This document shows positions 1 through 64,000 of a DNA stretch of 64,000 nt, one piece after another (positions within the stretch are counted from its first letter, which is position 1; each line of letters begins with the position of its first letter). A program made the translations under genes and the position numbers. The notes below the pieces were generated by a model, which was not told where the DNA came from, did no database searches, and saw only the letters and a program-made list of their open reading frames with translations. The DNA is from an uncultured virus (IMG/VR IMGVR_UViG_2667527737_000002) (Duplodnaviria; Heunggongvirae; Uroviricota; Caudoviricetes): the IMG/VR virus record IMGVR_UViG_2667527737_000002; one strand, written 5' to 3'.

Positions 1-1239
1 TTAAAGCCCAAGCCGGGAATTCAACATAGAAACCTGGTCGCCGTTCATTTCTTCTATCCATGTACTATAAACGTCGTACACCATTTGCGCGTTTTCATGC
101 CCCATCTGATTGGCTATAAAAGACGGGTTTGCGCCAGCCGTCAGGAGCCAGCAGGCAAAAGTATGCCGCGTATGGTACGGATTCCTGCGGCGAATGCCAG
201 CGCGTTTTACTGCAGCTTCCCATCTGCTGCCTATGCTGCTGTGCGAATAGCAGGGTTTTTGCTCGCCTTTCCGTCTCCGCGGCATGAAAACAAATCGCAA
301 ATTCTGTTCCTCGCTTGAGCCGTATTCCCTGTGGTGAAACGTGATAGTGGATACCGGATGTCCAGCTGTCAGTTCATGCTGCGCTTTCAGCGCGTCCAGG
401 GCAGGGCCGAGCAATTGTATCGTCCGGTTTCCTGCCGCTGTTTTTGGTGGGCCGAACATGCCGTTTGCTGTCAGATTCCGGCAAACGTGTATCACGCCGT
501 TATCCAGATCGACATCTTCCCATGCCAGAGCCGCCAGCTCACCATGCCGCACACCAGAATAGACGGCGAATTTCCACATGTTCTGGCTTTGGCCTCGTTC
601 GCTTGCCATGAGGGCTGCAAATTCCTCTCTTGTAAGTGGGTCAGGCTTAACCCTTGTTTTACGCAGGCTTTTTACGCTTTCAAATGGTTTATGTTGGATA
701 AAACCCGACATGTACGCAAAATTAAGAATAGAGCACAGTAAAGAAACATAATTGTTGACAGTCGAAACTGTTCTGCCTTTTTTATTTTTACGCCTGTTTT
801 TTGAATAGAAGGTTTCTCCTGTTAGCAATTCGTTTCTACAATTAAGAACGTCACTATATCCAATAGCAGTGAGCATAGTGTTTCCGTTCATGATTTTTAT
901 TATTGTATCAACCTGGGATTTTGTTTTCTTAAGAGTATTGGCGCTGATTTCAGTTTCTTTAATTTTAAGCCATAGTTCACACAGTTCATGAAATGTGCTC
1001 ACCTGTAACGTGGTGTTAATCGCTACTGCCTTTTTGGATGAGGGGAATCGACGCCCGTAATCAAATTCCCCCATGTTTATTTCGCTGGTAATTACCGCTC
1101 TTAAATTACCAGCTTTTTTTATGTTTGCGGGGCTTACAATCCACCCCTTTAACACTTCGCGGCAGCGCTTACCTTTATACATAAACCAGACGCATATTCT
1201 GTTACCACGAATCTCTACGCCTGTAGGTAGTGTTGCCAT
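1..1239 (-). CDS. int: Phage integrase (tyrosine recombinase with N-terminal arm-binding domain)
   Basis: SGVRHGEL, YHTRHTFA, QMGH, VY catalytic motifs. Confidence 0.95.
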   Translation of the reverse strand: MATLPTGVEIRGNRICVWFMYKGKRCREVLKGWIVSPANIKKAGNLRAVITSEINMGEFDYGRRFPSSKKAVAINTTLQVSTFHELCELWLKIKETEISANTLKKTKSQVDTIIKIMNGNTMLTAIGYSDVLNCRNELLTGETFYSKNRRKNKKGRTVSTVNNYVSLLCSILNFAYMSGFIQHKPFESVKSLRKTRVKPDPLTREEFAALMASERGQSQNMWKFAVYSGVRHGELAALAWEDVDLDNGVIHVCRNLTANGMFGPPKTAAGNRTIQLLGPALDALKAQHELTAGHPVSTITFHHREYGSSEEQNLRFVFMPRRRKGEQKPCYSHSSIGSRWEAAVKRAGIRRRNPYHTRHTFACWLLTAGANPSFIANQMGHENAQMVYDVYSTWIEEMNGDQVSMLNSRLGL

Positions 1240-1762
<523 letters not shown>

Positions 1763-1796
1763 TCCTTAATCGGGAGAGTTTCCCCTCCCAATCGGG

Positions 1797-2906
1797 TTAG
1801 CCCACGTATTCCGGTTTCATGTCGTCCAGGGTGATGCGGAACTGGTCATACAGTTCATCACCGAGGTGGCGTTTCGCGCCGTTGAGAATGCCTTCAGCTT
1901 TAGCGAACAATTCGACGGCTTCCGGTTCTCCGGGATTAGGTAGGGAGTTGATCGCGGCCTCAACTTTGTTTCTGGCGTCAACCATGAAATAACGCTGCAC
2001 GGCTTTACCTTTCAGCTCGGTGAAGAGAACAGTGCCCAGCACAGCTTTCTCTTTATCCAGATCCGCCCTGATGGCTTTTGCTGCATCGACCGATTCGGCG
2101 CGCTCAATGCGGTCACGGAAATCATCTGCCAGGGAATCAATATTGAGAGCTGAATCCTGCGCGCTGGTGGTGATCTCTGTTCCGCTGGTGATCTCTGCCA
2201 CAGACATTCTTTGCGCCGGCGTCGGGTTTATTTCTCGCTCGGTCCTTTGTTCAACTTCATCCGGGCTGTAAACACCCAGGATGACTTCCGGGCAATACAG
2301 CCGCGCCCAGTATTTCACGCCCAGATAAGCGATTTGCTGTTTCGGGTTAGAAACCCACAAAGGAGAATTACGTGTGACGACTCCAGAGAGATAAAGTGGC
2401 TCCCCCCAGGTGATTTCTGATTCACCGCGCAGAATCGCGCCGACCTGGACGAATAACCCGATTTCGTCTTCATCAGTCCAGCCCCGCACCCGTTCTGTAA
2501 CGCTGTATTTCCCATTTTTACCGTGTTTTTCCCTGGTAATTTCCTGCGTCCTTGTGCAACGTTCCCAGTCGCCGCCGTAGCGATAATGAAATCGACCGTT
2601 AATAGCGCTGGAACTGGCGATTACCGCGTTAACGAGCTGGGCTTCATATCCGAGCACGCCGTTTACCAGATGCGTTTTTTGCGCGACTGCATAGGGATTC
2701 ATGCCCCACTGCATAGCCTGCATAACGATGGCCATGCAATCAGCTGGCTTACCTGCAAGGTGAGCTGGCACTGTCACTTGTGAATCAGCCATAAGGTTTG
2801 CGAAAGCAGTTAACTGACCGAGAGCCTGAACGTTAAAGATCGCGTTGCTAGCTGAAATGGTGTTTGGTGCCTGCTGTTCGGCTGTAACAATGTTAGTGTT
2901 TTCCAT
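1797..2906 (-). CDS. recT: RecT-family ssDNA annealing protein
   Basis: PADCMAIVMQAMQWGMNPY motif, follows RecE. Confidence 0.85.
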   Translation of the reverse strand: MENTNIVTAEQQAPNTISASNAIFNVQALGQLTAFANLMADSQVTVPAHLAGKPADCMAIVMQAMQWGMNPYAVAQKTHLVNGVLGYEAQLVNAVIASSSAINGRFHYRYGGDWERCTRTQEITREKHGKNGKYSVTERVRGWTDEDEIGLFVQVGAILRGESEITWGEPLYLSGVVTRNSPLWVSNPKQQIAYLGVKYWARLYCPEVILGVYSPDEVEQRTEREINPTPAQRMSVAEITSGTEITTSAQDSALNIDSLADDFRDRIERAESVDAAKAIRADLDKEKAVLGTVLFTELKGKAVQRYFMVDARNKVEAAINSLPNPGEPEAVELFAKAEGILNGAKRHLGDELYDQFRITLDDMKPEYVG

Positions 2907-2918
2907 GACTGTTCCCCC

Positions 2919-5900
2919 TTATGCCTTTACGCGCAGCGCTTCGAGACGGCGCATATCAAAATCGTTAAGTTCTTCGGTGTAGTCTTCGGTAATCGGCGCC
3001 GGCCATTCGCCAGTGTCGAAACCGTTCGCGATGGCACGCATTGCTTTGCGATATTCCAGCATGCCGAGTTCCAGCAGTTCTTCGGATGCCTCGATGATGG
3101 CGACCCAGTGGTAGTTCTCGTCTTTGTTGACGAATATCCAGAAGAACTGGTCAAGGGCTGCGGTTTCGCAGTACATAGCCGCGCTCAGGTGGTAATCGCG
3201 CTCGATGATTTCCCGGTGCAGCTTCGCGCGCAGACCTTCCTGCTTAATGTTCCACATACTGATGGTTTTCAGGTCCGCACCAATGCGCAGGCCGCCCATG
3301 TCTATCTCAAGGTCAGGACGCACGCGAACTTCCAGCCCGGTTTCCTCATCAATGCTGAAATAGCTCACCTCGACGGCACGGCTCGGGTGCGTCAACAACT
3401 TGCCGGCGGTCGGGTGATTCAACAGTGCTTTCTGAATGGCCAGTGCCGTAGCCAGCTGCTGGCGGGTAACCAGCACTTTTGCTTCCGGATTCTCGCGCCA
3501 TGCATCCAGCAGCTCATCGGCAAACACTGCATCCGGTTTAACCGATTTCACGGACTGAATCAGATCCGCCTTAGTACCTGATACTTTCAGCGGCTGCGCC
3601 TTCTGAGCTTCCTGAGCAACCATGTCAGGATTAATAAGCGCCAGCTGTTCCAGTAAGGCATCGCGGCTGCCGCTGGTTTTCACCTGGGCGGGCAGGGTCG
3701 CGTTGTATTCCTTGATGCATGCCTTCATAGCGGTGGCGGTTTGCTTCTGACTGTCTTCTATGCGCTGGAACTCTGCAGGTAAAGACATATACCCCTGGCC
3801 GGTTTCTTCAACTGATGTACCCAAAGGAACCTGGGCGGGCAGGGTCTCGTTGTATTCCTCCAGGAATCTCTTGATGTCATCTGCGCTGAGCAAAATCGGA
3901 AGCCCGTTGTTGTATTCGTCGATAAACGCGCGGATCGTCGCAGTCGTGGTGAAGGCGCCTTCCGGGATTTCCGGCTCGATGCTGAACTCTGTTTCCAGCT
4001 GCTCAGGCTGCAGCGCCAGTGCATGCACCAGATTTCCCATATCCAGAACAGGGGAGCGTACCTTCTGGATGGTTTTAGATACGTGGCGCGCCTCGAAATA
4101 CATCAGCGATACCCGTGCATCTTTAACCATCGTGGAGCTGATACCGTTAGCGGCGTGGTAGATCTCATTTGGCACGCATTCATATCGACCTGGCTCGAAA
4201 TACTCCGGCCATGCTGGCGCTGCTTGTTCAGCCTCTTCTTCTTCATCGCTATGAGCACTCTCTGAAACCTCGCTTTTCAGCACTTCGGCGGTAAGATCCG
4301 GGCAGCGTTCAGCCAGTATTTTGCTCATGTTCACGGCAGTTGTTTGCGCAGGAGGCTCATCAGCGCCTTCGCCTGCTGATACCGCATTATCATTTTCGTC
4401 TTCGACCGGCTGAGCCGTTTCCATCTGCACATCGCTGGTGGTTCCCCCGGAATTAACTGGATGTAATTTTTCTTCTGCAGCGCGCTGGCGCGCCTGGTCC
4501 ACGATAGAAAGTGCTGGTGCTGGCTGGCTATCTATCAGACCATCAATCGAAAAAACACCATTGCCCATGTTTGAAACTTCAGGCTGTTTGGGTTTGGTCA
4601 GGTCTTCGGTTATCCACTTCGGATCCGTGGGGTCACTGATGCCTTCGACATATTCGCCACGTTCGGCGGCCAGAACCTGATTAGCGTCAGGGCGTTTCTT
4701 TTGAGCTTCTTTCACCAGTTCGGTGCCAATTACCTGAAAGTCAGTTGGGAGAGTTTCCAGGTCAGGCACATCTTCATCTCCATCGATAGCCTTTTTCACA
4801 GCGTCCAGAGTGACGGCGGCAGATGCAACATGACCGGCTTTTTCAAGCGTCTCAGCAGAAGGGACGTCATGCTTATGCTCGGTCAGGTTCGCATTGATAT
4901 AGGTCTGCAGGCTTACAGGGAAATGGTGAATATCGCTGGTGGCGCCACGAATAAGGGCAAAAATGGCTGCGCGTGAATAATCCAGGATGCCTGCGACCTT
5001 GCGCAGCGCTGCAGACCATTCCTTGAACGGACTTTCTTTCTTCTGAACGATCTCTTTGGCCCGGCGGTGAATTGATGCCGGGAAATTGTAGATATCGAAA
5101 TCCATTGGCATTGTGGCCAGGGCTATTTCTACATCGAGCGTATCAAGGGTATGGGTGTAGTCAGGATTACGATCGGTTTTATTGCCGCCGCCAGCATTCG
5201 TACCTGCATCAGTTTTCATAACTGAAGAAATGCAGTTACCGGCAGCCCATTCCCTGGTGAGAATGCCGCGGTCGATAGCGTTCGTGGCGAACCACAGCTT
5301 TGCAAACTGGATACGTTTGCCGAGCTCATGCCGTTTCCCTTCCGGGAAGACTTTTTTATTGGCGCTGGTGAATTTCCAGAGCGCCGGCATATCGTATTTT
5401 TTGATTTCAGGGACATTCTCGGCGGCCAGAATCAGATCCTGGACGGCTGCGTTATCGGTGTCCATTTCAAGAGCTGACAGCTCCTGCCGGTGAGGCATGC
5501 TGATATGATAAACGTGACGTTCTTCGGCCATGTACTGCGCCAGCAGCTGAGCGCGAAAGGGGAGCTCAGTCACGTTAAAAAGCGCGTTGGAATCGTTCTG
5601 GTATTCATCACTACCGAAAGTTACCACGGTCTCACCTTGTGCCGCGTCGCTAGTGGTATTTGCATCAACCAGCTCGCCACTAACGGGCTCAGCAGATACT
5701 CCGGCATCATCCATGTGATGATCCGCAGGAACCTGACCTGGCTTCAGAGCCCAGGTGCGACCATCGTCGGCGAGCTGGTAGCGTTTGCACCATGAGTAAT
5801 CGAGAACACCTTCCGCCGGCAGGTCATTGAATACCGGGAAATCGGTGCGAATTGGTTTTTGATAGTCTTTTCCGCGGCCTGTTTCGATCCCGGCGTCTTC

Positions 5901-6014
5901 CATATCGACGTCCAGCTGCAGAAGGGCGCGAGCTTCTGATTTATTAGTGCGCCAGATTACGGCATCAGCTTTACCCGATTTTTGAGTCGCTTTTATCAGA
6001 TAAAAATATTCCAT
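2919..6014 (-). CDS. recE: RecE-like exonuclease VIII (C-terminal PD-(D/E)XK); start taken at MEYFY
   Basis: YH..ISSTMVK, RVRPD, ADLKT, YHLSAAMY motifs; EYNxxLP repeats. Confidence 0.9.
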   Translation of the reverse strand: MEYFYLIKATQKSGKADAVIWRTNKSEARALLQLDVDMEDAGIETGRGKDYQKPIRTDFPVFNDLPAEGVLDYSWCKRYQLADDGRTWALKPGQVPADHHMDDAGVSAEPVSGELVDANTTSDAAQGETVVTFGSDEYQNDSNALFNVTELPFRAQLLAQYMAEERHVYHISMPHRQELSALEMDTDNAAVQDLILAAENVPEIKKYDMPALWKFTSANKKVFPEGKRHELGKRIQFAKLWFATNAIDRGILTREWAAGNCISSVMKTDAGTNAGGGNKTDRNPDYTHTLDTLDVEIALATMPMDFDIYNFPASIHRRAKEIVQKKESPFKEWSAALRKVAGILDYSRAAIFALIRGATSDIHHFPVSLQTYINANLTEHKHDVPSAETLEKAGHVASAAVTLDAVKKAIDGDEDVPDLETLPTDFQVIGTELVKEAQKKRPDANQVLAAERGEYVEGISDPTDPKWITEDLTKPKQPEVSNMGNGVFSIDGLIDSQPAPALSIVDQARQRAAEEKLHPVNSGGTTSDVQMETAQPVEDENDNAVSAGEGADEPPAQTTAVNMSKILAERCPDLTAEVLKSEVSESAHSDEEEEAEQAAPAWPEYFEPGRYECVPNEIYHAANGISSTMVKDARVSLMYFEARHVSKTIQKVRSPVLDMGNLVHALALQPEQLETEFSIEPEIPEGAFTTTATIRAFIDEYNNGLPILLSADDIKRFLEEYNETLPAQVPLGTSVEETGQGYMSLPAEFQRIEDSQKQTATAMKACIKEYNATLPAQVKTSGSRDALLEQLALINPDMVAQEAQKAQPLKVSGTKADLIQSVKSVKPDAVFADELLDAWRENPEAKVLVTRQQLATALAIQKALLNHPTAGKLLTHPSRAVEVSYFSIDEETGLEVRVRPDLEIDMGGLRIGADLKTISMWNIKQEGLRAKLHREIIERDYHLSAAMYCETAALDQFFWIFVNKDENYHWVAIIEASEELLELGMLEYRKAMRAIANGFDTGEWPAPITEDYTEELNDFDMRRLEALRVKA

Positions 6015-6151
6015 GTGATAGCCTCTATTTTGGATGTAGAATCCCCCGGGCCATTGGTAGCGCCCATTCAGGGTGGTCATTGGTTTTGGTAATTTCCGGT
6101 GTAACTTTGGTCGGTGGCACCGGACGTACAGCCCGCTTCGGCGGGTTTACG

Positions 6152-6307
6152 TTAGCCCTCGTGCGCCATCTGGTCGTGAGAGGCGCAACGTTCAGAGCAA
6201 TACTCTTTTTCTTTCCGTGCGAGCTGGTTCCCCTGGAGGTACAACAGGGTGCTTACCACTGGTTTTCCCTCGATTGCTTTGCGGCAGTAACCGCATTTCT
6301 TCTGCAT
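6152..6307 (-). CDS. YdaE-like small zinc-binding protein
   Basis: CGYC...YCSERC; start at MQKKC. Confidence 0.7.
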   Translation of the reverse strand: MQKKCGYCRKAIEGKPVVSTLLYLQGNQLARKEKEYCSERCASHDQMAHEG

Positions 6308-6345
6308 TCTTCCCCCTACATTTGCACCGTGAACCCGGCCGGATG

Positions 6346-6528
6346 CTAGTCCAGTACACCTTTCAGTGGATAACATTCAGCTTTCACGTGTTGCTCTTCT
6401 GCAGCTGCTTTGCAGTCATTCTCACTGTCGTAAACGCCGAGCAGGACATCCTGATTACCGCCCGTCAGCATGCTTACGGTGAGGACTAGGGCGAATAGGC
6501 TTCCAGTCATAAAGTACCTGTTAACCAT
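6346..6528 (-). CDS. DUF1482/YebW-like protein, possibly shortened by a premature TAG
   Basis: FALVLTV..DVLLGVYDSENDC; frame continues HPAGFTVQM after the TAG. Confidence 0.6.
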   Translation of the reverse strand: MVNRYFMTGSLFALVLTVSMLTGGNQDVLLGVYDSENDCKAAAEEQHVKAECYPLKGVLD

Positions 6529-6649
6529 TCGTAGGTTCCTGATTTAATCACGACTTCCTGATTGTCAGCGTCACATGGAGTTTCTTCTCCCTGACCCTCA
6601 TAAATACAAAGCAGGTCTATAACCTGCACATCCCTATATTTTTTAACCA

Positions 6650-6745
6650 TTAGAGAATCTCCCACAGCGCGCAGAAGAGCGCGATCCAGATGAAGAGCCC
6701 AATAACTGCCGAAATGACCATGGCTCTGATGCCTTGCTTACTCAT
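6650..6745 (-). CDS. 31-aa single-TM peptide MSKQGIRAMVISAVIGLFIWIALFCALWEIL
   Basis: Read by hand; GAGGTG RBS; hydrophobic core. Confidence 0.55.
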   Translation of the reverse strand: MSKQGIRAMVISAVIGLFIWIALFCALWEIL

Positions 6746-6832
6746 TTCAACACCTCATTTATGCCTGTCTTTTAACCACTTCAGGCTCGGTGGTATGCTG
6801 GTAGTTCTCACACAGCCAGCAAGGAAATAAAA

Positions 6833-7063
6833 ATGTCAAAACTGACAACGATGAAAGTTGCTTGCCCTGATTGCGGAAGCGAGATGCTCAAGCGTCCCGA
6901 TGATTTCGACTTTGAGACAAATTTTGTTGGCGTCAGTTGTGCCAACTGTGGTCGAGAAATCACTAAGGACGATGTCGTTAAGCAAGGGACGGATGTTGTC
7001 AAAAAGCAGGTTGACGACATCCTCAGGGATGCCTTCAAGGGAACGGGCTGGAAGCTCAAGTAA
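6833..7063 (+). CDS. Small zinc-ribbon protein (CPDC/CANC), opposite to early-left operon
   Basis: Two CxxC pairs, AAGGA RBS, TGGTATGCT extended -10 upstream. Confidence 0.65.
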   Translation: MSKLTTMKVACPDCGSEMLKRPDDFDFETNFVGVSCANCGREITKDDVVKQGTDVVKKQVDDILRDAFKGTGWKLK

Positions 7064-7144
7064 CCCCAGTAGTTCCTCGACCTTATTGATTACTTCCGTG
7101 GCGTCTATTTCGAGTTCAATAGGCGCCACCTTTACCTTACTCAT
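6836..7144 (-). CDS. Hypothetical first gene of PL operon (MSKVKVAPIELEIDAT...)
   Basis: GAGGGTG RBS downstream of PL; overlaps the + strand zinc-ribbon ORF. Confidence 0.45.
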   Translation of the reverse strand: MSKVKVAPIELEIDATEVINKVEELLGLLELPARSLEGIPEDVVNLLFDNIRPLLNDIVLSDFSTTVGTTDANKICLKVEIIGTLEHLASAIRASNFHRCQF

Positions 7145-7287
7145 CTCACCCTCATTGCCTTGTCGCCGGCCAGCGGAACGTTTAAACCTACTGCGCGTTG
7201 ATCTCCCCACCTCATCCGGTGTTTCGTATGCCGCCGGCAGCTACTTCGTGGGCTCCATGCCTGGGTGGTTTGTTGTGCGTGCTGGTG

Positions 7288-7352
7288 ATTAAACACAATG
7301 TTTAATCAAGTGTCAACAAAATGAGTAATTGAGATTAAGTTTATTGTTTAAT
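7288..7352 (-). promoter_or_regulatory. PL promoter with two repressor operators
   Basis: TTGACA-17-TTTAAT on minus strand (7316..7288); palindromes ATTAAACACAATGTTTAAT (7288-7306), ATTAAGTTTATTGTTTAAT (7334-7352). Confidence 0.8.
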
Positions 7353-7463
7353 TCTTCTCTGACTTGCGGATTCTGTGAGATGCATTCGCATAAAATGAAA
7401 CTGATTGTTGGTAGTACATGGCCTAAGAGGAAGAGTAAGATCGAATGTGATTAGGGATAGGCG

Positions 7464-7493
7464 AAAAAAAACCGGCTCGCTGGCCGGTTTTTT
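7464..7493. terminator. Bidirectional intrinsic terminator ending the kinase operon
   Basis: A-tract, ACCGGC/GCCGGT stem, T-tract. Confidence 0.8.
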
Positions 7494-7507
7494 AATCTTC
7501 AAAAAAG

Positions 7508-7687
7508 CTACTTTTTGAAGTTTCTCATATCGAAATGACAACCAACAGAGTTTGAAAAGGCTTTGTTAATCATTTCTTTTCTGACGGACTCCTCCTCTTT
7601 AGAGATAGCATTGCTTTGACCATAAGGAGTAGCTGTTGTCAGCATCTCTCTTTTAGGTGAGCCGGAAGGAATCACGTTTTTTTTCAT
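7508..7687 (-). CDS. 59-aa hypothetical protein, third gene of kinase operon (not in ORF track)
   Basis: ATG 4 nt after kinase stop; MKKNVIPSGSPKREMLTTATPYGQ...RNFKK; ends just before terminator. Confidence 0.55.
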   Translation of the reverse strand: MKKNVIPSGSPKREMLTTATPYGQSNAISKEEESVRKEMINKAFSNSVGCHFDMRNFKK

Positions 7688-7691
7688 GATG

Positions 7692-8729
7692 TTAACTCTT
7701 CATTAAACGATACAAAACCCTACTGGAAGTAACGTCTACACAGTGTGAAGACACTTTTCTGGTTCTTCCGTCACTATAGACCTTTCTGCAATCTGTCGTA
7801 TTTTTTTCAGGATCAAGTTTTAAATGAAGGTTAGCACCATCTACTGGTTTTATCCACAGTATTTTGCCATCTTCATCTGGACCTAAATAACGCCAATCCA
7901 AGCATCCATCAGAAATTTTAGCTAAGTCATTAATAACACTGAGAACGGACTGGTATCTTTCATTTGGATCGTGGTGAAGACACTTATTGATTATCTTAAC
8001 AAGAGCTGGATGTATATGAAAAGGGTAGTTCCTCGGAGGAAACTCTCCCTGTGCAAAGCGAGATTGTAAACGTTCTTGATCTGTTTCAGAGAAAAATTCT
8101 TGAACAGCATTCTGGAATTCTGCTTCACCTACGGCCATTCTATAAAGAGTCATGCCAGCTTGATATATATCATAAGTAAAATTGAAGCGTTTTTGAGAAA
8201 GTATTTCAGGTGGTACGTGTGTCGTATAGAATAGACGAACACTAGAAAGGCCATCGCCATCTATCTTGGCTGAAAGTCCGAAGTCAGTTAGAAGGGCTTC
8301 ATCACGGTCAGATAACATTATATTATTTGGTTTGATGTCAAAATGCATCAATCCCTTAGAGTGAATGTGATTCAGTCCGCTTAAAAACTGAATTCCGTAT
8401 CTAATTATTTCGCGACTTGTTAGATTCTTTTGTGCCATTAATGAACTTAGCGATCCATTTGAATAAAATGGCATGGCAATATAAATATTTTTATCATCTC
8501 TTGCAGCATAGCAAATTTGCACAATATTTGAATGTGCACTAGCATAAAGCAACCTTGCTTCCTGGAAAAATTCTTCTGGTGCTATTGTTGCTTGATCTAC
8601 TTGTTTAATTACAATCTCGTTATCAAGGTGTTCGTCATGCGCCAAAAATACCTTTGAATTTTGGCCTTCTTGACCAATTTCCTTTAAGTATTTGAAAGAC
8701 ACATCAGCTTTTTGGTATGGTGTAAGCAT
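7692..8729 (-). CDS. Hanks-type Ser/Thr(/Tyr) protein kinase, non-RD
   Basis: IVIK, alphaC Glu (FQE), HFDIKPNN, DFG, PPE, DIYQAG. Confidence 0.93.
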   Translation of the reverse strand: MLTPYQKADVSFKYLKEIGQEGQNSKVFLAHDEHLDNEIVIKQVDQATIAPEEFFQEARLLYASAHSNIVQICYAARDDKNIYIAMPFYSNGSLSSLMAQKNLTSREIIRYGIQFLSGLNHIHSKGLMHFDIKPNNIMLSDRDEALLTDFGLSAKIDGDGLSSVRLFYTTHVPPEILSQKRFNFTYDIYQAGMTLYRMAVGEAEFQNAVQEFFSETDQERLQSRFAQGEFPPRNYPFHIHPALVKIINKCLHHDPNERYQSVLSVINDLAKISDGCLDWRYLGPDEDGKILWIKPVDGANLHLKLDPEKNTTDCRKVYSDGRTRKVSSHCVDVTSSRVLYRLMKS

Positions 8730-8730
8730 G

Positions 8731-9168
8731 TTAATTTTCCACTGCTAAGGCTGATAGGATGGCTTCTTTTGTGTTGGCGTCATAATCTGATAGCTGTATT
8801 CCTCTGATTTCATCATCATTGAATTGAGCAGTTGTTATACCAAGCCGAGAGCAGATTCCATTTTTTCTTAAGGTATAGTATTGGGCCACGTTGCTACTAG
8901 CAAAAGTCTCTTGAATAACGCCTTCAATATATAATCTTTCAATGTTTAAATTTTGGGTGTTACTTTCAGCAACTCGGATTGCAGCTGTATCAACACTGTA
9001 TTCACGTAAAATATCTAATATGCTATTTCGAATGTACTTTAACTTTTCAGGTATAGTTAATGTCTGAGGTATATTAACAACGTCTACACACTTAAACGCT
9101 CTCTCTTCTGTACAAAAAACTACAAAAGAGGTCTCTTTCGGGGCTGCGCGCACGCCTAAAATTCTCAT
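8731..9168 (-). CDS. RuvC/RNase H-like fold protein with substituted catalytic Asp
   Basis: MRILGVRAAP resembles MRILGIDPG; EKLKYI..ILDILREY; IEGVI; EAILSAL. Confidence 0.6.
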   Translation of the reverse strand: MRILGVRAAPKETSFVVFCTEERAFKCVDVVNIPQTLTIPEKLKYIRNSILDILREYSVDTAAIRVAESNTQNLNIERLYIEGVIQETFASSNVAQYYTLRKNGICSRLGITTAQFNDDEIRGIQLSDYDANTKEAILSALAVEN

Positions 9169-9190
9169 AAATTATCCTCTAGAACGAAGC

Positions 9191-9220
9191 ATTATATAAT
9201 TTATTGCATTTTTAAGTCCA
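9191..9220 (-). promoter_or_regulatory. Putative sigma70 promoter of kinase operon
   Basis: TGGACT-18-TATAAT on minus strand. Confidence 0.45.
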
Positions 9221-9314
9221 GTGAGTACCTGCATCATACGATTATATATTTTAGGCAAAACTTTATATAGCACAAACACCTTGATACGCCCTCGCATCTT
9301 GTAACTGTATAAGT

Positions 9315-9707
9315 TTAATCATCTTGTGATCGAATTCTGCCTTTCATGTACTTTTCGTATAGTTCGTCCAGTTCTTTCAGGCGCAACGCGAAGATATGAA
9401 GCATATTCTGCTGCTCTTCGTCTGGAAGCTGACGGTAAAGCTCGAGCAGGCGTTGTTCATCCGGCTTTAGTCCGTTTTTTTCTCCTACGTCCTGACCTAG
9501 AAGCCACTCAAGGCTCACTCCAAGCGCATCCGCCAGTTTGATAGCTGAACTTTTACCAATTGTCCCACGTACAAACCAGTTGTTGACCGATTGAGCGCTT
9601 ACTCCGCATATGCGGGCCATGTCTGATTTGGTCAACTTCTTAAGTTCAAGGATCTCATTAAGCCTCTGAACTTGTGGGTGGTTAATCTGATGTGTTTTTT
9701 CTTTCAT
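9315..9707 (-). CDS. CI-like XRE repressor (RacR/DicA type, no peptidase domain)
   Basis: HTH SDMARICGVSAQSVNNW, divergent from cro. Confidence 0.9.
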   Translation of the reverse strand: MKEKTHQINHPQVQRLNEILELKKLTKSDMARICGVSAQSVNNWFVRGTIGKSSAIKLADALGVSLEWLLGQDVGEKNGLKPDEQRLLELYRQLPDEEQQNMLHIFALRLKELDELYEKYMKGRIRSQDD

Positions 9708-9715
9708 GACTTGAT

Positions 9716-9781
9716 TCTAAACCAAAAGTTTATTAGCTCAATTTTCAAAATGTTGACATTTAATTAAACTAAATGTTTAAT
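9716..9781 (+). promoter_or_regulatory. PR promoter and OR operators
   Basis: TTGACA(9753)-17-TTTAAT(9776); ATTAAACTAAATGTTTAAT 9763-9781; TAAACCAAAAGTTTA near 9718. Confidence 0.8.
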
Positions 9782-9806
9782 CTGTATGTTCAAACTGGAG
9801 ATGAAT

Positions 9807-10034
9807 ATGAAAGCAATTGATAAGGCAATTAACAAAGCAGGAACTGCCTCTCGCTTAGCTGAATTGCTAACCGTAAGCCCTATGACAGTCAGTCATTGGA
9901 GAAATCGCTACAAAGGAGTTGTACCCGCAGATCGCGTTTTGCCCATTTTCACGGCTACAGGCGTAACTCCCCACGAATTGCGACCAGATCTCTATCCAAA
10001 TCCAACAGACGGCCTGCCGAAACAGGAAGGTTAA
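9807..10034 (+). CDS. Cro/YdaS-like regulator
   Basis: HTH, TPHELRPDLY motif. Confidence 0.9.
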   Translation: MKAIDKAINKAGTASRLAELLTVSPMTVSHWRNRYKGVVPADRVLPIFTATGVTPHELRPDLYPNPTDGLPKQEG

Positions 10035-10036
10035 CC

Positions 10037-10573
10037 ATGCAAATCATGTCCTTTCAACAAAATACCGGATTCAATACCGGCTCCCTGATAAAGCGAAATC
10101 AGCTGAGAGTGTCAGATCAAGACGGTATTCGCTCTGCTGTTCGCGCCTGGGCTGCAACAGAGGGCCAGGATGTTGTTTCTGCGTACATCGTCGATGAGTG
10201 GCGACAGCAGGGCGGCGAGGAGATCGCGTTTCCTGATGACATCAGCCGAGCCCGACAAAAGCTTTTTCGCTACCTGGACAACCCGGCCGAGTCTGAGCGC
10301 TATCGCGAGTACGTTCGCCTTCTTACACCGGCGATCATGGCCGTTCTTCCCCTGGAATACCGCCACCGTCTATTGCCCGGTGACAATTTTATGTCCCGTC
10401 TGGCTCGTCTGGAAAAAGAAACCAGCGAAGCAAAGGTTGCCGTTGTTATGGGGGCACCACGCCATCAGAAGCTGAAAGAACTGAGCGAGGGAATTGTCGA
10501 GATGTTCCGGATAGACCCTGAGTTAACGGCGCCGCTGATGGCCATTGTCACTTCAATGCTAGGAGTGACGTGA
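10037..10573 (+). CDS. YdaT/CII-like regulator
   Basis: AVRAWA, RQKLFRYLD, LTPAIMAVLP motifs. Confidence 0.8.
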   Translation: MQIMSFQQNTGFNTGSLIKRNQLRVSDQDGIRSAVRAWAATEGQDVVSAYIVDEWRQQGGEEIAFPDDISRARQKLFRYLDNPAESERYREYVRLLTPAIMAVLPLEYRHRLLPGDNFMSRLARLEKETSEAKVAVVMGAPRHQKLKELSEGIVEMFRIDPELTAPLMAIVTSMLGVT

Positions 10574-10701
10574 TGCTGGAACTCAGAAAGGTGAAAGCCG
10601 CGGTGCTGCAACACCTACGGCTTTTGTTGCGAATTAACTGGATCAATTCACAGGGGAAATTATGAACACTCACCAACTGAATATCAATAACGGGGGCGCC
10701 C

Positions 10702-11496
10702 GTGGCTAAAAATTCGAAAGACGCTTACGGTGCCAGCGGCAAAAGCAATGTTCTGTTTTTCGAACCGGAAAGTTTACATCTGGTTACCGATACAACACAC
10801 CCGCTTTACGACGAACGAGTACACCTACCGCTTAATGAAGCTGTGATCCTCAATATCATGGAACTTGGGGTACTCGAACCGATTATCGTGTGGAAGGACC
10901 CGGAGACAGGGAAAACCTGCGTGGTGGCAGGTCGGCAGCGCGTAAAGAACGCTAAGGAAGCAAACGCCAGGAGAAAGCGGGCGGGGCTGGAACCCTGGCC
11001 GGTACCCGGTATAGCTAAGCGCGGATCAGCAATTCAAATGGCCAAATACATGGTCAGCGAAAACGAGATAACCCAACCAGATACCCCACTGGGCCGGGCC
11101 AAAAAAATGGTTCAGCAGATGGAATATGGTCATGACGAAAATGACATTGCCCTGCTTTTTGGCTGCAGCGTAAAAACGGTCCAGGCAACCGTGGCTCTAC
11201 TGGATGCTACGCAGGCCGTCCAGGCGGCGGTTGAGGCTGGAAAAGTCACTGTCACTCAAGCGCGTCAACTGGTCGATATGCCACCGGAAAAGCAACGGGA
11301 AACGGTCAAACAGTTAGAGGCAGCGGCAGAGGGTGTAACTGGCCACGAGAAAGCTCGACGTCAGCGCGCTGTCCTCGGCGACACAAAGCCGCGTCTCAAA
11401 TCCCGTAAGGAAATCACCCTGCAACTTCAAACCGCCAGCGGCGAATACGCAGCGGCTTTGCTGTGGGTGCTTGGTGATGAAAACACACCAGTTTAA
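10702..11496 (+). CDS. ParB/Srx-domain protein
   Basis: GVLEPIIV, VVAGRQRVK, SENE. Confidence 0.8.
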   Translation: MAKNSKDAYGASGKSNVLFFEPESLHLVTDTTHPLYDERVHLPLNEAVILNIMELGVLEPIIVWKDPETGKTCVVAGRQRVKNAKEANARRKRAGLEPWPVPGIAKRGSAIQMAKYMVSENEITQPDTPLGRAKKMVQQMEYGHDENDIALLFGCSVKTVQATVALLDATQAVQAAVEAGKVTVTQARQLVDMPPEKQRETVKQLEAAAEGVTGHEKARRQRAVLGDTKPRLKSRKEITLQLQTASGEYAAALLWVLGDENTPV

Positions 11497-11513
11497 GCAA
11501 CAACGGGGTCTCT

Positions 11514-12401
11514 ATGCGTGATTACGGCAAGGTGCATACATCATTTTGGATAAGCGATGGAATGCGCCGGGTATCGGATGATGCCAGGTTGCTGGCGCTG
11601 TACCTGCTCACCGGGCAACACACAAACATGATCGGATGCTTCAGGCTGCCTGATGGATACGTTTCGGAAGACCTTGCCTGGACTCCTGAAAGGGTTTCGA
11701 AAGGGTTTGATGAGCTATCGGCTAACGGTTTCGCAACGCGTGATTCGTCATCGAAATGGGTGCTAATTCGTAACTTTCTGACCTGGAATTCAGTTGAAAA
11801 CCCAAACCAGGGAATTGCAGCACTTCGTTTGTTTGATCAGGTCCCGGACAGATCTACGGTGAAGCCAGAGCTGGCGCGGGTTTTAGCCTCGGCAATATCC
11901 CACATTGGTATCGCAAAACTAAAGGGTTCCGAAAGGGTTCTCGAACCGTTCCTTAACCAGGAACAGGATCAGGAGCAGGAACAGGATCAGGAAGAAGATA
12001 GTTCGGGGCATGGCTCCGCCACACCCCCAGCAGATCAAAACCAGGACGAAAGCGATAAACCTGATTCCCAAAAAATATACCCGAATGATTTCGAGCAGGT
12101 CTGGTCGGTTTATCCCAGGCGGGCAGGGGGTAACAGCAAATCCGATGCCTTCAAAGCCTGGAATGCCCGAATCAGGGATGGAACCACTACGGCGGAAATC
12201 TTCGCTGGAGTGGTGCGTTACGCGGCTTTCGTTAAAGCCGAGGGAATCCTCAACACGCAGTACGTGAAACAGGCGAAAACGTTTTTTGGCCCTGGTATGC
12301 ATTTCAGCGAACCGTGGGCGATTCAGCAGGCGCCAGGCGCACGAGATCCCAATCAGATTTCGGAACCTGACAAAACCATCCCATCGGGATTCAGGGGGTA
12401 G
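11514..12401 (+). CDS. Phage replication initiator (O-like)
   Basis: N-terminal wHTH-like region, QEQDQ linker, FEQVWSVYPRR. Confidence 0.85.
   Translation: MRDYGKVHTSFWISDGMRRVSDDARLLALYLLTGQHTNMIGCFRLPDGYVSEDLAWTPERVSKGFDELSANGFATRDSSSKWVLIRNFLTWNSVENPNQGIAALRLFDQVPDRSTVKPELARVLASAISHIGIAKLKGSERVLEPFLNQEQDQEQEQDQEEDSSGHGSATPPADQNQDESDKPDSQKIYPNDFEQVWSVYPRRAGGNSKSDAFKAWNARIRDGTTTAEIFAGVVRYAAFVKAEGILNTQYVKQAKTFFGPGMHFSEPWAIQQAPGARDPNQISEPDKTIPSGFRG
11688..11940 (+). repeat. Putative origin iterons AAAGGGTT in initiator gene
   Basis: Tandem pairs at 11688-11708 and 11921-11940. Confidence 0.45.
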
Positions 12402-12403
12402 CG

Positions 12404-13153
12404 ATGAAAAACATGATTGGTACCGGGAATGCACTGGAACGACTGAAAAAACTCATTCCCCCTGGTGTTCAGCCAAAATTCGGCAGCGTTGATGAATGGC
12501 GTGCCTGGCAAGCCGAAGAAGGCCGTAAGCGCTGTGAGGAACTGGAAAAACAAAACCAGCGCGCACGTGCAGAGAAAATCTTTGGACGTGCAGGAATTCA
12601 GGATCTGCACCGCGGCTGCACATTCGCGAACTATCAGGTTGAGTCGGATGGCCAGCGTCGGGCGCTCTCGATGGCGAAAAGTTACGCGCAGCAATTCGGC
12701 TTAGGGTTTGCGAGCTTCGTATTCAGCGGAGCGCCAGGCACCGGGAAAAATCATCTGGCGGCGGCAATCGGAAATCACCTGCTGGCTGGTGGTCGCTCTG
12801 TGCTGGTGGTAACCATTCCGGATCTCATGCTGCGTGTTCGGGAATGTTACGACGGCGGGCAGTCAGAGGCGTCATTGCTGGACGATTTGTGCCACGTGGA
12901 CCTGCTCATTCTGGATGAGGTGGGTATTCAGCGCGGAAGCAGCGGTGAAAAAGTCATCCTGAATCAGGTTATCGATCGCCGACTGTCCTCCATGCGGCCT
13001 GTAGGCATCCTAACCAACCTGAATTATGACTCGCTGAAGGAAACACTGGGCATGCGGATCCTTGACCGTCTCCAGATGGACGGTGGTATCTGGGTGAATT
13101 TTGAATGGGACAGCTATCGCCAAAACGTGCGCCATTTGCGCGTCGTTAAGTGA
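12404..13153 (+). CDS. DnaC-like helicase loader
   Basis: GAPGTGKNH Walker A, LLILDEVG Walker B. Confidence 0.92.
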   Translation: MKNMIGTGNALERLKKLIPPGVQPKFGSVDEWRAWQAEEGRKRCEELEKQNQRARAEKIFGRAGIQDLHRGCTFANYQVESDGQRRALSMAKSYAQQFGLGFASFVFSGAPGTGKNHLAAAIGNHLLAGGRSVLVVTIPDLMLRVRECYDGGQSEASLLDDLCHVDLLILDEVGIQRGSSGEKVILNQVIDRRLSSMRPVGILTNLNYDSLKETLGMRILDRLQMDGGIWVNFEWDSYRQNVRHLRVVK

Positions 13154-13160
13154 GGTATGT

Positions 13161-13496
13161 ATGGCTAGAGCATTGTCAGCAATTGAGCGCAGAGAGTACG
13201 TCCGCGCAGTGATTCGGATCACCAGGCATCAGGGGCGACTCACGACCGCCGAGGCAATGAAAAAACTGGGGCTGAGCCGCGCTACTGTCCAGCGGTATTT
13301 TTCCGAAGCAGAAGCGACTGGGGAGGTTGTCCGGCATGGTCGTCTGGGGCTGTTCCGCGATCAGCGGGCTCTCATCGACTTTGACATGAAACGGCTTGGG
13401 ATGGTGCCAAAGGCCGCTACCGGGATGAATTACAGCCTGCTTGGCAGTCCCGTTTTTCAGCGAGTTTTAGATGTTCAGGAGGCTATTTATGACTAA
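13161..13496 (+). CDS. DUF977-like HTH protein
   Basis: HTH-like segment, usual position after dnaC. Confidence 0.6.
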   Translation: MARALSAIERREYVRAVIRITRHQGRLTTAEAMKKLGLSRATVQRYFSEAEATGEVVRHGRLGLFRDQRALIDFDMKRLGMVPKAATGMNYSLLGSPVFQRVLDVQEAIYD

Positions 13497-13926
13497 TAAC
13501 ACCGAACTGACTAGCATACAAAAAAACGCAAATATTCACCGTATGTCCAGACTCATTGCCTACGCATCTAACGACGAATTGCGGCAAATGGCTGTTGAAG
13601 TTGAGCATTACACGGATCAGCTCATAGAGGCGCTGGAGAAGGCGCAGGGGATGGAAGCCTACTGGAAAACTCAATGCCGGGGGATAACAGACCACTGCGA
13701 GGAGTTGCAGGCGCGCATCGCCGAGCTAGAGCGCGAACAGGAGCACCTTCGCCCGGTAGGTGTGATGAGCGAGAAAGCATTTCACCGTCTTGAAAACAGC
13801 GAATGTCGCTTTATTGCGTTGTGGCCGTGCCCTGGTATCTTTTTGCCGCGCAAGCGCCCCGAGGACGGCGTGATCGTTTATGCGCGTACAGCTGCTGCCG
13901 CTGGCATCAAGGTGGAGGCTGAGTGA
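13489..13926 (+). CDS. Ead/Ea22-like coiled-coil protein
   Basis: ARIAELE, AAGIKVE terminus. Confidence 0.55.
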   Translation: MTNNTELTSIQKNANIHRMSRLIAYASNDELRQMAVEVEHYTDQLIEALEKAQGMEAYWKTQCRGITDHCEELQARIAELEREQEHLRPVGVMSEKAFHRLENSECRFIALWPCPGIFLPRKRPEDGVIVYARTAAAAGIKVEAE

Positions 13927-14183
13927 TGGACTCTTCACTGGAATACGCCTGCAAACGCCTGCAGGAACTGGAAAGCCTACTGTTGGCGGATGTGCCTGAA
14001 ACAGTATGGCCAGCGGAAGTCAGCATGGTCTTCGCTCAGATTGAAAAAGCCGGGACACTCCCGGCGCCCCACCAGCGCCGACTGCAGCACCATATCAACC
14101 GTATGTGGCTGGAAAAAATGCCCGTACCGTCAATTATCGCAGCGGCTCGTTCGCTGGTCAGCGCCATGGAGAAATACGTGTGA
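13923..14183 (+). CDS. Hypothetical phage protein
   Basis: Overlapping start/stop coupling on both sides. Confidence 0.6.
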   Translation: MMDSSLEYACKRLQELESLLLADVPETVWPAEVSMVFAQIEKAGTLPAPHQRRLQHHINRMWLEKMPVPSIIAAARSLVSAMEKYV

Positions 14184-16270
14184 GACAATCTGAAATCATC
14201 GTTGATAATTTTGCTGGCGGCGGCGGCGCCTCGACGGGCATCGAGCTGGCGATTGGTCGTAGCGTGGATATCGCGATAAACCATGACCCGAACGCTGTAG
14301 CGATGCATACCACCAATCACCCGGACACGCTGCACTATTGCGAATCGGTTTATGAAGTCAGGCCAAAAGTTGCGACCGCCGGCCGTCCGGTAGCGCTGGT
14401 GTGGTTTTCACCAGACTGCCGTCACTTTTCAAAGGCGAAAGGAGCTAAGCCTGTCGAGAAAGCGATTCGCGGACTGGCTTGGGTGGTTTTGCGCTGGGGG
14501 CTGGATGTTAAACCCCGAGTGATGAAGCTGGAGAACGTTGAAGAATTTAAAACGTGGGGGCCGCTGCTCGCTGGTGAAATGCGTCCAGACCCTGCCCGTG
14601 CTGGCGAAACTTTTGAGGCATTCATTGGCATGCTGACCACAGGCATTTCAGCGGATCATCCGGCGCTGGCCGAATGCTGCGAATTTCTGAATATTTCCCT
14701 TGATAGCGAGGATGCAGCACGGCTGGTAAACGGTTTGGGTTACACCGTTGAGTATCGCGAGCTCCGCGCATGTGATTATGGTGCGCCGACCATCCGTAAG
14801 CGTTTCTTCATGGTGATGCGTTGCGATGGGAAGCCGATTGTATGGCCGGAAGCCACTCATGGAGATCCGAAATCACCGGCGGTGCTAGCTGGCAAATTGG
14901 CACCATGGCGCACAGCTGCAGAATGCATCGACTGGTCCATCCCAGCCCCGTCGATTTTTGGCCGCAAAAAGCCGCTGGCGGAAAACACGCTCCGGCGCAT
15001 TGCCCGGGGAATCCAGCGCTTCGTTATCGACAGTGCCGAGCCGTTCATCGTCAAGTGCAACCACACAACGACGAAAGGGCAGTACGATTTTATTCGCGGG
15101 CAGTCGATGGCTGGGCCGCTGCAGACGATTACGAAAACCCATGGTTTTGCGGTCGCGGTACCACACCTGACCAAGTTTCGCACCGGCGCCACCGGGCAGC
15201 CAGTCACCGAACCGGTACCAACGGTAACCGCAGGCACGTCCAGACGACCAGGAGGGAATGGTCATGCGTTGGGGATTGTTGAGGCGGGCCTTGTCCCATT
15301 CCTCGCTGGTAACGGTGGAAGCGAATACCAGGCTAAACCGCGCCCGCTTGATAAACCTGCACACACCATCCTGAAAGAGTCGCGCGCCTGTGTAGTCGCT
15401 CCAGTTATCGCCAGGCAATTCGGTGCCAGCGTAGGGCACCGTGCCGACGAGCCAAGCGCAATCATCACAGCGGGCGGTGGTGGTAATTCGCAACTGGTTG
15501 TGCCGACGCTCATTCAAATGGGATACGGAGAACGGCCAGGGCAGGCACCACGCGTGCCCGGACTGGATAAGCCTCTGGGAACCGTTGTTGCTGGTGGCGG
15601 GAAACATGCTGTAGTTGGTGCATTTCTGGCAAAGCACTATGGCGGCAACTACACCGGGCCCGGCGTGGTGCTGGATGAGCCTGCTCATTCAGTAACGACT
15701 GTCGATCATCACGCGCTGGTTACTGCTCAGATTGTTGGTGTTGGCGGTCATGCTGGGCAGAGCAGGCCGCGAGACGTTAGCGAGCCACTGCAGACCATGA
15801 CGACAAAGGCTGATGCTGCGACGGTCACGTCCCACTTGATAAAACTCCGCGGCACCTGCCGTGATGGCCAGACAACTGACGAGCCGGTGCCGACTATCAC
15901 TGCCGGCGGGCAGCACGTAGGGGAGGTTAAAACAACTCTGGCGGTCGAGGACTATGACGAAGAGCGTGCGCAGCAGGTGCTGGCGTTCCTGCAGCAATAC
16001 TGCGGGGAGGATAGCACCGGGCTGGTGGATATCGGCGGAGTGACTTACCGCATTGTCGACATCGGCATGCGCATGCTGCAGCCGCATGAGCTCTACCGCG
16101 CGCAGGGCTTCCCTGAGTGGTATATCATCGACCAGGATTACCGAGGTGTGAAGTATGCGAAGGATAAGCAGGTTGCGCGTTGTGGTAATGCCGTTCCGCC
16201 CCCGTTCGCTGAGGCGCTGGTTAGGGCTAATTTACCAGAAATTTGCTCGATTGAAAAAAATGTAGCTTGA
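14180..16270 (+). CDS. DNA cytosine-5 methyltransferase
   Basis: FAGGGG, SPDC, ENV, RKRFF, GNAV motifs. Confidence 0.92.
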   Translation: MRQSEIIVDNFAGGGGASTGIELAIGRSVDIAINHDPNAVAMHTTNHPDTLHYCESVYEVRPKVATAGRPVALVWFSPDCRHFSKAKGAKPVEKAIRGLAWVVLRWGLDVKPRVMKLENVEEFKTWGPLLAGEMRPDPARAGETFEAFIGMLTTGISADHPALAECCEFLNISLDSEDAARLVNGLGYTVEYRELRACDYGAPTIRKRFFMVMRCDGKPIVWPEATHGDPKSPAVLAGKLAPWRTAAECIDWSIPAPSIFGRKKPLAENTLRRIARGIQRFVIDSAEPFIVKCNHTTTKGQYDFIRGQSMAGPLQTITKTHGFAVAVPHLTKFRTGATGQPVTEPVPTVTAGTSRRPGGNGHALGIVEAGLVPFLAGNGGSEYQAKPRPLDKPAHTILKESRACVVAPVIARQFGASVGHRADEPSAIITAGGGGNSQLVVPTLIQMGYGERPGQAPRVPGLDKPLGTVVAGGGKHAVVGAFLAKHYGGNYTGPGVVLDEPAHSVTTVDHHALVTAQIVGVGGHAGQSRPRDVSEPLQTMTTKADAATVTSHLIKLRGTCRDGQTTDEPVPTITAGGQHVGEVKTTLAVEDYDEERAQQVLAFLQQYCGEDSTGLVDIGGVTYRIVDIGMRMLQPHELYRAQGFPEWYIIDQDYRGVKYAKDKQVARCGNAVPPPFAEALVRANLPEICSIEKNVA

Positions 16271-16311
16271 AATAAGATGGCTTTATATTCCATAGCATTT
16301 GGAGAAGAAGT

Positions 16312-17160
16312 ATGAGTTTTACGAGTAAAGAAACCGAAGAGTATGAACATTATGAGTCTTATTACTTTTGTAATATTATCAGAAACGTACTTAACAACCA
16401 GAGTGCTTACATGAGAGGTCTTAACGATTACCATGGGGATGGTCGTTCTATTTTTTTTGAAAAGCCCTTCCCAAAATGGTCTCATTTCCATGATTTTATT
16501 GAGTTCATAGTGGATAGTGTGTACGCAGAAAAATTAACTCATGACAACCTTGATGAACAATTAAATGCATTTAAACAATATTCCACTTCTTTTTCTGAAC
16601 CAGTCGATGCAGCAATAGTTTCCTTTGCGAGTTTGAGACGGTATTTTCTTGCATATTTAAGTGATAATGATAAAAATTTGAAGGAAAGTTGCATCTCTGA
16701 TCTCGAAGATTTCTTATGTTTATTTTATGAAGGGGAATTATATAAGAAATATCTGGAGCAAACAATCAAGGAAATCTTTTATATATTGTTTGGGGATCGC
16801 TCTGTGCTTAGGTTATACAATGAGATGATCGCTGAGTCACGTGGGCTTGATTTCAATCCAGATGATTTCAATGTTAAAACAACCACTAAGAATGGATACC
16901 TCAAAAGATTAACGATTCCTAAATGGGTACAGAAGGCAGTTTACCATCGAGACAAAGGCCGATGTGTTATATGTAAAAAAGACCTTACGGGGTTGGTTAA
17001 TATATATAATAAAACTAATTACGATCATATTGTACCATTGGCGCGGTTTGGAATTAACGATGTGTCCAATATTCAATTACTTTGTGATACATGTAATCAA
17101 CAGAAAAAAGCGAATAACAATAACTCTTCTAAGGATTATTTTCCTTGGTACCCGATTTAA
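16312..17160 (+). CDS. HNH endonuclease domain protein (AT-rich)
   Basis: RDKGRCVIC, DHIVP, NIQLLCDTCN. Confidence 0.88.
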   Translation: MSFTSKETEEYEHYESYYFCNIIRNVLNNQSAYMRGLNDYHGDGRSIFFEKPFPKWSHFHDFIEFIVDSVYAEKLTHDNLDEQLNAFKQYSTSFSEPVDAAIVSFASLRRYFLAYLSDNDKNLKESCISDLEDFLCLFYEGELYKKYLEQTIKEIFYILFGDRSVLRLYNEMIAESRGLDFNPDDFNVKTTTKNGYLKRLTIPKWVQKAVYHRDKGRCVICKKDLTGLVNIYNKTNYDHIVPLARFGINDVSNIQLLCDTCNQQKKANNNNSSKDYFPWYPI

Positions 17161-17357
17161 TGTTTTATTATTAAGGGCAACTGATTTACGGTAATCAATT
17201 GCCCATAATACACCTGCCAGCCTGAACAACTGACACCTGCTATCCGGCGCCAAGTGGGGACACATGGCGCACAAAACTTCAAAGCAACACCTGTCACCGA
17301 TGGCGAAATCCATCGGCGATTTTTTCATTCAGCGTTTGACCTCTGCTAAGGTGAAGC

Positions 17358-17474
17358 GTGAACTTCCCTCAAGAAGGCATAAGGTTGCATAACGGAAATT
17401 TCGCAACTATGTGTAAGAACCTGAAGCTGTTTCTTTCCAATGGCGTTACCTCCCGACTGATTCTCAAATCGTGA
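17358..17474 (+). pseudogene. 5' remnant of ybcN/NinB-like gene
   Basis: VNFPQEGIRLHNGNF...ILKS* resembles YbcN N-terminus as recalled. Confidence 0.55.
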
Positions 17475-17569
17475 CAAGAAATATGCCAGAGAAGTATTAT
17501 CTCCGGGCTATCTTAACGCTGTGCCACCCCATTACCTCCCCAAGTATTCCCAATAATTATTACCACACT

Positions 17570-17770
17570 CAGGAGGCAAAAGAAGTCCATTTGGCTGAAA
17601 AATGTCCTTGAAATGGCATTTACCTATGAGGAAAAATGCTTAAGGGTGTATTATAATCCGAAAACTGACCATTAGGTTGTATTAGATAAGAACGATGATT
17701 ATATTCGGACTGAAATTTGATACAAGACTGGCCATATGATGTTAACAATATTGAAAAGGGAGTTCTGTAA
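17570..17770 (+). pseudogene. Decayed colicin D-type tRNase domain
   Basis: QEAKEVHLAEK / RVYYNPKTDH*VVLDKNDDYI / NIEKGVL* with frameshifts and stops. Confidence 0.6.
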
Positions 17771-18042
17771 TGAGTATGAATTTGATAAAACTTGCAAGGA
17801 AACTAGTGTCCTTACAAATTTCTGCAGATGAATTCGAAACCCATTTTTTCAATATGTGGCGAAATGAAGGGAGAACTGGTCAGCTTACAAAAGACAGTAA
17901 GGATATTGGAGAGTGTGCGGCTGAACTTTTTATTCTTGCTGAGTGTTATACATCGGATTCCGTGAGAAGAGAGAGCGAGTTGGATTCAGATGGTTTGCGC
18001 AAGGAGGTTAAAGCTACTCTTGCGAAGTATCAACTCCTGTAA
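17770..18042 (+). CDS. Colicin D immunity-family protein
   Basis: LARKLV..ISADEF, ELFILAECY, ELDSDGLRKEV..L KY pattern. Confidence 0.8.
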   Translation: MSMNLIKLARKLVSLQISADEFETHFFNMWRNEGRTGQLTKDSKDIGECAAELFILAECYTSDSVRRESELDSDGLRKEVKATLAKYQLL

Positions 18043-18694
18043 CTTTTCCAATAGGCTCTGAGATAAATGATTGATTTTGAGAGTATGGCACATGCTATCG
18101 GAGCCTGAGCAATTCCGGTGACCTGTGCGCTCTGCATGCAGCACTTTAGCTTTCAGGAAGTGACGCGTGAGACAACAAACAACTACCACGACGATTTCTT
18201 AAGTTCCACTTCCACCTTACCTGCGATAAGGGGGCACTTTCGTCCTGGTGCACACTATCAGGAGGAGGCCAGACAGAACATCAGAAGTTCCACCTAATTA
18301 TCCAAACCTGCACCGGTGTTTATTAACACTTGTTCCTTGTCATTAACCATTACTCATCTTTTGTCTGAAGGGCGGTGCAATATGTCATATGGATATTTCC
18401 AAATAATTTGGGTTTTAATGCTGCAAAATCTTCGGTTATTTTAACTAAATATCATATTTTGCTATTTCATCACTGCATTGATCAAATAGGGACTTGTACA
18501 ACACACAAAATATGCCTTTGGCCAACGTGCAAAGCTTTTACCTCCGTCAACCGGTAAAAATAAACAAATGCACCAAAGTTTCGATTTTGATTATCTCCTT
18601 CGAAAATAGGGGCTTGTAGGACGATCTTCATCTGCCATCATATCTTCCGCTACCGTGAAATTTTCACATGTAAGTGATTTAACATTAATTTATA

Positions 18695-18710
18695 CTGTAT
18701 AAAAAAACAG
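18695..18710. promoter_or_regulatory. LexA (SOS) box
   Basis: taCTGTATAAAAAAACAGta. Confidence 0.85.
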
Positions 18711-18737
18711 TATATGATTTGCTTCCGGGAGGTAGGG

Positions 18738-18971
18738 ATGCGCAATGAGAGTAATGAGTACTACGATCTGGTTAAACGTTCTACAGGTGAAGTTGTTGGC
18801 AGCATCAGGGCAGCAGGCCGGGTTCTGGTATACACGGCAAATGGTGTTACTTCTATGCGACCACTGCTTGAGGACGAGGGAGTATTTAATCTCAACGCAA
18901 TGACCAGTTTTCTTCATCGCCTCGGCTACCGGGTTATCCCGCCTTCTGATAATATGAAATCAACGGCCTGA
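18738..18971 (+). CDS. Hypothetical protein, probably SOS-regulated
   Basis: GGAGG RBS just downstream of LexA box. Confidence 0.6.
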   Translation: MRNESNEYYDLVKRSTGEVVGSIRAAGRVLVYTANGVTSMRPLLEDEGVFNLNAMTSFLHRLGYRVIPPSDNMKSTA

Positions 18972-19006
18972 ACAACCGTTGACCTACTGCGCCACGGAGA
19001 GAAACC

Positions 19007-19603
19007 ATGGCGCAATTGCACTTAATAAAGCAGTCACAAGGTTTACTGATCCCTGCCACGCAGGAGACCAGCGATTTCTTGCAATCAAAATGCAAGCTCG
19101 GCGCCGTTCTGGAGGCCGACTTTAAGCTTGTCCGCAATCCGGCGTTTCACCGCCGTTACTTTGCTTTACTCAATCTCGGTTTTGAATATTGGGAACCTAC
19201 GGGCGGGGCGATTTCGTCTAATGAGCGCAGGCTTATCACAGGTTACGCCAAATACCTTGCTGCATATGGCGGGAGTGAATCGGCGTTACTTGATGCCGCC
19301 GGGCAATATCTCGACAGAATAGCCGAGAAGCGATCCGGCTATATCAGTATTTGCAAATCTTTCGATGCTTACCGGGCGTGGGTCATCGTTGAAGCCGGCC
19401 ACTATGACGCCATACAGCTGCCGGACTGCACGCTGAAAAAACACCCTCGCAGCATTTCTTTCGCAAGCATGGACGAATGCGAGTTCCAGGAACTGTACAA
19501 AGCATCGCTGGATGTTCTCTGGCGGTGGATCCTCTCTCGTTCATTCAACAGCCTGCAGGAAGCTGAGAACGCCGCCAACCAGCTTTTAAGCTTCGCGGGG
19601 TGA
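19007..19603 (+). CDS. DUF1367-family protein
   Basis: RNPAFHRRYFALL, PRSISFASMD. Confidence 0.8.
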   Translation: MAQLHLIKQSQGLLIPATQETSDFLQSKCKLGAVLEADFKLVRNPAFHRRYFALLNLGFEYWEPTGGAISSNERRLITGYAKYLAAYGGSESALLDAAGQYLDRIAEKRSGYISICKSFDAYRAWVIVEAGHYDAIQLPDCTLKKHPRSISFASMDECEFQELYKASLDVLWRWILSRSFNSLQEAENAANQLLSFAG

Positions 19604-19809
19604 TGCCGATGAAACACTCATGGTTTCACCATCTCGAATGCACAACGCAGCAGGCCGACGAATTGGTAGCGAGATATCGTCAGCGGGGCGTAAAGGTCGA
19701 ACGAAGCTTAAACCCTGACTTTATGACATGGACCGTCAGCGCGCAGCTGGTGGAGGACAAAAATCCGCCTCGGCCAGACTCTCGCTGGCGCAACAGGATG
19801 TGGGGGTGA
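19600..19809 (+). CDS. Hypothetical nin-region protein
   Basis: Coupled ORF. Confidence 0.6.
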   Translation: MMPMKHSWFHHLECTTQQADELVARYRQRGVKVERSLNPDFMTWTVSAQLVEDKNPPRPDSRWRNRMWG

Positions 19810-19811
19810 GT

Positions 19812-20108
19812 ATGGCGAACCTTCGCAAAGCGGCCCGAGGTCGCGAATGTACAGTGCGGATCCCTGGTTACTGCAACGGCAACCCGGAAACCAGCGTGTT
19901 GGCGCATTACCGTCTAGCGGGTACGTGCGGCACAGGATGCAAGCCTGACGATACTCAGGCGGCGATCGCCTGCAACGGGTGCCATGACGTAATCGACGGC
20001 AGAACCAAAACCACCGATTTCACCTACGACGAATTGCGCCTGATGCACGCAGAGGGGGTAATGCGCACCCTGGAAATCTGGCGGAAAGAGGGACTCATCA
20101 AATCATGA
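19812..20108 (+). CDS. DUF1364/YbcO-family protein
   Basis: LRKAARGRECTVRIPGYC, CNGCHD. Confidence 0.85.
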   Translation: MANLRKAARGRECTVRIPGYCNGNPETSVLAHYRLAGTCGTGCKPDDTQAAIACNGCHDVIDGRTKTTDFTYDELRLMHAEGVMRTLEIWRKEGLIKS

Positions 20109-20461
20109 AAATCTACGATATCACGCCCATCGGCAAACCCAGGATGACCAGAGCTGATAAGTGGAAGCAGCGTCCGGAAGTAATACGTTACCGGGCGTTC
20201 TGTGATGAAGCTCGTCTGCGCAAAATTCACCTGCCAGATTCCGGCGCTCACGTCACGTTCGTCATGCCTATGCCGCAAAGCTGGAGTCAGAAAAAGAGAG
20301 CGCAATACGCAGGACGTCCACATCAGTCAAAGCCCGACTGCGACAATATGCTGAAAGCCCTAATGGACGCTCTCTATGAGGATGATTCACACGTCTGGGA
20401 TTGCCGCATCACCAAAATATGGGGCGAGAAAGGGCAGATCATCATTGGGGAATCTCTATGA
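20105..20461 (+). CDS. rusA: RusA Holliday junction resolvase
   Basis: KPDCDNMLKALMDAL, EDD. Confidence 0.9.
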   Translation: MKIYDITPIGKPRMTRADKWKQRPEVIRYRAFCDEARLRKIHLPDSGAHVTFVMPMPQSWSQKKRAQYAGRPHQSKPDCDNMLKALMDALYEDDSHVWDCRITKIWGEKGQIIIGESL

Positions 20462-20580
20462 CCCTCGATCACTTCATGCAGTACCAAACCGAGAGCCTTA
20501 AGCGCGCCAGTATGCCGCCAGTAGCAAAGCACAACCTGAACCAGACCAAACCAAAACAGCCAAAGAGGGCCGCAGCGTGA
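20458..20580 (+). CDS. 40-aa YlcG-like protein
   Basis: ATGA and GTGA overlaps with rusA and Q. Confidence 0.5.
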   Translation: MTLDHFMQYQTESLKRASMPPVAKHNLNQTKPKQPKRAAA

Positions 20581-21398
20581 ATCTTGAAAACACAGTGAAA
20601 TACCACTTCGCAAAATCCACGCTGATTAGCGATTCTCCGCGTGCTACCGCCTCAGATTCACTGACCGGCACCGACATCATGGCAGCAATGGGCATGACCC
20701 AGGAACGTGCCGCTATGGGGTATAGCGCTTTCCTGGGAAAGATGGGCATAAGCAACAATGACCGGGATCGGGCTATCGGACTATTGGCTGAGTACGCGCT
20801 GACAAAATGCGATAAGGTTGCTGCGTTGCGAAAGCTCTCGCCAAGCGTAAAACCCCGGGTTATACGGATCCTCGCAGAGTACGCCTTTGAGGATTACTCC
20901 CGCAGTGCTTCCAGTAAAAAAACATGCGACTGCTGCAATGGGTCTGGATTCATCGACGCAGTGGCGTTCACCAACAAAGTAACGTATCCGGACGGCAAAC
21001 CGCCGAAGTGGGTAAAAGTTACAAAGGGGATCTATCCATCATACTGGGAGGAGGTGAAGTCGGTCCGGGAGCAGGTCCGGGTGCTTTGCCAAAAGTGCAA
21101 GGGAAAAGGGACTGTTAGCGCCGCCTGTAACGACTGCCACGGTCGGGGGAAGGTAGTGAACCAGGATGAGACGGAGAAGCAGGGAGTGCCTGTGATGGGT
21201 AACTGTAAACGCTGTGGCGGTCGCGGGTATGAGCGAATCCTCTCCACTGCTGTGCATAGGGCCATTTGCCAGATAACGGACGCCATCACTTTGGATACCT
21301 GGAAGAAATCGGTTAAACCGTTCTTCGATGTATTGATCACTAAATTCGATATAGAGGAGGCGTGGGCAGAGGCGCAACTCAAAAAAATAACGCGGTGA
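20577..21398 (+). CDS. Late antiterminator Q (zinc-finger type)
   Basis: TDIMAAMG, four CxxCxGxG repeats. Confidence 0.88.
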   Translation: MNLENTVKYHFAKSTLISDSPRATASDSLTGTDIMAAMGMTQERAAMGYSAFLGKMGISNNDRDRAIGLLAEYALTKCDKVAALRKLSPSVKPRVIRILAEYAFEDYSRSASSKKTCDCCNGSGFIDAVAFTNKVTYPDGKPPKWVKVTKGIYPSYWEEVKSVREQVRVLCQKCKGKGTVSAACNDCHGRGKVVNQDETEKQGVPVMGNCKRCGGRGYERILSTAVHRAICQITDAITLDTWKKSVKPFFDVLITKFDIEEAWAEAQLKKITR

Positions 21399-21475
21399 GA
21401 TATTTACTTTTCCCGAATTCGTGTTAATTTGTTCTAACGATGGGCATTGTATGTTCACCGTTGAAGAAAAAATTT

Positions 21476-21503
21476 AAAGCCTCGGCAAATGCCGGGGCTT
21501 TTT
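21476..21503 (+). terminator. tR'-like terminator
   Basis: AAAGCCTCGGC-AAAT-GCCGGGGCTTTTT. Confidence 0.75.
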
Positions 21504-22193
21504 CGTATCTGCAATCCGGTCAGGGCTCTTGGGTTGAGATGTGCTGCACGACACATCAACGCCCGTGCGCGAAAGAGCCCTAAACCAGAATGCTGGTTTA
21601 GCTAATTTAAAAATAGGTTGGCAGCTATGGGCAGAAAAAAATGCAAAATGAAAAACTGGCGGTTCAACTGCCAATGGTCGGCCCGCCAAAATTGAAAATG
21701 AGAAAGTCATCTCGGTGATGATTTATCAAGGTGCGTCATATCCTATAGGTCTCACTCCTCAGGACAGATGCCCTGTATGAGCTCTTAAGGCTCGGTTCTT
21801 CAACCCTAGAAGCTCTCTGGCCAGGTTAAGGTGCTTAGCTATTTGGTAAAAATCATCAGCATAGACCTCTGGAATTTGAGTAAGAGGTAATGGTTTTGCA
21901 GTGGCGATGGCGCGGTTAGACTCACACCTGAATCCTATGGAGTATAAAAAACGACTGTTTTCTTGTTCAAATTTATTCACAAGAGTATAGGCTTGGATAT
22001 ATTCATTCGTAGGTGCGCAATTATCTAACACAAAAAAACGTGATGTTATCGCTGGGATTTTATTTATATTTATGTCCCGGGTGTTATCAGGCAAAAACAG
22101 AGTGCTGCTTTGGTTTGGTGAGCTCTCCATCCTTTTGCTTACATCATAAAGCGTACCGGAGGCATCAAGGTATACCGCATGATGTACAGCACA

Positions 22194-23350
22194 TAAATAG
22201 CTGCGCCTAATACCGCTACACTTTTGCCTGACCATGTTTTCCTCCGGGGAATGGGCTGGCGGTTTCCATAAAATGGCGGACCTTTTTCAGTAACTGCCAC
22301 ATTGAGCGGCACTGATGATTACGGGTTATCGTGTCATGAAGTGCCTGCCATAGCCGTTCCACATGATTCACCCACGGCGAGTAAACCGGCTGGTAAATTA
22401 CCCTGAACTTGGGATTTGCTTTCAACCAGCGCTGTGTTTCGCGGCTTTTATGGATAATGTAGTTATCAACGATCAGCGTGATTGTTTTCGCCCGCCGGTA
22501 AGTGGCTTTCAGGTGCTTCAGCAGAGCGATAAACAGCGCTGAACTTTTGCTGTTGCCGCCCACGTAGCTAACTTTACCCGTGCCACTGTGCAGTGCGCCG
22601 GCCAGATAGTATTTTTCGTTCTGCCCCGGAGTCACTACCCGTTTCTGCTGTCCGCGCAACTGCCAGTCCGCACCGATTTTAGGATTAAGGTGGATATCCA
22701 CTTCATCTTCATAAAATACCGGATGCTCTGCGCTGCATTCATCCAGCGCTTTGTGGATTACCGCCATCTTTTCATCTTTATGTGGGTCACGGATACGCAG
22801 AGTTGGCGCGGCCCTGCGCCATACAAGCCCCGCAGATGGCAACCAGCGGCGAACGGTTGCTGCATGTAACTGGCAACCGGTTATCTCGTTGATTTTTATT
22901 GCCAGTAATTCGGTGCTCCAGCGTGAACGTTGATAACCAAAATCGCCGGGAGAATGCTTTATCAGCTCACGTAACAGGGTGCAGATATGTTCAAAAGGCC
23001 AGCGTCGGGAGCGCCCTGCGGGTAAGGATTTCAGGCCTTCAATACCTGAGTGCGTAAACCAGTTAATCCAGCGACCAACGGATGAACGGGCACAACAGAG
23101 AGTTCTGGCAACATCGCTGACCCGTTCACCCCGATGAAGCATCAGCATGGCCGTGAGTCTGCGGGCATGATTTTTATCGCGCGTTTTATGAATAGCTTTC
23201 TGCATCAGGCGTCGTTCGCCACGGGGTATTGGTGCTATGATCGGCATCGCTCAGTCCGGTTGGTGGTTTTGGTTGGTTTGGCGATTGATCAGATCGCACA
23301 ATCCGGGCTGAGTTCCCTTTCAGTGATCTACTATTCCGCGCAGCTATTTA
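22194..23350 (-). mobile_element. IS630-family insertion sequence incl. duplicated TA
   Basis: Terminal IRs TAAATAGCTGCGC / GCGCAGCTATTTA. Confidence 0.93.
22216..23247 (-). CDS. IS630 DDE transposase
   Basis: YEDE, VDNYIIH, YSPWVNHVERLW. Confidence 0.95.
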   Translation of the reverse strand: MPIIAPIPRGERRLMQKAIHKTRDKNHARRLTAMLMLHRGERVSDVARTLCCARSSVGRWINWFTHSGIEGLKSLPAGRSRRWPFEHICTLLRELIKHSPGDFGYQRSRWSTELLAIKINEITGCQLHAATVRRWLPSAGLVWRRAAPTLRIRDPHKDEKMAVIHKALDECSAEHPVFYEDEVDIHLNPKIGADWQLRGQQKRVVTPGQNEKYYLAGALHSGTGKVSYVGGNSKSSALFIALLKHLKATYRRAKTITLIVDNYIIHKSRETQRWLKANPKFRVIYQPVYSPWVNHVERLWQALHDTITRNHQCRSMWQLLKKVRHFMETASPFPGGKHGQAKV

Positions 23351-23698
23351 TGTGGCTTCTGGGCCACAGTGAAAGGTCCCAGCCTAAAACCATACGGCCG
23401 CCAAATTCCTTAACCAAGGACTCTACATTCCAGTAGCAGTTAGCGAATGGAAGTGGGTACTCCACAACTGGGACTGATATCGGCTCAGCTCCTCGGTTAA
23501 TTTTGTTGCAAAATTCTAATAGGTTATTATTATCTGAATCAATTGGTTCGCATACTGGATACGCAGAATTCATTAAAACCCCCAGATAAACATGAGCATT
23601 TATAAACGCAATAAATCTCAACTTTTTTAACATATAGGGTATTAATTAGGAAGGTGATAGATCGGTTAATAAGGGGTATCGAGATGAACAAAAAGCAT

Positions 23699-23796
23699 GG
23701 ATAGTTGGCTGAGTGGACGAAAGCAGTCGGTTGCTAACCGATCGGGTGGGTCATATGGCTGTCGCCCCGCAGGTTCGAATCCTGCACTATCCGCCA
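23699..23796 (+). tRNA. tRNA-Ser (GCT), long variable arm
   Basis: GGATAGT/ACTATCC acceptor, G discriminator, CCA, GTCGG-TTGCTAA-CCGAT, GCAGG-TTCGAAT-CCTGC. Confidence 0.9.
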
Positions 23797-24237
23797 AACA
23801 TGGGCACGAGCATTAACGCTTAAATAAGTCCTTATAGGTGCCAGATTGCTCGCCTGGCCGCCAGACCTACGAAACAGGGCACACAACAGGTAAGATCATT
23901 GGACATATGAGGGCTGTTCTACCCTAACTGATGTCGAGCCAAACCAGTGCTCTTTCCGTTGCGGTTTTTTCTGATGCTAGTTGGTTCGGTTGCGGCGGAT
24001 ACCAAGGCGACGAAGGAATTGCTGACGCACAGCACCACAACCCAATCCCTCTACCTTGGAGCCATTGCGGCTATCCTCGCTGCACTGGCAGCGTGCATTA
24101 CTGGCCATTAAAAGTGATTTTTTAAAAAAATTTGCTTGAACCAGTAATTCACAGACTTAAACGGAACATTGCTCCGCCGTTATTGAGATAATCACTCGGC
24201 CGGAACGGCAAAAGTGACTTTTAACTCAGGAGCGTCA

Positions 24238-24306
24238 ATGAGCAAAATCATGGTGATCATCGGGCTAGCACTCTGCGTGTGGGTGTTTGTTCGGTATTGG
24301 TTGTAG
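24238..24306 (+). CDS. 22-aa hydrophobic peptide MSKIMVIIGLALCVWVFVRYWL
   Basis: AGGAG RBS; followed by terminator near 24322-24347. Confidence 0.5.
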   Translation: MSKIMVIIGLALCVWVFVRYWL

Positions 24307-24459
24307 TAGTCGCCATATTGGAGGCTGCGCACTTGCGCGGCCTTTTTCATTTCAGGCTCACGGGAACCATCATCGATACGGCTCGTTGTTAAATCAGCCC
24401 GATGGGCCTGACCCTTTTCAAACACACAGCGCCATCCGTCATCAACGGAGGTGAGGCTT

Positions 24460-24783
24460 ATGCGAATGCCCTACAAACAAGATTTCATCGCCGCTCTGCT
24501 GGCAGCTAAGGAGCAGGGTATCGGCGCAATACTGGCTTTCATCATGGCGTATTTACGGGGCCGCTATAACGGTGGCGCCATGGCGAAGACGCTGATCGAT
24601 GCTGTCATGTGCGCGATGATCGCTTGGTTCGTCCGTGACCTTCTCGACTTCATTGACCTTAGCAGCAATCTCGCCTACATCGCCAGTGTCTTCATTGGCT
24701 ACATCGGTACTGACTCGATTGGCAACCTGATTAAGAAGTTCGCCGCCAGAAAAGCAGGAGTTGATGATGCTGGAACTCAATAA
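24460..24783 (+). CDS. Lambda S-like holin with Met-Arg-Met dual start (107/105 aa)
   Basis: [17 protein letters not shown], three TMs. Confidence 0.92.
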
Positions 24784-25246
24784 GCAGCGCAGGGCATTTC
24801 TGGATATGCTCGCCTGGTCAGAGGGTACTGACAAGCTAGGGCAGAACACCAAAAACAGGGGTTATGATGTCATTGTCGGCGGATCGCTTTTCTCGGACTA
24901 CAGCGACCACCCACGAAAACTGGTCAACCTCCCCAAGTTGGGCATCAAATCTACCGCGGCCGGGCGTTACCAGTTGCTTTCAAAGTGGTGGGATGCGTAC
25001 CGGAAACAGCTTGGACTGAAAGACTTCTCTCCAGCCTCACAGGACCAGGTGGCACTGCAGCAAATCAAAGAACGTGGCGCGCTGCCGCTCATCGATAACG
25101 GGCAGATTCGGCAGGCAATCGATCGCTGCAGCAATATCTGGGCATCATTGCCAGGCGCCGGCTATGGCCAGTTTGAGCAAAAGGCCGACAACCTGATCGC
25201 AAAATTCAAAGCCGCTGGCGGCGCTGTGGCAGAAGTTCAGCCATGA
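24767..25246 (+). CDS. Lambda R-like endolysin (lytic transglycosylase)
   Basis: [31 protein letters not shown]. Confidence 0.95.
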
Positions 25247-25710
25247 GCCGATTAACCGCCATTATCAGCGCCTTAGTGATCTGCCTGATAGTCAGCCTCG
25301 GCTGGCTGGTCAGTCACTACCACAGCAACGCGACCGAGCTCAAAAGGCAGCGGGACAAAGCGACTGAGCAACTCAGCTTGGCGAAAGACACCATCGCTGA
25401 CATGCAGGTAAGGCAGCGCGACGTCGCAGCGCTAGATGCCAAATACACGAAGGAGTTAGCCGATGCAAAAGCTGAAAATGATGCTCTGCAGCGCAAGCTT
25501 GATAATGGTGGTCGGGTGCTCGTCAAAGGCAAGTGTCCAGTGTCAGCCGCAACCCAAACCACCGGCGCCGCCAGCATGGGCGATGATGCCACCGTCGAAC
25601 TCTCTACAGTTGCTGGACGAAACGTTCTCGGTATCCGATCAGGCATCCTCAGCGACCAAACAGCCCTGAGGGCGCTACAGAACTATATTCATACGCAGTG
25701 TCTGAGATAA
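25243..25710 (+). CDS. Rz i-spanin
   Basis: N-terminal [16 protein letters not shown]. Confidence 0.9.
25463..25669 (+). CDS. Rz1 o-spanin embedded in Rz
   Basis: Lipobox VVGC, Pro-rich PPAPPAW. Confidence 0.85.
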
Positions 25711-25886
25711 AGATGCTGATACTCTTCAATCTCCTGCGGGTATGACTCGGTTGACTATCGGAAAAACCGTGCAGCTCTAAGGGCAATCTACCAATCTCCA
25801 TGCTGGTGTGTGGTTAATTATTTACCCCAAATCTTCCGGAAGTGATATCAATGATGATAACTTAACCTCTTTTATAGGAGGTATAT

Positions 25887-26453
25887 ATGGCTGATTGGTT
25901 TAGTGCGAATGCAGGTTCGATAATTCCCGCAGCGTCGGCATTGGTCGGCGTTCTTGTAACAGCATTGTTCAATTTTTTCTCAAATTTATCCAATTCAAAA
26001 AATTTGAGGGAAGCAAGGGAAAGTCAGAACAATTTTGAGAAATGGAAAACTAACCGAGAATTTTATGTAAACAAGGCTGAAGAAATTTTTGACTTAATTG
26101 ATAAATGGGGTAAGAGTGCAAATACGCTTCATCAAATCCAAATGCTTCGGATTGAGGGGTTGAATAGCGATGAGGACGTTGGTAAGGCGTGGCGTAATTA
26201 TAATGAAGTTATCCAAAATCAAAGAATCAATATGTTTTTAAGTTTGTATTACAAAGACTTTACAAGCGGTCTTAATGAGATTTCAGAATTGTCTGAAAAA
26301 ATCAATCATGATTATGTTTTGACCGTTTCAAGTCAAAAGGATAGCGATAAAAAAGCGTTTCTTCGTGAAGCAAGCGCAAGAAATGAAGAGATAAACAAGA
26401 AAATCAGTCATTTTAAAACTCAACTTGCGCAACTAACTCAAGTTCATCTATAA
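25887..26453 (+). CDS. AT-rich moron, N-terminal TM plus helical domain
   Basis: AGGAGG RBS, own terminator near 26545-26570. Confidence 0.75.
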   Translation: MADWFSANAGSIIPAASALVGVLVTALFNFFSNLSNSKNLREARESQNNFEKWKTNREFYVNKAEEIFDLIDKWGKSANTLHQIQMLRIEGLNSDEDVGKAWRNYNEVIQNQRINMFLSLYYKDFTSGLNEISELSEKINHDYVLTVSSQKDSDKKAFLREASARNEEINKKISHFKTQLAQLTQVHL

Positions 26454-26579
26454 CGCTTTGCGATGTTTTGGTTGCCAGTTTAAAGTTGTCCTCTGGATGG
26501 ATAATCTCATAAATAACCGCAAGTAGATCTATCATTGTTGCAAAAAAAGCCACCAAGCGTGGCTTTTTTAATGGTTGAT

Positions 26580-26738
26580 TTTACTACAGACACACCGATC
26601 CCCGGAATGGTGGTTCCGTTCATTTGCCAGGCTAGTTTGGAGTTAAACGAGAAGCTTTACTCTGCGCTGGAGCAGTGCAATCTGAATAAGGCGGGGATTA
26701 GAAAGATAGAGGAAGAACACCACAGCACTTTGCAATAA
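26580..26738 (+). pseudogene. Remnant of a second Rz1-type spanin
   Basis: TPIPGMVVPF..ASLELN..LYSALEQCNL..IRKIE, no signal peptide. Confidence 0.5.
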
Positions 26739-26998
26739 TCAGACAAATAAGCAGTACAATATGATTTACTGCAGGGGCATAAGCTAAAGCAAGCTCATAA
26801 AACTTTTCCATCAAGAACCTCGTTGAGTCGTTTAGTGTTCTTAGAGTATAACGAATCAACATCTCTGAACTTAACCAACCCGTCATGACCCAGCGGTGCC
26901 GCAGAAATTCAGGCGCACAACCAAGCAGTGCAGGCCAACTGCCCAAACATTCCCCCCACCAAGGGATAAAGCCAACAATCTCCCATAAAAGGATAACC

Positions 26999-27199
26999 AT
27001 GACTCCATAAGTTCTTACCGCAGAGCAAATTAAAGCTCTGGCAGACTTCGCTGAGTAGGACGGTCAACCCGCTTACACGATCACTCAGGCCAGCATCCCT
27101 GAATTTGAAGCGGATGACGACAGCACTGTACCGGGTTACGAGGGCCTTATCGCCTACTCAGAATCAGAAGAGCACGGCGTGCTTCAGCTGGAAGATTAA
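26999..27199 (+). pseudogene. Small acidic phage gene with two in-frame stops
   Basis: AAGGA RBS; MTP*VLTAEQIKALADFAE*DGQPAY...LQLED. Confidence 0.5.
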
Positions 27200-27321
27200 G
27201 CACTAAAGAAGCTACTCTTTGGATGAAGGGCTTTGATGTCTACCATTAATAGGTCTTCTCCTCTACACGTTAAGGCTGTACCTTGATAATGTTGATTTAC
27301 ATTCACGGTATTGGTGTTTTC

Positions 27322-27657
27322 ATGAAAAAGGGATTTATCGGTACGATCTTCCTGTGTGGTATGCTTCTGGGGTGTTCCAGCTCCGCTAAAAAACCTCAAC
27401 CAAAGCTGCTATATTCGCCGCATCCTGCATATCCGTATTACGCACTGGCTAACAGAATTGAAGGAGGTGTGGCGGTTAGATATAACGTTGGTGTTGATGG
27501 CAAAATATCAAAGGTTTGGATCCTAAAATCAGAACCTCAGCACCTATTCGACTCTGCAGTCATTGCGGCAATGGCCCAATGGCGTTATGAAACCAATAAA
27601 CCTAGCCAAGGCTTAACAAAAACAATATATTTTAAAATCAAAGCTCCGTCCGAATAA
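27322..27657 (+). CDS. Lipoprotein consisting of a TonB C-terminal domain
   Basis: LLGC lipobox; PAYP..A..IEG.V.V...V..DG.I, LFDSAVIAAMAQWRY. Confidence 0.85.
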   Translation: MKKGFIGTIFLCGMLLGCSSSAKKPQPKLLYSPHPAYPYYALANRIEGGVAVRYNVGVDGKISKVWILKSEPQHLFDSAVIAAMAQWRYETNKPSQGLTKTIYFKIKAPSE

Positions 27658-27805
27658 ATTAGAGAGCAGAGTGTTGAGACTTTTTCATTAATGCCGCATT
27701 CATTGTCATCGCAAAGGCCACCTACGGGTGGTTTTTTTATGGCATTACGGAGCATCTATAAGAAATGCCTTCGATAATGCTCCCCACATCGCACAGGGGT
27801 AAGAC

Positions 27806-28051
27806 ATGTCAGAGATCACCGCATCCGAGCAAATCCGCCTGGATATCATCAAGAAAGTGAATTACGACACCGCAGCGGCCAAGCTGGCCATTGACTGGGT
27901 TGGTGACAGCTATCTGAAGTCTGAGCTTTTCGCAGACTCCTTTGATCGAGTTTACACGGAAAGCGAGATTGTCTCGAAGACCCGTAAAGCGATTCAGGAA
28001 GCGACCGAAGCGCTGGCGCTGTTTGATACCGGCGCTGAGCAGGCCAGCTAA
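27806..28051 (+). CDS. DUF2560-like protein
   Basis: Resembles small pre-terminase protein of P22-like phages. Confidence 0.55.
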   Translation: MSEITASEQIRLDIIKKVNYDTAAAKLAIDWVGDSYLKSELFADSFDRVYTESEIVSKTRKAIQEATEALALFDTGAEQAS

Positions 28052-28154
28052 GGCATTACAGTTGGTGCCTATGGAAGTATCGTTTTCGTTCAGGAAAGGA
28101 GGTATCGACTGATACCAACTGATACGAATAGGCCCTGAAAAGGGCCTTCTGCTA

Positions 28155-28292
28155 TTAACGCATACCCGGACCATGTGAGAACCCGCCGCCAGGACCACCA
28201 CCATGTCCGCCTGGGCCTCCCGGAGGCAAAATACATCCTGAAAAAGACAGCGCACCACAGATCACAAAAACAGCAAGCATAATTCTTTTCAT
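28155..28292 (-). CDS. 45-aa Gly/Pro-rich lipoprotein
   Basis: MKRIMLAVFVICGALSFSGC-ILPPGGPGGHGGGPGGGFSHGPGMR, AGGAG RBS. Confidence 0.7.
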   Translation of the reverse strand: MKRIMLAVFVICGALSFSGCILPPGGPGGHGGGPGGGFSHGPGMR

Positions 28293-28396
28293 AATAACTC
28301 CTGAACTAAAGAGCCTTAATTCCAAAACATAAAAGTGAATATTTTATGGAGAATCGGTAATTCCTTTTTCTCCCTCACGTTAAATAGGAATAATCC

Positions 28397-29401
28397 ATGG
28401 CAAAACCGGACTGGGGCGAGCTTCAGCAACGGTTCCTGTCCGATCATGCCGCAACCGGCGTATCACCGAAGGATTGGTGTGAAGCGCAGGGACTGAATTA
28501 CGCTACTGCCCGCCGATACATCAAGAAGCCCACTGCGCAAACTGCGCAAAAACCTGCGCAGAAGAAATTGCGCACTGCGCAAAAGGAAAAGTGCGCAGAA
28601 GAGCTGGTGGATGGTGACGGCCTCACCAGCCAACAACGTTTATTTGTCGCGGAATACCTGAAAGACAACAACGCCACACAGGCAGCTATTCGTGCTGGCT
28701 ACAGCAAGAAGACAGCGAATGAGCAGGGAGCAAGGCTGTTAGCAAAAGTTAGTATTGCGCAGGCCATTGCGCAGCAGCAGAAAGCATCCATCGTGCGCAC
28801 GCTCGGCAGCGCTGATGAAGTGCTTGAGCAGATGTGGCGGCTGGCAACGTACGACGCCAACCAGCTATCGCAGTATCGCCGCGGGAGCTGCCGTTACTGC
28901 TGGGGCTTCGGTCACCAATACCAGTGGCGCGATGCTGTTGAGTACGAAGAGAAGCGACTCGAAGCGCTTGAGCGAAAACGTCGCGAGCCCGTCGATGTTG
29001 GTGGCTACGGTTACGAGCACACCAGCGCACCTAACCCGGAATGCCCTCGCTGTAATGGAGATGGCGTCGGCCAACCTTTCTTCGCTGATACGCGCAAGCT
29101 GGCGCCTGATGCTGCGCTTGCCTATTCCGGTGTGAAGCTTGGGAAGAATGGCGTTGAGATAACCTCTATCAGCCGCGAGCGTATGTACGAGGCTGTGATG
29201 AAACGGCTCGGCCTAGCTGATAGCGAGTTCGCCCAGCGTCTGCAGCAGATTGAAATTGAGCGCCGGCAGCTGGAGATTGAAAAATTACGCAAAGAGCTGG
29301 CTGCTGACCCGGAGGATGACGAACCAACGCCAGTTGCAATCAATATCAACGTAGTCGATGCACGAGTGAGGGAAGAGGATGGCGATAGCACCGACGCTTA
29401 A
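28397..29401 (+). CDS. Terminase small subunit
   Basis: NATQAAIRAGYS, CRYC/CPRC. Confidence 0.9.
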   Translation: MAKPDWGELQQRFLSDHAATGVSPKDWCEAQGLNYATARRYIKKPTAQTAQKPAQKKLRTAQKEKCAEELVDGDGLTSQQRLFVAEYLKDNNATQAAIRAGYSKKTANEQGARLLAKVSIAQAIAQQQKASIVRTLGSADEVLEQMWRLATYDANQLSQYRRGSCRYCWGFGHQYQWRDAVEYEEKRLEALERKRREPVDVGGYGYEHTSAPNPECPRCNGDGVGQPFFADTRKLAPDAALAYSGVKLGKNGVEITSISRERMYEAVMKRLGLADSEFAQRLQQIEIERRQLEIEKLRKELAADPEDDEPTPVAININVVDARVREEDGDSTDA

Positions 29402-30683
29402 CATCCCTCAGGCTCGATTCCTCGCAATGGAGCTCAAATTTAAAGCCTACGTCGCCGGCTTCGGTTCTGGCAAGACGTGGGTCGGCTGCGGTGGTATCTG
29501 CAAAGGGATGTGGGAACACCCCAAAATCAACCAGGGTTACTTTGCGCCAACGTATCCGCAGATCCGTGACATCTTTTATCCCACTGTTGAGGAGGTGGCC
29601 CACGACTGGGGGCTGAATGTCAAAATCAACGAGGGAAACAAAGAGGTTCACTTCTACGCCGGGCGCCAGTACCGAGGAACGACGATTTGCCGCTCGATGG
29701 AGAAACCGCAAACCATCGTTGGTTTTAAAATCGGTAATGCGCTGATTGATGAGCTGGACGTAATGCCCACCAAAAAGGCGCAGTTAGCCTGGCGAAAAAT
29801 CATTGCTCGTATGCGTTATAACGTGGCCGGTCTTCGTAACGGGATCGACGTCACCACGACGCCGGAAGGGTTTAAATTCGTTTATCAGCAGTTCGCAAAG
29901 GCTGTACGCGATAAGCCTTCGCTCTCAACGCTCTACGGCCTGGTGCAGGCCTCGACGTTCGACAACGAAAAGAATCTGCCGCCGGACTATATCCCGTCGC
30001 TGATGGAGTCATACCCGCCGGAGCTGATCAAGGCTTATCTCCGTGGCCAGTTCACCAACCTTACCAGCGGGACGATTTACCATCAGTTTGACCGTAAGCT
30101 GAATAACTGTCGGGAGGAAGAGCAACCAGGTGAGCCGCTGTATATCGGTATGGATTTCAACGTCGGGAAGATGGCCGGGGTTGTTCATGTGTTACGTCTG
30201 GGTCTTCCGTTTGCGGTGAATGAAATTGTGAAGGCTTACGACACCCCTGACATGATCCGCATCATCAAAGAACGGTTCTGGCTGTACGACGGCAACGATT
30301 TTCGCAAGGTACGGGAAATCTATATTTACCCGGACGCTTCCGGCGATTCCCGCAAATCCAGCAATGCCAGCGCCACGGATATCGCCCAGCTTAAGCAGGC
30401 CGGCTTCAATGTGGTTGTTAATGCATCAAACCCGCCAGTGAAAGACCGCATCAACGCGATGAATGCCATGTTCTGCAATGGTAACGGTGAACGTCGCTAC
30501 AAAGTGAATGTAAAACGGTGCCCGGTGTACACCGAATCGCTTGAGCAACAGGTTTGGGGCGAAAACGGTGAGCCTGATAAAACGGCGGATAACGATCACC
30601 CCAACGATGCCGGTGGGTATTTCATTGTGAAGCAATTCCCGATCATCAAACCGACTGGAAATGTCACCCAACTGCGGATGTAA
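29379..30683 (+). CDS. Terminase large subunit
   Basis: GFGSGKT, LIDE, TTTPEG, GMDFN, DHPNDA. Confidence 0.93.
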   Translation: MAIAPTLNIPQARFLAMELKFKAYVAGFGSGKTWVGCGGICKGMWEHPKINQGYFAPTYPQIRDIFYPTVEEVAHDWGLNVKINEGNKEVHFYAGRQYRGTTICRSMEKPQTIVGFKIGNALIDELDVMPTKKAQLAWRKIIARMRYNVAGLRNGIDVTTTPEGFKFVYQQFAKAVRDKPSLSTLYGLVQASTFDNEKNLPPDYIPSLMESYPPELIKAYLRGQFTNLTSGTIYHQFDRKLNNCREEEQPGEPLYIGMDFNVGKMAGVVHVLRLGLPFAVNEIVKAYDTPDMIRIIKERFWLYDGNDFRKVREIYIYPDASGDSRKSSNASATDIAQLKQAGFNVVVNASNPPVKDRINAMNAMFCNGNGERRYKVNVKRCPVYTESLEQQVWGENGEPDKTADNDHPNDAGGYFIVKQFPIIKPTGNVTQLRM

Positions 30684-30687
30684 AACC

Positions 30688-32112
30688 ATGCCTGATATTT
30701 CAACGCCCAACCTCGACTATAACGACATGGTTGAGGCATGGGATATTAATGATGCGCTGATGGGCGGCACGCTGGAAATGCGCCGGCAGGGCAAGAAGTA
30801 TCTCCCGAAATGGCCGAACGAAGATCCTGAAAGTTATAAGGAGCGTTTGGCTTCGGCAACGTTACTCCCTGCCTATGAAGAGGCCATTAAACAAAACATC
30901 GGGCGAGTGTTTGCTGAGCCGACGGTATTGAGTGAGGATTCTCCTGAACAAATACGGGAGCTGTCGCCGGATATTGATATGGAAGGAAACCGGCTCGATG
31001 TCTGGGCACAGCAATTTTTCAGCATCGGATTCCAGTATGGTCTGGTACATGCGCTGGTGGATTTCCCGAAAATTGACCCGGAGGCAGTAAAAACTAAAGC
31101 CGACGAAAAAGCCGCGGGATCCCGCCCATATGCCACGATGTTAAATCCTCGCCAGGTCATCGGCTGGAAATCGAAAGTGGTTAAAGGGAAAGTGGTGTTG
31201 ACCGATCTGCGTATCAGAGAGGTCATCATTATTGATGGCGACGATTATGGGCAAACGAAAGTTGAGCAAATACGCCATATCATGCCGGGCAAGGTTGAAA
31301 TTTATCGCCGAAATAAAGGTGATAACGGCGAAAGCCAGTGGCAGATTCACGACGAGTGGGAAACCAGTCGCGATGATATTCCCCTGGTGACGCTTTACAC
31401 GAAACGCACTGGCTTTATGCGCGGTTCACCGCCACTGCTTAATCTCGCCTTACTGAATATCAAGCACTGGCAGAGTCAGAGTGAACAGGACAACATCCTT
31501 CATGTCGCTCGCGTGCCGTTGCTGGTGGCTTACGGTCTGGCTGATGGCGAAACGTTGACGATAGGTTCTTCTTCTGCGACTCGTTTCGATGACCGTCAGC
31601 GCCAGGGACTGGAATATGTCGAGCATACCGGGGCTGCGATTGAAGCCGGTAAGATTTCTCTTGAGGATCTGGAAAACCAGATGCGTCAGGCCGGCGCAAA
31701 ACTGCTGCGCGCGGAAAACACATCGACTAAATCCTTAGACCAGACTCACGAAGAGCGGATGCAGGAGAATTCACCTCTCTACACCATGGCAAGCTCGCTT
31801 GAGGATGCGCTCGATAATATCCTGCAGATTATGGCGGAATGGCTGGACGAGAAAGAGGGTGGCAATGTCGATGTACGCACCGAACTGGATGTTTCAGCCC
31901 AGACGTTTGATGCCGCAGCTGCAACAGCTGTTCAGTCGCTCCGTCAGGGCGGTGATATACGTCAGGTCGATGCTGTTCGCGTTTTGCAGGCCCTCAAATT
32001 TATCGATCCGGACGCGAAGCCCGAAGAGGTAATAGACGAGTTGCGGAATCAGCAGGTCACGCTGGCCGGCGGACTGAGTAACCCGGGTGGTGCAAATGGC
32101 AACGGCGAATGA
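30688..32112 (+). CDS. Portal protein (DUF4055-like)
   Basis: Size and position, YLPKWPNE, PPLLNLA. Confidence 0.85.
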   Translation: MPDISTPNLDYNDMVEAWDINDALMGGTLEMRRQGKKYLPKWPNEDPESYKERLASATLLPAYEEAIKQNIGRVFAEPTVLSEDSPEQIRELSPDIDMEGNRLDVWAQQFFSIGFQYGLVHALVDFPKIDPEAVKTKADEKAAGSRPYATMLNPRQVIGWKSKVVKGKVVLTDLRIREVIIIDGDDYGQTKVEQIRHIMPGKVEIYRRNKGDNGESQWQIHDEWETSRDDIPLVTLYTKRTGFMRGSPPLLNLALLNIKHWQSQSEQDNILHVARVPLLVAYGLADGETLTIGSSSATRFDDRQRQGLEYVEHTGAAIEAGKISLEDLENQMRQAGAKLLRAENTSTKSLDQTHEERMQENSPLYTMASSLEDALDNILQIMAEWLDEKEGGNVDVRTELDVSAQTFDAAAATAVQSLRQGGDIRQVDAVRVLQALKFIDPDAKPEEVIDELRNQQVTLAGGLSNPGGANGNGE

Positions 32113-33208
32113 CAAGCTTCAGGATGAATCGATAGCGCATGCGATATGGATAGCGCGGTACAGCACCAGTGTTGCAAACAGGATGATAAAAATCCTGAAT
32201 GACAGCGATGCGGAACTGACAGCCAGATTGCTGGTGGCGATGGATAGCCTGGATGCTGACAGCTTTACCGTGTCGCGACTGGAAGCGCTGCTCGTTAGTG
32301 TCAGAGCTCTTAATCGCGAGGCTGTGCAGTCAATGTACGCGGGACTATCTGATGAGCTGCAGCAACTCGCTCAGCACGAAGCAGGCTTTCAGCTGAGCCT
32401 GTTCCAGTTTGCGATCCCCGACGATGTGCTATCGCTTCACCCGCTGGTGGGCATTTCACCGGATGCCGTTTACGCAACTGCGATGGCACAGCCGTTTCAG
32501 GGGCGCTTGCTTTCGGAGTGGGCAGATAACCTTGAAGCTGACAGGATGGCAAGAATTTCCAATACAGTGCGGCAGGGTTTTCTCCTGGGCGATACGCATG
32601 AGCAAATCGCCAGAAAGGTCCGTGGTCATGCTAACCGTGGTTATCAGGATGGCGCGCTGCAGATGAGCCGAACCAATGCCGGCAGTATTGCAAAAACGGC
32701 TGTGGGGCATCTTGCTTCTACGGCCAGGAAAAGCTTTGCAGATGCGAACGATGACATTTTGAAGGGTAAGCAGTGGTTATCCACTTTGGATAACCGTACA
32801 TCAAAAGACTGTCGGATACGCGACCGCCTCAAGTACACACTGGATAACAAGCCGATCTGCCATAAGGTGCCGTATCTGCAGGGACCCGGGAAAATCCATT
32901 TCTGCTGTCGCAGCGTCGAAACCTACATCCTGAAATCGTCTGATGAGCTGGGTATTGCTGTTGGGCAAATATCAGATAGCTCACGTGCCAGCATGGACGG
33001 GCAGGTGCCTTCGGATACCGATTATCAGGGCTGGTTCTCGCGCCAGTCGTTCACGCGACAGTCCCAGATCGTTGGCGTAACCCGGGCCCGGCTGATTCGT
33101 GATGGCGGCATGTCGCCCGATGACTTCTACAACGACAAGGGCGAATGGCTGACTCTGGAGCAACTTCGTAACCTGGATGCTCAGGCGTTCAGCAACGCCA
33201 GACTTTAA
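32096..33208 (+). CDS. Minor head protein (SPP1 gp7/Mu F-like)
   Basis: STLDNRTS..C, HFCCRS. Confidence 0.85.
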   Translation: MATANDKLQDESIAHAIWIARYSTSVANRMIKILNDSDAELTARLLVAMDSLDADSFTVSRLEALLVSVRALNREAVQSMYAGLSDELQQLAQHEAGFQLSLFQFAIPDDVLSLHPLVGISPDAVYATAMAQPFQGRLLSEWADNLEADRMARISNTVRQGFLLGDTHEQIARKVRGHANRGYQDGALQMSRTNAGSIAKTAVGHLASTARKSFADANDDILKGKQWLSTLDNRTSKDCRIRDRLKYTLDNKPICHKVPYLQGPGKIHFCCRSVETYILKSSDELGIAVGQISDSSRASMDGQVPSDTDYQGWFSRQSFTRQSQIVGVTRARLIRDGGMSPDDFYNDKGEWLTLEQLRNLDAQAFSNARL

Positions 33209-33314
33209 AGCTTTTTAAGTCTTCAATCAGGCTGCCTCCGGGCGGCCTTTTTTATTGCCGTGATCCGGATGGTGAGCGGTGCAACGGTCGGATGACCACC
33301 GAAAAGGTAACCAC

Positions 33315-34079
33315 ATGAAACTGAAAACAGTCGAAGTTAACGGCAAAAGCTATGCAGAAGTCGATTCCAGCGGTTTACCCGTCTACGTCCACGATGATGG
33401 CCAGGAAGTTGGTTTTGATGCTGTGCAGGCCGTTGGGAAAATCTCTTCTCTGAATGGCGAGGCGAAATCTCATCGTGAAGCCAAAGAAGCAGCTGAAGCC
33501 AGTCTGGCTAAGTTTGCCAAAATCGGTGATCCGGCAAAGGCGCTCGAAGCGCTGGAGATGATGACTAAAATCGACCAGAAAAAACTGATCGACGCAGGCG
33601 CTGTTGATCAGGTTAAAGCAGATATCACCAAATCCTTCCAGGCCCAGCTTGATGAAGCTACTCAGCGTGCGACGACCCTTGAAGGCCAGCTTTATCAGGA
33701 AATGATCGGCGGTCGGTTCTCTGGCTCGAAATTCATCGCAGATAAAGTAGCAATTCCGGCAGATATGCTTCAGGCGCGGTTCGGTCAGTCCTTCAAAGTC
33801 GAGGACGGCAAAGTCGTTGCCTATGATGGCTCTGGCAACAAAATTTATTCCCGCTCGAAGCCGGGCGAACTGGCGGCCTTTGATGAGGCGCTGGAGTTCC
33901 TGGTGGAGCAGTACCCACAGAAAGACCACATTCTGAAGGCCAGCGGCAACCAGGGAGGCGGCTCACGGCAGTCTCAGCATTCACTCGGGCAGAAAACGAT
34001 GAAACGCGATGCGTTTACAAGTTTGAGCCCGACAGATCAGCAATCAACTCTCAAAGACGGTATCACCATCGTCGATTAA
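33315..34079 (+). CDS. Capsid scaffolding protein
   Basis: Coiled coil, precedes capsid. Confidence 0.75.
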   Translation: MKLKTVEVNGKSYAEVDSSGLPVYVHDDGQEVGFDAVQAVGKISSLNGEAKSHREAKEAAEASLAKFAKIGDPAKALEALEMMTKIDQKKLIDAGAVDQVKADITKSFQAQLDEATQRATTLEGQLYQEMIGGRFSGSKFIADKVAIPADMLQARFGQSFKVEDGKVVAYDGSGNKIYSRSKPGELAAFDEALEFLVEQYPQKDHILKASGNQGGGSRQSQHSLGQKTMKRDAFTSLSPTDQQSTLKDGITIVD

Positions 34080-34166
34080 TTCTTTGCCAGCCGCCGGATG
34101 GCTGCTGGTGCCGGAGCTGGATAGCTCAACCAACCCTATATTTTAATCTCCAAGGAATCCATACAC

Positions 34167-35303
34167 ATGGCTAATACGCTTACCGGGTTGATCCCGACTA
34201 TCTTCACGGCTCTGGATACCGTATCTCGCGAACAGGTCGGTTTTATCCCGGCTGTATCGCGTAATGCTAAAGCTGATGCGGCGGCGAAGGACCAGACTGT
34301 TACTGCGCCGGTTGCGCCACCGGCAACCACTGTTGATATTACCCCGGGGGCTACTGCGCCAAATGACAGCGACCAGACGATCGGCACCGTTGATGTCAAA
34401 ATCACCAAATCCAAAATGGCCCCGGTCAAATGGAACGGTGAGGAACAACTGGCGCTGGGGCCCGCAGGGACATACAACACCATTCTTGCTGATCAGTTTA
34501 AGCAGGCTTTTCGCGCGCTGGCTAATGAGATGGATGCAGATCTCGCGGCTCTGTATTTCGCATCCTCTCGTGCTGTTGGTACGGCCGGCACCGCTCCTTT
34601 CGGTATTGCAGGTGATTTGTCGGATGCGGCAAATGCGCGCCAGGTTCTCTCTGACAACGGTTCGCCGACAACTGATCTGCAGATGGTTCTCGGTTCTTCG
34701 GCTATCGCAAACCTCCGCGGTAAACAGTCTGTTCTGTTCAAAGTAAACGAGTCCGGTACTGATGCGCTTCTGCGCGAAGGTATCGTGGGGCGACTGGAAG
34801 GATTCAACATCCACGAATCCGCGCATGTTAAGAAACGCGCAGCATCTCCGGCTGCCGGATACCTGGTGAATGGAGCAAAAGCTGAAGGCGATATTCTGAT
34901 TGCCATTGATACCGGCACAGGTGCTTTTGCAGCGGGCGACATCGTGATGTTTGACGGGGACAGCAATAAATACCTTGTTGCTGCTGCGACGACCACAGCA
35001 ATCACCCTGGCTGCTCCTGGCTTACGTCAGGCACTGGCCGACAACACAGCTATTACCGCTGGTGGCGCCTACACCGCAAACATGGCGTTTGATCGCAATG
35101 CATTCCTGCTTGCATCCCGAACCCCGGCAATGCCGCAGGGCGGCGATACTGCGGATGATGTGATGAACGTTACTGATCCCGTATCTGGCATCACTTACCA
35201 GGTAGCACTGTACCGCCAGTATCGCCAGGTGCGTTACGAAGTCGGTTTGTCCTGGGGCGTAGCGGCAGTTAAGTCGGCGCACTCAGCGTTGTTGCTGGGC
35301 TGA
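34167..35303 (+). CDS. Major capsid protein (P22 coat-like)
   Basis: Size, position, composition. Confidence 0.85.
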   Translation: MANTLTGLIPTIFTALDTVSREQVGFIPAVSRNAKADAAAKDQTVTAPVAPPATTVDITPGATAPNDSDQTIGTVDVKITKSKMAPVKWNGEEQLALGPAGTYNTILADQFKQAFRALANEMDADLAALYFASSRAVGTAGTAPFGIAGDLSDAANARQVLSDNGSPTTDLQMVLGSSAIANLRGKQSVLFKVNESGTDALLREGIVGRLEGFNIHESAHVKKRAASPAAGYLVNGAKAEGDILIAIDTGTGAFAAGDIVMFDGDSNKYLVAAATTTAITLAAPGLRQALADNTAITAGGAYTANMAFDRNAFLLASRTPAMPQGGDTADDVMNVTDPVSGITYQVALYRQYRQVRYEVGLSWGVAAVKSAHSALLLG

Positions 35304-35342
35304 TAAACAGGGGCTTTGGCCCCTTTTTTTAGTGGAGGGCTA

Positions 35343-35555
35343 ATGGCCGGATTAACAAAAGAGCAGCGCGCCCAACGAGCTGCTGAGCAAACTGCGTCTA
35401 CGCAGGCGGATAACAACGAACCCGTATCGACCACATCGCAGCTGGTGGCGATGGTTACCGATTTTCCGGCATTCCCGGGTGCGCCCAATACCGCCAACGT
35501 TCACCCTGATGAAGTGGAGAACTGGAAGGCGCACGGCTGGAAAGAAATGGAGTGA
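35343..35555 (+). CDS. Hypothetical head-region protein
   Basis: GGAGG RBS, VHPDEVENW. Confidence 0.65.
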   Translation: MAGLTKEQRAQRAAEQTASTQADNNEPVSTTSQLVAMVTDFPAFPGAPNTANVHPDEVENWKAHGWKEME

Positions 35556-35558
35556 TGC

Positions 35559-35969
35559 ATGATCACTTTCATCACCGTTGAAGACGTCAATTCGATTCTC
35601 GGTGCCACCTGGACAGATGAAAGCAAAAAAGCCAAATCTGTGCTGATGGCTAATACCTGGATGAATGGACTTAACCTGAAACTGCCGTGCAATAAGGCAA
35701 CTCACGAAATCATCATTCCTGACGATGTGAAACAAGCTGGCGCCTATGTGGCGCTGGCGGCGGCAAATGGCGGGCTGTATCAGCAGAAAACTGATTCGGG
35801 GGTATTGCTGAGTAAGGCGGTTGACGCTGACGACGTTTCTGTTTCAAAGACCTTCGCAGAACTCGGTACCAACAGTTCGGCATTACTTGATTCGGACCTG
35901 CAGCTGGCGCTAGCCATGCTTAAGCCCTATGGCGTTAGTCAGTCACAGGTGCGGCTGGTGAGGGGGTGA
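35559..35969 (+). CDS. Head-tail adaptor
   Basis: Position, IPDDVKQA. Confidence 0.7.
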   Translation: MITFITVEDVNSILGATWTDESKKAKSVLMANTWMNGLNLKLPCNKATHEIIIPDDVKQAGAYVALAAANGGLYQQKTDSGVLLSKAVDADDVSVSKTFAELGTNSSALLDSDLQLALAMLKPYGVSQSQVRLVRG

Positions 35970-35970
35970 T

Positions 35971-36354
35971 ATGGGCATTCGTGACGAGTTGCAGACCGAT
36001 GTCGCCGCAGCCTTCGATACCGATCTGCAGGATGCGGTTAACGAATTCGCCGGAAGCTACACCGTTCGAGGTGCCTGGGACCCGGTGACGGAAACCGGCA
36101 CTGAAACGCAGGTGACTTACTCGGGGCGTGGAGTGCTGGCGCGCTATAAACTGCGCCGTATCGATGGCGCTAACATTCTGCATGGTGATGTGAAGCTAAC
36201 CGCCCTGGTTAACGAGGTGACTGATAAGCCGGCCGTCGGGCATATCATCACCGCACCGGATCCGATTACGGGTGAGCTTCAGCGTTACGACATCATAACC
36301 GCTTCTGCCGACTCTGCTGGCGCTGCGTACTCCATTCAACTGCGGAGGGCGTGA
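35971..36354 (+). CDS. Head closure protein
   Basis: Position, WDPVT, IQLRR end. Confidence 0.65.
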   Translation: MGIRDELQTDVAAAFDTDLQDAVNEFAGSYTVRGAWDPVTETGTETQVTYSGRGVLARYKLRRIDGANILHGDVKLTALVNEVTDKPAVGHIITAPDPITGELQRYDIITASADSAGAAYSIQLRRA

Positions 36355-36355
36355 T

Positions 36356-36907
36356 ATGGCTAAGGGCTGGAACATTGACCCGGCGGCATTCGCCGGGCTG
36401 GTGGCCGAAGATGTCAAACTACGCCAGCGGACAATCGCCATTCAACTGCTGAATGAAATTGTTCAACGGTCGCCGGTAGGAAACCCGGAGCTGTGGGCCA
36501 TCAACGCGACCGCGGTTCAATACAACAAAGCGGTAGGTGAATGGAACGAATTTCTTTATGCCGATCCTGCTAACCTGACCAAAACCGGAAGGCTCAGGAA
36601 GAAAGTTCGAGTTAATGACAGCATGGATATCAAACGTCCGGCAGATTATCGCGCGGGTACGTTCAGGGCATCGCATTTTGTCAGCATCGGCGAACCTAAT
36701 CATTCCGTCCCGACCGAACCGGATCCGCGCGGGACAATGACGTTTCTTAATGGCAAAAATATTATTGACCAGGCGCCAGCCTACTCGGTGATTTACATCC
36801 AGTCGAACCTGCCTTACTCCGTGCCTCTGGAGAATGGCCACTCAACACAGGCGCCGACAGGCGTCTATGCCGTCTCGTTTAATGGTGTGATTCAGGCCTA
36901 CAAATGA
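36356..36907 (+). CDS. HK97 gp10-like neck protein
   Basis: SPVG, NLPY..LENGHSTQAP. Confidence 0.75.
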   Translation: MAKGWNIDPAAFAGLVAEDVKLRQRTIAIQLLNEIVQRSPVGNPELWAINATAVQYNKAVGEWNEFLYADPANLTKTGRLRKKVRVNDSMDIKRPADYRAGTFRASHFVSIGEPNHSVPTEPDPRGTMTFLNGKNIIDQAPAYSVIYIQSNLPYSVPLENGHSTQAPTGVYAVSFNGVIQAYK

Positions 36908-37296
36908 CCCTTACAGAAATCAGAAACGCTGTCATTTCCCGAATGGCGGCACAGACCGCTATTGCCTCTGATGCGGTGGATTATCCCAATGGTCCGGTAT
37001 TTGACCCCAGTAACCGCGATATCTGGGCCCGTCTCACCAACATTGCAGGGCAGGCAGGCACAACCGAGATCGGGGATGGGCCGGTCGTGTACAGAACAGG
37101 TTTACTCATCATTCAGCTGTTTGTTCCGGTCGGCTCCGGAACGTTGCTTATCTCCCGGACGGCCGATCAGCTAACGGAGCTATTCGAGTTTAAGGACGAC
37201 GGAAAGCTGAGTTATTTCGCTGTATCTGCTGTGCCGGCGGGTGAAACCGATGGCTGGTTACAGCTCAATCTTCAAATTCCTTATCGCGCTCTGTAG
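36904..37296 (+). CDS. Tail terminator-like protein
   Basis: Position before tail tube. Confidence 0.7.
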   Translation: MTLTEIRNAVISRMAAQTAIASDAVDYPNGPVFDPSNRDIWARLTNIAGQAGTTEIGDGPVVYRTGLLIIQLFVPVGSGTLLISRTADQLTELFEFKDDGKLSYFAVSAVPAGETDGWLQLNLQIPYRAL

Positions 37297-37319
37297 CGCA
37301 CAAAAAACAGGAGGCTCCT

Positions 37320-38492
37320 GTGAGCTCAGGTGCAAAAGTAGTAGCCGCGTTTATTCGCGAGACAACGCCAGGAATCACGCCAACAGCAGGGGCGTGGAAC
37401 CTGCTGCGGCGTTCTTCATTTGGTCTGAAACCAACGCAGAACACCAACGACAATGACGAAATCGCTGGTGACCGCATGGCGCAGGGTGTTTCACGCGGCA
37501 CTGTGGATGTCGGCGGCGATGTCGGCACGCGGTTTCGCTGGAACCAGCATGATGATTTTCTTGCCAGCTGTTTCGGTTCCGAATGGCAAAATAACGTGCT
37601 GACGATGGGTAATGGTCGTATTACGTTCTCCGTGGCGACCTTTTCCAGTGATGTGGGGATCGCCCAGATTGCCCGCGGTTGCCAGGTTGGCACCTTCCAG
37701 ATGGAAATCCCGGCCGATGGTGATATCACTGCAACCATTACGTTTGCAGGGCTGGACTGGGAGACGAAGGGGGACGATACCAGCTATTTCACCACGCCGG
37801 TGGATTTGGCGGGGGCGCTGCGTTACTCCTTTAAGGAGGTCACCAATATCCGGCTGAATGGTGTTGATGGCGGGACAGGCTTCTGCGTCGACACCTTCAA
37901 CATCCAGTTCAACAACAATATGCAGACCCAGCGCTGCATCGGTACCGGTTCGGCATTCGCCGGCGCAAACATTCCGACAACCTTTACCCCGTCAGGTCAA
38001 ATCACGCTGTCATGGTCAAAGGCTGCCTGGGAGGTTTACAAAAAAACGTTCACAGGCGAAACGGTGCCGCTTAGCTTCACGCTGGAGAATGCTGAAGGCG
38101 CTTATACCTTCGATTTCCCGGAAGTGCAGATATCCGGCGACTGGCCGGATGCGGGGAGCACTGACATTGTTCAGGTTCAGCTGGATATCACCGCGGCCAA
38201 TACGCCGCCGACGATTACGCGCGTGCCTAAAGTGCCAGCGACGGCAATCAGTGTTGCGCCAGCCACTTCAACTGGGGCCGTGGGATCCACGGTGACGTTA
38301 ACCGCCACGCTTACGCCAGCTGATTCAACTGATACCGTCCAGTGGACGTCATCGGATCCGACTATCGCCAGTGTGGTTTCTACCGGGGAGAAAACAGCAA
38401 CAGTCACCAGAAATGCTGCTGGTACTGCAATCATCACTGGTAAGGCCCGCACCTTTACGGCAACGTCTGAAATCACCGTTACCGCGCCTTAA
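37320..38492 (+). CDS. Tail tube protein with C-terminal Ig-like domain
   Basis: WTSSDPTIASV Big_2-like end. Confidence 0.85.
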   Translation: MSSGAKVVAAFIRETTPGITPTAGAWNLLRRSSFGLKPTQNTNDNDEIAGDRMAQGVSRGTVDVGGDVGTRFRWNQHDDFLASCFGSEWQNNVLTMGNGRITFSVATFSSDVGIAQIARGCQVGTFQMEIPADGDITATITFAGLDWETKGDDTSYFTTPVDLAGALRYSFKEVTNIRLNGVDGGTGFCVDTFNIQFNNNMQTQRCIGTGSAFAGANIPTTFTPSGQITLSWSKAAWEVYKKTFTGETVPLSFTLENAEGAYTFDFPEVQISGDWPDAGSTDIVQVQLDITAANTPPTITRVPKVPATAISVAPATSTGAVGSTVTLTATLTPADSTDTVQWTSSDPTIASVVSTGEKTATVTRNAAGTAIITGKARTFTATSEITVTAP

Positions 38493-38545
38493 TTTACCTG
38501 GCCCGTTCTGCAGTCATCGCGGATCGGGCTTTTTTGGGAGTCTTT

Positions 38546-39028
38546 ATGCTGATTATTTCTTCTCAAATTGATTTGAACGGAGAACGCTGGTTTTTCCCTT
38601 TCAAAAAGCCAGCAGGAAGTAAAAAGAAATTCACGCCGGAAGACGAGGCGCTATTTAAACTCCGTCTGCTGGTGGCCAGTAGCGAGAATCCACAATACCG
38701 CTCACGCAATGCGCTTGTGCGGCGCCATATCGACAAAATGGACGCGAGCTACCAGGTCGGTACGGATGCTTTCGATCTCGCCAGTGTGGGCGAGATTGAC
38801 TCGGTTGATGATCTTCTCATCGACAATTGCGCGCGCTTTCTTCTGAAAGACTGGGAAGGCGTGGGGGAGCTGGTGGATGGTACGGAGACGGCGGTAGCGT
38901 ATACACCGGAGCGTGGTGTTGCGTTACTGAAGCAAAACCCCTCTCTGTACTGGCTTATTCTGGCTGAGGCGGCGAATATTGCTCAGGGTAAGGAGCAGCA
39001 GACTCAGGAAACCGTAAAAAAGCCATAG
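38546..39028 (+). CDS. Tail assembly chaperone (G-like)
   Basis: LLKDWEGV, ends at slippery A AAA AAG. Confidence 0.8.
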   Translation: MLIISSQIDLNGERWFFPFKKPAGSKKKFTPEDEALFKLRLLVASSENPQYRSRNALVRRHIDKMDASYQVGTDAFDLASVGEIDSVDDLLIDNCARFLLKDWEGVGELVDGTETAVAYTPERGVALLKQNPSLYWLILAEAANIAQGKEQQTQETVKKP

Positions 39029-39363
39029 AGGCCCAAAAGTGGCTAAAGGAATTCGCCGGCGAGCAGGGCGAGAAAGCAAAGTGGCGCAGGGAGAAACTAA
39101 ATCTCCCGCCCATTCCGGAGCCGGAAATTGATGCGGTCACTGGGGAGATCCTCAACGCTTACGCCATGATATCGCGCGGCAGGAAGTATGCCGGCATGGC
39201 CGGAGTGCCGCTCCCTCTATCCCTGATAGATATCGAACTTTACCTGGCATCGCGCACCATCCTGATCGACCGCATTGAATTTGATGCAGCGATACTGGCC
39301 CTTGATGATGCCTGGAGGGATGAGTGGTCGAAAGAACAGAAGAAGTTTAGCAAGCACAAATGA
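39016..39363 (+). CDS. -1 frameshift extension of tail chaperone (GT-like)
   Basis: AAAAAAG at 39016-39022; -1 frame open to 39363. Confidence 0.8.
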   Translation, partial: KKAIEAQKWLKEFAGEQGEKAKWRREKLNLPPIPEPEIDAVTGEILNAYAMISRGRKYAGMAGVPLPLSLIDIELYLASRTILIDRIEFDAAILALDDAWRDEWSKEQKKFSKHK

Positions 39364-39434
39364 TCTTCAACCTTGGTAAGGGCTGCAGACTATAAAACGA
39401 AAGGTAGCTCCCAATGATGCCATGTTGCGGGTAA

Positions 39435-39561
39435 TATGATTACATTGATGTATTCAATAACCGCTCCCGGCGCCACAACCGCCTCGGCTGTGTCAGTTTG
39501 GACGCCTTTGAACAGGCCTCGGCGTGAGGACAGAATTTGTCTACGGGTGTGGGGCAGTCCA
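39435..39561 (+). mobile_element. 3' end remnant of an IS3-family element
   Basis: YDYIDVFNNRSRRHNRLGCVSLDAFEQ* followed by an IR-like end in ...TCCA. Confidence 0.6.
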
Positions 39562-39654
39562 TATAAGCAGTTGATAATTGCTATGCAAAACGTGTACTTA
39601 TGCCTTATCTTATGAACATAATTCATTCAAACATATAGTAATGGTTGGAACGAC

Positions 39655-40059
39655 ATGCTCATACCTGTAACGTCAGATGGAAAAAAACTGGTTGAATCAG
39701 GCCTATTCAATAGTACAGTGTCGGCTAGCAACGATACTACTATTCATTTTAATTACAACGGGCTAAGAGTAAAATTAGTTATAAACGTCTATAAAGACCA
39801 AGCTAATAGTTCACCTCCTACCAATGTTCAGGATTTCGTAGCAACGGTTGAGGATGGCGTAGTTGTCATGAAGCAACCATATAGATTTTTTGACCAACCA
39901 GGAATATCTCCAGGGTATACCGGAATGTTAGTTCCGTTCGAGGTTGGAGTGAAACCAGACCAAAAAAAGATTTACATGACTTGGAGTATTGAGTTGGCTA
40001 AGTCGGTTGGGGGCACCTTGATGGCTATAACACACTATTCATTTTATGAGGATGAGTAA
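39655..40059 (+). CDS. Moron hypothetical protein, beta-rich
   Basis: 134-aa AT-rich ORF, TAATG-coupled to next. Confidence 0.7.
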   Translation: MLIPVTSDGKKLVESGLFNSTVSASNDTTIHFNYNGLRVKLVINVYKDQANSSPPTNVQDFVATVEDGVVVMKQPYRFFDQPGISPGYTGMLVPFEVGVKPDQKKIYMTWSIELAKSVGGTLMAITHYSFYEDE

Positions 40060-40421
40060 TGGAGGAAATGATTAAGCCATCACTTGGGAAAAGTGATACG
40101 GATAAGCCCAAGAGCTCACAGCCTTCTGTTAATAGCGAGTCTAAATCAGGGATGTCTTATCCTGGTTCAATCGCTGCTCAAATCGGCACCGGTGAACATG
40201 CAAAAGATTCTTTTATTTGGATGATCCTAAAATATTGCTTTTATCTTGGCGCAATTTTTAGCGGGGGGATGATGCTGGCATACTTCCATTATGTATTCGA
40301 TAGAAATGAACCAGATAAGATTGATATCATTGCAGCGCTTAAAGATGTTTGGTCAATTTTCACTCCAATACTAACTTTAGCTTTAGGTTATGCTTTTGGG
40401 AAGAGAGAACAAAAACCTTAG
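40059..40421 (+). CDS. Moron two-TM membrane protein
   Basis: Two hydrophobic helices, LALGYAFG. Confidence 0.75.
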   Translation: MEEMIKPSLGKSDTDKPKSSQPSVNSESKSGMSYPGSIAAQIGTGEHAKDSFIWMILKYCFYLGAIFSGGMMLAYFHYVFDRNEPDKIDIIAALKDVWSIFTPILTLALGYAFGKREQKP

Positions 40422-40464
40422 CAAAAGCCCACTTTGGTGGGCTTCAGTTCATGCTTTTGATTTA

Positions 40465-40944
40465 TTACCCGAGCAGCTTTGCTAACCCCGCGGTAGTCGC
40501 AGCTTGCACCACAGTTTTAAGTGCTTCCGTTGATAGTTCGCCGAGAGTCGACTTGGCTTTTTCCTTCTGCTCAACGTCCATGTTCGAAATCGCGATCAGG
40601 TCTTCGAGGACGACTACTGCTTCACGATGAAACTTGATGGTCTGTACGTTGAGGATTGCGGAGAGACCGCCGTCGTTGAGCATGAAGTCAATGCCTTTGC
40701 AGGTTACAGAAGACATATCAAGAATGCTAAATGCGAGCTGATCGTCTAGGTTACTCCCCATTCTTGGAAAGGTTATGAGGCCGTGACCAGAAAGATAAAA
40801 CAAGTTAGCAAGTAGTTTATCCAAAGGTGCAGACATGATTATTTCAGATACATAATCATTGCCAAGTTCATCAACAGTCCTTGGATAGGCCTCTATGCAT
40901 ACTTTGAGTATTTCACGCTGCAATTCCCTGTCGAACTTATCCAT
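40465..40944 (-). CDS. Moron protein with winged-helix-like N-terminus
   Basis: RELQREIL, NLFYL..HGLI, TCKGIDF..DGGLSAIL. Confidence 0.75.
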   Translation of the reverse strand: MDKFDRELQREILKVCIEAYPRTVDELGNDYVSEIIMSAPLDKLLANLFYLSGHGLITFPRMGSNLDDQLAFSILDMSSVTCKGIDFMLNDGGLSAILNVQTIKFHREAVVVLEDLIAISNMDVEQKEKAKSTLGELSTEALKTVVQAATTAGLAKLLG

Positions 40945-41086
40945 AACAGCACCTTTATGTGAGTTTTAGCCTCTAACGTACCCTAGTGACGAAGAGACGA
41001 ACATCCTGATAAACGATCAGGTGATTTTGCCGCCTACGCGCATCCCTGCTAACCTGTGTGCAAATGTTAATGATGGGGATAAGGAT

Positions 41087-41608
41087 GTGGAACTAATCAT
41101 AATTTGTGCAATTATTGGGTGCATACCTGCGGCGATAGCGAGCAGTAAAGGGCGCTCGTTTTTTGCTTGGTGGTTATACGGAGCACTTCTCTTCATCGTA
41201 GCTCTAATTCACTCACTGGTAATCAAGAAGGACATTCGCGCCTTGGAACAGAGCCAGCTTGATAGTGGGCTGGTTAAATGTCCATATTGTGCAGAAATGA
41301 TTAAGCCTGAAGCCATAAAGTGTAAGCACTGCGGTAGTGATGTAAAAGAAGCGATAGAAGTTGCTAGGCTCAAAAATTTTAAGCCGAGCGACATTCCTTT
41401 TGATGCTTTTTTCATCAGGAAAAGGGTAGGCTTTGATGTTAATGAAGAGGCGGTAACTAACTTGGTATCACGCTTGAAACAAGCTAATCCAGAATTAGGC
41501 CCCGAGGGCATCAAAGAAAAATATTTTATGCAAATTGATGAGTTGGTAAATCAGCTACCTAGTGGGGTTCGTGATGAATTCATACGAACTTATAATGCAA
41601 AGCTTTGA
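41087..41608 (+). CDS. Membrane protein with zinc ribbon
   Basis: IASSKGRSFFAWW TMs, CPYC/CKHC. Confidence 0.8.
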   Translation: MELIIICAIIGCIPAAIASSKGRSFFAWWLYGALLFIVALIHSLVIKKDIRALEQSQLDSGLVKCPYCAEMIKPEAIKCKHCGSDVKEAIEVARLKNFKPSDIPFDAFFIRKRVGFDVNEEAVTNLVSRLKQANPELGPEGIKEKYFMQIDELVNQLPSGVRDEFIRTYNAKL

Positions 41609-41699
41609 CAACTGAGCCCACTATTTTGTGGGTCTTTATTGTTGCCCCAAAACATGAACCTCGCTCTGGCGGGGTTTTTTATTGCCCGGAGATCGCCAA

Positions 41700-44597
41700 A
41701 TGACTGAACAAACCTCCCGCCTGGCCATTGTTATTGATAGCTCCGGGGCAGAAAAACAGGCTGATAATCTCGCAACTGCACTGGTAAAAATGACGCAGGC
41801 AGGTGAACGTGCTGCCACCAGCGCAGTGAAGGTGACAAAGGCCACTGATGAAGAAAAACAGTCTCTTTCTGAACTCTTAGATCGCATCGACCCGGTAAAC
41901 GCCGCCCTGAACAAACTGGATAAACAGCAGCAGGATCTTGCAAAATTCAAATCAAAGGGGATGGTAGATGCCGATACATTCGATCTTTATTCAAAGAAAA
42001 TCGAGGAAACACGAAACAGGCTAACTGGATTTCGTGACGACCTTGGCAAAACCGGCCAATCAGCCGCACAGACTGCCTTTGCCATGCGCATGATCCCAGC
42101 GCAGATGACCGACATTATTGTCGGCTTATCTACAGGTCAGTCACCGTTTATGGTGCTTATGCAGCAGGGCGGGCAGTTAAAAGATATGTTTGGTGGTATT
42201 GGTCCGGCAATTAAGGGTGTGGGCACCTATGTTATGGGGTTGGTTAACCCTTTCGCTCTTGCAGCTGCGGCGGTCGGTTTTCTTGGTCTGGCCTATTACA
42301 AAGGCACTCAGGAGCAGGACGAGTTTTATAAGTCTCTCGTTCTCACTGGTAATCTGGTAGGCAAAACTTCCGGTCAACTGGCAGATATGGCGGCCCGTGC
42401 ATCGGTCGCAGCTAACTCCACAACCGATGCAGCAGCTTCAACGCTGAATCAGTTGGTGTCATCCGGTAAAGTAGCTGGCGACTCATTGGAGCGCGTGACA
42501 ACCGCCATTGTTAAGACCAGCGAGGCGACGGGCATTGCTACCGATAAGCTGGTTGGTGATTTCAACGACATTGCTGCTGATCCGGTTGCAGCCATTACCA
42601 AACTTAACGACCAGTACCACTTTCTGACACTGGCAACCTACAACCAGATTAAAGCGCTACAGGATGAAGGTAATCAGCAGGATGCTGCACGGGTGGCTAC
42701 TGATGCTTACGCCAATGCCATGCAGCAGCGTGCGAATGATATTCATCAGAATCTTGGTCTTCTTGAAAGTGCATGGGACTCGCTGGGTAAAACGGCCAAA
42801 GGTGCCTGGGATGCGATGCTCAATATTGGGCGCGAACAAACACTAACGGATAAACTTTCCACCTTAAACGAAAATATTGCTGAAGCCCAAAAAGGGCAAA
42901 AAGATGGTGGGTTCTGGAACAGTTTTAGCGCGAGGTTTACCAACCTCCCGGAGATGATAAAACAGAGAGATTTGCTCGAATCAGTTGCCAATCTTCAGGG
43001 GGATGTAACCAAAGGACAGGCGAAGGCTAAGGAAGCCGAACAGCAAAGAATTAAAACGCAGCAGGAAGCAGATCGCGTTAACCAGCAATATTTGAGCAAT
43101 GCGGATAAGCGCAATAAAGCTATTAAGCAGCAAAGCGAGTTCCTGAAGGCAGGTGCAATTACTGCAGAGCAATATGCAAAAAATGTTTCTCGTATTAACG
43201 AGCTGTACAAAGACCCGAAATCACCCAAGACGCCAAAGGGTAAAGCATATACCCAGGACGCGGCAACCCGGCTGCTTGATCAAATAAACCAGCAGACAGC
43301 TGCCTTGCAGTCCCAGCTGGATGCCAGTGACAAGCTTAACAGCGCAACCCAGGCGCGGGTAAAGTTCGAACAGCAAATTGCTGACCTCAAGTCTAAAACG
43401 CAGCTCACCGCTGACCAGAAGTCGATTCTTTCCCGTTCAGATGAAATCCTCCAGGCGTATAAGCAGCAGGAGGCACTGCAAAACTCCGTAAAAACCCTGG
43501 ATGATTACCGGAAAATGCAGGAACAGGTAAAGACGAAGGATGAGCGGACCAACGATCTGCTTAAAACCCGTCTTGAACTGCTGGAGAAAGCCAAAGCAAC
43601 CGGGCAACTAAAACCCGGTGAATATGAAAAAACGCGGGCAGATATTTATCAAAACACCGATATGCAACTGCCCTCGACGGTTCGTAATGTTGTAGGAAAC
43701 CTGACACCCACAGGAGGGCGACTCTCAGGAACTTTTGAGGGGATGCAGGGGCAAATCAACGAATATGGACAGGCTCAGCAAGAGCTCCAGCGCTGGCTGG
43801 CAGCTCAGGAGGAAGCTTATGCGAAGGCCGGTGAAATAACTGCCGAGGGTGAGGCCAGAATGACCTCTATTCGTCAGCGTGCAGCGGATGCAAATCAGGT
43901 CATTGAGGCTCAGAAAAACACCATCATATCTGCGGCCACGCAGTCCTTGTTTGATAGCACCGCTGAAATCATGCGAACGGGGTTTGGTGAGCAATCGGCA
44001 ATCTACAAGGTCGCTTTTGCTGCGAGCAAGGCATTCGCTATCGCGGACTCAATGGTGAAAATCCAGCAGGCTATAGCAAGCGGTGCAGTTAGCGCGCCTT
44101 ATCCGGCCAACATCATCGCTATGGCCTCAATCGCTGCGCAGACCGCCAGTATCGTCTCAAATATCCAGGCTGTTTCAGGAGTTGGCTTCGCCTCCGGCGG
44201 TTACACAGGCCCCGGTGGTAAGTTTCAGCCAGCGGGTATTGTTCACAAAGGTGAGTACGTCTTCGACCAGGCTTCAACGAACCGGATCGGCGTGTCTCAG
44301 CTTGAGGCACTTCGAAATGGCCAACCGCTTGATGCAACTCTGGGGCGCACAGGGTTTGGTACTGGTGTTCAGAACGTTAACAGCGATAACCGCAGGCAAA
44401 CAACTGTACACGCGCCGATTAATCAGGAGTTTCATCTCCAGGGTATTACTCCGGAGCAGTTGAGCGCTACACTCAATCAGAATAATCGACTGCTTTCCAG
44501 GCAGTTAAAAGGTGAACTCACAAAGGAGGTTACCATGCCACAAGGGGCTTTTGGCAACGCTCTAAAAGGAAACTATACACGACACGGTCCTAGGTAA
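41700..44597 (+). CDS. Tail tape measure protein
   Basis: QQGGQLKDMFGG, FASGGYTG, VHKGEYV. Confidence 0.93.
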   Translation: MTEQTSRLAIVIDSSGAEKQADNLATALVKMTQAGERAATSAVKVTKATDEEKQSLSELLDRIDPVNAALNKLDKQQQDLAKFKSKGMVDADTFDLYSKKIEETRNRLTGFRDDLGKTGQSAAQTAFAMRMIPAQMTDIIVGLSTGQSPFMVLMQQGGQLKDMFGGIGPAIKGVGTYVMGLVNPFALAAAAVGFLGLAYYKGTQEQDEFYKSLVLTGNLVGKTSGQLADMAARASVAANSTTDAAASTLNQLVSSGKVAGDSLERVTTAIVKTSEATGIATDKLVGDFNDIAADPVAAITKLNDQYHFLTLATYNQIKALQDEGNQQDAARVATDAYANAMQQRANDIHQNLGLLESAWDSLGKTAKGAWDAMLNIGREQTLTDKLSTLNENIAEAQKGQKDGGFWNSFSARFTNLPEMIKQRDLLESVANLQGDVTKGQAKAKEAEQQRIKTQQEADRVNQQYLSNADKRNKAIKQQSEFLKAGAITAEQYAKNVSRINELYKDPKSPKTPKGKAYTQDAATRLLDQINQQTAALQSQLDASDKLNSATQARVKFEQQIADLKSKTQLTADQKSILSRSDEILQAYKQQEALQNSVKTLDDYRKMQEQVKTKDERTNDLLKTRLELLEKAKATGQLKPGEYEKTRADIYQNTDMQLPSTVRNVVGNLTPTGGRLSGTFEGMQGQINEYGQAQQELQRWLAAQEEAYAKAGEITAEGEARMTSIRQRAADANQVIEAQKNTIISAATQSLFDSTAEIMRTGFGEQSAIYKVAFAASKAFAIADSMVKIQQAIASGAVSAPYPANIIAMASIAAQTASIVSNIQAVSGVGFASGGYTGPGGKFQPAGIVHKGEYVFDQASTNRIGVSQLEALRNGQPLDATLGRTGFGTGVQNVNSDNRRQTTVHAPINQEFHLQGITPEQLSATLNQNNRLLSRQLKGELTKEVTMPQGAFGNALKGNYTRHGPR

Positions 44598-44680
44598 GCT
44601 AAACTGCATTAGCTGAGACTTGATTAGGTAGGTAAGTCTAACAATCTGAGTAGATGCAAGAAAACACAAGGATCTTATTA

Positions 44681-45016
44681 ATGGAAGCGTTGTTAACATT
44701 TACATTTAAAGACTTCATAGCTTTTATGATTCCTCTTTTTATTGGCGGACTTATCTTCAATAGGAGACGTAAACGTAAGGAGGTCCGAGTGAAGTTTTCA
44801 TTTCTTTGGCTTGTTTTGATTGTCGGTGGAATTCTTGAAATATGCGATGACATCTACACAACTTATTCCTATAGGCATAATCACTTATATAATAATGATA
44901 CGCTTACAACCGTGTTTAACTATGATTTTGCAAAAATTGTTTTTTGTGGGGTTTTGATCTTTGTTTCTATTGCGCTTCTTCTTCAGGAGTTGCTTTTAAA
45001 CAAGCAGTCACATTGA
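44681..45016 (+). CDS. Small three-TM moron protein
   Basis: AT-rich hydrophobic ORF. Confidence 0.65.
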   Translation: MEALLTFTFKDFIAFMIPLFIGGLIFNRRRKRKEVRVKFSFLWLVLIVGGILEICDDIYTTYSYRHNHLYNNDTLTTVFNYDFAKIVFCGVLIFVSIALLLQELLLNKQSH

Positions 45017-45329
45017 CTTATATTGCCTGTCGGCGCATCGCCATTTTTTATTTTGATATGGGGCTGTGCCGAAACAATGTAAGCTCATATTAAAGTCAAT
45101 AAAATTAATATATTGATAATGCTGTTTTTTTGATTTCTTTTAGCTCTTGAGGTGAGTTGATAAATATATCGCCTTGTATGTTTGTTTCGATTTAATAAGA
45201 TTTTTGTCTTCGTTAATTTTAACCAAAAAATCAGAGATTTCTTCGATTCCATAGTGCTTTATTCTGAAATGAATACCCTCCTGAGGTTAATGGTGAAATT
45301 TTATTCGAGATACTTTACCGGGAGACTGC

Positions 45330-45803
45330 ATGACTGATATCTACTACCCACATGACAGCCTCCCTATGCCATTACAGGAAGGATACGGATTTCAGCCTGT
45401 GAGCCCGTTAAAACGAACCCAGTTAACCACCGGTCGCGCGAGGCAAAGGCGAGCTTTTACGTCCACGCCGACGCAGGCCAGCATCACCTGGTTTATGGAA
45501 ACCGATGCGCAGGGACTGGCGTTTGAGTCTTGGTTCCGTGATGCGTTATCTGACGGGGCTGCATGGTTCATGATGAAGCTGCAGACGCCGGCAGGCATTA
45601 AGTTTTACAAATGCCGCTTTACAGATATTTATCAGGGACCGGTACTGGTGACCCCGATTTACTGGAAGTACACAGCGACGCTTGAATTATGGGAACGCCC
45701 CCTTGCTCCTGCCCCATGGGGTAATTACCCGGAATGGATCGTCGGCAGCTCACTGCTGGATATTGCGCTGAATAAGGAGTGGCCAAAGCATGACGCAGAT
45801 TAA
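45330..45803 (+). CDS. Minor (distal) tail protein
   Basis: GRARQRR, position. Confidence 0.75.
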   Translation: MTDIYYPHDSLPMPLQEGYGFQPVSPLKRTQLTTGRARQRRAFTSTPTQASITWFMETDAQGLAFESWFRDALSDGAAWFMMKLQTPAGIKFYKCRFTDIYQGPVLVTPIYWKYTATLELWERPLAPAPWGNYPEWIVGSSLLDIALNKEWPKHDAD

Positions 45804-46272
45804 ACGCCTCTACGCCAGCAGCGGGCCGGAGGTGATCATTGAGACGCTGCAGATCACCATTGGTTCTAATGTCCATTACCTGTGCCAGGGTTACGAGGAT
45901 ATTACGGCAACGACGGAGAACGGCGATACCGTAACGTTTTCAGCCTGTGCGATAGACATTGCGCTGCCGGCGTGCAATGCGGACGGCACGCAGGACCTCA
46001 AATTTGCCCTGTGCAATATCGATGGTGTTGTGTCCACGGCGATCCGCTATGCCCTGGCTAACAGATTGCCTGCATGGCTGACGTACCGGAGTTATATCTC
46101 TACGGATTTAGCAGCGCCTGCGGCAGTGCCGTATACGCTGAAAATCAAGTCGGGCTCCTGGACGGCGACAGAGGTTCAGATCACTGCGGGTTACATGAAC
46201 ATCCTCGATACCGCCTGGCCGCGTTACCGCTACACGCTCCCTGTATTCCCCGGACTGCGTTATATCAGCTAA
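45790..46272 (+). CDS. DUF1833-like minor tail protein
   Basis: LYASS, FPGL end. Confidence 0.75.
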   Translation: MTQIKRLYASSGPEVIIETLQITIGSNVHYLCQGYEDITATTENGDTVTFSACAIDIALPACNADGTQDLKFALCNIDGVVSTAIRYALANRLPAWLTYRSYISTDLAAPAAVPYTLKIKSGSWTATEVQITAGYMNILDTAWPRYRYTLPVFPGLRYIS

Positions 46273-46281
46273 GGAATCCCA

Positions 46282-46662
46282 ATGTTCAACCCTGATAAAT
46301 ACCGTTCTGTTAAATGGCAGAAGGGCGGCAGAGCCTACCCGCTACTTGACTGCTTCGGCATTGTGAACGAGATACGCCGCGATCTGAATTTACCCGTCTG
46401 GCCCGATTTTGCAGGGGTAACCAAAGACGACGGCGGCCTCGACCGGGAAGCACGCCGGATGATGCTTACCCTTGAGCGCTGCGAACCCTGCGAAGGGGCC
46501 GGGGTGGCCTGTTATTCCGGGTCGACTGTCACCCACGTAGGGATCGTGGTCAGTATCGGTGGTCTGTTGCATGTGGCGGAATGCAACCCGGGTACGAACG
46601 TCACCTTTCTGCCGTTGCCGCGGTTTAAGCGGCGATTTGTCAAAGTGGAGTTTTGGCAATGA
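46282..46662 (+). CDS. NlpC/P60-like tail protein
   Basis: LDCFG, HVGIV. Confidence 0.75.
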   Translation: MFNPDKYRSVKWQKGGRAYPLLDCFGIVNEIRRDLNLPVWPDFAGVTKDDGGLDREARRMMLTLERCEPCEGAGVACYSGSTVTHVGIVVSIGGLLHVAECNPGTNVTFLPLPRFKRRFVKVEFWQ

Positions 46663-49600
46663 CCATTCGTTTTTACCCGTCCCGGCTTCCCGGTGAACCA
46701 CTCGAAACGCATGAGCATGGTGTAACCAGTATTCGCAGCTGGCTGGTGGCAAATGTTGAAGGCTACGAGGATCGGGATGTCCCACCGCTTACCGTTGAGG
46801 TTGAGGGGCTGTTAATTCCTCCAGGTGAGTGGGCCACCTGCGTGATTCGCCCTGATAGTGATGTCAGGCTTTATCCGGTTCCATTCGGGCTGGAGGCCGC
46901 CACAATCGCGTGGATCGGTATCGGTATCTCCGTTGCCGCTGCAGCCTATTCGCTTGTTTTGATGAGCAACATCGATACGGGCGGCTATACCTCATCCACA
47001 GGGCGGAGTCTCGACCTGAACCCGGCGCGGGCCAACACCGCAAAACTCGGTGATGCCATTCGTGAGGTGTTTGGCCGGGTGCGTATCTACCCGGATTATG
47101 TGGTGCAGCCGGTTACCCGGTTTGATGCCGCCGATCCTACGAAAATGCGCGTCCAGATGCTGCTGTGTCTCGGTGTCGGTGATCTGATTTATACCAATGG
47201 CGATATCCGGGTAGGCAGCACTCCTGCATCGACGCTGCCGGGTTTCAGCAGCATCCATTACCCGCCAGGCGCGGACGTTTCCGGCGATGAGCGCAGTGAA
47301 AACTGGGTCAAAAGTACGGAGGTCGGCGGGACATCATCCGGTACAGGGCTGGATATGGCCCAGACGTCGCCGGATGCCGACGATATTATCGCAGACAGCA
47401 TGACCGTATCCGGTTCGAGCGTAACGTTTACCGGGCTGGATACGGATGATGATGACGATAATGACGAGAACGATAACGCACTGCCGCCCAGTTGGGTCGC
47501 TGGCGCCGTGGTCGAACTGAAAGCCCCGGCGAACTACCAGGTCACTACGGCGGCTGGATACAGCGTTATCGCAAGCCCGCTGCTGACGGAGATCGCGCCG
47601 GTAGTAGGTATGCCGGTAACGCTGGGGTTTAACTCAGTCGATTACGATCTGTTTATCGCGTCATATACCCCCGGCCAGGCTGCAGTGCCCGGCACCGGGG
47701 AGAGTGCAGCAAAACTCCAGGCCAGTGCGGCCCCGACCACCTACGATTTTTCGACCAGCTCCAGCACGTTCACGATCACCTGGCAGGGGGTTACCTACCC
47801 GGTGTCGCTGGTGGCTAACTACGTCTCGATGTCGGGACTGCTGGCGGCCATCACCGAGGGACTCACTGGCTCCGGCCTGGTTGCGCAGGACAACGGCGGC
47901 ACCGTACTAATAACCGAGGCGGCCAGTCCGTTCGCGGGTGGGGCGATCACTTCCTCTTCACTGCCTGCAGCTGTTTTCGGTGATGCCCCGGTTTACACCT
48001 CCGGCACGGCATCAACCGGCGGCAGCCCGGCGGTAACGGCGAATGTGACACTCGCTTATAACTCTGCCACGGGAACGGCCTTTTCCGGCATGCCGGAGGG
48101 GGTGCAACGGCTTTCACTTGCTCACCGCGGGAGTGAGTACCGCATTGTCTCAGCCGATGGTACAACGGCGACGGTGGCGCGCCTGGTTAACGGCGCCGTT
48201 GATGAGTCATGGCCGGGTTTCACCGCCAGGACGATGATTGACTATGAGGCCACTGGCCTTAACGACACGCTGAGCTGGCTGGGGCCGTTCCTCGTATGCC
48301 CTGAAAATGAAGTAGTGGATGCGTTCGAGGTGAATTTCTCCTTCCCGAACGGTATTTGCGGCTTTGACAGCAAGGGGAAAAAGCGGCTTCGGCATGTTGA
48401 GTGGGAGATTCAGTATCGCGTCTACGGTTCCGGATCGGGGTGGGTGAGTCACCAGGGAGAGTATGCGCTTAAAAACGTCAACGGGTTAGGTTTCACTGAG
48501 CGGATCACCCTCAGTTCTCCGGGTCTGGTAGAGGTTCGCTGCCGTCGGCGCAATGAGCAGGGCTCAAATAACGCGAGAGACAGTATGTACTGGCATGCAC
48601 TGCGCGGGCGACTGCTGACGCGCCCTTCATCCTATCCCGGTGTGTCGTTGATGGCGGTGACCGTCGAGACGGGCGGGAAGCTGGCGGCTCAGTCGGACCG
48701 CCGCGTAAACGTTGTGGCCACGCGCGCCTATGAAACCGGAACGGCCAGAACTATCTCGGGTGCTCTGCTGCATGTCGGGAACTCGCTGGGGCTGGAGATG
48801 GATGTCGACACCATCAACGCGCTGGAGTCTGCGTACTGGACGCCACGGGGCGAAAATTTCGATTTCGCCACGGGCGACAGTATCTCAGCGCTGGAAATGC
48901 TGCAGAAGATAGCCAACGCCGGGAAGTCACGTTTTCTGCTGAGTGATGGCCTGGCGACGGTCAACCGTGAGGGGATTAAGCCCTGGACCGGCGTGATCAC
49001 TCCGCATGAGATGGTGGAAGAGCTGCAGAGCGGATTTACCGTACCGTCCGACGATGATTTTGATGGTGTCGACGTGACGTACATCAACGGCGTCACCTGG
49101 GCAGAGGAGACCGTTAAATGCCGGACGCCGGACAATCCCACGCCGGTGAAAATCGAGAACTACAAACTCGATGGGGTACTGAATCAGGATCACGCCTACC
49201 AGATCGGCATGCGTCGCCTGATGAAATACCTGCAGCAGCGGGTGACGTTCCAGACCACTACCGAGCTGGACGCGCTGTGCTACAACACGGGCGATCGCAT
49301 TGTGCTCACGGATGATATTCCGGGTAACAACACGATTTCCTGTCTGGTGGAGGCGATGACAACGGCTGGTGGCGTGACAACGTTCACCGTTACGGAGCCG
49401 CTGGACTGGTCTTTCGAAAATCCCCGAGCGCTGATCCGCTATCAGGATGGCTCTGCATCCGGACTGATGGTGGCGAGCAGGGTGGGTGATTTTCAGCTGA
49501 CAGTCCCGCACCTGAGCGAGTTTGATGACCCGATGAAGGTTGACCTGTCGTCGGCAACCATCGAGCCGATCCGCCTGGTGTTCTGCGGCTCAACGCGCCA

Positions 49601-49727
49601 CGTCTACGACGCCATTGTAGAGGAGATCGCTCCGCAGTCAGACGGAACCTGTCAGGTCAACGCTAAAGAATACCTCGAATCGTTCTACCAGTACGACGAC
49701 GCCACATACCCCGGCGACGCTGCTTAA
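46659..49727 (+). CDS. Tail tip / central tail protein (J-like)
   Basis: Size, IREVFGRVRIYPD, position. Confidence 0.8.
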   Translation: MTIRFYPSRLPGEPLETHEHGVTSIRSWLVANVEGYEDRDVPPLTVEVEGLLIPPGEWATCVIRPDSDVRLYPVPFGLEAATIAWIGIGISVAAAAYSLVLMSNIDTGGYTSSTGRSLDLNPARANTAKLGDAIREVFGRVRIYPDYVVQPVTRFDAADPTKMRVQMLLCLGVGDLIYTNGDIRVGSTPASTLPGFSSIHYPPGADVSGDERSENWVKSTEVGGTSSGTGLDMAQTSPDADDIIADSMTVSGSSVTFTGLDTDDDDDNDENDNALPPSWVAGAVVELKAPANYQVTTAAGYSVIASPLLTEIAPVVGMPVTLGFNSVDYDLFIASYTPGQAAVPGTGESAAKLQASAAPTTYDFSTSSSTFTITWQGVTYPVSLVANYVSMSGLLAAITEGLTGSGLVAQDNGGTVLITEAASPFAGGAITSSSLPAAVFGDAPVYTSGTASTGGSPAVTANVTLAYNSATGTAFSGMPEGVQRLSLAHRGSEYRIVSADGTTATVARLVNGAVDESWPGFTARTMIDYEATGLNDTLSWLGPFLVCPENEVVDAFEVNFSFPNGICGFDSKGKKRLRHVEWEIQYRVYGSGSGWVSHQGEYALKNVNGLGFTERITLSSPGLVEVRCRRRNEQGSNNARDSMYWHALRGRLLTRPSSYPGVSLMAVTVETGGKLAAQSDRRVNVVATRAYETGTARTISGALLHVGNSLGLEMDVDTINALESAYWTPRGENFDFATGDSISALEMLQKIANAGKSRFLLSDGLATVNREGIKPWTGVITPHEMVEELQSGFTVPSDDDFDGVDVTYINGVTWAEETVKCRTPDNPTPVKIENYKLDGVLNQDHAYQIGMRRLMKYLQQRVTFQTTTELDALCYNTGDRIVLTDDIPGNNTISCLVEAMTTAGGVTTFTVTEPLDWSFENPRALIRYQDGSASGLMVASRVGDFQLTVPHLSEFDDPMKVDLSSATIEPIRLVFCGSTRHVYDAIVEEIAPQSDGTCQVNAKEYLESFYQYDDATYPGDAA

Positions 49728-49755
49728 TATCAAAAAAATCCCTTTCAACTTTTCT

Positions 49756-49781
49756 TTCGCTCAAACCCTCGTTTGGGCGAA
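49756..49781 (+). repeat. Left invertase crossover site (gix/hix-like)
   Basis: TTCGCTCAAACCCTCGTTTGGGCGAA, 26 bp. Confidence 0.85.
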
Positions 49782-49803
49782 TACCGTTTTGGAGCAAAAA
49801 AAC

Positions 49804-52146
49804 ATGGCCGAACTTAACCCGCCACTGGGCACGACGACGCCGGAAATATTCATGGACAACGTTAAGCGCGCTGACGAGCTGGTTAACGGTCCGGCCGGAA
49901 CGGTTGACGACCGCGGCGGTGAACCGCTCGATACCTGGCGCCAGATGATGGCGAAAAACGATGAGGTAAGGCAGAACCTGATCCCACTTAGTAAGCAGTA
50001 TCAGACGCTGGCGGCAGCGCAGGCGGATATTGTGAATATTCCGGTGGGGTCGACCACGTATTACCGTAGCCCGGATGACAGCGCTTTAGCTGTAGAAGTG
50101 ATCAATAACGCCGGTACGCTGCAGCCTACCGGGCGGAAAATGCCATCTTATTCTTCGCTACGCGGGGCGAACATTCTGTTTGATGCTCTGAATGAATATT
50201 CAGCAAATGATCCTAAATTCGGTGCGTGGGACTGGTATCGCGGAGCAGTGGTCACTTTCAGCACTACTGATGCTAATATTCCGTTACCGACTCCAGTGGC
50301 ACAGTATTCCGGCGTATGGTCTGCAGATAAATATTATGACCTTGCCCGCCTGCCTGTAAGGGTTGGTGATAAGTTAACCTTTTCCGTGCTGGCGTGGTTC
50401 CAGGATGCCGGTGCTAAGTTCCATATTTTCTGGATGTCCACCGCTGGCGCTGTTATTTCGTCTAAATCACAGCTTGCTCTGGCCGCCGGTATAAATACGC
50501 CGGTTATCACAGATGTCATTCCATCCGGCGCATCCTACGTCAGGATCCGGGTTGAAAATACTACGGCAGGGATATTTAAGGTCGGTGCTTATGCTGCTGC
50601 GTTGGGGGCTATTCAGCCTGATTTTGTTCGCGCCACGCCGGATAAAACTTATCTGTCAGCCGTCATATCATCCGGTATTTCGGGGTTAACATCACGCGTC
50701 GATGCGCTGCAGGGGGCTATCTCTGTTGGTTATGCTTATGCAGCTGCCTGGCAAGTCGGGAAATTTATCAACCCAACTACAGGGGCCATCACTGATAACT
50801 CTGCGCTGAACTGCGCAATCATTCCGCATTCCGACGGGGATGGCTGGCTGGTGACAGCCCTTGTGACAGGATCGGCGACTGCTCTGGCCGTGTACATGAA
50901 CAGCGCCGGGATGGTATTGGGTGTTGAAGGGCGGGGAACGGCAACCCCGCAGCAGTATACAAATTATCGTCTGAACGTTCCTGCCGGGACAACACAGATC
51001 GGTATAACCGGTCGTAACTCTGCGGAAATTCCTGTTAAAAAACTTGCTGTCGTTGAGACGGCCACAGTTCTGGCATCGATCGATTCTCTGGATGTCAGGG
51101 TACAGACAATAGAGGACTCTCTTGTATATGATTTTATTAAACAGGACGTCACGATTACCTCAGGAGCATATATAAACCGTGCTGATGGCAGTGTGGTGGT
51201 AAATGCTGCATTTGACTGTGCAATTTTTAATTATACAGCAGGAGACCGCTGGAAAGTCACAGCGAGGGTTAACGGCAGTGGAGTTTCACTCGCGGTGTAT
51301 ATGAACAGTGCCGGGACGGTTATCGGCACCGAAGGGAACGGTACTACAGAATCGGTGGACTACACCGATTACGAGCTAACACCTCCTTCCGGCACCGCCA
51401 AAATCGGGATTACCACCCGTATAGCTGTGCCCATTATTGCCAAAAAATATGTAGTCGTACCCGGCGGAGGAAGTTCGGTGAGTCCGTGGTCTGAAAAAAT
51501 TATCGATGTGATGGGTGACAGCAACGTTGCCTATAACAAATGGCAACCCCTTGTCGCGGAGGCGCTGGGGTGTTCATTCCTGAATCATGGTATCGGTGGT
51601 TCGAAAATAGCCAAACCGGATAGCTCATCAACGCAAATCAGCATGTGCGACGATGCTCGAATTAATGCCCTGGACACATCAGCAGCGGCGTGGATTTGTG
51701 GCCCGTGGGGGACAAATGACTGGGCGCAAAATATTCCGATTGGAACTATCACCGACACAGTAAACACAACTGTTTATGGTGCGCTGAACATCATCGCTCA
51801 GAAGTTGCGTGCGCGGTTCCCAACAAAACCTATCCTGTGGGCCACGCCGTTCAATGGGGACTATGATTCTCCACGCTCAGCGGCATGGGTTGACGGTGAA
51901 ACAAATGGTTATGGGCGGGTTTCTGACTATGCAGCGGCCATACGCGCCGTGGCGTTGCGATATGGATTCCCCCTAATAGACCTTAACGCTGACTGTGGCT
52001 GGACAAAATTCAATAGCACCAGTTTTTTGTTAACCGAGGGGGATACAAATCCGTCCCGTATCCACCTCAATGCAGACGCGGGGCCTGTACGAATTTCTTC
52101 TCTGGTAACAGACCGACTTACTGCTCTTCAGAAACTGGTTGGCTAG
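49804..52146 (+). CDS. Tail spike/RBP 1 with C-terminal SGNH esterase
   Basis: Shared N-terminal anchor; GDS, GIGG, GTND, RIH. Confidence 0.85.
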   Translation: MAELNPPLGTTTPEIFMDNVKRADELVNGPAGTVDDRGGEPLDTWRQMMAKNDEVRQNLIPLSKQYQTLAAAQADIVNIPVGSTTYYRSPDDSALAVEVINNAGTLQPTGRKMPSYSSLRGANILFDALNEYSANDPKFGAWDWYRGAVVTFSTTDANIPLPTPVAQYSGVWSADKYYDLARLPVRVGDKLTFSVLAWFQDAGAKFHIFWMSTAGAVISSKSQLALAAGINTPVITDVIPSGASYVRIRVENTTAGIFKVGAYAAALGAIQPDFVRATPDKTYLSAVISSGISGLTSRVDALQGAISVGYAYAAAWQVGKFINPTTGAITDNSALNCAIIPHSDGDGWLVTALVTGSATALAVYMNSAGMVLGVEGRGTATPQQYTNYRLNVPAGTTQIGITGRNSAEIPVKKLAVVETATVLASIDSLDVRVQTIEDSLVYDFIKQDVTITSGAYINRADGSVVVNAAFDCAIFNYTAGDRWKVTARVNGSGVSLAVYMNSAGTVIGTEGNGTTESVDYTDYELTPPSGTAKIGITTRIAVPIIAKKYVVVPGGGSSVSPWSEKIIDVMGDSNVAYNKWQPLVAEALGCSFLNHGIGGSKIAKPDSSSTQISMCDDARINALDTSAAAWICGPWGTNDWAQNIPIGTITDTVNTTVYGALNIIAQKLRARFPTKPILWATPFNGDYDSPRSAAWVDGETNGYGRVSDYAAAIRAVALRYGFPLIDLNADCGWTKFNSTSFLLTEGDTNPSRIHLNADAGPVRISSLVTDRLTALQKLVG

Positions 52147-52180
52147 CCACCAGTCTAACGTTGCTGCCTTAAACATGCTG

Positions 52181-52213
52181 AACTCCCCCGGTGTGCCTCC
52201 GGGGGAGTTTTTT
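52181..52213. terminator. Terminator between convergent RBP modules
   Basis: AACTCCCCCGG/CCGGGGGAGTT stem, T-tract. Confidence 0.8.
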
Positions 52214-52970
52214 AATCCATAGATAATAAGAACTGCGCAACAGAAACCTTCTCTGCTGAAGTAAGCACGCCCTCCATCAACAAAACCGACTTGATATACT
52301 TGGTCGTTGTTTCGTTGTTGTTATCAGTTTTCCTCCCCAGCAGGACATTATTTGTTCCGGCCACTCGGGTCCCAGAGAAAGCAGCTGATGATGATATCAG
52401 TGCCCCGGTCTGCGGGTTGTAAATATCAACGGTTACCGTCCCCTGGGTTATCGAGGCAGCAAACGCGAACAGATCACCTACGGCGATAGAGGCCGGGAAT
52501 GCCGCATAGGCATACCCGGCCGAGGACTGACCATTATTCTGGCCTACACAAAAGAGATTCCCGGTCCCGTTCGTGAAGCCAATTGAAAAGCCACTCGCTG
52601 CTGAACCGCTACCTGAAAAATCTGCGATCATATGGGCGTTCAGTGAAGCCCCTCCGGCATTCCGTTTAGCCACACCACAGATTGTCAGCGTCAAAGGTGC
52701 TTTCTGGTTTGTATCCAGATAATCAGTATTGTTAACAGAGATATAACCGTCAGCATTATTCAGAGAACCATTGATGACGGCCGGAGCGTTTTTGTTATAG
52801 GAGTTATAAGTGATATCAGGCGCTGGCTCTCCAAAATAATAACCAGCGAACGGTGTTGCACTGACATCCGGGAGCCCGACGAACCAGTTTGAAATAGTAA
52901 AGTCATCAAGGGTTTTCATCCCCGGTATGACGGGACCGTTCATATCAAGTAAAATGGCTGTAATAGGCAT
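52212..52970 (-). CDS. Beta-sandwich (lectin-like) accessory tail protein of module 2
   Basis: 2 nt after RBP2 stop; Gly/Ser/Asn-rich beta pattern. Confidence 0.6.
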   Translation of the reverse strand: MPITAILLDMNGPVIPGMKTLDDFTISNWFVGLPDVSATPFAGYYFGEPAPDITYNSYNKNAPAVINGSLNNADGYISVNNTDYLDTNQKAPLTLTICGVAKRNAGGASLNAHMIADFSGSGSAASGFSIGFTNGTGNLFCVGQNNGQSSAGYAYAAFPASIAVGDLFAFAASITQGTVTVDIYNPQTGALISSSAAFSGTRVAGTNNVLLGRKTDNNNETTTKYIKSVLLMEGVLTSAEKVSVAQFLLSMD

Positions 52971-52972
52971 AA

Positions 52973-54724
52973 TTACTCCTGAAAAAATTCTTTTTTGATT
53001 TTATTTATCAATATATATGCGCCAAGAGAGCTCAGGTGCAAACCATCCTCCCAGGCCCCATTGCTGTTATCGTACGTTTTCGAGAATAGCTGATATCCAC
53101 TAATGAAGTTGACGTTATACTCAACAGCCAGTTCACGCATGACAGCATCGTACTCTGACAGAGCTGGAGTACCAGTTGCATTACAGTGACCCGGTGACAC
53201 CAGGCAAATACAGATGCCGGGCGTAGCTTCCCGAAACTTTGTAATTATTTCCACCAGTCCATTTCTATATTGCGTTGTCCCCTTGCTTAACCTGAAATCG
53301 TTTGTACCAAGGATGACGAACAACAAATCAATATCGAGATACTGTACAACAGGTTTGATCCACTCAGAAAAATTAAAGAAATCACTTCCTATAGCCCCGC
53401 CATTCCCCATCCTTGAAACCGTTACGCCGGAACGCACAGCGCTGTTCTTTCCATACATCCCCAAAATGGATACAACCCCACTTCCCAGGCTCTGAATCGT
53501 TACGCTATGGGCTGTTGCGGATAGCCCACTGATATCGTGCTTTTTAGCTGCTCCGGTGTTCGCACCATTGACTGTTACAGGTGTGCCGCCATCAATTGTG
53601 ATGGTAAACGAACCGGAACCATCATAATAGAAAACTGAAAGAGCGGTTGCTGTAATACCGGTCCAGGCCAGAGACCCAACAGTATTGTTATTGTAATACC
53701 CATTCCCATCAGGTCCGCATCCATACGGTGGCGGGTTCGTGTTATTACTCCCTCCATCATATTTCGTAAAGTTTGTTGCAACGACAGGCGATATGCCAGC
53801 CATGACACCATCAGCGCGGTTAGAGCAACTTATCCAGGCCGGGTCTTTATATATCCCACCAAGAACATTAATTAATAATTGTGGAATCGTGTTTTTTTCG
53901 TTCCATGAGTCACCAAAAAAAGCGGTATTAACACTCGCTGCCTGCCCACTGAAAACACGACCTTTTTTAAAGTTGAACTTATACTGGTCTCCTTCAATAA
54001 ATGAACTGTCTGATTTTGCAGAAGCCCCACCGACAAGATTTAAGATATACTTTTCAATATTTGGCCCAAATCCATAACCGTCATACATACCGTTATGGAA
54101 CCATGCATAAACATTTCCATTTCTGTCGTGAACAAACGGAAAGTAATTTGGAGAGTAGTCTCCCTGGGGGAGAAATTTTTGTGCCCAGGCGTTAGGTACT
54201 GACTCAATGATTGTTCGTGCATTAGCGCCAAAATCAGCAACGTCCCAACGTCCACCATCAAACCACGCGTAAACATTTCTGTTTCTATCGAAAAAAACAG
54301 GAAACCATGTCGACAGGTATTGACCAGGGACGAGTCGCTGATTGAGCTTTTTGTCGATGGTTTCTTCTGAGGGCAACACATTCCCGGTGGGTACCAGTGT
54401 TCCGGCTTCGTTTAAATACTCAATTGCTACTGCGTCGTCAGTGCTGCGGACATAGCAAACTGAGTCCACCGGTATCTGACCGTTGTTCACGGCTGCCTGT
54501 GCTTCCGATAATGTCGAATAGGGTAATCCAAGCGCAGTAATACTTTTGCGGGCGTCTTCAGTAACCTGATCATTTTTCGCCATCATTCCGCGCCAGGTAT
54601 CCAGCTCAACGCCAGCGCGATCCGGCTCAGTCAGCTCGGACCCATTGACCAGCTTATCCAGGCGCTCGGCATTATCGAGCAGCACAGCGGGAGACGTGCT
54701 CCCCAGCTCCGGGTTAAAGGCCAT
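52973..54724 (-). CDS. Tail spike/RBP 2 with SGNH esterase
   Basis: N-terminus homologous to RBP1; GDSW, GNGG, GTND, DGLH. Confidence 0.85.
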   Translation of the reverse strand: MAFNPELGSTSPAVLLDNAERLDKLVNGSELTEPDRAGVELDTWRGMMAKNDQVTEDARKSITALGLPYSTLSEAQAAVNNGQIPVDSVCYVRSTDDAVAIEYLNEAGTLVPTGNVLPSEETIDKKLNQRLVPGQYLSTWFPVFFDRNRNVYAWFDGGRWDVADFGANARTIIESVPNAWAQKFLPQGDYSPNYFPFVHDRNGNVYAWFHNGMYDGYGFGPNIEKYILNLVGGASAKSDSSFIEGDQYKFNFKKGRVFSGQAASVNTAFFGDSWNEKNTIPQLLINVLGGIYKDPAWISCSNRADGVMAGISPVVATNFTKYDGGSNNTNPPPYGCGPDGNGYYNNNTVGSLAWTGITATALSVFYYDGSGSFTITIDGGTPVTVNGANTGAAKKHDISGLSATAHSVTIQSLGSGVVSILGMYGKNSAVRSGVTVSRMGNGGAIGSDFFNFSEWIKPVVQYLDIDLLFVILGTNDFRLSKGTTQYRNGLVEIITKFREATPGICICLVSPGHCNATGTPALSEYDAVMRELAVEYNVNFISGYQLFSKTYDNSNGAWEDGLHLSSLGAYILINKIKKEFFQE

Positions 54725-54747
54725 ATTTTTTGCTCCAAAAAAGAGGC

Positions 54748-54773
54748 TTCGCCCAAACGAGGGTTTGAGCGTA
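54748..54773 (-). repeat. Right invertase crossover site
   Basis: Reverse complement matches left site at 25/26 nt. Confidence 0.85.
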
Positions 54774-54816
54774 AGAGTAGAGCTTTTTACAATCAGCTAT
54801 TTCAACGGGTTACAAC

Positions 54817-55365
54817 ATGCTGATTGGCTATGCACGGGTCTCTACAGGGGATCAAAACCTCGATTTACAGAAAAACGCGCTGATCCGCGCAGAATGTGAG
54901 CTGGTTTTTGAAGACACGGCCAGTGGGAAGAATGCCAGGCGGCCAGGGCTAAAACGCGCGATGCGACGACTCCGATCGGGGGACGTGCTGGTGGTGTGGA
55001 AGCTGGACAGGCTGGGCCGCAGCGTGCGCGATCTGATTACGCTCGTGTCGGAGCTACAGGCGCGCGGGGTGAATTTCCGCAGCCTAACCGACAGCATCGA
55101 TACCAGTACTCCAGCAGGCCGCTTTTTTTTCCACGTCATGAGCGCCCTGGCGGAAATGGAGCGCGAGCTGATCGTCGAGCGTACCCGAGCGGGGTTAGCC
55201 GCAGCGAGAGAGCAGGGGAGAGTAGGCGGGCGCCGCCGGGTAATGACCACTGAGGTTGTGGAGCGGTGTCGCAGAATGCTGGAGAACGGCGCTACCCGGC
55301 AGCAGGTAGCAGATGTCATCGGGGTAGGAGTGAAGACTATTTATAAATATTTTCCTGCCCAATAA
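54817..55365 (+). CDS. Serine DNA invertase (Pin/Gin/Hin family)
   Basis: GYARVST, LDRLGRS, C-terminal HTH. Confidence 0.95.
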   Translation: MLIGYARVSTGDQNLDLQKNALIRAECELVFEDTASGKNARRPGLKRAMRRLRSGDVLVVWKLDRLGRSVRDLITLVSELQARGVNFRSLTDSIDTSTPAGRFFFHVMSALAEMERELIVERTRAGLAAAREQGRVGGRRRVMTTEVVERCRRMLENGATRQQVADVIGVGVKTIYKYFPAQ

Positions 55366-55520
55366 AGCGGTCCACCGGCGAGTTGGTTGCGGTGTTTGAC
55401 GGTGATTAACGGGCTTTCTTATACGAAATATGCTTAAGACACTCATCTTTTAATGTGACATTAAGCGGTGGTGGTATAGAATTATCTAAACTGGACATAA
55501 CATGTTAATAAATAGGGGGT

Positions 55521-56141
55521 TTGATGTCAGTCTCTAAAGATTTCCTGCTTTCGGTATATGAGCGGTGCAATGAACATTTGAAAGAACAATCGACCAAGCG
55601 TGATCAGGCAATAGCTTTTTATTTGGTTGTTATATCGTTTTATTTCGGCTCATACTCAGCAATTAGCAAGTTATTGGTAAGTCCGTACTCCCCTATTTTT
55701 TTTAATGTGGTTATATGTCTGATTAGTGGTATGACAATCAGAACGTTGTCTGGTTTACGTTCATGGCATATGCAATATGCCAACTCGGCGTTAGCGCTTA
55801 ATAAAGTGATATCGAAAAACATCTTTGAATTAGATGCTCTTAATTTAGAGATTAAGTCTTTCTTCGATAAGAAAGAAAAGGAATATCATGAAATGTCGCT
55901 TGCTAAAATGTTCTCTGGTATTGAAAATCGAGTCATTCTTGGGATGACTCTTATTTCCGGGTTTCCGGTTGTGATGTTAGTTAAAGAGGTTATGTCTTTA
56001 CTCAAAGTAAGTAATAAAGAAATCATAGTGTTAGTTGAGTGCGCGTTTTACCTGGCATATGTTGTATATTATTTCTACAATACTATAATGATAATTCGCG
56101 AGTCAGCAAATCATAAAACTTGGATTGTAAATTTTGAATAA
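55521..56141 (+). CDS. Four-TM membrane protein
   Basis: Two pairs of hydrophobic helices; overlaps NUDIX start. Confidence 0.8.
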   Translation: MMSVSKDFLLSVYERCNEHLKEQSTKRDQAIAFYLVVISFYFGSYSAISKLLVSPYSPIFFNVVICLISGMTIRTLSGLRSWHMQYANSALALNKVISKNIFELDALNLEIKSFFDKKEKEYHEMSLAKMFSGIENRVILGMTLISGFPVVMLVKEVMSLLKVSNKEIIVLVECAFYLAYVVYYFYNTIMIIRESANHKTWIVNFE

Positions 56142-56613
56142 GATTATTGTTGAAAATCAATACGTGACGGTGTTTTTTAATGACTCCGGGCACTTGCGCA
56201 TAAGCCAAAAGCATGGAGGTGTTGTTGTTATTCCTGAGTGTAATGGAAAGTACGCATTAATTCAACATTCAAGAAATGGTGTTGTGCTTATTGAGTTTCC
56301 AAGAGGGTTTATTGAAAATGGTGAATCTCATATAGATGGTGCTGAACGCGAACTTAGAGAAGAATTGAATCTCGTTTCGGTCAATAGCTATTTATTAGGT
56401 GAATTGGTTACTGATTCAGGATTGATTACTGACAATGTTCGGGCTGTTATTTGTGAAGTGAAAGATACATCTCAGTTATTATTGCAATCAAGCGAGGGTG
56501 TTATAGGTTGTGATTATTATACTTATGATGAAGTTATTGAACTTGTAAAGAATGGGAAGGTTAAAGATAATTTCACCTTGGCCTCATTAATGCTATTACA
56601 GGCTAACAGGTAA
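56134..56613 (+). CDS. NUDIX hydrolase
   Basis: GFIENGESHIDGAERELREELNL Nudix box. Confidence 0.92.
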   Translation: MNKIIVENQYVTVFFNDSGHLRISQKHGGVVVIPECNGKYALIQHSRNGVVLIEFPRGFIENGESHIDGAERELREELNLVSVNSYLLGELVTDSGLITDNVRAVICEVKDTSQLLLQSSEGVIGCDYYTYDEVIELVKNGKVKDNFTLASLMLLQANR

Positions 56614-56841
56614 TGTTTCACAGGCAACCCTATGGCCGTTTAATTTGTTGAACGTTTCAGCGACCGTATACAAAAACTCGTCAAGAGCTGTTTACTATGG
56701 AGTCAGTGTTATAGGTATGGGGGCATAATGCTGGATTTGCACTGCTCGCACAACCGTCAAACAGTTCAGTATAGAAAACGCTCGTTACTCATTACATCAA
56801 TGTGTTACGTCAATGGCGTAAATTGATAGTCAGAGCCTATA

Positions 56842-56883
56842 TTGATATGTCGCCCTGTTAAAACTACTGTATATAAAAACAGT
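56842..56883 (+). promoter_or_regulatory. umuDC promoter with LexA box
   Basis: TTGATA-17-TACTGT; CTGTATATAAAAACAG at 56867-56882. Confidence 0.88.
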
Positions 56884-58793
56884 GTGCGCCGGGAGACCGG
56901 TTAGAGATCAAGGGGTGAAAGTCCCCGACCATTGAAGGACCAGCAATCCACAAGGTCCCCGAGTCATGCGTTGCATACCGCGAGGTATGGGGCGAAGCGT
57001 TGACAGGGGTGTTGACAGGCCAGCCATTGAGCCACGAAATGTATATTAAATTACCGGGTGCCGACGTTGTACTGTTAACGGAAGGCAACATCATAGGGTG
57101 CGATACTGCGAGTGCCACATGGACCCGGCGGGGTCTGAGACCCTGGCATGTCAATACGATCTCTACGCGGGAACCGGGAGATCTCCCCTCTGACCATCTG
57201 CCAGTGTCGGAGATGGCCCGCACCGGGAAGACGAGGAGTCATAGCCGGTGATGTACGGAGAGGAGAAGTCGGACTCGCTCATAGTAGCGGCGAAGCAGGC
57301 GAACAACCCGAAAGGAGCGGAGTCAGTGGAGCGAAGGAGCGGGGCCAAGGGGAACGCGGAACAGCCACACATGCGCCGGACACAGAGCCGGGAAAGCATG
57401 TCACAGAGGCTGTCACGCGTGCGGGAAGCTGCGAAGCAGCGGAAGAAAGAACGGTTTACAGCATTGTTCCACCTGCTGACAGTCGAAGCACTGGAAGCCG
57501 CATTCCTCTCCCTGAGCAGGAAAGCGGCCGCCGGAGTGGATGGCATCAGGTGGATGGACTACGCCGGAAACATGAAGAACAACATAACAGATCTGCACCG
57601 GAGGCTACATCAGGGCAGCTACAGGGCGCAGCCCGGCAGGCGTCACTACATCCCAAAAGCGGATGGAAAACAACGCCCGCTCGGCATCGCCTCGCTGGAG
57701 GACAAGATCGTCCAGTATGCGCTGGTGAAAATCCTGAACGCAGTCTATGAAAACGACTTTATGGGGTTCTCATACGGGTTCAGACCCGGGCGAAGCCAGC
57801 ACGATGCACTGGACGCACTGGCCACAGGGCTGGTACGCACTAACGTAAACTGGGTACTGGATGCCGACATCAGTCAGTTCTTCGACAGGGTGAGCCACGA
57901 ATGGCTGATCAGGTTCACAGAGCATCGGATCGGCGACCGGAGGGTAATCAGGCTCATACGTAAGTGGCTCACAGCCGGGACGTCGGAGGAGGGTCAATGG
58001 CGAGCAACGGAGGAAGGCACCCCACAGGGTGCGGTCATCTCACCGCTGCTGGCAAACATATACCTCCACTACGTCTTCGATCTGTGGGCGCATCAGTGGC
58101 GACGTCGCTATGCCACAGGCAATGTGGTAATGGTCAGATACGCCGATGACATCGTCATCGGGTTCGACAAACGATACGATGCCCGGCGCTTCCGTATAGC
58201 CATGCAGCGCAGACTGAGGGAGTTCGGACTCACGGTTCACCCGGAGAAAACCCGTCTGATGGAGTTCGGCCGCTTCGCTGCCGAAAACCGTGCCATCAGG
58301 GGAAAAGGCAAACCAGAAACGTTCAACTTCCTCGGGTTCACGCACATCAGCGGGAAAGATCGCAACGGCAGGTTCATGCTGATACGAAAGACCCGCCGGG
58401 ATCGGATGACGGCAACTCTGAAAGCCATCAAAGACGGTCTGCGAAGGCGCTGGCATTACTCAATCCCCGAACAGGGAAAATGGCTCAGGAGAGTGGTTCA
58501 GGGATACCTGAACTATCACTCGGTACCGGGCAACTTCCCCACCATGCAGAAGTTCAGGACACACGTAACAAACCTCTGGCGCCGGGCGCTCAGGCGCAGG
58601 AGCCAGAAGGATGATACGACCTGGACGAAAGCAAACAAACTGGCAGCCGCATGGCTACCAAGGGTTCGGGTTCTTCATCCATGGCCTGTGGAGCGGTTCA
58701 CCGCCAGACACCCGAGGCAGGAGCCCGGTGCGTAAATCGCGCACGCCGGGATCTGTGCGGGGGGTATCCGGTAACGGGTATCCCTACCGCGAC
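56884..58793 (+). mobile_element. Group II intron
   Basis: 5' GTGCG; domain V GAGCCCGGTGCG...CACGCCGGGATC near 58721; 3' ACCGCGAC. Confidence 0.92.
57248..58735 (+). CDS. ltrA: Intron reverse transcriptase/maturase, no endonuclease domain (start may be 57398)
   Basis: RPLGI, GFRPGRS, GTPQG, RYADD, FLGF. Confidence 0.95.
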
Positions 58794-58814
58794 ATTAATG
58801 TGAGCGAGACTATT

Positions 58815-59234
58815 ATGCAGTTCTACACGCCCGTTGAGTTACGTCAGATCATGCTGCTCCCGTTGTACAGCGACCTTGTGCAATGTGGTTTTCCAAGTCC
58901 TGCGCAGGATTACGTTGAGCAACGTATCGATCTGAACGAGTTGCTCGTTAACCACCCCAGTGCGACGTATTTTGTCAAAGCCGCCGGCGACAGCATGAAA
59001 GACGCCGGCATAGGGGAGGGTGATCTTCTGGTAGTGGATAGCTCAAGGACAGCAGTTCATGGTGATATCGTTATTGCTGCTGTGGATGGGGAATTCACCG
59101 TTAAGAAGCTGCAGCTGCATCCGCGGGTTCAGCTTAACCCAATGAACCCTGCATATTCGCCAATAGTCGTCGGTAGTGAGGACACTCTCGACGTGTTCGG
59201 AGTGGTTACGTATATCATAAAATCAGCTGGCTAA
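58815..59234 (+). CDS. umuD: UmuD (Pol V accessory subunit)
   Basis: [20 protein letters not shown]; 139 aa. Confidence 0.95.
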
Positions 59235-59235
59235 G

Positions 59236-60501
59236 ATGTTTGCGCTTTGTGATGTGAATTCATTTTACGCATCGTGCGAGACCGTATTTCGTCCTGACCT
59301 GAAAGGGCGTCCGGTGGTTGTTCTGTCAAACAACGACGGCTGTGTGATCGCCCGCTCGCCGGAGGCGAAGCCTTTCGTCAAAATGGGTGAGCCTTATTTC
59401 AAGCAAAAGGACATGTTTCGCCGGCACGGTATTATCGCGTTTAGCAGCAACTATGAGCTTTATGCCGATATGTCCAACCGAGTGATGACAACGCTGGAGG
59501 AACTGTCTCCACGCTGCGAAATTTACAGTATTGATGAGGCATTTTGCGATCTGACAGGTGTTCGTAATTGTCGCGACCTTACCGACTTTGGCCGGGAAAT
59601 TCGCGAGACGGTTCTGCGCAGGACGCACCTCACGGTCGGTGTCGGCATAGCCCAGACTAAAACCCTGGCAAAGCTGGCCAATCACGCGGCGAAACAGTGG
59701 CAGCGGCAGACCGGAGGAGTGGTGGATCTATCTAATCAGGAACGGCAAAGGAAGTTGATGGCTTTGCTTCCGGTGGATGAAGTCTGGGGGGTCGGGCGCC
59801 GCATCAGTAAAAAACTGGAGGCAATGGGCATTAAAACAGTGCTTCAACTGGCGGATACCGATATCCGTTTTATCCGGAAGCATTTTAATGTGGTTCTGGA
59901 GCGAACAGTGCGGGAGCTGCGCGGCGAGCCATGCCTCGGGCTTGAGGAGTTCGCACCGTTAAAGCAGGAAATCGTTTGCAGCCGTTCGTTCGGCGGTCGT
60001 ATCACGGAATACCATGAGATGAGGCAGGCAATATGCAGCTATGCGTCGCGCGCAGCGGAGAAACTCCGTGGCGAGCATCAGTATTGTCGGTTCATCTCAG
60101 CGTTCGTTAAAACCAGTCCCTTTACGCTTAACGAGCCATACTACGGAAACAGCGCATCATTAAAGCTGCTAACGCCAACCCAGGACAGCAGGGACATAAT
60201 CACCGCGGCGACGAAATGCCTCGATGTAATCTGGCGAGACGGACATCGCTATCAGAAAGCAGGTGTGATGCTGGGGGATTTCTACAGTCAGGGCGTGGCA
60301 CAGCTCAACCTGTTTGACGATAACGCACCGCGGAAAAATAGCGGAAAACTGATGGAGGTCCTGGATCATCTGAATGCCAAAAATGGGAGAGGGGCGCTGT
60401 ACTTTGCCGGCCAAGGAATCCAGACCGCCTGGCAGATGAAACGAGAAATGCTATCCCCGCGCTATACTACGAGGTTCTGTGATCTGCTCAAAGTTAGATG
60501 A
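59236..60501 (+). CDS. umuC: UmuC (Y-family polymerase)
   Basis: DVNSFYASCE, SNNDGC, YSIDE, SPRYTT. Confidence 0.97.
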   Translation: MFALCDVNSFYASCETVFRPDLKGRPVVVLSNNDGCVIARSPEAKPFVKMGEPYFKQKDMFRRHGIIAFSSNYELYADMSNRVMTTLEELSPRCEIYSIDEAFCDLTGVRNCRDLTDFGREIRETVLRRTHLTVGVGIAQTKTLAKLANHAAKQWQRQTGGVVDLSNQERQRKLMALLPVDEVWGVGRRISKKLEAMGIKTVLQLADTDIRFIRKHFNVVLERTVRELRGEPCLGLEEFAPLKQEIVCSRSFGGRITEYHEMRQAICSYASRAAEKLRGEHQYCRFISAFVKTSPFTLNEPYYGNSASLKLLTPTQDSRDIITAATKCLDVIWRDGHRYQKAGVMLGDFYSQGVAQLNLFDDNAPRKNSGKLMEVLDHLNAKNGRGALYFAGQGIQTAWQMKREMLSPRYTTRFCDLLKVR

Positions 60502-60538
60502 TTCGACTATTAACGGTAGTGGTCATGCTGCTACTGCG

Positions 60539-60562
60539 GTCCGCTTAGAGTGAGAAGCGGAC
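60539..60562. repeat. Palindromic site R1
   Basis: GTCCGC-TTAGAGTGAGAA-GCGGAC. Confidence 0.75.
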
Positions 60563-60656
60563 ATCGTGACTCGAACAGGATTCATGCTAAGATAAGGCTT
60601 TGATGAAAAGGCATTTAATTGCTAGAAGTTGGCGAAAACAATGAAAGGGATACGTA

Positions 60657-60917
60657 ATGTTTACCCCAGAGTTTATAAATGAAGAACGCGGCGAATTTCT
60701 CCTTGTGGCCAACCACGCTCTGGCATCACCGGAATCGATAAAACTCAGTATTGCATACAATTTTGCCAGAATATGCTGGGGGCTATCGCAGCTTCCACCG
60801 CACATTCAAACTTGCCGGGTCGTCTATGACATCAGAGGGCAATCCATCCCTGATCAGGTTCAGGCCCAGATCAGGCAAGCACTTGAGCAGATAGCCATGG
60901 TGGAGTTTAAGAGCTGA
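60657..60917 (+). CDS. Hypothetical protein, 86 aa
   Basis: RBS; TGATG-coupled to next ORF. Confidence 0.65.
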   Translation: MFTPEFINEERGEFLLVANHALASPESIKLSIAYNFARICWGLSQLPPHIQTCRVVYDIRGQSIPDQVQAQIRQALEQIAMVEFKS

Positions 60918-61153
60918 TGGGACTTCAGTTAATTATCAAAGCAGAACGTAACAAGATAGAAAAAGCATTGGGATCGCTGACACCAGAGTGTGAAATATTC
61001 CCGGTCGCTGAAGGCCTTTTCGGTATTTCCATTCCGGAACGAAGTCTCTCATCCGCGGGTGAATCTGCAGTTCTAAAAAAACTTGAACCACTCACACGTT
61101 TTGACCTATGGCAGGGAGCCTGGCAAGAACCCAGGCGACGTTGGTTTTGGTGA
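60917..61153 (+). CDS. Hypothetical protein, 78 aa
   Basis: Coupled to previous ORF. Confidence 0.65.
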   Translation: MGLQLIIKAERNKIEKALGSLTPECEIFPVAEGLFGISIPERSLSSAGESAVLKKLEPLTRFDLWQGAWQEPRRRWFW

Positions 61154-61257
61154 GTTTCAGCGCTGAGTGAGATGGGGAAGTCGCATTGCGTGCTGGGCGC
61201 AGATCGCCTGTCTTCATTAGCAAAGCGGCTTAAGGCTCTCAGTACTCAGATATGAAT

Positions 61258-61281
61258 GTCCGCTGCTGGCACAGGGCTGCT
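61258..61281. repeat. Palindromic site R2 (right arm degenerate)
   Basis: GTCCGC-TGCTGGCACAGG-GCTGCT. Confidence 0.65.
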
Positions 61282-61299
61282 GTTGCAGCCCTGACAACC

Positions 61300-61902
61300 T
61301 TAGACTTCAATCGATTCAGAGATCTCTAACGCATCATCGACTTCGATGCCCAGATAACGGACTGTGCTTTCCAGTTTCTTATGGACCAACAGAAGTTGGA
61401 TCACCAGGAGATTCTTGGTTTTCTTGTATATCAGGTAAGGTTTTGTTCTTCTCATGGAATGTGTACTGTAAAGCGAAGCTTCGAGACCAAGCTTTTCTAC
61501 CCACCCATGAAAAATTCGGCTGTATTGTCGGGTTGATATGTGCCGGTTAGTTCCGATCCGAGACCGAAACAAGAAGTCTTTACTGTGCAAATTGCCAAGC
61601 TTTATCAACGCAGCAACAACTTCTCTTGTCCCTTTGGTTATCTCGAATTGCACAGGGCTACCGGTTTTCTGTTGCAGCATCGTTGCTCTGCTTGAAACCG
61701 AACTACCATATGCAACATCAGATACTTTGAGGTTCATCAGATCACAGCCTCGTAGCTTACTGTCTAAGGCCATATTGAACAGAGCTAAATCACGCGTTTT
61801 ACCTTCCAGTTCAAGCCGGATTCGGATCCCCCAGATATGAGATATCTGAAGTAGTTTTTTTTGGCCTATGATACGGTCTTTATTCCACGGTGACGTGTTC
61901 AT
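61300..61902 (-). CDS. Short tyrosine recombinase (catalytic domain only)
   Basis: PWNK, SKLRGCDL, THSMRRT, LLVH, TVRYLG. Confidence 0.9.
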   Translation of the reverse strand: MNTSPWNKDRIIGQKKLLQISHIWGIRIRLELEGKTRDLALFNMALDSKLRGCDLMNLKVSDVAYGSSVSSRATMLQQKTGSPVQFEITKGTREVVAALIKLGNLHSKDFLFRSRIGTNRHISTRQYSRIFHGWVEKLGLEASLYSTHSMRRTKPYLIYKKTKNLLVIQLLLVHKKLESTVRYLGIEVDDALEISESIEV

Positions 61903-61941
61903 ACTCAAATCTCCTGCAATATGGGAGATTTGAGTATGGTT

Positions 61942-61965
61942 GTCCCTTATGAGCGAAGAGCAGAA
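61942..61965. repeat. Palindromic site R3
   Basis: GTCCCT-TATGAGCGAAGA-GCAGAA. Confidence 0.6.
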
Positions 61966-62050
61966 GTTCGAAGCGTCTCTAACCTAGATTGAATTCATTT
62001 TTTTTACAAATTTTATCAAAATCAATCTCTAAATATCATCACACATGTTT

Positions 62051-62923
62051 TCATCCGTAATATTCATGTTTTGATCTGTGCTTATTTTCAATAATTTCTA
62101 TTATCGCTGATTCTTTCCAAACAATTGCTAGGTCGGGATAAATATTACTTCCGGAATGTATTAATTGAGAACGTCCTGAATAGACTCCTCCAAAGGTATA
62201 GCATTGTGACATAATCATATCGTCAATGTTTTCCTTTCCTTTCGGCAAAGTAAATCCATTTGATTTTATAAATACAGCAGAGCCTGACATGCCAGTTTTA
62301 GTTGTAGCTGTATCAATAAAATACTTAGGTAGATTGTCAATGTTTACATCATGTTCAGAGGCTACACTACCTCTTTTCCATATTGGTAGATTCCCCCCGG
62401 CAACCATACCTAGAGGATAACCGATAAGGAATGCATCCATACCAGCTTTAATATCAAAATCTTCCAAATTCAGCTCATTTGAATTAACAGGTAAGATAGC
62501 AAATCCATTTTCTTTTAAGGTTTTCATGGTGTCGTTAACAGGTATTGCAATTATATCGACCTTGTTCTCATGGTTTGGGTGTTCAAACCATATAGGTGCA
62601 TATTCACCATTGTCCTCCTCGTATAAATTAAGTTTAAGAACATTTCTCCATGATAAATAAAAAGAGTTACCTACAGCCTCTATTCTTTTAGGAAGATAAA
62701 GAGTCATGAGGTTAGGAACTGATAAATTGATGGTATCTAATGGCTTTCCGGTTAAGGAGTTTCTTCCTGTAACGTTATGCCAGTTTGTTATTAAATAGAT
62801 CTTCTCATTAAAACAATAAAAAAATGCAGTGGCTGTACTCAGAATTGTTAACTCATCGCTGTCAGCATTCCCTCTACACATTTCTATCTTAAATGATGTT
62901 AAACTTAAATTGTTAATTGACAT
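62051..62923 (-). CDS. Trypsin-like serine protease (AT-rich, no signal peptide)
   Basis: ATAFF, TNWHNV, VDII, GYP, GMSGS. Confidence 0.85.
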   Translation of the reverse strand: MSINNLSLTSFKIEMCRGNADSDELTILSTATAFFYCFNEKIYLITNWHNVTGRNSLTGKPLDTINLSVPNLMTLYLPKRIEAVGNSFYLSWRNVLKLNLYEEDNGEYAPIWFEHPNHENKVDIIAIPVNDTMKTLKENGFAILPVNSNELNLEDFDIKAGMDAFLIGYPLGMVAGGNLPIWKRGSVASEHDVNIDNLPKYFIDTATTKTGMSGSAVFIKSNGFTLPKGKENIDDMIMSQCYTFGGVYSGRSQLIHSGSNIYPDLAIVWKESAIIEIIENKHRSKHEYYG

Positions 62924-63060
62924 TATAACCCCTTATTTTAACTTCTTGGTGCCGGCGGATAAAACAGCAATATAAACACTACGTGAAAGTAAATTGCGAA
63001 TGATTATAGGCCAAACCAATGATAATGTCACTTGACATTAAAGATTGCAGCGTAAAGAAC

Positions 63061-63084
63061 GTCTGCTCTTGGCACATTGCAGAC
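63061..63084. repeat. Palindromic site R4
   Basis: GTCTGC-TCTTGGCACATT-GCAGAC. Confidence 0.75.
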
Positions 63085-63085
63085 A

Positions 63086-63772
63086 TTACGTATTTATTGG
63101 GGGCTCGATCGCCTCAATTAATTCTGGCCCCTGATTTTTAACATTACCCACGGCGCGCGTCACGGCGTGCCAGATAAACTTGTCGGCGGGCACTGCTCCG
63201 TCGGTGGCTATCTCTTCGGCTTCCTTCCCGCCTATATCCAGGCGCATCCATTCGCGTGCGGCTTCCGGCACCAGGACGAGTGATCGGCGGTCGTGAATAT
63301 CGACCAGCCCTTGGTCAGCAGCTGCAGTCACTATCAAAAATCCTTCAGCTTCGTCGCCGCGTTGAAAAGGTACACTCCCGATCGCCGCCATGAAGATGGG
63401 CTTGCCGTCTTTACGGTGGATGAAATAGGGCTGCTTCTTGTCACCTTCACGCTTCCACTCAAACCAGCCGTCTGCAAAACAAATTGCTCTCCCGTGCTGC
63501 CACAGGGATTTAAACATCCTGCTGCTGGCAGCAGTCTCAACCCGGGCATTAGTCGATGGGGGTTTATCCCACCACCCAGGCGCATAACCCCAGTGGATCG
63601 GATCGAGGTGCAACTGTTCGTCGCGTTCGCTCAGGAGCAAAACTTTAGTCCCCGGTGCCACGTTGTACCGGCCGATTGGTTCGGGGTCATAAGCGATATC
63701 CCGCTCGGCCTCTTCAGCCAAATAAGCCTGGTACTCTTCACGGGTTTGTGATTGAGCAAAGCGTCCACACAT
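63086..63772 (-). CDS. yedK: SRAP / YedK abasic-site protein
   Basis: MCGRF, RYNVAP, NARVET, GWFEW, IHDR. Confidence 0.93.
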   Translation of the reverse strand: MCGRFAQSQTREEYQAYLAEEAERDIAYDPEPIGRYNVAPGTKVLLLSERDEQLHLDPIHWGYAPGWWDKPPSTNARVETAASSRMFKSLWQHGRAICFADGWFEWKREGDKKQPYFIHRKDGKPIFMAAIGSVPFQRGDEAEGFLIVTAAADQGLVDIHDRRSLVLVPEAAREWMRLDIGGKEAEEIATDGAVPADKFIWHAVTRAVGNVKNQGPELIEAIEPPINT

Positions 63773-63885
63773 GGTTACCTCCAGTCTTCAGAATGAAAGT
63801 ATAGAAGGAGAGACTCTGGACGATGGGGTTGTATTAGGAATAGCGACATTCGTCATCAATCGCACTTGGCCTACTGATGGCGAAT

Positions 63886-63909
63886 GTCCGATATGATAAA
63901 ATAGCGAAC
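63886..63909. repeat. Palindromic site R5 (degenerate)
   Basis: aatGTCCGA-TATGATAAAATA-GCGAACatt. Confidence 0.5.
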
Positions 63910-64000
63910 ATTACCCCTTTTACTAACATGCCTATTTAGCCGAGCACTACTTTCGTTGTAGTCACGACCTTACCAGCAGGCTACATACTGGCACAATTAG

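Follow-up and report, generated by a model that had tools for sequence, protein, structure and literature searches.

The umuDC operator in the 64,000-nt stretch of viral DNA analyzed here (referred to as the window) was interrupted by a copy of the group II intron Kl.pn.I5/Se.ma.I1 that is intact and probably active, and the natural homing site of this intron appears to be the LexA operator of gamma-proteobacteria (probability of approximately 0.8). A joint reading, in which the lineage is specialized on this operator, has the production of its RNA and reverse transcriptase governed by a DNA-damage switch, moves when the SOS response is on, and rewires SOS genes, is more tentative and falls slightly short of an even chance.

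Locus and intron boundaries

On the + strand, TACTGTATATAAAAACAGT (56865-56883) was followed by the intron GTGCGCC...CCGCGAC (56884-58793; 1910 nt) and by ATTAATGTGAGCGAGACTATTATG (from 58794), the intron ends (GUGCG...GAC) being set by 100+ copies and by empty sites. The 5' exon thus ended with all but the last base of the umuDC LexA box (19 nt), the uninterrupted 20-nt form of which was found in an empty allele (L405), and the 3' exon began with the final base of the box, A58794, identified by site statistics as position +1 (IBS3/delta'). Downstream, also on the + strand, were umuD (58815-59234, ATG at 58815; Peptidase_S24 and NF007621, polymerase V autoproteolytic subunit) and umuC (59236-60501; IMS domains and NF002955 UmuC, 858.7 bits). 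A -35-like TTGATA (56842-56847, + strand), which was kept in empty alleles and separated by a 17-nt spacer from a TACTGT overlapping the box, presumably belongs to the umuDC promoter. An earlier note on this DNA had assigned the whole span of 56842-58815 to a group II intron targeting the LexA box; besides the intron itself, this span took in the -35-like TTGATA, the LexA box, and the leader of umuD. Its observation that the umuDC box is interrupted by a sense-orientation group II intron could be read directly from the window, with the cut at CAGT|A. When empty alleles were sought on viral contigs using a degenerate leader pattern, two contigs (including L405) carried both flanks of the window joined exactly (AAAACTACTGTATATAAAAACAGTATTAATGTGAGCGAGACT) and without target-site duplication, confirming that removal of the intron restores the box.

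Intron RNA and encoded protein

The features expected of a group II intron were present: the GUGCG 5' end at 56884, a 3' GAC, domain V, and domain VI with a bulged A. Ribozyme domains D1-D4 (56918-57143, + strand) matched the full Rfam model RF02005 (group-II-D1D4-6; model positions 1-225) at 186.6 bits (gathering score, 49; E-value of 1e-54), and no match to a separate domain V/VI family was reported by Rfam for the intron. The ORF at 57248-58735 (+ strand) encoded a reverse transcriptase/maturase of 495 amino acids, with RVT_1 at an E-value of 4.6e-47 and TIGR04416 (group II reverse transcriptase/maturase) at 376.2 bits (cut-off, 300). No endonuclease domain was detected in this protein, RVT_1 being the sole Pfam family up to an E-value of 5. 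Domain V, GAGCCCGG...CCGGGAUC (58721-58753, + strand), was read from the sequence and its fold, and contained the AGC triad, in which G was opposite A rather than U, as in relatives; the stop codon of the ORF fell inside the domain V loop. In one relative (L046), the helix of this domain was preserved by a change from CCGG/CCGG to CCAG/CTGG. Domain VI, with a GUAA tetraloop, extended to 58790 and was followed by the 3' end ...GAC at 58791-58793 (58757-58793 in total, + strand; fold z-score of -4.66 together with sequence reading); the bulged A58786, the eighth nucleotide from the intron end, would be the branch point. Judged by its canonical GUGCG end, full ORF, and domains V and VI, the window copy is structurally intact. 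Intron variants with an altered 5' end, GTTCACC, were also found among other copies.

Recognition of the target by the intron RNA

EBS1, ACUGUU in a hairpin loop of D1 (57071-57076, + strand), pairs with AACAGU at positions -6 to -1, namely IBS1 (AACAGT; 56878-56883, + strand) in the 5' exon part of the umuDC box. This loop covaried with the last six exon nucleotides in 11 relatives with different targets, in agreement with the EBS1 assigned at this position by the earlier note. EBS2, AUGUAUAU (57039-57046, + strand), pairs with positions -13 to -6, in the TA-rich spacer, with IBS2 at about 56871-56876 (-13 to -8, + strand). The homologous loop of L030, AGAUGUC, paired perfectly with GACAUCU at -14 to -8, and compensatory variants were seen in L210 (AUGGAUA with TATCCAT) and L201 (AUGUUUA with TAAATAT). 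The previous tentative EBS2, TGTATAT (57040-57046), was correct in location, but its pairing register differed slightly from that found here. EBS3 was not located. A pairing of the U immediately 5' of EBS1 with the +1 A (delta-delta') was considered and dropped, because this base was U in all relatives regardless of their +1 base.

These covariations indicate that the target is recognized by RNA base pairing, and that related lineages hold EBS1 on an invariant CAGT(A) while their EBS2 variants fit other spacers. The intron RNA reads one strand of the box, EBS1 on the right half-site AACAGT and EBS2 on the alternating TA spacer; the +1 A is required, and insertion always takes place at CAGT|A without duplication. 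Since the box is palindromic, either strand is usable, and copies are consequently found in the sense as well as the antisense orientation relative to the regulated gene.

LexA boxes as insertion sites

The loci inspected comprised seven plasmid records and some 300 further locations. A LexA operator was defined as a CTG-N10-CAG palindrome with a TA-rich spacer, and sites were counted on distinct 25-nt 5' flanks with the box ending at -2. All of the first seven copies checked, including that in the window, were inside boxes. Among close copies, 57 of 62 distinct insertion sites carried the CTG-N10-CAG box with the same cut position, in a sample that was tilted to viral contigs and in which the sites were phylogenetically non-independent. 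CAG at -4 to -2 was found at every site (62/62), and T-12 (61/62), A-11 (60/62), T-10 (61/62), A-7, and A-5 were near-invariant. The left half was imperfect at the five remaining sites and wholly absent at two of these. Position +1 was A in 46 of 49 distinct 3' flanks; in umuD alleles, it was A in all nine occupied copies and was A, G, and T in 59, 37, and 1 of 97 empty copies, respectively. The central claim of the earlier note, homing to the operator itself, was supported by the collected flanks and withstood its own refuting condition: other copies were not scattered over unrelated sites, and classic SOS genes followed immediately downstream.

LexA-type boxes were also occupied by lineages with 80-83% nucleotide identity (L128, L133, L201, and L210) and by relatives with 69% amino-acid identity (L028 and L029; the flank of L027 was too short to judge). 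In the group with less than 88% identity as a whole, boxes were found at only 5 of 41 distinct sites, and more distant relatives used unrelated targets.

The window contained a second, unoccupied LexA-type box, TACTGTATAAAAAAACAGTA (18693-18712, + strand). The earlier note had proposed this box (placed at 18695) as a candidate empty target. IBS1 (AACAGT) and the +1 A were indeed present, but A occupied position -10, where T was found in 61 of 62 occupied sites. Since this A interrupts the pairing with EBS2, the box is a suboptimal candidate target, weaker than was assumed.

The preference for complete boxes may have another origin. EBS2, EBS1, and the +1 base together spell an AT-rich 14-mer that may simply be commonest in LexA boxes, with harmless intergenic copies persisting and no SOS gating. 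This motif alone appeared to be sufficient in some cases: the left half was missing at two insertions (L100 and L198) that kept the RNA-specified motif, as L151 did less fully. When the 14-mer was searched for in 41 genomes of the same family, the CTG left half was already present on 59 of 137 matches, and on 59 of 94 in genomes of 3 Mb or more, such that 43-63% of genomic matches were LexA-type boxes; complete boxes could largely reflect the supply of sites and selection against insertions in genes. On the other hand, full boxes were more frequent among occupied sites (57/62) than among those available (59/94), a difference to which selection and sampling could contribute, and several lineages with differing EBS2 all kept to LexA boxes, which resembles a maintained specialization. 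We regard coincidence as unlikely, while giving it real weight, and the evidence on orientation and transcription described below bears on it from both sides.

Downstream genes and possible SOS control

A same-strand ORF started within 60 nt downstream of the intron in 48 of 67 distinct 3' flanks, and the remaining 19 had no nearby same-strand gene. The families of these 48 ORFs were phrog_3893 (16), DinI (9), UmuD/S24 (5), UmuD-like (5), Tum-like (3), phrog_698 (3), GyrI/SbmC-like (2), colicin-like bacteriocin (1), tyrosine recombinase (1), and phrog_2100 (1), with two having no match. The umuD, dinI, tum-like, sbmC/GyrI-like, and colicin-like genes are LexA-regulated in Escherichia coli, its phages, and its plasmids. 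Judged by these gene families, the occupied boxes are real SOS operators. That the intron so often stood 10-60 nt ahead of, and in sense with, an ORF, with SOS genes among them, argues against mere coincidence. Sense orientation was the majority and included the window copy; two copies (L002 and L005) were antisense to umuD, a finding expected from coincidence, and SOS control is consequently not universal.

In sense copies such as that in the window, the proposed homing to the LexA operator would also place the intron under the control of the operator. The insertion left 19 of the 20 box bases and the presumed promoter upstream. The occupied box ended with CAGTG, the same end as that carried naturally by 37 of 97 empty alleles of this operator; since the bases kept and this natural G allele together make up a box, LexA should still repress it. 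From the anatomy of the locus, the intron would be transcribed upon DNA damage, and its RNA and reverse transcriptase would be made upon SOS induction. The host gene retains its own ribosome-binding site 10-25 nt downstream, and the insertion may, thus, be nearly harmless.

Upstream of the intron, no promoter was predicted on the + strand by a consensus scan, which is in line with the coincidence explanation, and the assignment of the umuDC promoter is presumptive for this reason. The sole candidate for the -10 element (TACTGT) overlapped the LexA box. With a start site perhaps no more than about 6 nt ahead of the intron, the transcript would lack IBS2 and barely include IBS1, and splicing could be poor. 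Of 24 RNA-seq runs found, 23 of them as Logan contigs, four (X1, X7, X8, and X24) were inspected and did not show the 56883|58794 joint, in data in which rare forms are lost from contigs and coverage of the locus by the raw-read run was minimal. Several different intron 3' flanks were present in these data inside single strains.

Mobility

De novo insertions during an outbreak were listed in Table S4 of PMC8269217 at two sites: 24 nt upstream of sbmC and beside umuD. PMC6965571 reported 11 copies in one strain and 6 in a related strain. Based on these outbreak insertions and the difference in copy number, the intron is probably active. Splicing and retrohoming are suggested by the empty and occupied alleles without duplication, together with the outbreak insertions. 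Because the maturase had no detectable endonuclease domain, we infer that reverse splicing would probably occur into DNA at the replication fork with the nascent strand as a primer, as in other endonuclease-less introns.

The window copy may instead be an immobile relic, or its protein may have been co-opted to regulate neighboring genes. In PMC13712751 (2026), a regulatory role was proposed for LtrA of an IncFII plasmid, which may not be this intron: deletion of ltrA raised the expression of a neighboring gene, the promoter of which was bound by the protein. The GTTCACC variants at the 5' end are compatible with decay in some copies. However, in the window copy, the GUGCG end is canonical and neither the ORF nor domains V and VI are damaged; this copy is also identical to a widespread one and belongs to an element for which fresh insertions are documented (PMC8269217, same table), which makes this explanation improbable.

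Comparison with known systems

By the prevailing view, the homing target of a group II intron is a single gene allele or, in class IIC, a structural motif. Similar to class IIC and IIC-attC introns, which use terminator or attC stem-loops and insert a few nt past them, Kl.pn.I5/Se.ma.I1 encodes a protein in which no endonuclease domain was detected and is directed not to one particular gene but to a recurrent intergenic regulatory motif of a generic kind, a choice that gives many harmless sites and a tie to host transcription signals. Similar to Ll.LtrB and RmInt1 (the latter endonuclease-less with a fork-dependent route), it would use EBS1, EBS2, and +1 pairing over about -13 to +1 for site-specific reverse splicing. 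The homing of these two introns is confined to a single allele of a gene or IS, whereas the target here, a transcription factor binding site, is repeated across dozens of unrelated promoters and is used on both strands.

Structural targeting as in class IIC, by which the hairpin of the palindromic box would be recognized in single-stranded DNA in place of its sequence, has been largely refuted: the box is a palindrome and the protein without a detected endonuclease domain probably acts on single-stranded DNA at forks, but the cut lies inside the would-be stem with IBS1 as its 3' arm, sites lacking the left arm (L100 and L198) are used, relatives with other EBS sequences insert at non-palindromic targets, and a covarying EBS2 is present, whereas class IIC introns are described in PMC3522654 as having no EBS2 and inserting downstream of the hairpin. 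Membership in class IIC or IIC-attC was rejected on the same grounds (the covarying EBS2, the cut at CAGT|A within the palindrome, and the use of left-arm-less sites); the sequence appears to be read.

Sequence-specific homing to the LexA operator would make a repressor operator a third kind of homing site beside the single allele and the structural motif, supplying the retroelement with an inducible promoter and with dozens of harmless landing sites per cell. Mobility would be tied to SOS through a LexA box in the promoter, as in LexA-controlled prophage antirepressors and in LexA-repressed integron integrases (PMC8876359). Integrases and antirepressors carry a LexA box of their own, whereas the intron would gain SOS control via the box of its host. 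If this is true, the intron would be expressed and mobile exactly at the time of prophage induction, plasmid transfer, and fork stalling, and would hop from one SOS promoter to another across chromosomes, plasmids, and phages. A side effect in clinical Klebsiella would be the rewired expression of umuDC, sbmC, dinI, and the genes for colicins and prophage antirepressors. Since the intron lies before genes for error-prone polymerase, gyrase inhibitor, bacteriocin, and prophage induction in hospital strains, it may affect SOS mutagenesis and the behavior of prophages and plasmids.

Identity, previous literature, and abundance

The intron in the window was identical (1910/1910) to the copy in CP023932, which is named Se.ma.I1/Kl.pn.I5 in PMC6764390; the element (also S.ma.I1) is, therefore, already catalogued, in the Zimmerly bacterial group II intron database, as the earlier note had suggested it might be. 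Under the Zbase convention quoted in PMC3522654, introns receive the same name when their divergence is less than 10%, a range that includes the window intron. It was classed as group IIB in PMC5517477. From three intergenic copies, Leclercq and Cordaux (2012; PMC3522654) inferred that the homing site is conserved between positions -25 and +10; the words LexA, SOS, umuD, and umuC are absent from the text of that paper, and the site was not recognized there as an operator. Papers naming Kl.pn.I5, Se.ma.I1, or S.ma.I1 contained, in their available portions, no mention of LexA or SOS targeting, and a search of open PMC papers and bioRxiv returned no statement of LexA-box targeting by this intron. 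The element itself is known, and its homing to LexA boxes was not found stated in the open literature searched.

The intron, which is common in plasmids and prophages of Klebsiella, was present in 4313 of 72,556 plasmid records, mainly from that genus. Among 5426 complete E. coli genomes, 215 carried it. Where multiple identical copies are carried, they can act as substrates for recombination between replicons.

Structure of the intron and its empty site

The group II intron interrupting the umuDC LexA box occupied 56884-58793 (+ strand, 1910 nt), with boundaries read from the sequence and from empty sites: TACTGTATATAAAAACAGT / GTGCGCC...CCGCGAC / ATTAATGTGAGCGAGACTATTATG. Ribozyme domains D1-D4 (56918-57143, +) matched the full-length Rfam model RF02005 (186.6 bits; gathering score, 49), and the intron-encoded reverse transcriptase (57248-58735, +) matched RVT_1 and TIGR04416, the NCBI model for group II reverse transcriptase/maturase (376 bits; cut-off, 300). 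No endonuclease domain was detected in this ORF by a Pfam search up to E 5, which returned RVT_1 alone. Domain V with its AGC triad (58721-58753, +), and domain VI in the 3' part of the intron (+), which has a GUAA loop and, eight bases before the 3' end, a bulged A, were assigned by reading of the sequence; the last two intron bases were AC. The stop codon of the encoded protein (58733-58735) fell in the terminal loop of domain V, and the ORF therefore overlaps the catalytic domain. Downstream of the intron were umuD (58815-59234, +) and umuC (59236-60501, +). Since the flanking DNA resembled temperate Klebsiella phages, the window represents a prophage region, not a plasmid. Within the prophage, an Rfam tRNA match at 23699-23793 (55.4 bits) spanned 95 nt for a 71-position model, and may be a long-arm tRNA or a tRNA with an insertion.

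A scan of viral contigs with a degenerate umuD-leader pattern gave 107 copies of the locus: the intron was present in 9, the box was uninterrupted in 97, and one had no box. Two viral contigs (e.g. L405) contained the two intron flanks of the window exactly joined (...TACTGTATATAAAAACAGTATTAATGTGAGCGAGACT...), so that the intron separates the T of CAGTA from its final A and did not duplicate the target; such intron-free contigs bear out the claim of the earlier note that removal of the intron restores the 20-nt box. The last operator base was A in 59, G in 37, and T in one of the empty umuD-leader alleles (L386-L491), versus A in 9/9 occupied alleles (Fisher p = 0.025, for alleles that are not independent). 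The G alleles of this operator may be poor targets.

LexA operators as insertion sites

The first six other plasmid copies examined were all located within boxes (CTG-N10-CAG), representing five further box sequences, and both orientations occurred. L001 lay upstream of a tyrosine recombinase gene, L002 and L005 were antisense to umuD, L003 separated two divergent umuD genes, and L004 and L493 occupied the promoter of a colicin-like bacteriocin gene carried by 12-kb plasmids of the ColE1 type. Further copies were gathered irrespective of context: 80 loci from species-representative genomes, found via the protein, and exact matches to the intron 5' end in at least 116 metagenome stretches and in 102 viral-contig stretches, with flanks taken for 80 loci each. 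Among the loci collected, 141 instances were close copies (identity of 88% or more across the first 300 nt), which gave 62 distinct 25-nt upstream flanks after one intron-to-intron junction was left out. A complete box ending at -2 (negative positions, 5' exon; +1, first base of the 3' exon) was found in 57 of these 62 flanks, and CAG at -4 to -2 in all of them. Three of the five exceptions carried GTG or ATG for CTG; the remaining pair, L100 and L198, represent one locus and lacked the left half entirely. At +1, 46 of the 49 distinct downstream flanks had A and three had G. Thus, the objection that other copies might sit at sites unrelated to SOS boxes fails for close copies, and the proposal of the earlier note that the LexA operator is the homing site stands.

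This preference extended to certain diverged lineages. Lineages with 80-83% nucleotide identity (L128, L133, L201, and L210) were likewise inserted at LexA-type boxes, and L028 and L029 (69% protein identity) used the same box type with insertion one base later, after CAGTA; L027, of the same lineage, had just six flank bases (ACAGTA), too few to judge. All more distant relatives had unrelated targets, e.g. TTACGGTGACA in nine copies of one genome. Overall, copies below 88% identity over the first 300 nt (80-83% lineages included) were at boxes in 5/41 distinct sites.

A second scan of viral contigs, anchored on the intron 3' end, provided 2 kb of downstream DNA per match. An ORF on the same strand started within 60 nt in 48 of 67 distinct downstream flanks (that of the window excluded). 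The downstream genes encoded phrog_3893, a 79-aa phage protein (16 distinct flanks), DinI (9), UmuD/Peptidase_S24 (5), UmuD-like (5), Tum-like proteins with the DinI C-terminal domain (phrog_189; 3), phrog_698 (3), GyrI/SbmC-like (2), a colicin-like bacteriocin, a tyrosine recombinase, and phrog_2100 (1 each), and proteins without a family match (2). In E. coli, its plasmids, and its phages, LexA represses umuDC, dinI, sbmC, colicin operons, and tum of phage 186. Independent support for insertion at SOS operators comes from Table S4 of PMC8269217, which lists two new Kl.pn.I5 insertions arisen in a hospital outbreak, both intergenic: one 24 nt 5' of sbmC and the other beside umuD.

Recognition of the target by the intron RNA

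The D1 region was aligned for 17 family members and compared with their upstream flanks. In every lineage, the loop that contains ACUGUU in the window (57071-57076) was the complement of the six bases at the exon end, over 11 different targets (e.g. UGUCAC/GTGACA, CUGACC/GGTCAG, UAAGCG/CGCTTA, and CGUAGU/ACTACG). This covariation fixes the loop as EBS1, as the earlier note had assigned it, reading the right half-site. Another single-stranded stretch (57039-57046, AUGUAUAU) was homologous to an L030 loop whose AGAUGUC pairs perfectly with GACATCT at -14 to -8, and in the window lineage it is able to pair with the TA spacer of the box. Compensatory changes in diverged box-homing lineages (AUGGAUA/TATCCAT in L210 and AUGUUUA/TAAATAT in L201), together with the L030 pairing, support the tentative placement of EBS2 near 57040. 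Among the 62 sites, T-12 (61), A-11 (60), T-10 (61), A-7 (59), and A-5 (60) were nearly constant, and this constraint from -12 to -5 is far tighter than the LexA consensus demands in known E. coli boxes. From the EBS1 and EBS2 pairings, the intron RNA thus reads about -13 to -1. The +1 position was likewise restricted to A; EBS3 was not located, the base 5' of EBS1 being U in all relatives whatever the +1 base.

The left half-site does not appear to be strictly required: L100/L198 contained the RNA-specified motif with CTG absent, and L151 kept T-12, A-11, T-10, and CAG with T at -5. The supply of the motif WTATWNAWACAGTA was counted across 41 genomes from the same family as genome G002, giving 137 occurrences versus 65 for the reversed control. 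CTG stood at the right distance in 59 of the 137 matches (59/94 in genomes of at least 3 Mb) versus none in the control; therefore, full boxes were over-represented among occupied sites (57/62) relative to available ones. This excess could have arisen without protein contact, if insertions within genes were selected against, if sites shared ancestry, and through the bias of the sample towards viral contigs.

In the window, CTG-N10-CAG occurred 32 times, versus 15.5 ± 3.5 in shuffled sequences; a TA-rich spacer was found only in the boxes at 18695 and 56867, the rest being GC-rich, unlike LexA sites. The former (18693-18712, TACTGTATAAAAAAACAGTA) had been suggested as an empty target. Both IBS1 and the +1 A were present, but its -10 base was A (T in 61/62 occupied sites), and it is a possible, though poor, target.

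Predicted regulatory consequence

Retained 5' of the intron were a -35-like TTGATA (56842-56847), a 17-nt spacer, TACTGT overlapping the box, and 19 of the 20 box bases, the 20th becoming the G of the intron. Since the resulting CAGTG end is natural in 37/97 empty alleles of the same umuD operator, the occupied operator should still bind LexA. A sense-oriented intron would then be transcribed from an SOS promoter. The umuD ribosome-binding site was retained 21 nt downstream, making translation possible from spliced or unspliced RNA. No promoter was called at this locus by a consensus promoter scan. If TACTGT is the -10 element, transcription would start only ~6 nt before the intron, and the RNA would lack IBS2. 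Moreover, some copies are inserted in antisense orientation.

Identity, distribution, and relation to known elements

The suspicion that the element might already be known proved correct: it is the catalogued intron Kl.pn.I5/Se.ma.I1, identical at 1910/1910 positions to the copy in plasmid CP023932, to which PMC6764390 gives these names. It was present in 4313 of 72,556 plasmid records (3552 at 99% identity or more), 3778 of them from Klebsiella, and its first 217 nt were found in 215 of 5426 complete E. coli genomes. PMC5517477 gives its class as group IIB, and PMC6965571 gives 11 copies in one ST11 strain versus 6 in a related strain. Contigs with a 100% identical intron, often ~2 kb, were also found in assemblies labelled Streptomyces, Actinomadura, Microbacterium, Kitasatospora, Pedobacter, Arthrobacter, and Brachybacterium (L006, L007, L011, L012, L013, L024, L048, L077, and others); these labels most likely reflect enterobacterial contamination, not true hosts.

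A widespread variant, antisense to umuD on IncR and other plasmids of Citrobacter, Klebsiella, and E. coli, began with GTTCACC instead of GTGCGCC (L005, 2496-2510; L014), and is probably splicing-dead due to loss of the GUGYG consensus. One 5' flank was paired with several different 3' flanks among the copies, and vice versa, which suggests that homologous recombination between intron copies rearranges plasmids or prophages; in short contigs, assembly collapse could produce the same pattern. In L003 (2526-5353), the two divergent umuD genes flanked a single intron. Head-to-tail tandem arrays (at least four copies in one viral contig, L226-L229; two in another, L266/L308) had a period of 1909 and the junction ...CGAC/GTGCG..., and every array began at a LexA box; the 3' exon of L308 started with G. 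These arrays could represent re-insertion into the 5' junction of a resident copy, with the first G of that copy as the +1 base, or an assembly artefact.

Leclercq and Cordaux (PMC3522654) inferred a conserved homing site for this intron, in a text without mention of LexA, SOS, or umuD, and in the preprint version of PMC8269217 LexA and SOS are likewise absent. No link between a group II intron and LexA boxes was found in a search of open PMC papers and bioRxiv preprints. The mechanism would be ordinary IIB-style retrohoming, turned on an unusual class of target, the operator of a repressor. According to PMC13712751 (mBio 2026), a plasmid LtrA represses the neighbouring T1fr through binding to CTTTTATAG in the T1fr promoter. 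The insertion-site flank of L170, GCTTTATAGTGTATATATATACAGT/intron, was similar, though not identical, to this sequence. If that ltrA belongs to a Kl.pn.I5 intron, its insertion beside a LexA-like box would offer an alternative reading of the deletion phenotype.

Follow-up and report, generated by a model that had tools for sequence, protein, structure and literature searches.

A Site-Bounded Cassette Array with a Minimal Tyrosine Recombinase between umuC and SRAP: A Putative Exchange System Distinct from Integrons

Introduction

The classical 59-base element of integrons consists of two inversely related simple sites with a short variable stretch between them, and integron cassettes are promoterless, carried in one orientation and transcribed from a shared promoter. 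The pdif modules of Acinetobacter, as far as the accessible part of the literature describes them, comprise one to a few genes between short dif-like core sites alternating in orientation or type; they are shared by replicons, have one site in common between neighbouring modules, and are ascribed to the host XerCD. The invertases FimB and FimE, about 200 aa long, recombine short inverted repeats and have hardly any distinct core-binding domain, if one at all. In engineered RMCE, a laboratory design with Cre or Flp, a cassette between incompatible lox or FRT sites, alike in their arms and unlike in their centres, can be swapped between molecules without co-integration. Finally, inverted repeats are said to flank the Z/fun locus of P2-like coliphages, a description attributed to Nilsson, Karlsson and Haggard-Ljungquist in 2004 (Mol Biol Evol 21:1).

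The locus described here lies in a 64-kb stretch of DNA (64,000 nucleotides, henceforth the window) from an uncultured virus of the class Caudoviricetes. Judged by sequence comparison, the region 60539–63084 is probably a site-bounded array of cassette A, a recombinase unit and cassette C, located at the end of a prophage, between its convergent umuC and SRAP genes, and exchanged by a 200-aa recombinase at sites of two types, I and II. As in integrons, a tyrosine recombinase gene accompanies an array of one- to three-gene units split by imperfect-palindrome sites, the junctions consist of two inversely related simple sites, and enzyme-free arrays outnumber the enzyme-bearing ones. Unlike in integrons, the enzyme in the window has 200 aa, is devoid of a core-binding domain and does not classify as IntI, the sites by eye differ in sequence, breakpoints are found at both cassette ends, the recombinase gene resides inside the array, and the cargo is encoded on either strand, the protease gene having its own promoter-like site. 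The pdif modules resemble the array in composition and in the alternation of sites, but their sites, to the extent that the accessible descriptions cover them, look unrelated in sequence to those described here; in the present system neighbouring modules are linked by a two-site junction instead of a shared site, and a dedicated small recombinase accompanies the arrays. FimB and FimE are similar to the window recombinase in size, and the window bears no sign of an invertible promoter switch. The likeness to RMCE is drawn here by analogy. The initial annotation had proposed a system of cassette capture and shuffling distinct from integrons; the swapping of modules at the sites has stood up to comparison, while the site layout and the role of SRAP had to be corrected and the two site types placed in a fixed relative orientation.

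A survey from 2026 covers thousands of P2 and P4 elements (PMC13586616); its accessible part states that the exchange mechanism at defence hotspots is unknown, leaves sites of this kind unmentioned, and names transposons, homologous recombination and illegitimate recombination as candidates without deciding for any of them. The terms 'recombinase', 'palindrom' and 'site-specific' are all absent from a preprint on hotspots (10.1101/2024.10.15.618418). Judged by titles and abstracts among the matches listed, the enzyme together with these sites has not been described.

Organization of the Locus

The features of the locus are collected in Table 1. One unit had been assigned to each interval between the sites, and the two-gene pair, the recombinase, the trypsin-like protease and SRAP were each found in place by ORF and Pfam analysis. 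The location of the array between umuC and SRAP is likewise supported by other prophages. In the related provirus G001, with umuD and umuC of 90% identity, the same slot contains a single cassette, unrelated and of two genes, which is bounded by a type II site on one side and a split type I-like site on the other; SRAP still adjoins the variable slot, and its homology begins at 63073. In the E. coli D9 prophage the slot is empty and umuC abuts or overlaps SRAP directly; no site-like sequence was seen at this overlap, which at 75–79% identity is too distant for the insertion to be reconstructed. A single metagenome contig links position 60467 straight to 63129. Given the contact of umuC with SRAP in D9 and the presence of SRAP beside the slot in G001, SRAP is part of the conserved backbone and not a cargo unit, as it had been taken to be.

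Table 1. Coordinates of the features in and around the umuC–SRAP slot of the window.
Feature	Position	Strand	Description
umuD (58836-59234), umuC (59236-60501)	58836..60501	+	Pfam Peptidase_S24; IMS, IMS_C, DUF4113; left backbone
S1, complete type II site	60539..60562	-	centre GAGTGA on + strand; exact pattern match; outer boundary of cassette A
Cassette A, two small genes	60657..61153	+	ORFs: 86 aa (60657-60917), 78 aa (60917-61153)
S2, type I site	61258..61281	-	centre TGGCAC; just downstream of recombinase gene; gene-side arm degenerate
Tyrosine recombinase, 200 aa	61303..61902	-	catalytic domain only; begins MNTSPWNK; PF00589
Hairpin, perfect 15-bp stem, 9-nt loop	61900..61938	-	covers GGAG ribosome-binding site and recombinase ATG; 100% complementary inverted repeat
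S3, type II site	61942..61965	-	centre GAGCGA; 40 bp upstream of recombinase start codon
Cassette C, trypsin-like serine protease, 290 aa	62051..62923	-	Pfam Trypsin_2; phrog_7688; ~33% GC
S4, complete type I site	63061..63084	-	centre TGGCAC; exact pattern match; ends 1 bp before SRAP stop codon
SRAP (SOS response-associated peptidase)	63086..63772	-	PF02586, 4.4e-50; right backbone
S5, site-like palindrome	63886..63909		good arms; non-canonical AT-rich centre

The Sites and the Array Grammar

Five copies of GTCYGC-N12-GCRGAC had been reported in the window. The pattern is exact at 60539 and 63061, i.e., two matches against 0.02 expected, and the remaining copies deviate from it by three (61258 and 61942) or two (63886) mismatches. 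With up to three mismatches allowed, the window contains 88 matches versus 69 ± 9 in shuffled sequences, which is the chance level, so the pattern alone cannot pick out 61258, 61942 and 63886. The 12-nt spacers, said to be identical, are the same in length only, and a 9-6-9 layout of 9-bp arms around a 6-bp centre fits better than the 6-12-6 one. The recognition of two spacer types was correct: TGGCAC is present in S2 and S4, and GAGYGA in S1 and S3.

Comparison among loci establishes a site family, an array grammar, breakpoints at the sites and a defence-rich cargo. The 24-bp site is built of inverted 9-bp arms with the consensus GTCCGCTnn/nnAGCGGAC around the 6-bp centre, which in the orientation of the recombinase gene reads GTGCCA in type I and TCGCTC in type II. 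In a relaxed scan, the 2.08 Mb surrounding the recombinase homologues yielded 138 sites, versus three in shuffled sequence and none in positions 1–52000 of the window, and the enrichment of the motif near these homologues, an expectation of the initial annotation, is thus strong. The orientation is the same as that of the recombinase gene in 163 of 180 sites (near-duplicate loci counted), and the centre positions are 92–100% conserved in 88 type II and 71 type I contexts. On this sequence evidence, S1–S4 are members of a real, widespread site family.

The arrays follow a strict grammar, in which cargo lies in the I-to-II intervals (n = 67, median 1868 bp), with ORFs on both strands, and the II-to-I intervals hold either the recombinase gene or an 18-bp linker. 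Neighbouring cassettes are usually joined by II-18 bp-I junctions; 23 distinct II-linker-I junctions were found, 16 of them with 42-bp spacing. In the mapped loci the recombinase gene always sits between a II and an I site, each of which retains its outer arm. In the direction of the recombinase gene, the order in the window is S4(I)-protease-S3(II)-recombinase-S2(I)-two genes-S1(II), and its grammar is repeated in seven other loci (L010, L012, L014, L015, L017, L090 and L117).

The individual sites of the window differ in completeness. S1 has no mismatches in 14 arm positions and one in the six centre positions; the block homologous to the E. coli locus L002 begins at 60539, and in the alignment the two sequences part at the outer end of S1. 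The sites next to recombinase genes have a conserved form of their own, in which the gene-side arm is degenerate and the outer arm and centre are kept. Such a form of S2 recurs in L001, L010 and L017, and a hairpin at 61272–61293 (-12.6 kcal/mol, z -4.0) overlaps its gene-side arm. In S3, the boundary common to the recombinase module and the protease cassette, the gene-side arm reads GTCCCTT, and the same offset is found in six of seven mapped loci. S5 has two mismatches in 14 arm positions, a level reached window-wide only by S1 and S5 versus 0.28 per shuffled window, and its flanks are similar to the outer flanks of real sites. No comparator for S5 was found among the relatives of SRAP, whose homology stops before reaching it. 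As to a possible role of the sites as terminators, intrinsic terminators were called at none of the five, S1 being the only one to fold well.

The Recombinase

The description of the enzyme as a protein of about 200 aa with the R-HxxR-H-Y set and no core-binding domain was borne out by its Pfam match, its intact residues and an alignment restricted to the catalytic half. The PF00589 match (54.6 bits versus a cut-off of 27.1) spans residues 36–186, and 25 homologues all retain R51, K79, H148, R151, H174 and Y183. In a PDB profile search the part of XerD that the protein matches is confined to the catalytic half (residues 131–278). The AF2 model has a pLDDT of 85.5; its best Foldseek matches are XerA and XerH, and the predicted fold resembles the catalytic domains of XerA, XerH, Cre and IntI.

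NCBIfam scores separate the protein from IntI, XerC/D and FimB/E. Its best match is archaeal XerA, with 44.9 bits against a cut-off of 220, and the scores for XerC (35.4 versus 335) and XerD (17.3 versus 330) are below the equivalog cut-offs. No integron-integrase model is present among its NCBIfam matches (E up to 0.01), in agreement with the earlier statement that the enzyme is not IntI. It is not a member of the FimB/FimE invertase family NF007371 either, as it reaches 17.5 bits where the cut-off is 222. The name IntKX was considered and rejected for this enzyme, as it denotes the integrases of conjugative elements, an unrelated group.

Homologues are present in Alteromonadales, Pseudomonas and Burkholderiales. 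The copy in the window departs from them at three positions that are at least 90% conserved (P17L, R166L and G173V) and may be impaired. The RNA of the hairpin at its start codon folds with -27.9 kcal/mol (z -5.2), and none of 200 shuffled sequences was equally stable.

Association of the Enzyme with the Sites

In three enzyme-bearing genomes, 12 of the 41 sites are located no more than 7 kb from a recombinase gene, in a zone that makes up about 0.3% of the DNA, which amounts to an approximately 86-fold enrichment. Among 301 genomes of Enterobacteriaceae species, sites were found in 125 and the enzyme in 36; sites are present in 32 of the 36 enzyme-bearing genomes and in 93 of the 265 enzyme-free ones. 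This co-occurrence could partly be explained by the load of mobile elements per genome. In five genomes with 14–29 sites each, no member of the recombinase family was detected, even by profile search. At the loci of distant homologues, the outer arm GTCCGCT is present upstream of the gene in 9 of 53 cases versus 16 of 870 control windows, and it also occurs near homologues only about 60% identical, from other bacterial classes; the full two-arm site is not clearly above control windows beside distant homologues.

The arrays in genomes lacking the recombinase family would be accounted for if these were real recombination sites served by another enzyme, the host XerCD or a different one, with the 200-aa protein having some other function, such as inverting or locking its own segment. 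The pdif modules, ascribed to XerCD in the accessible literature, offer a precedent. Such a division of labour seems very improbable to us in view of the enrichment of sites around the recombinase genes and the recurrence of the outer arm beside the diverged homologues. Moreover, no likeness was seen by eye between the sites and the dif sequence of E. coli (11-6-11).

Cargo of the Cassettes

The gene pair of cassette A has no match in Pfam, NCBIfam, PHROG or PADLOC, and an ESM Atlas search with the 86-aa protein gave noise-level scores only. A pair 91% identical to it lies at the end of a P2-like E. coli prophage, flanked by the corresponding two site types, at a position equivalent to Z/fun. 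In P2 itself (NC_001895), a type I site at 15335 (one arm mismatch, none in the centre) and a type II site at 17432 (four arm mismatches, none in the centre) flank fun(Z) at 15675–17261. No further sites were found in the 33.6 kb of P2 at the same threshold, the sole extra match being the palindromic site 15335 on the opposite strand. The Z/fun locus of P2 thus has the same sites and presents the same phenomenon as the array of the window.

The protease of cassette C matches the PADLOC candidate model PDC-S45 (1.8e-18) and is a candidate anti-phage gene. A sigma-70-like promoter site at 63031–63003 (11/12) belongs to the protease cassette itself. The segment 61942–63088 matches 1030 plasmid records, of which 920 are from Klebsiella, with 95% identity in all of the best 30 of these 1030. 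In a sample of 94 cargo proteins, 31 matched PADLOC anti-phage models and 63 did not, a rate that stands without a control set.

Exchange of Modules at the Sites

Each of the three modules of the window recurs separately elsewhere with 91–95% identity, in E. coli prophages, in about 1000 mostly Klebsiella plasmids and in metagenome contigs. The homology blocks end at 60539, 61255–61273, 61942–61969 and 63088, and the alignment identity drops inside or at the sites. Metagenome contigs diverge at or before 61258, 61942, 61956/61966 and 63088, and they cover the recombinase module at much greater depth than its flanks. Neither a circle nor an excision junction appeared in these contigs, a kind of data in which rare forms would not show, and a raw-read run (X21) contained no DNA of the array. 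Between L117 and L012, the I-centre, cargo, II site, linker and I site are common at 96% identity. The proposal that cargo boundaries in other genomes coincide with the sites is correct in that homology ends there, but conservation of the arms across all sites prevents the ends from being located to a single base.

These observations could also be read as the result of homologous or illegitimate recombination, with the palindromes serving as conserved boundary or regulatory sequences and the recombinase as a passenger module. The richness of enzyme-free genomes in sites fits this reading, the conserved 66-bp junction could act as a short homology, and single-base resolution of the block ends is impossible. 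The whole array was also found unchanged in 14 isolate runs from 10 studies (2013–2022), some of them possibly the source itself, and it looks frozen in the lineage of the window. We nevertheless regard the passenger scenario as unlikely. It is at odds with the conservation of the centres, the strict two-type grammar with an orientation fixed relative to the recombinase gene, and the position of this gene between II and I sites with kept outer arms. The results for terminators also speak against a regulatory role, and cassettes pass between elements devoid of common flanking homology, namely a P2-like phage, a lambdoid prophage and a Klebsiella plasmid.

Proposed Mechanism

For exchange by the recombinase at the two site types, we infer that the enzyme acts on the sites, which sites pair with each other, and that a circle is an intermediate. 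The recombinase would bind the arms, and strand exchange at the centre would take place between two sites of the same type, I with I or II with II. Recombination between directly repeated like sites would yield a circle with the cargo and a II-linker-I junction, and the released circle could integrate again at any site of matching type; if two replicons recombined at their I sites and at their II sites together, the cargo would be swapped outright. Little of the recombinase would be made, given the hairpin that covers its ribosome-binding site and start codon. A comparison of the window with L003 counts against a clean central crossover: beside a 95% identical cargo, 4 of 10 positions in the cargo-side arm of S4 are different, which such a crossover does not predict.

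The same enzyme and sites might instead operate in an integron-like manner, with the II-linker-I junction folding in single-stranded form (II pairing with I, with two fixed centre mismatches), one strand being exchanged and replication resolving the product. Type II does approximate the reverse complement of type I, the centres agreeing at four of six positions inverted versus two of six direct, and the junction is arranged as a pair of simple sites in inverse relation, with a short variable stretch between them. We consider this mode distinctly unlikely, since no covariation is seen between the variable positions of II and I within a junction (35 of 92 complementary versus 32.7 ± 3.8 with shuffled partners; 332 of 1000 shuffles as good), breakpoints occur at both II and I sites and not at one end only, and each 24-mer is a self-contained palindrome, as a double-stranded core site would be. 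S3, furthermore, does not fold alone. By eye, the GTTRRRY core of the attC consensus (R''-L''...L'-R') was not seen in the 24-mers or the junctions.

Significance

The rapid movement of defence genes between unrelated mobile elements is an open question. The system described here, as judged from the distribution of its cassettes, appears to transfer anti-phage genes among phages, plasmids and chromosomes. In its broadest form, to which we give an even chance, the proposal is that of an integron-independent exchange system across Proteobacteria, in which a minimal 200-aa recombinase and two incompatible 9-6-9 sites constitute a natural form of two-site cassette exchange. It would supply the mechanism that is missing for the swapping of anti-phage genes between elements without common flanks: P2-like phages, lambdoid phages, plasmids and chromosomal islands. 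The recombinase is of interest in itself, being unusually small and having two apparently orthogonal sites. If the proposal is true, a dedicated recombinase and defined 24-bp sites would provide a concrete mechanism for the movement of defence genes, and the sites would be a simple sequence signature for new ones.

Site Types and Array Organization

The initial annotation described five intergenic copies of GTCYGC-N12-GCRGAC in the window. This holds for two of them, S1 and S4, which are exact (2 matches, 0.02 expected), whereas the other three are inexact; with up to three mismatches allowed, the window contains 88 matches compared with 69 ± 9 in shuffled sequences, so that by pattern alone S2, S3 and S5 are chance-like. 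The gene content is as described: two small genes (cassette A), a ~200-aa protein of the Phage_integrase family, a Trypsin_2 protein (the protease), and SRAP, all downstream of umuDC.

A scan of 77 genome and 59 viral loci that surround recombinase homologues revealed two types of site, differing in the centre: type II, with the consensus aaY-GTCCGCTnnTCGCTCAnAGCnGAC, and type I, GTCCGCTnTGTGCCAnnAGCGGAC-Rtt, both in recombinase orientation. The consensus sequences are drawn from 88 (II) and 71 (I) distinct contexts, with central positions conserved at 92–100%. The motif is enriched near this recombinase family: a relaxed scan of the 2.08 Mb in these loci gave 138 sites, versus 3 in shuffled copies and 0 in positions 1–52000 of the window. 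The direction of the site follows that of the recombinase gene in 163 of 180 cases, near-duplicate loci counted. The I-to-II intervals (n = 67; median 1868 bp, range 620–5634) hold the cargo, one to three ORFs that can be on either strand, and adjacent cassettes are linked by II-linker-I junctions, of which 23 are distinct; in 16 of these the two sites are 42 bp apart, start to start, and in the other 7 the distance is 39–41 bp, with a semi-conserved 18-bp linker. The recombinase gene is always found in a II-to-I interval. Its type II site is located ~57 bp upstream of the matched start in six of the seven loci mapped, and the flanking sites have degenerate gene-side arms and intact outer arms.

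Read along the recombinase, the array in the window is S4(I)-protease-S3(II)-recombinase-S2(I)-two genes-S1(II). Because this order follows the recombinase-flanking II/I layout, with the gene-side arms degenerate and the outer arms intact, S2 and S3 are conserved recombinase-flanking forms of the site and not chance matches. S5 is a candidate site: its arms match those of S1 in quality, these two being the only ones in the window with at most two mismatches in 14 (0.28 per shuffle), but its centre is non-canonical; among the SRAP relatives in which a comparator was sought, homology ends short of S5.

Coordinates of the sites, genes and associated features (mismatches are to GTCYGC-N12-GCRGAC)
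Feature	Sequence	Position	Remarks
S1	window	60539	exact
S2	window	61258	3 mismatches
S3	window	61942	3 mismatches
S4	window	63061	exact
S5	window	63886	2 mismatches
Recombinase gene	window	61303–61902 (-)	true start ATG at 61902; 200 aa
N-terminal motif of recombinase	window	61882–61902	residues 1–14; pLDDT <50
Stem-loop over recombinase GGAG and ATG	window	61900–61938	perfect 15-bp stem, 9-nt loop
Resolvase gene and low-GC stretch	window	54817–56784	
Resolvase (small serine recombinase)	window	54817–55365	
~35% GC stretch	window	55521–56613	8xMP-like membrane protein, NUDIX protein
Group II intron	window	56884–58793	just upstream of umuD
Rfam RF02005	window	56918–57143	186.6 bits
Reverse-transcriptase ORF	window	57248–58735	
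SRAP-adjoining type I-like site	L009 (provirus G001)	4831–4880	centre broken by 24-nt insertion
Degraded recombinase copy	L001 (Qin-like prophage)	6440–6720	between two cargo genes
IS110-family transposase region	L003 (K. variicola plasmid)	6950–8024	
Outer 10-bp repeat	L002 (P2-like prophage)	7990–8000, 8745–8754	
Outer 10-bp repeat	L146 (phage P2)	~15325, 17456	
Type I site	L146 (phage P2)	15335	
Type II site	L146 (phage P2)	17432	

The Recombinase

The enzyme was proposed to carry the catalytic set of tyrosine recombinases and no core-binding domain, and this is borne out: R51, K79, H148, R151, H174 and Y183 are invariant in 25 homologues (58–96% identity to the window copy), and the family profile aligns only to the catalytic half of XerD, residues 131–278. 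It was also said not to be IntI, in agreement with the lack of an integron-integrase model among its NCBIfam matches. Foldseek ranks XerA and XerH at the top, followed by Tn1549 Int, Cre, IntI and lambda Int; identification as XerA, XerC, XerD, XerS or a FimB/E invertase was rejected, the NCBIfam scores being far under the cut-offs. An N-terminal P-W-N-K...G-Q motif, invariant in the same 25 homologues and disordered in the AF2 model, might stand in for the absent core-binding domain in DNA contact. The stem-loop over the start of the gene has a predicted RNA fold of -27.9 kcal/mol (z -5.2).

Three substitutions in the window copy (P17L, R166L and G173V, the last adjoining H174) fall on residues that 90% or more of the 25 homologues share. 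Pseudogene copies with internal stops are present at the homologue loci L019, L023, L024 and L129 and in several genome hits, and enzyme decay seems common. The degraded second copy in the Qin-like prophage, which corresponds to the 3' portion of the gene and is accompanied by a degenerate type I-like site, looks like the relic of an earlier recombinase unit.

Modules and Their Breakpoints

In a megablast search with 60400–64000 no single record spanned the entire stretch, 923 E. coli records matching some part of it; three separate blocks were found instead. The first, 60539–61273, contains the pair of small genes and has a 91%-identical counterpart in an E. coli prophage of P2-like type, at its end. 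The recombinase block (61255/9–61956/69) is 92–94% identical in the 26 E. coli rows covering it among the matches listed, one example lying inside a Qin-like prophage. The protease block, 61942–63088, over which GC content drops from 45–55% to 33%, is 95% identical in the best 30 of 1030 matching plasmid records (920 of them Klebsiella), and in the one plasmid examined for this its neighbours are NACHT and CBASS genes.

The claim that module boundaries coincide with the sites stands in that these blocks and alignments end at or inside sites. Identity between the window and L001, L002 and L003 is lost at or within S1, S2 and S3, and two other homologue loci, L117 and L012, share a 96%-identical block that opens within one type I site and takes in cargo, type II site, linker and the next type I site; at its left edge site positions 8, 9 and 12 differ, and identity begins at position 13. 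At S4, 4 of 10 positions of the cargo-side arm differ from the Klebsiella plasmid L003 although the cargo is 95% identical, which conflicts with a clean central crossover. Metagenome contigs are an independent check on the block ends: those with the recombinase module have unlike sequence before 61258 and past 61956 or 61966, another of 1164 nt is exactly 61942–63088, and in run X16 depth over the recombinase module exceeds that of its flanks 10- to 100-fold.

In L003, the IS110-family transposase gene ends ~55 bp from the type II site that borders the protease cassette, and homology to the window ceases directly past this site. The palindromes may be targets of IS110 elements.

The Slot between umuC and SRAP

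In G001, the closest relative available for comparison (90% identity in umuDC, 79% in SRAP), the umuDC–SRAP gap holds a single unrelated AT-rich two-gene cassette (422 and 135 aa); G001 as a whole has no recombinase of the 200-aa family. A type II site marks one edge of this cassette, and at the opposite edge is a type I-like site split by a 24-nt insertion, possibly the scar of an aberrant event. In E. coli D9 umuC and SRAP adjoin with an 8-bp overlap, and in one metagenome contig 60467 is joined to 63129. Taken together, these arrangements indicate that the array is an insertion between two backbone genes, as was suggested; SRAP, listed initially as a cargo unit, is no cassette. All sampled words of the array stretch occur in 14 isolate runs from 10 studies (2013–2022), some of them possibly the source, and the array looks static in the window's lineage.

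Around the cassette in P2-like backbones, outside the 24-mers, there is an extra 10-bp inverted repeat (AATCTGACAG ... CTGTCAGATT), possibly part of the landing site of the phage itself. To the left of umuD, the group II intron is an insertion specific to the window's lineage, as G001 is contiguous at that point. Further left, G001 retains the resolvase, followed by ~134 bp where the window has ~1.4 kb, and this region may be a second cargo slot, linked to a serine recombinase (compare PMC13552941).

Cargo Genes

The I-to-II intervals contain 121 distinct ORFs. With short ORFs, near-duplicates and those overlapping recombinase genes left out, 92 were scanned by PADLOC together with two G001 proteins, and 31 of these 94, as a raw share, match a model at E ≤1e-5. 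The matches include Lit, SIR2-HerA, DUF4297-HerA, Old, Septu PtuA/PtuB, PD-T7-1, PD-T4-3, dGTPase, dCTPase, AbiGi and JukA, as well as the window protease (candidate PDC-S45, 1.8e-18). For the two small cassette A proteins no match turned up in Pfam, NCBIfam, PHROG or PADLOC.

Enzyme–Site Association and Proposed Mechanism of Exchange

Among 301 Enterobacteriaceae species genomes, the recombinase (E ≤1e-20) is present in 36 and at least one site (≤1 mismatch) in 125, while a reversed-pattern control gave ~6 hits in all. Of the 36 enzyme-bearing genomes 32 have sites, as do 93 of the 265 that lack the enzyme; in five site-rich genomes (14–29 sites each) no member of the recombinase family was found even by profile search. 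Arrays thus persist without the enzyme, and a strict one-to-one link fails. The local link is strong: three enzyme-bearing genomes have 41 sites, 12 of them no more than 7 kb from a recombinase gene, a zone that makes up ~0.3% of the DNA. Near ~60%-identical homologues, which belong to other orders and classes, 9 of 53 loci have the exact outer arm GTCCGCT in the 220 nt upstream, versus 16 of 870 control windows; no clear enrichment of the full two-arm site was seen there.

In phage P2 one site of each type flanks fun(Z), and no further sites were found in its genome at the same threshold. Nilsson et al. in 2004 reportedly described inverted repeats flanking Z/fun of P2-like phages. A literature search by title and abstract found no description of the enzyme together with the sites. 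A 2026 survey of P2/P4 defence hotspots, in its accessible part, gives no known mechanism for exchange with other elements, and the sites and a small recombinase both go unmentioned (PMC13586616).

Integron-like recombination through single-strand hairpins is not supported, as covariation between the type II and type I sites of a junction (35 of 92 positions complementary) is at the level of shuffled partners (32.7 ± 3.8). That the sites are terminators or boundary sequences fits poorly with 0 of 5 terminator calls at the window sites and with S3, which shows no folding. A double-stranded mechanism is in keeping with the 9-6-9 anatomy, the pair of conserved centres, the constant orientation and the occurrence of breakpoints at both types of site, and judging from these sequence features the exchange of cassettes is most likely due to the recombinase, which would catalyse site-specific recombination of like site with like site.
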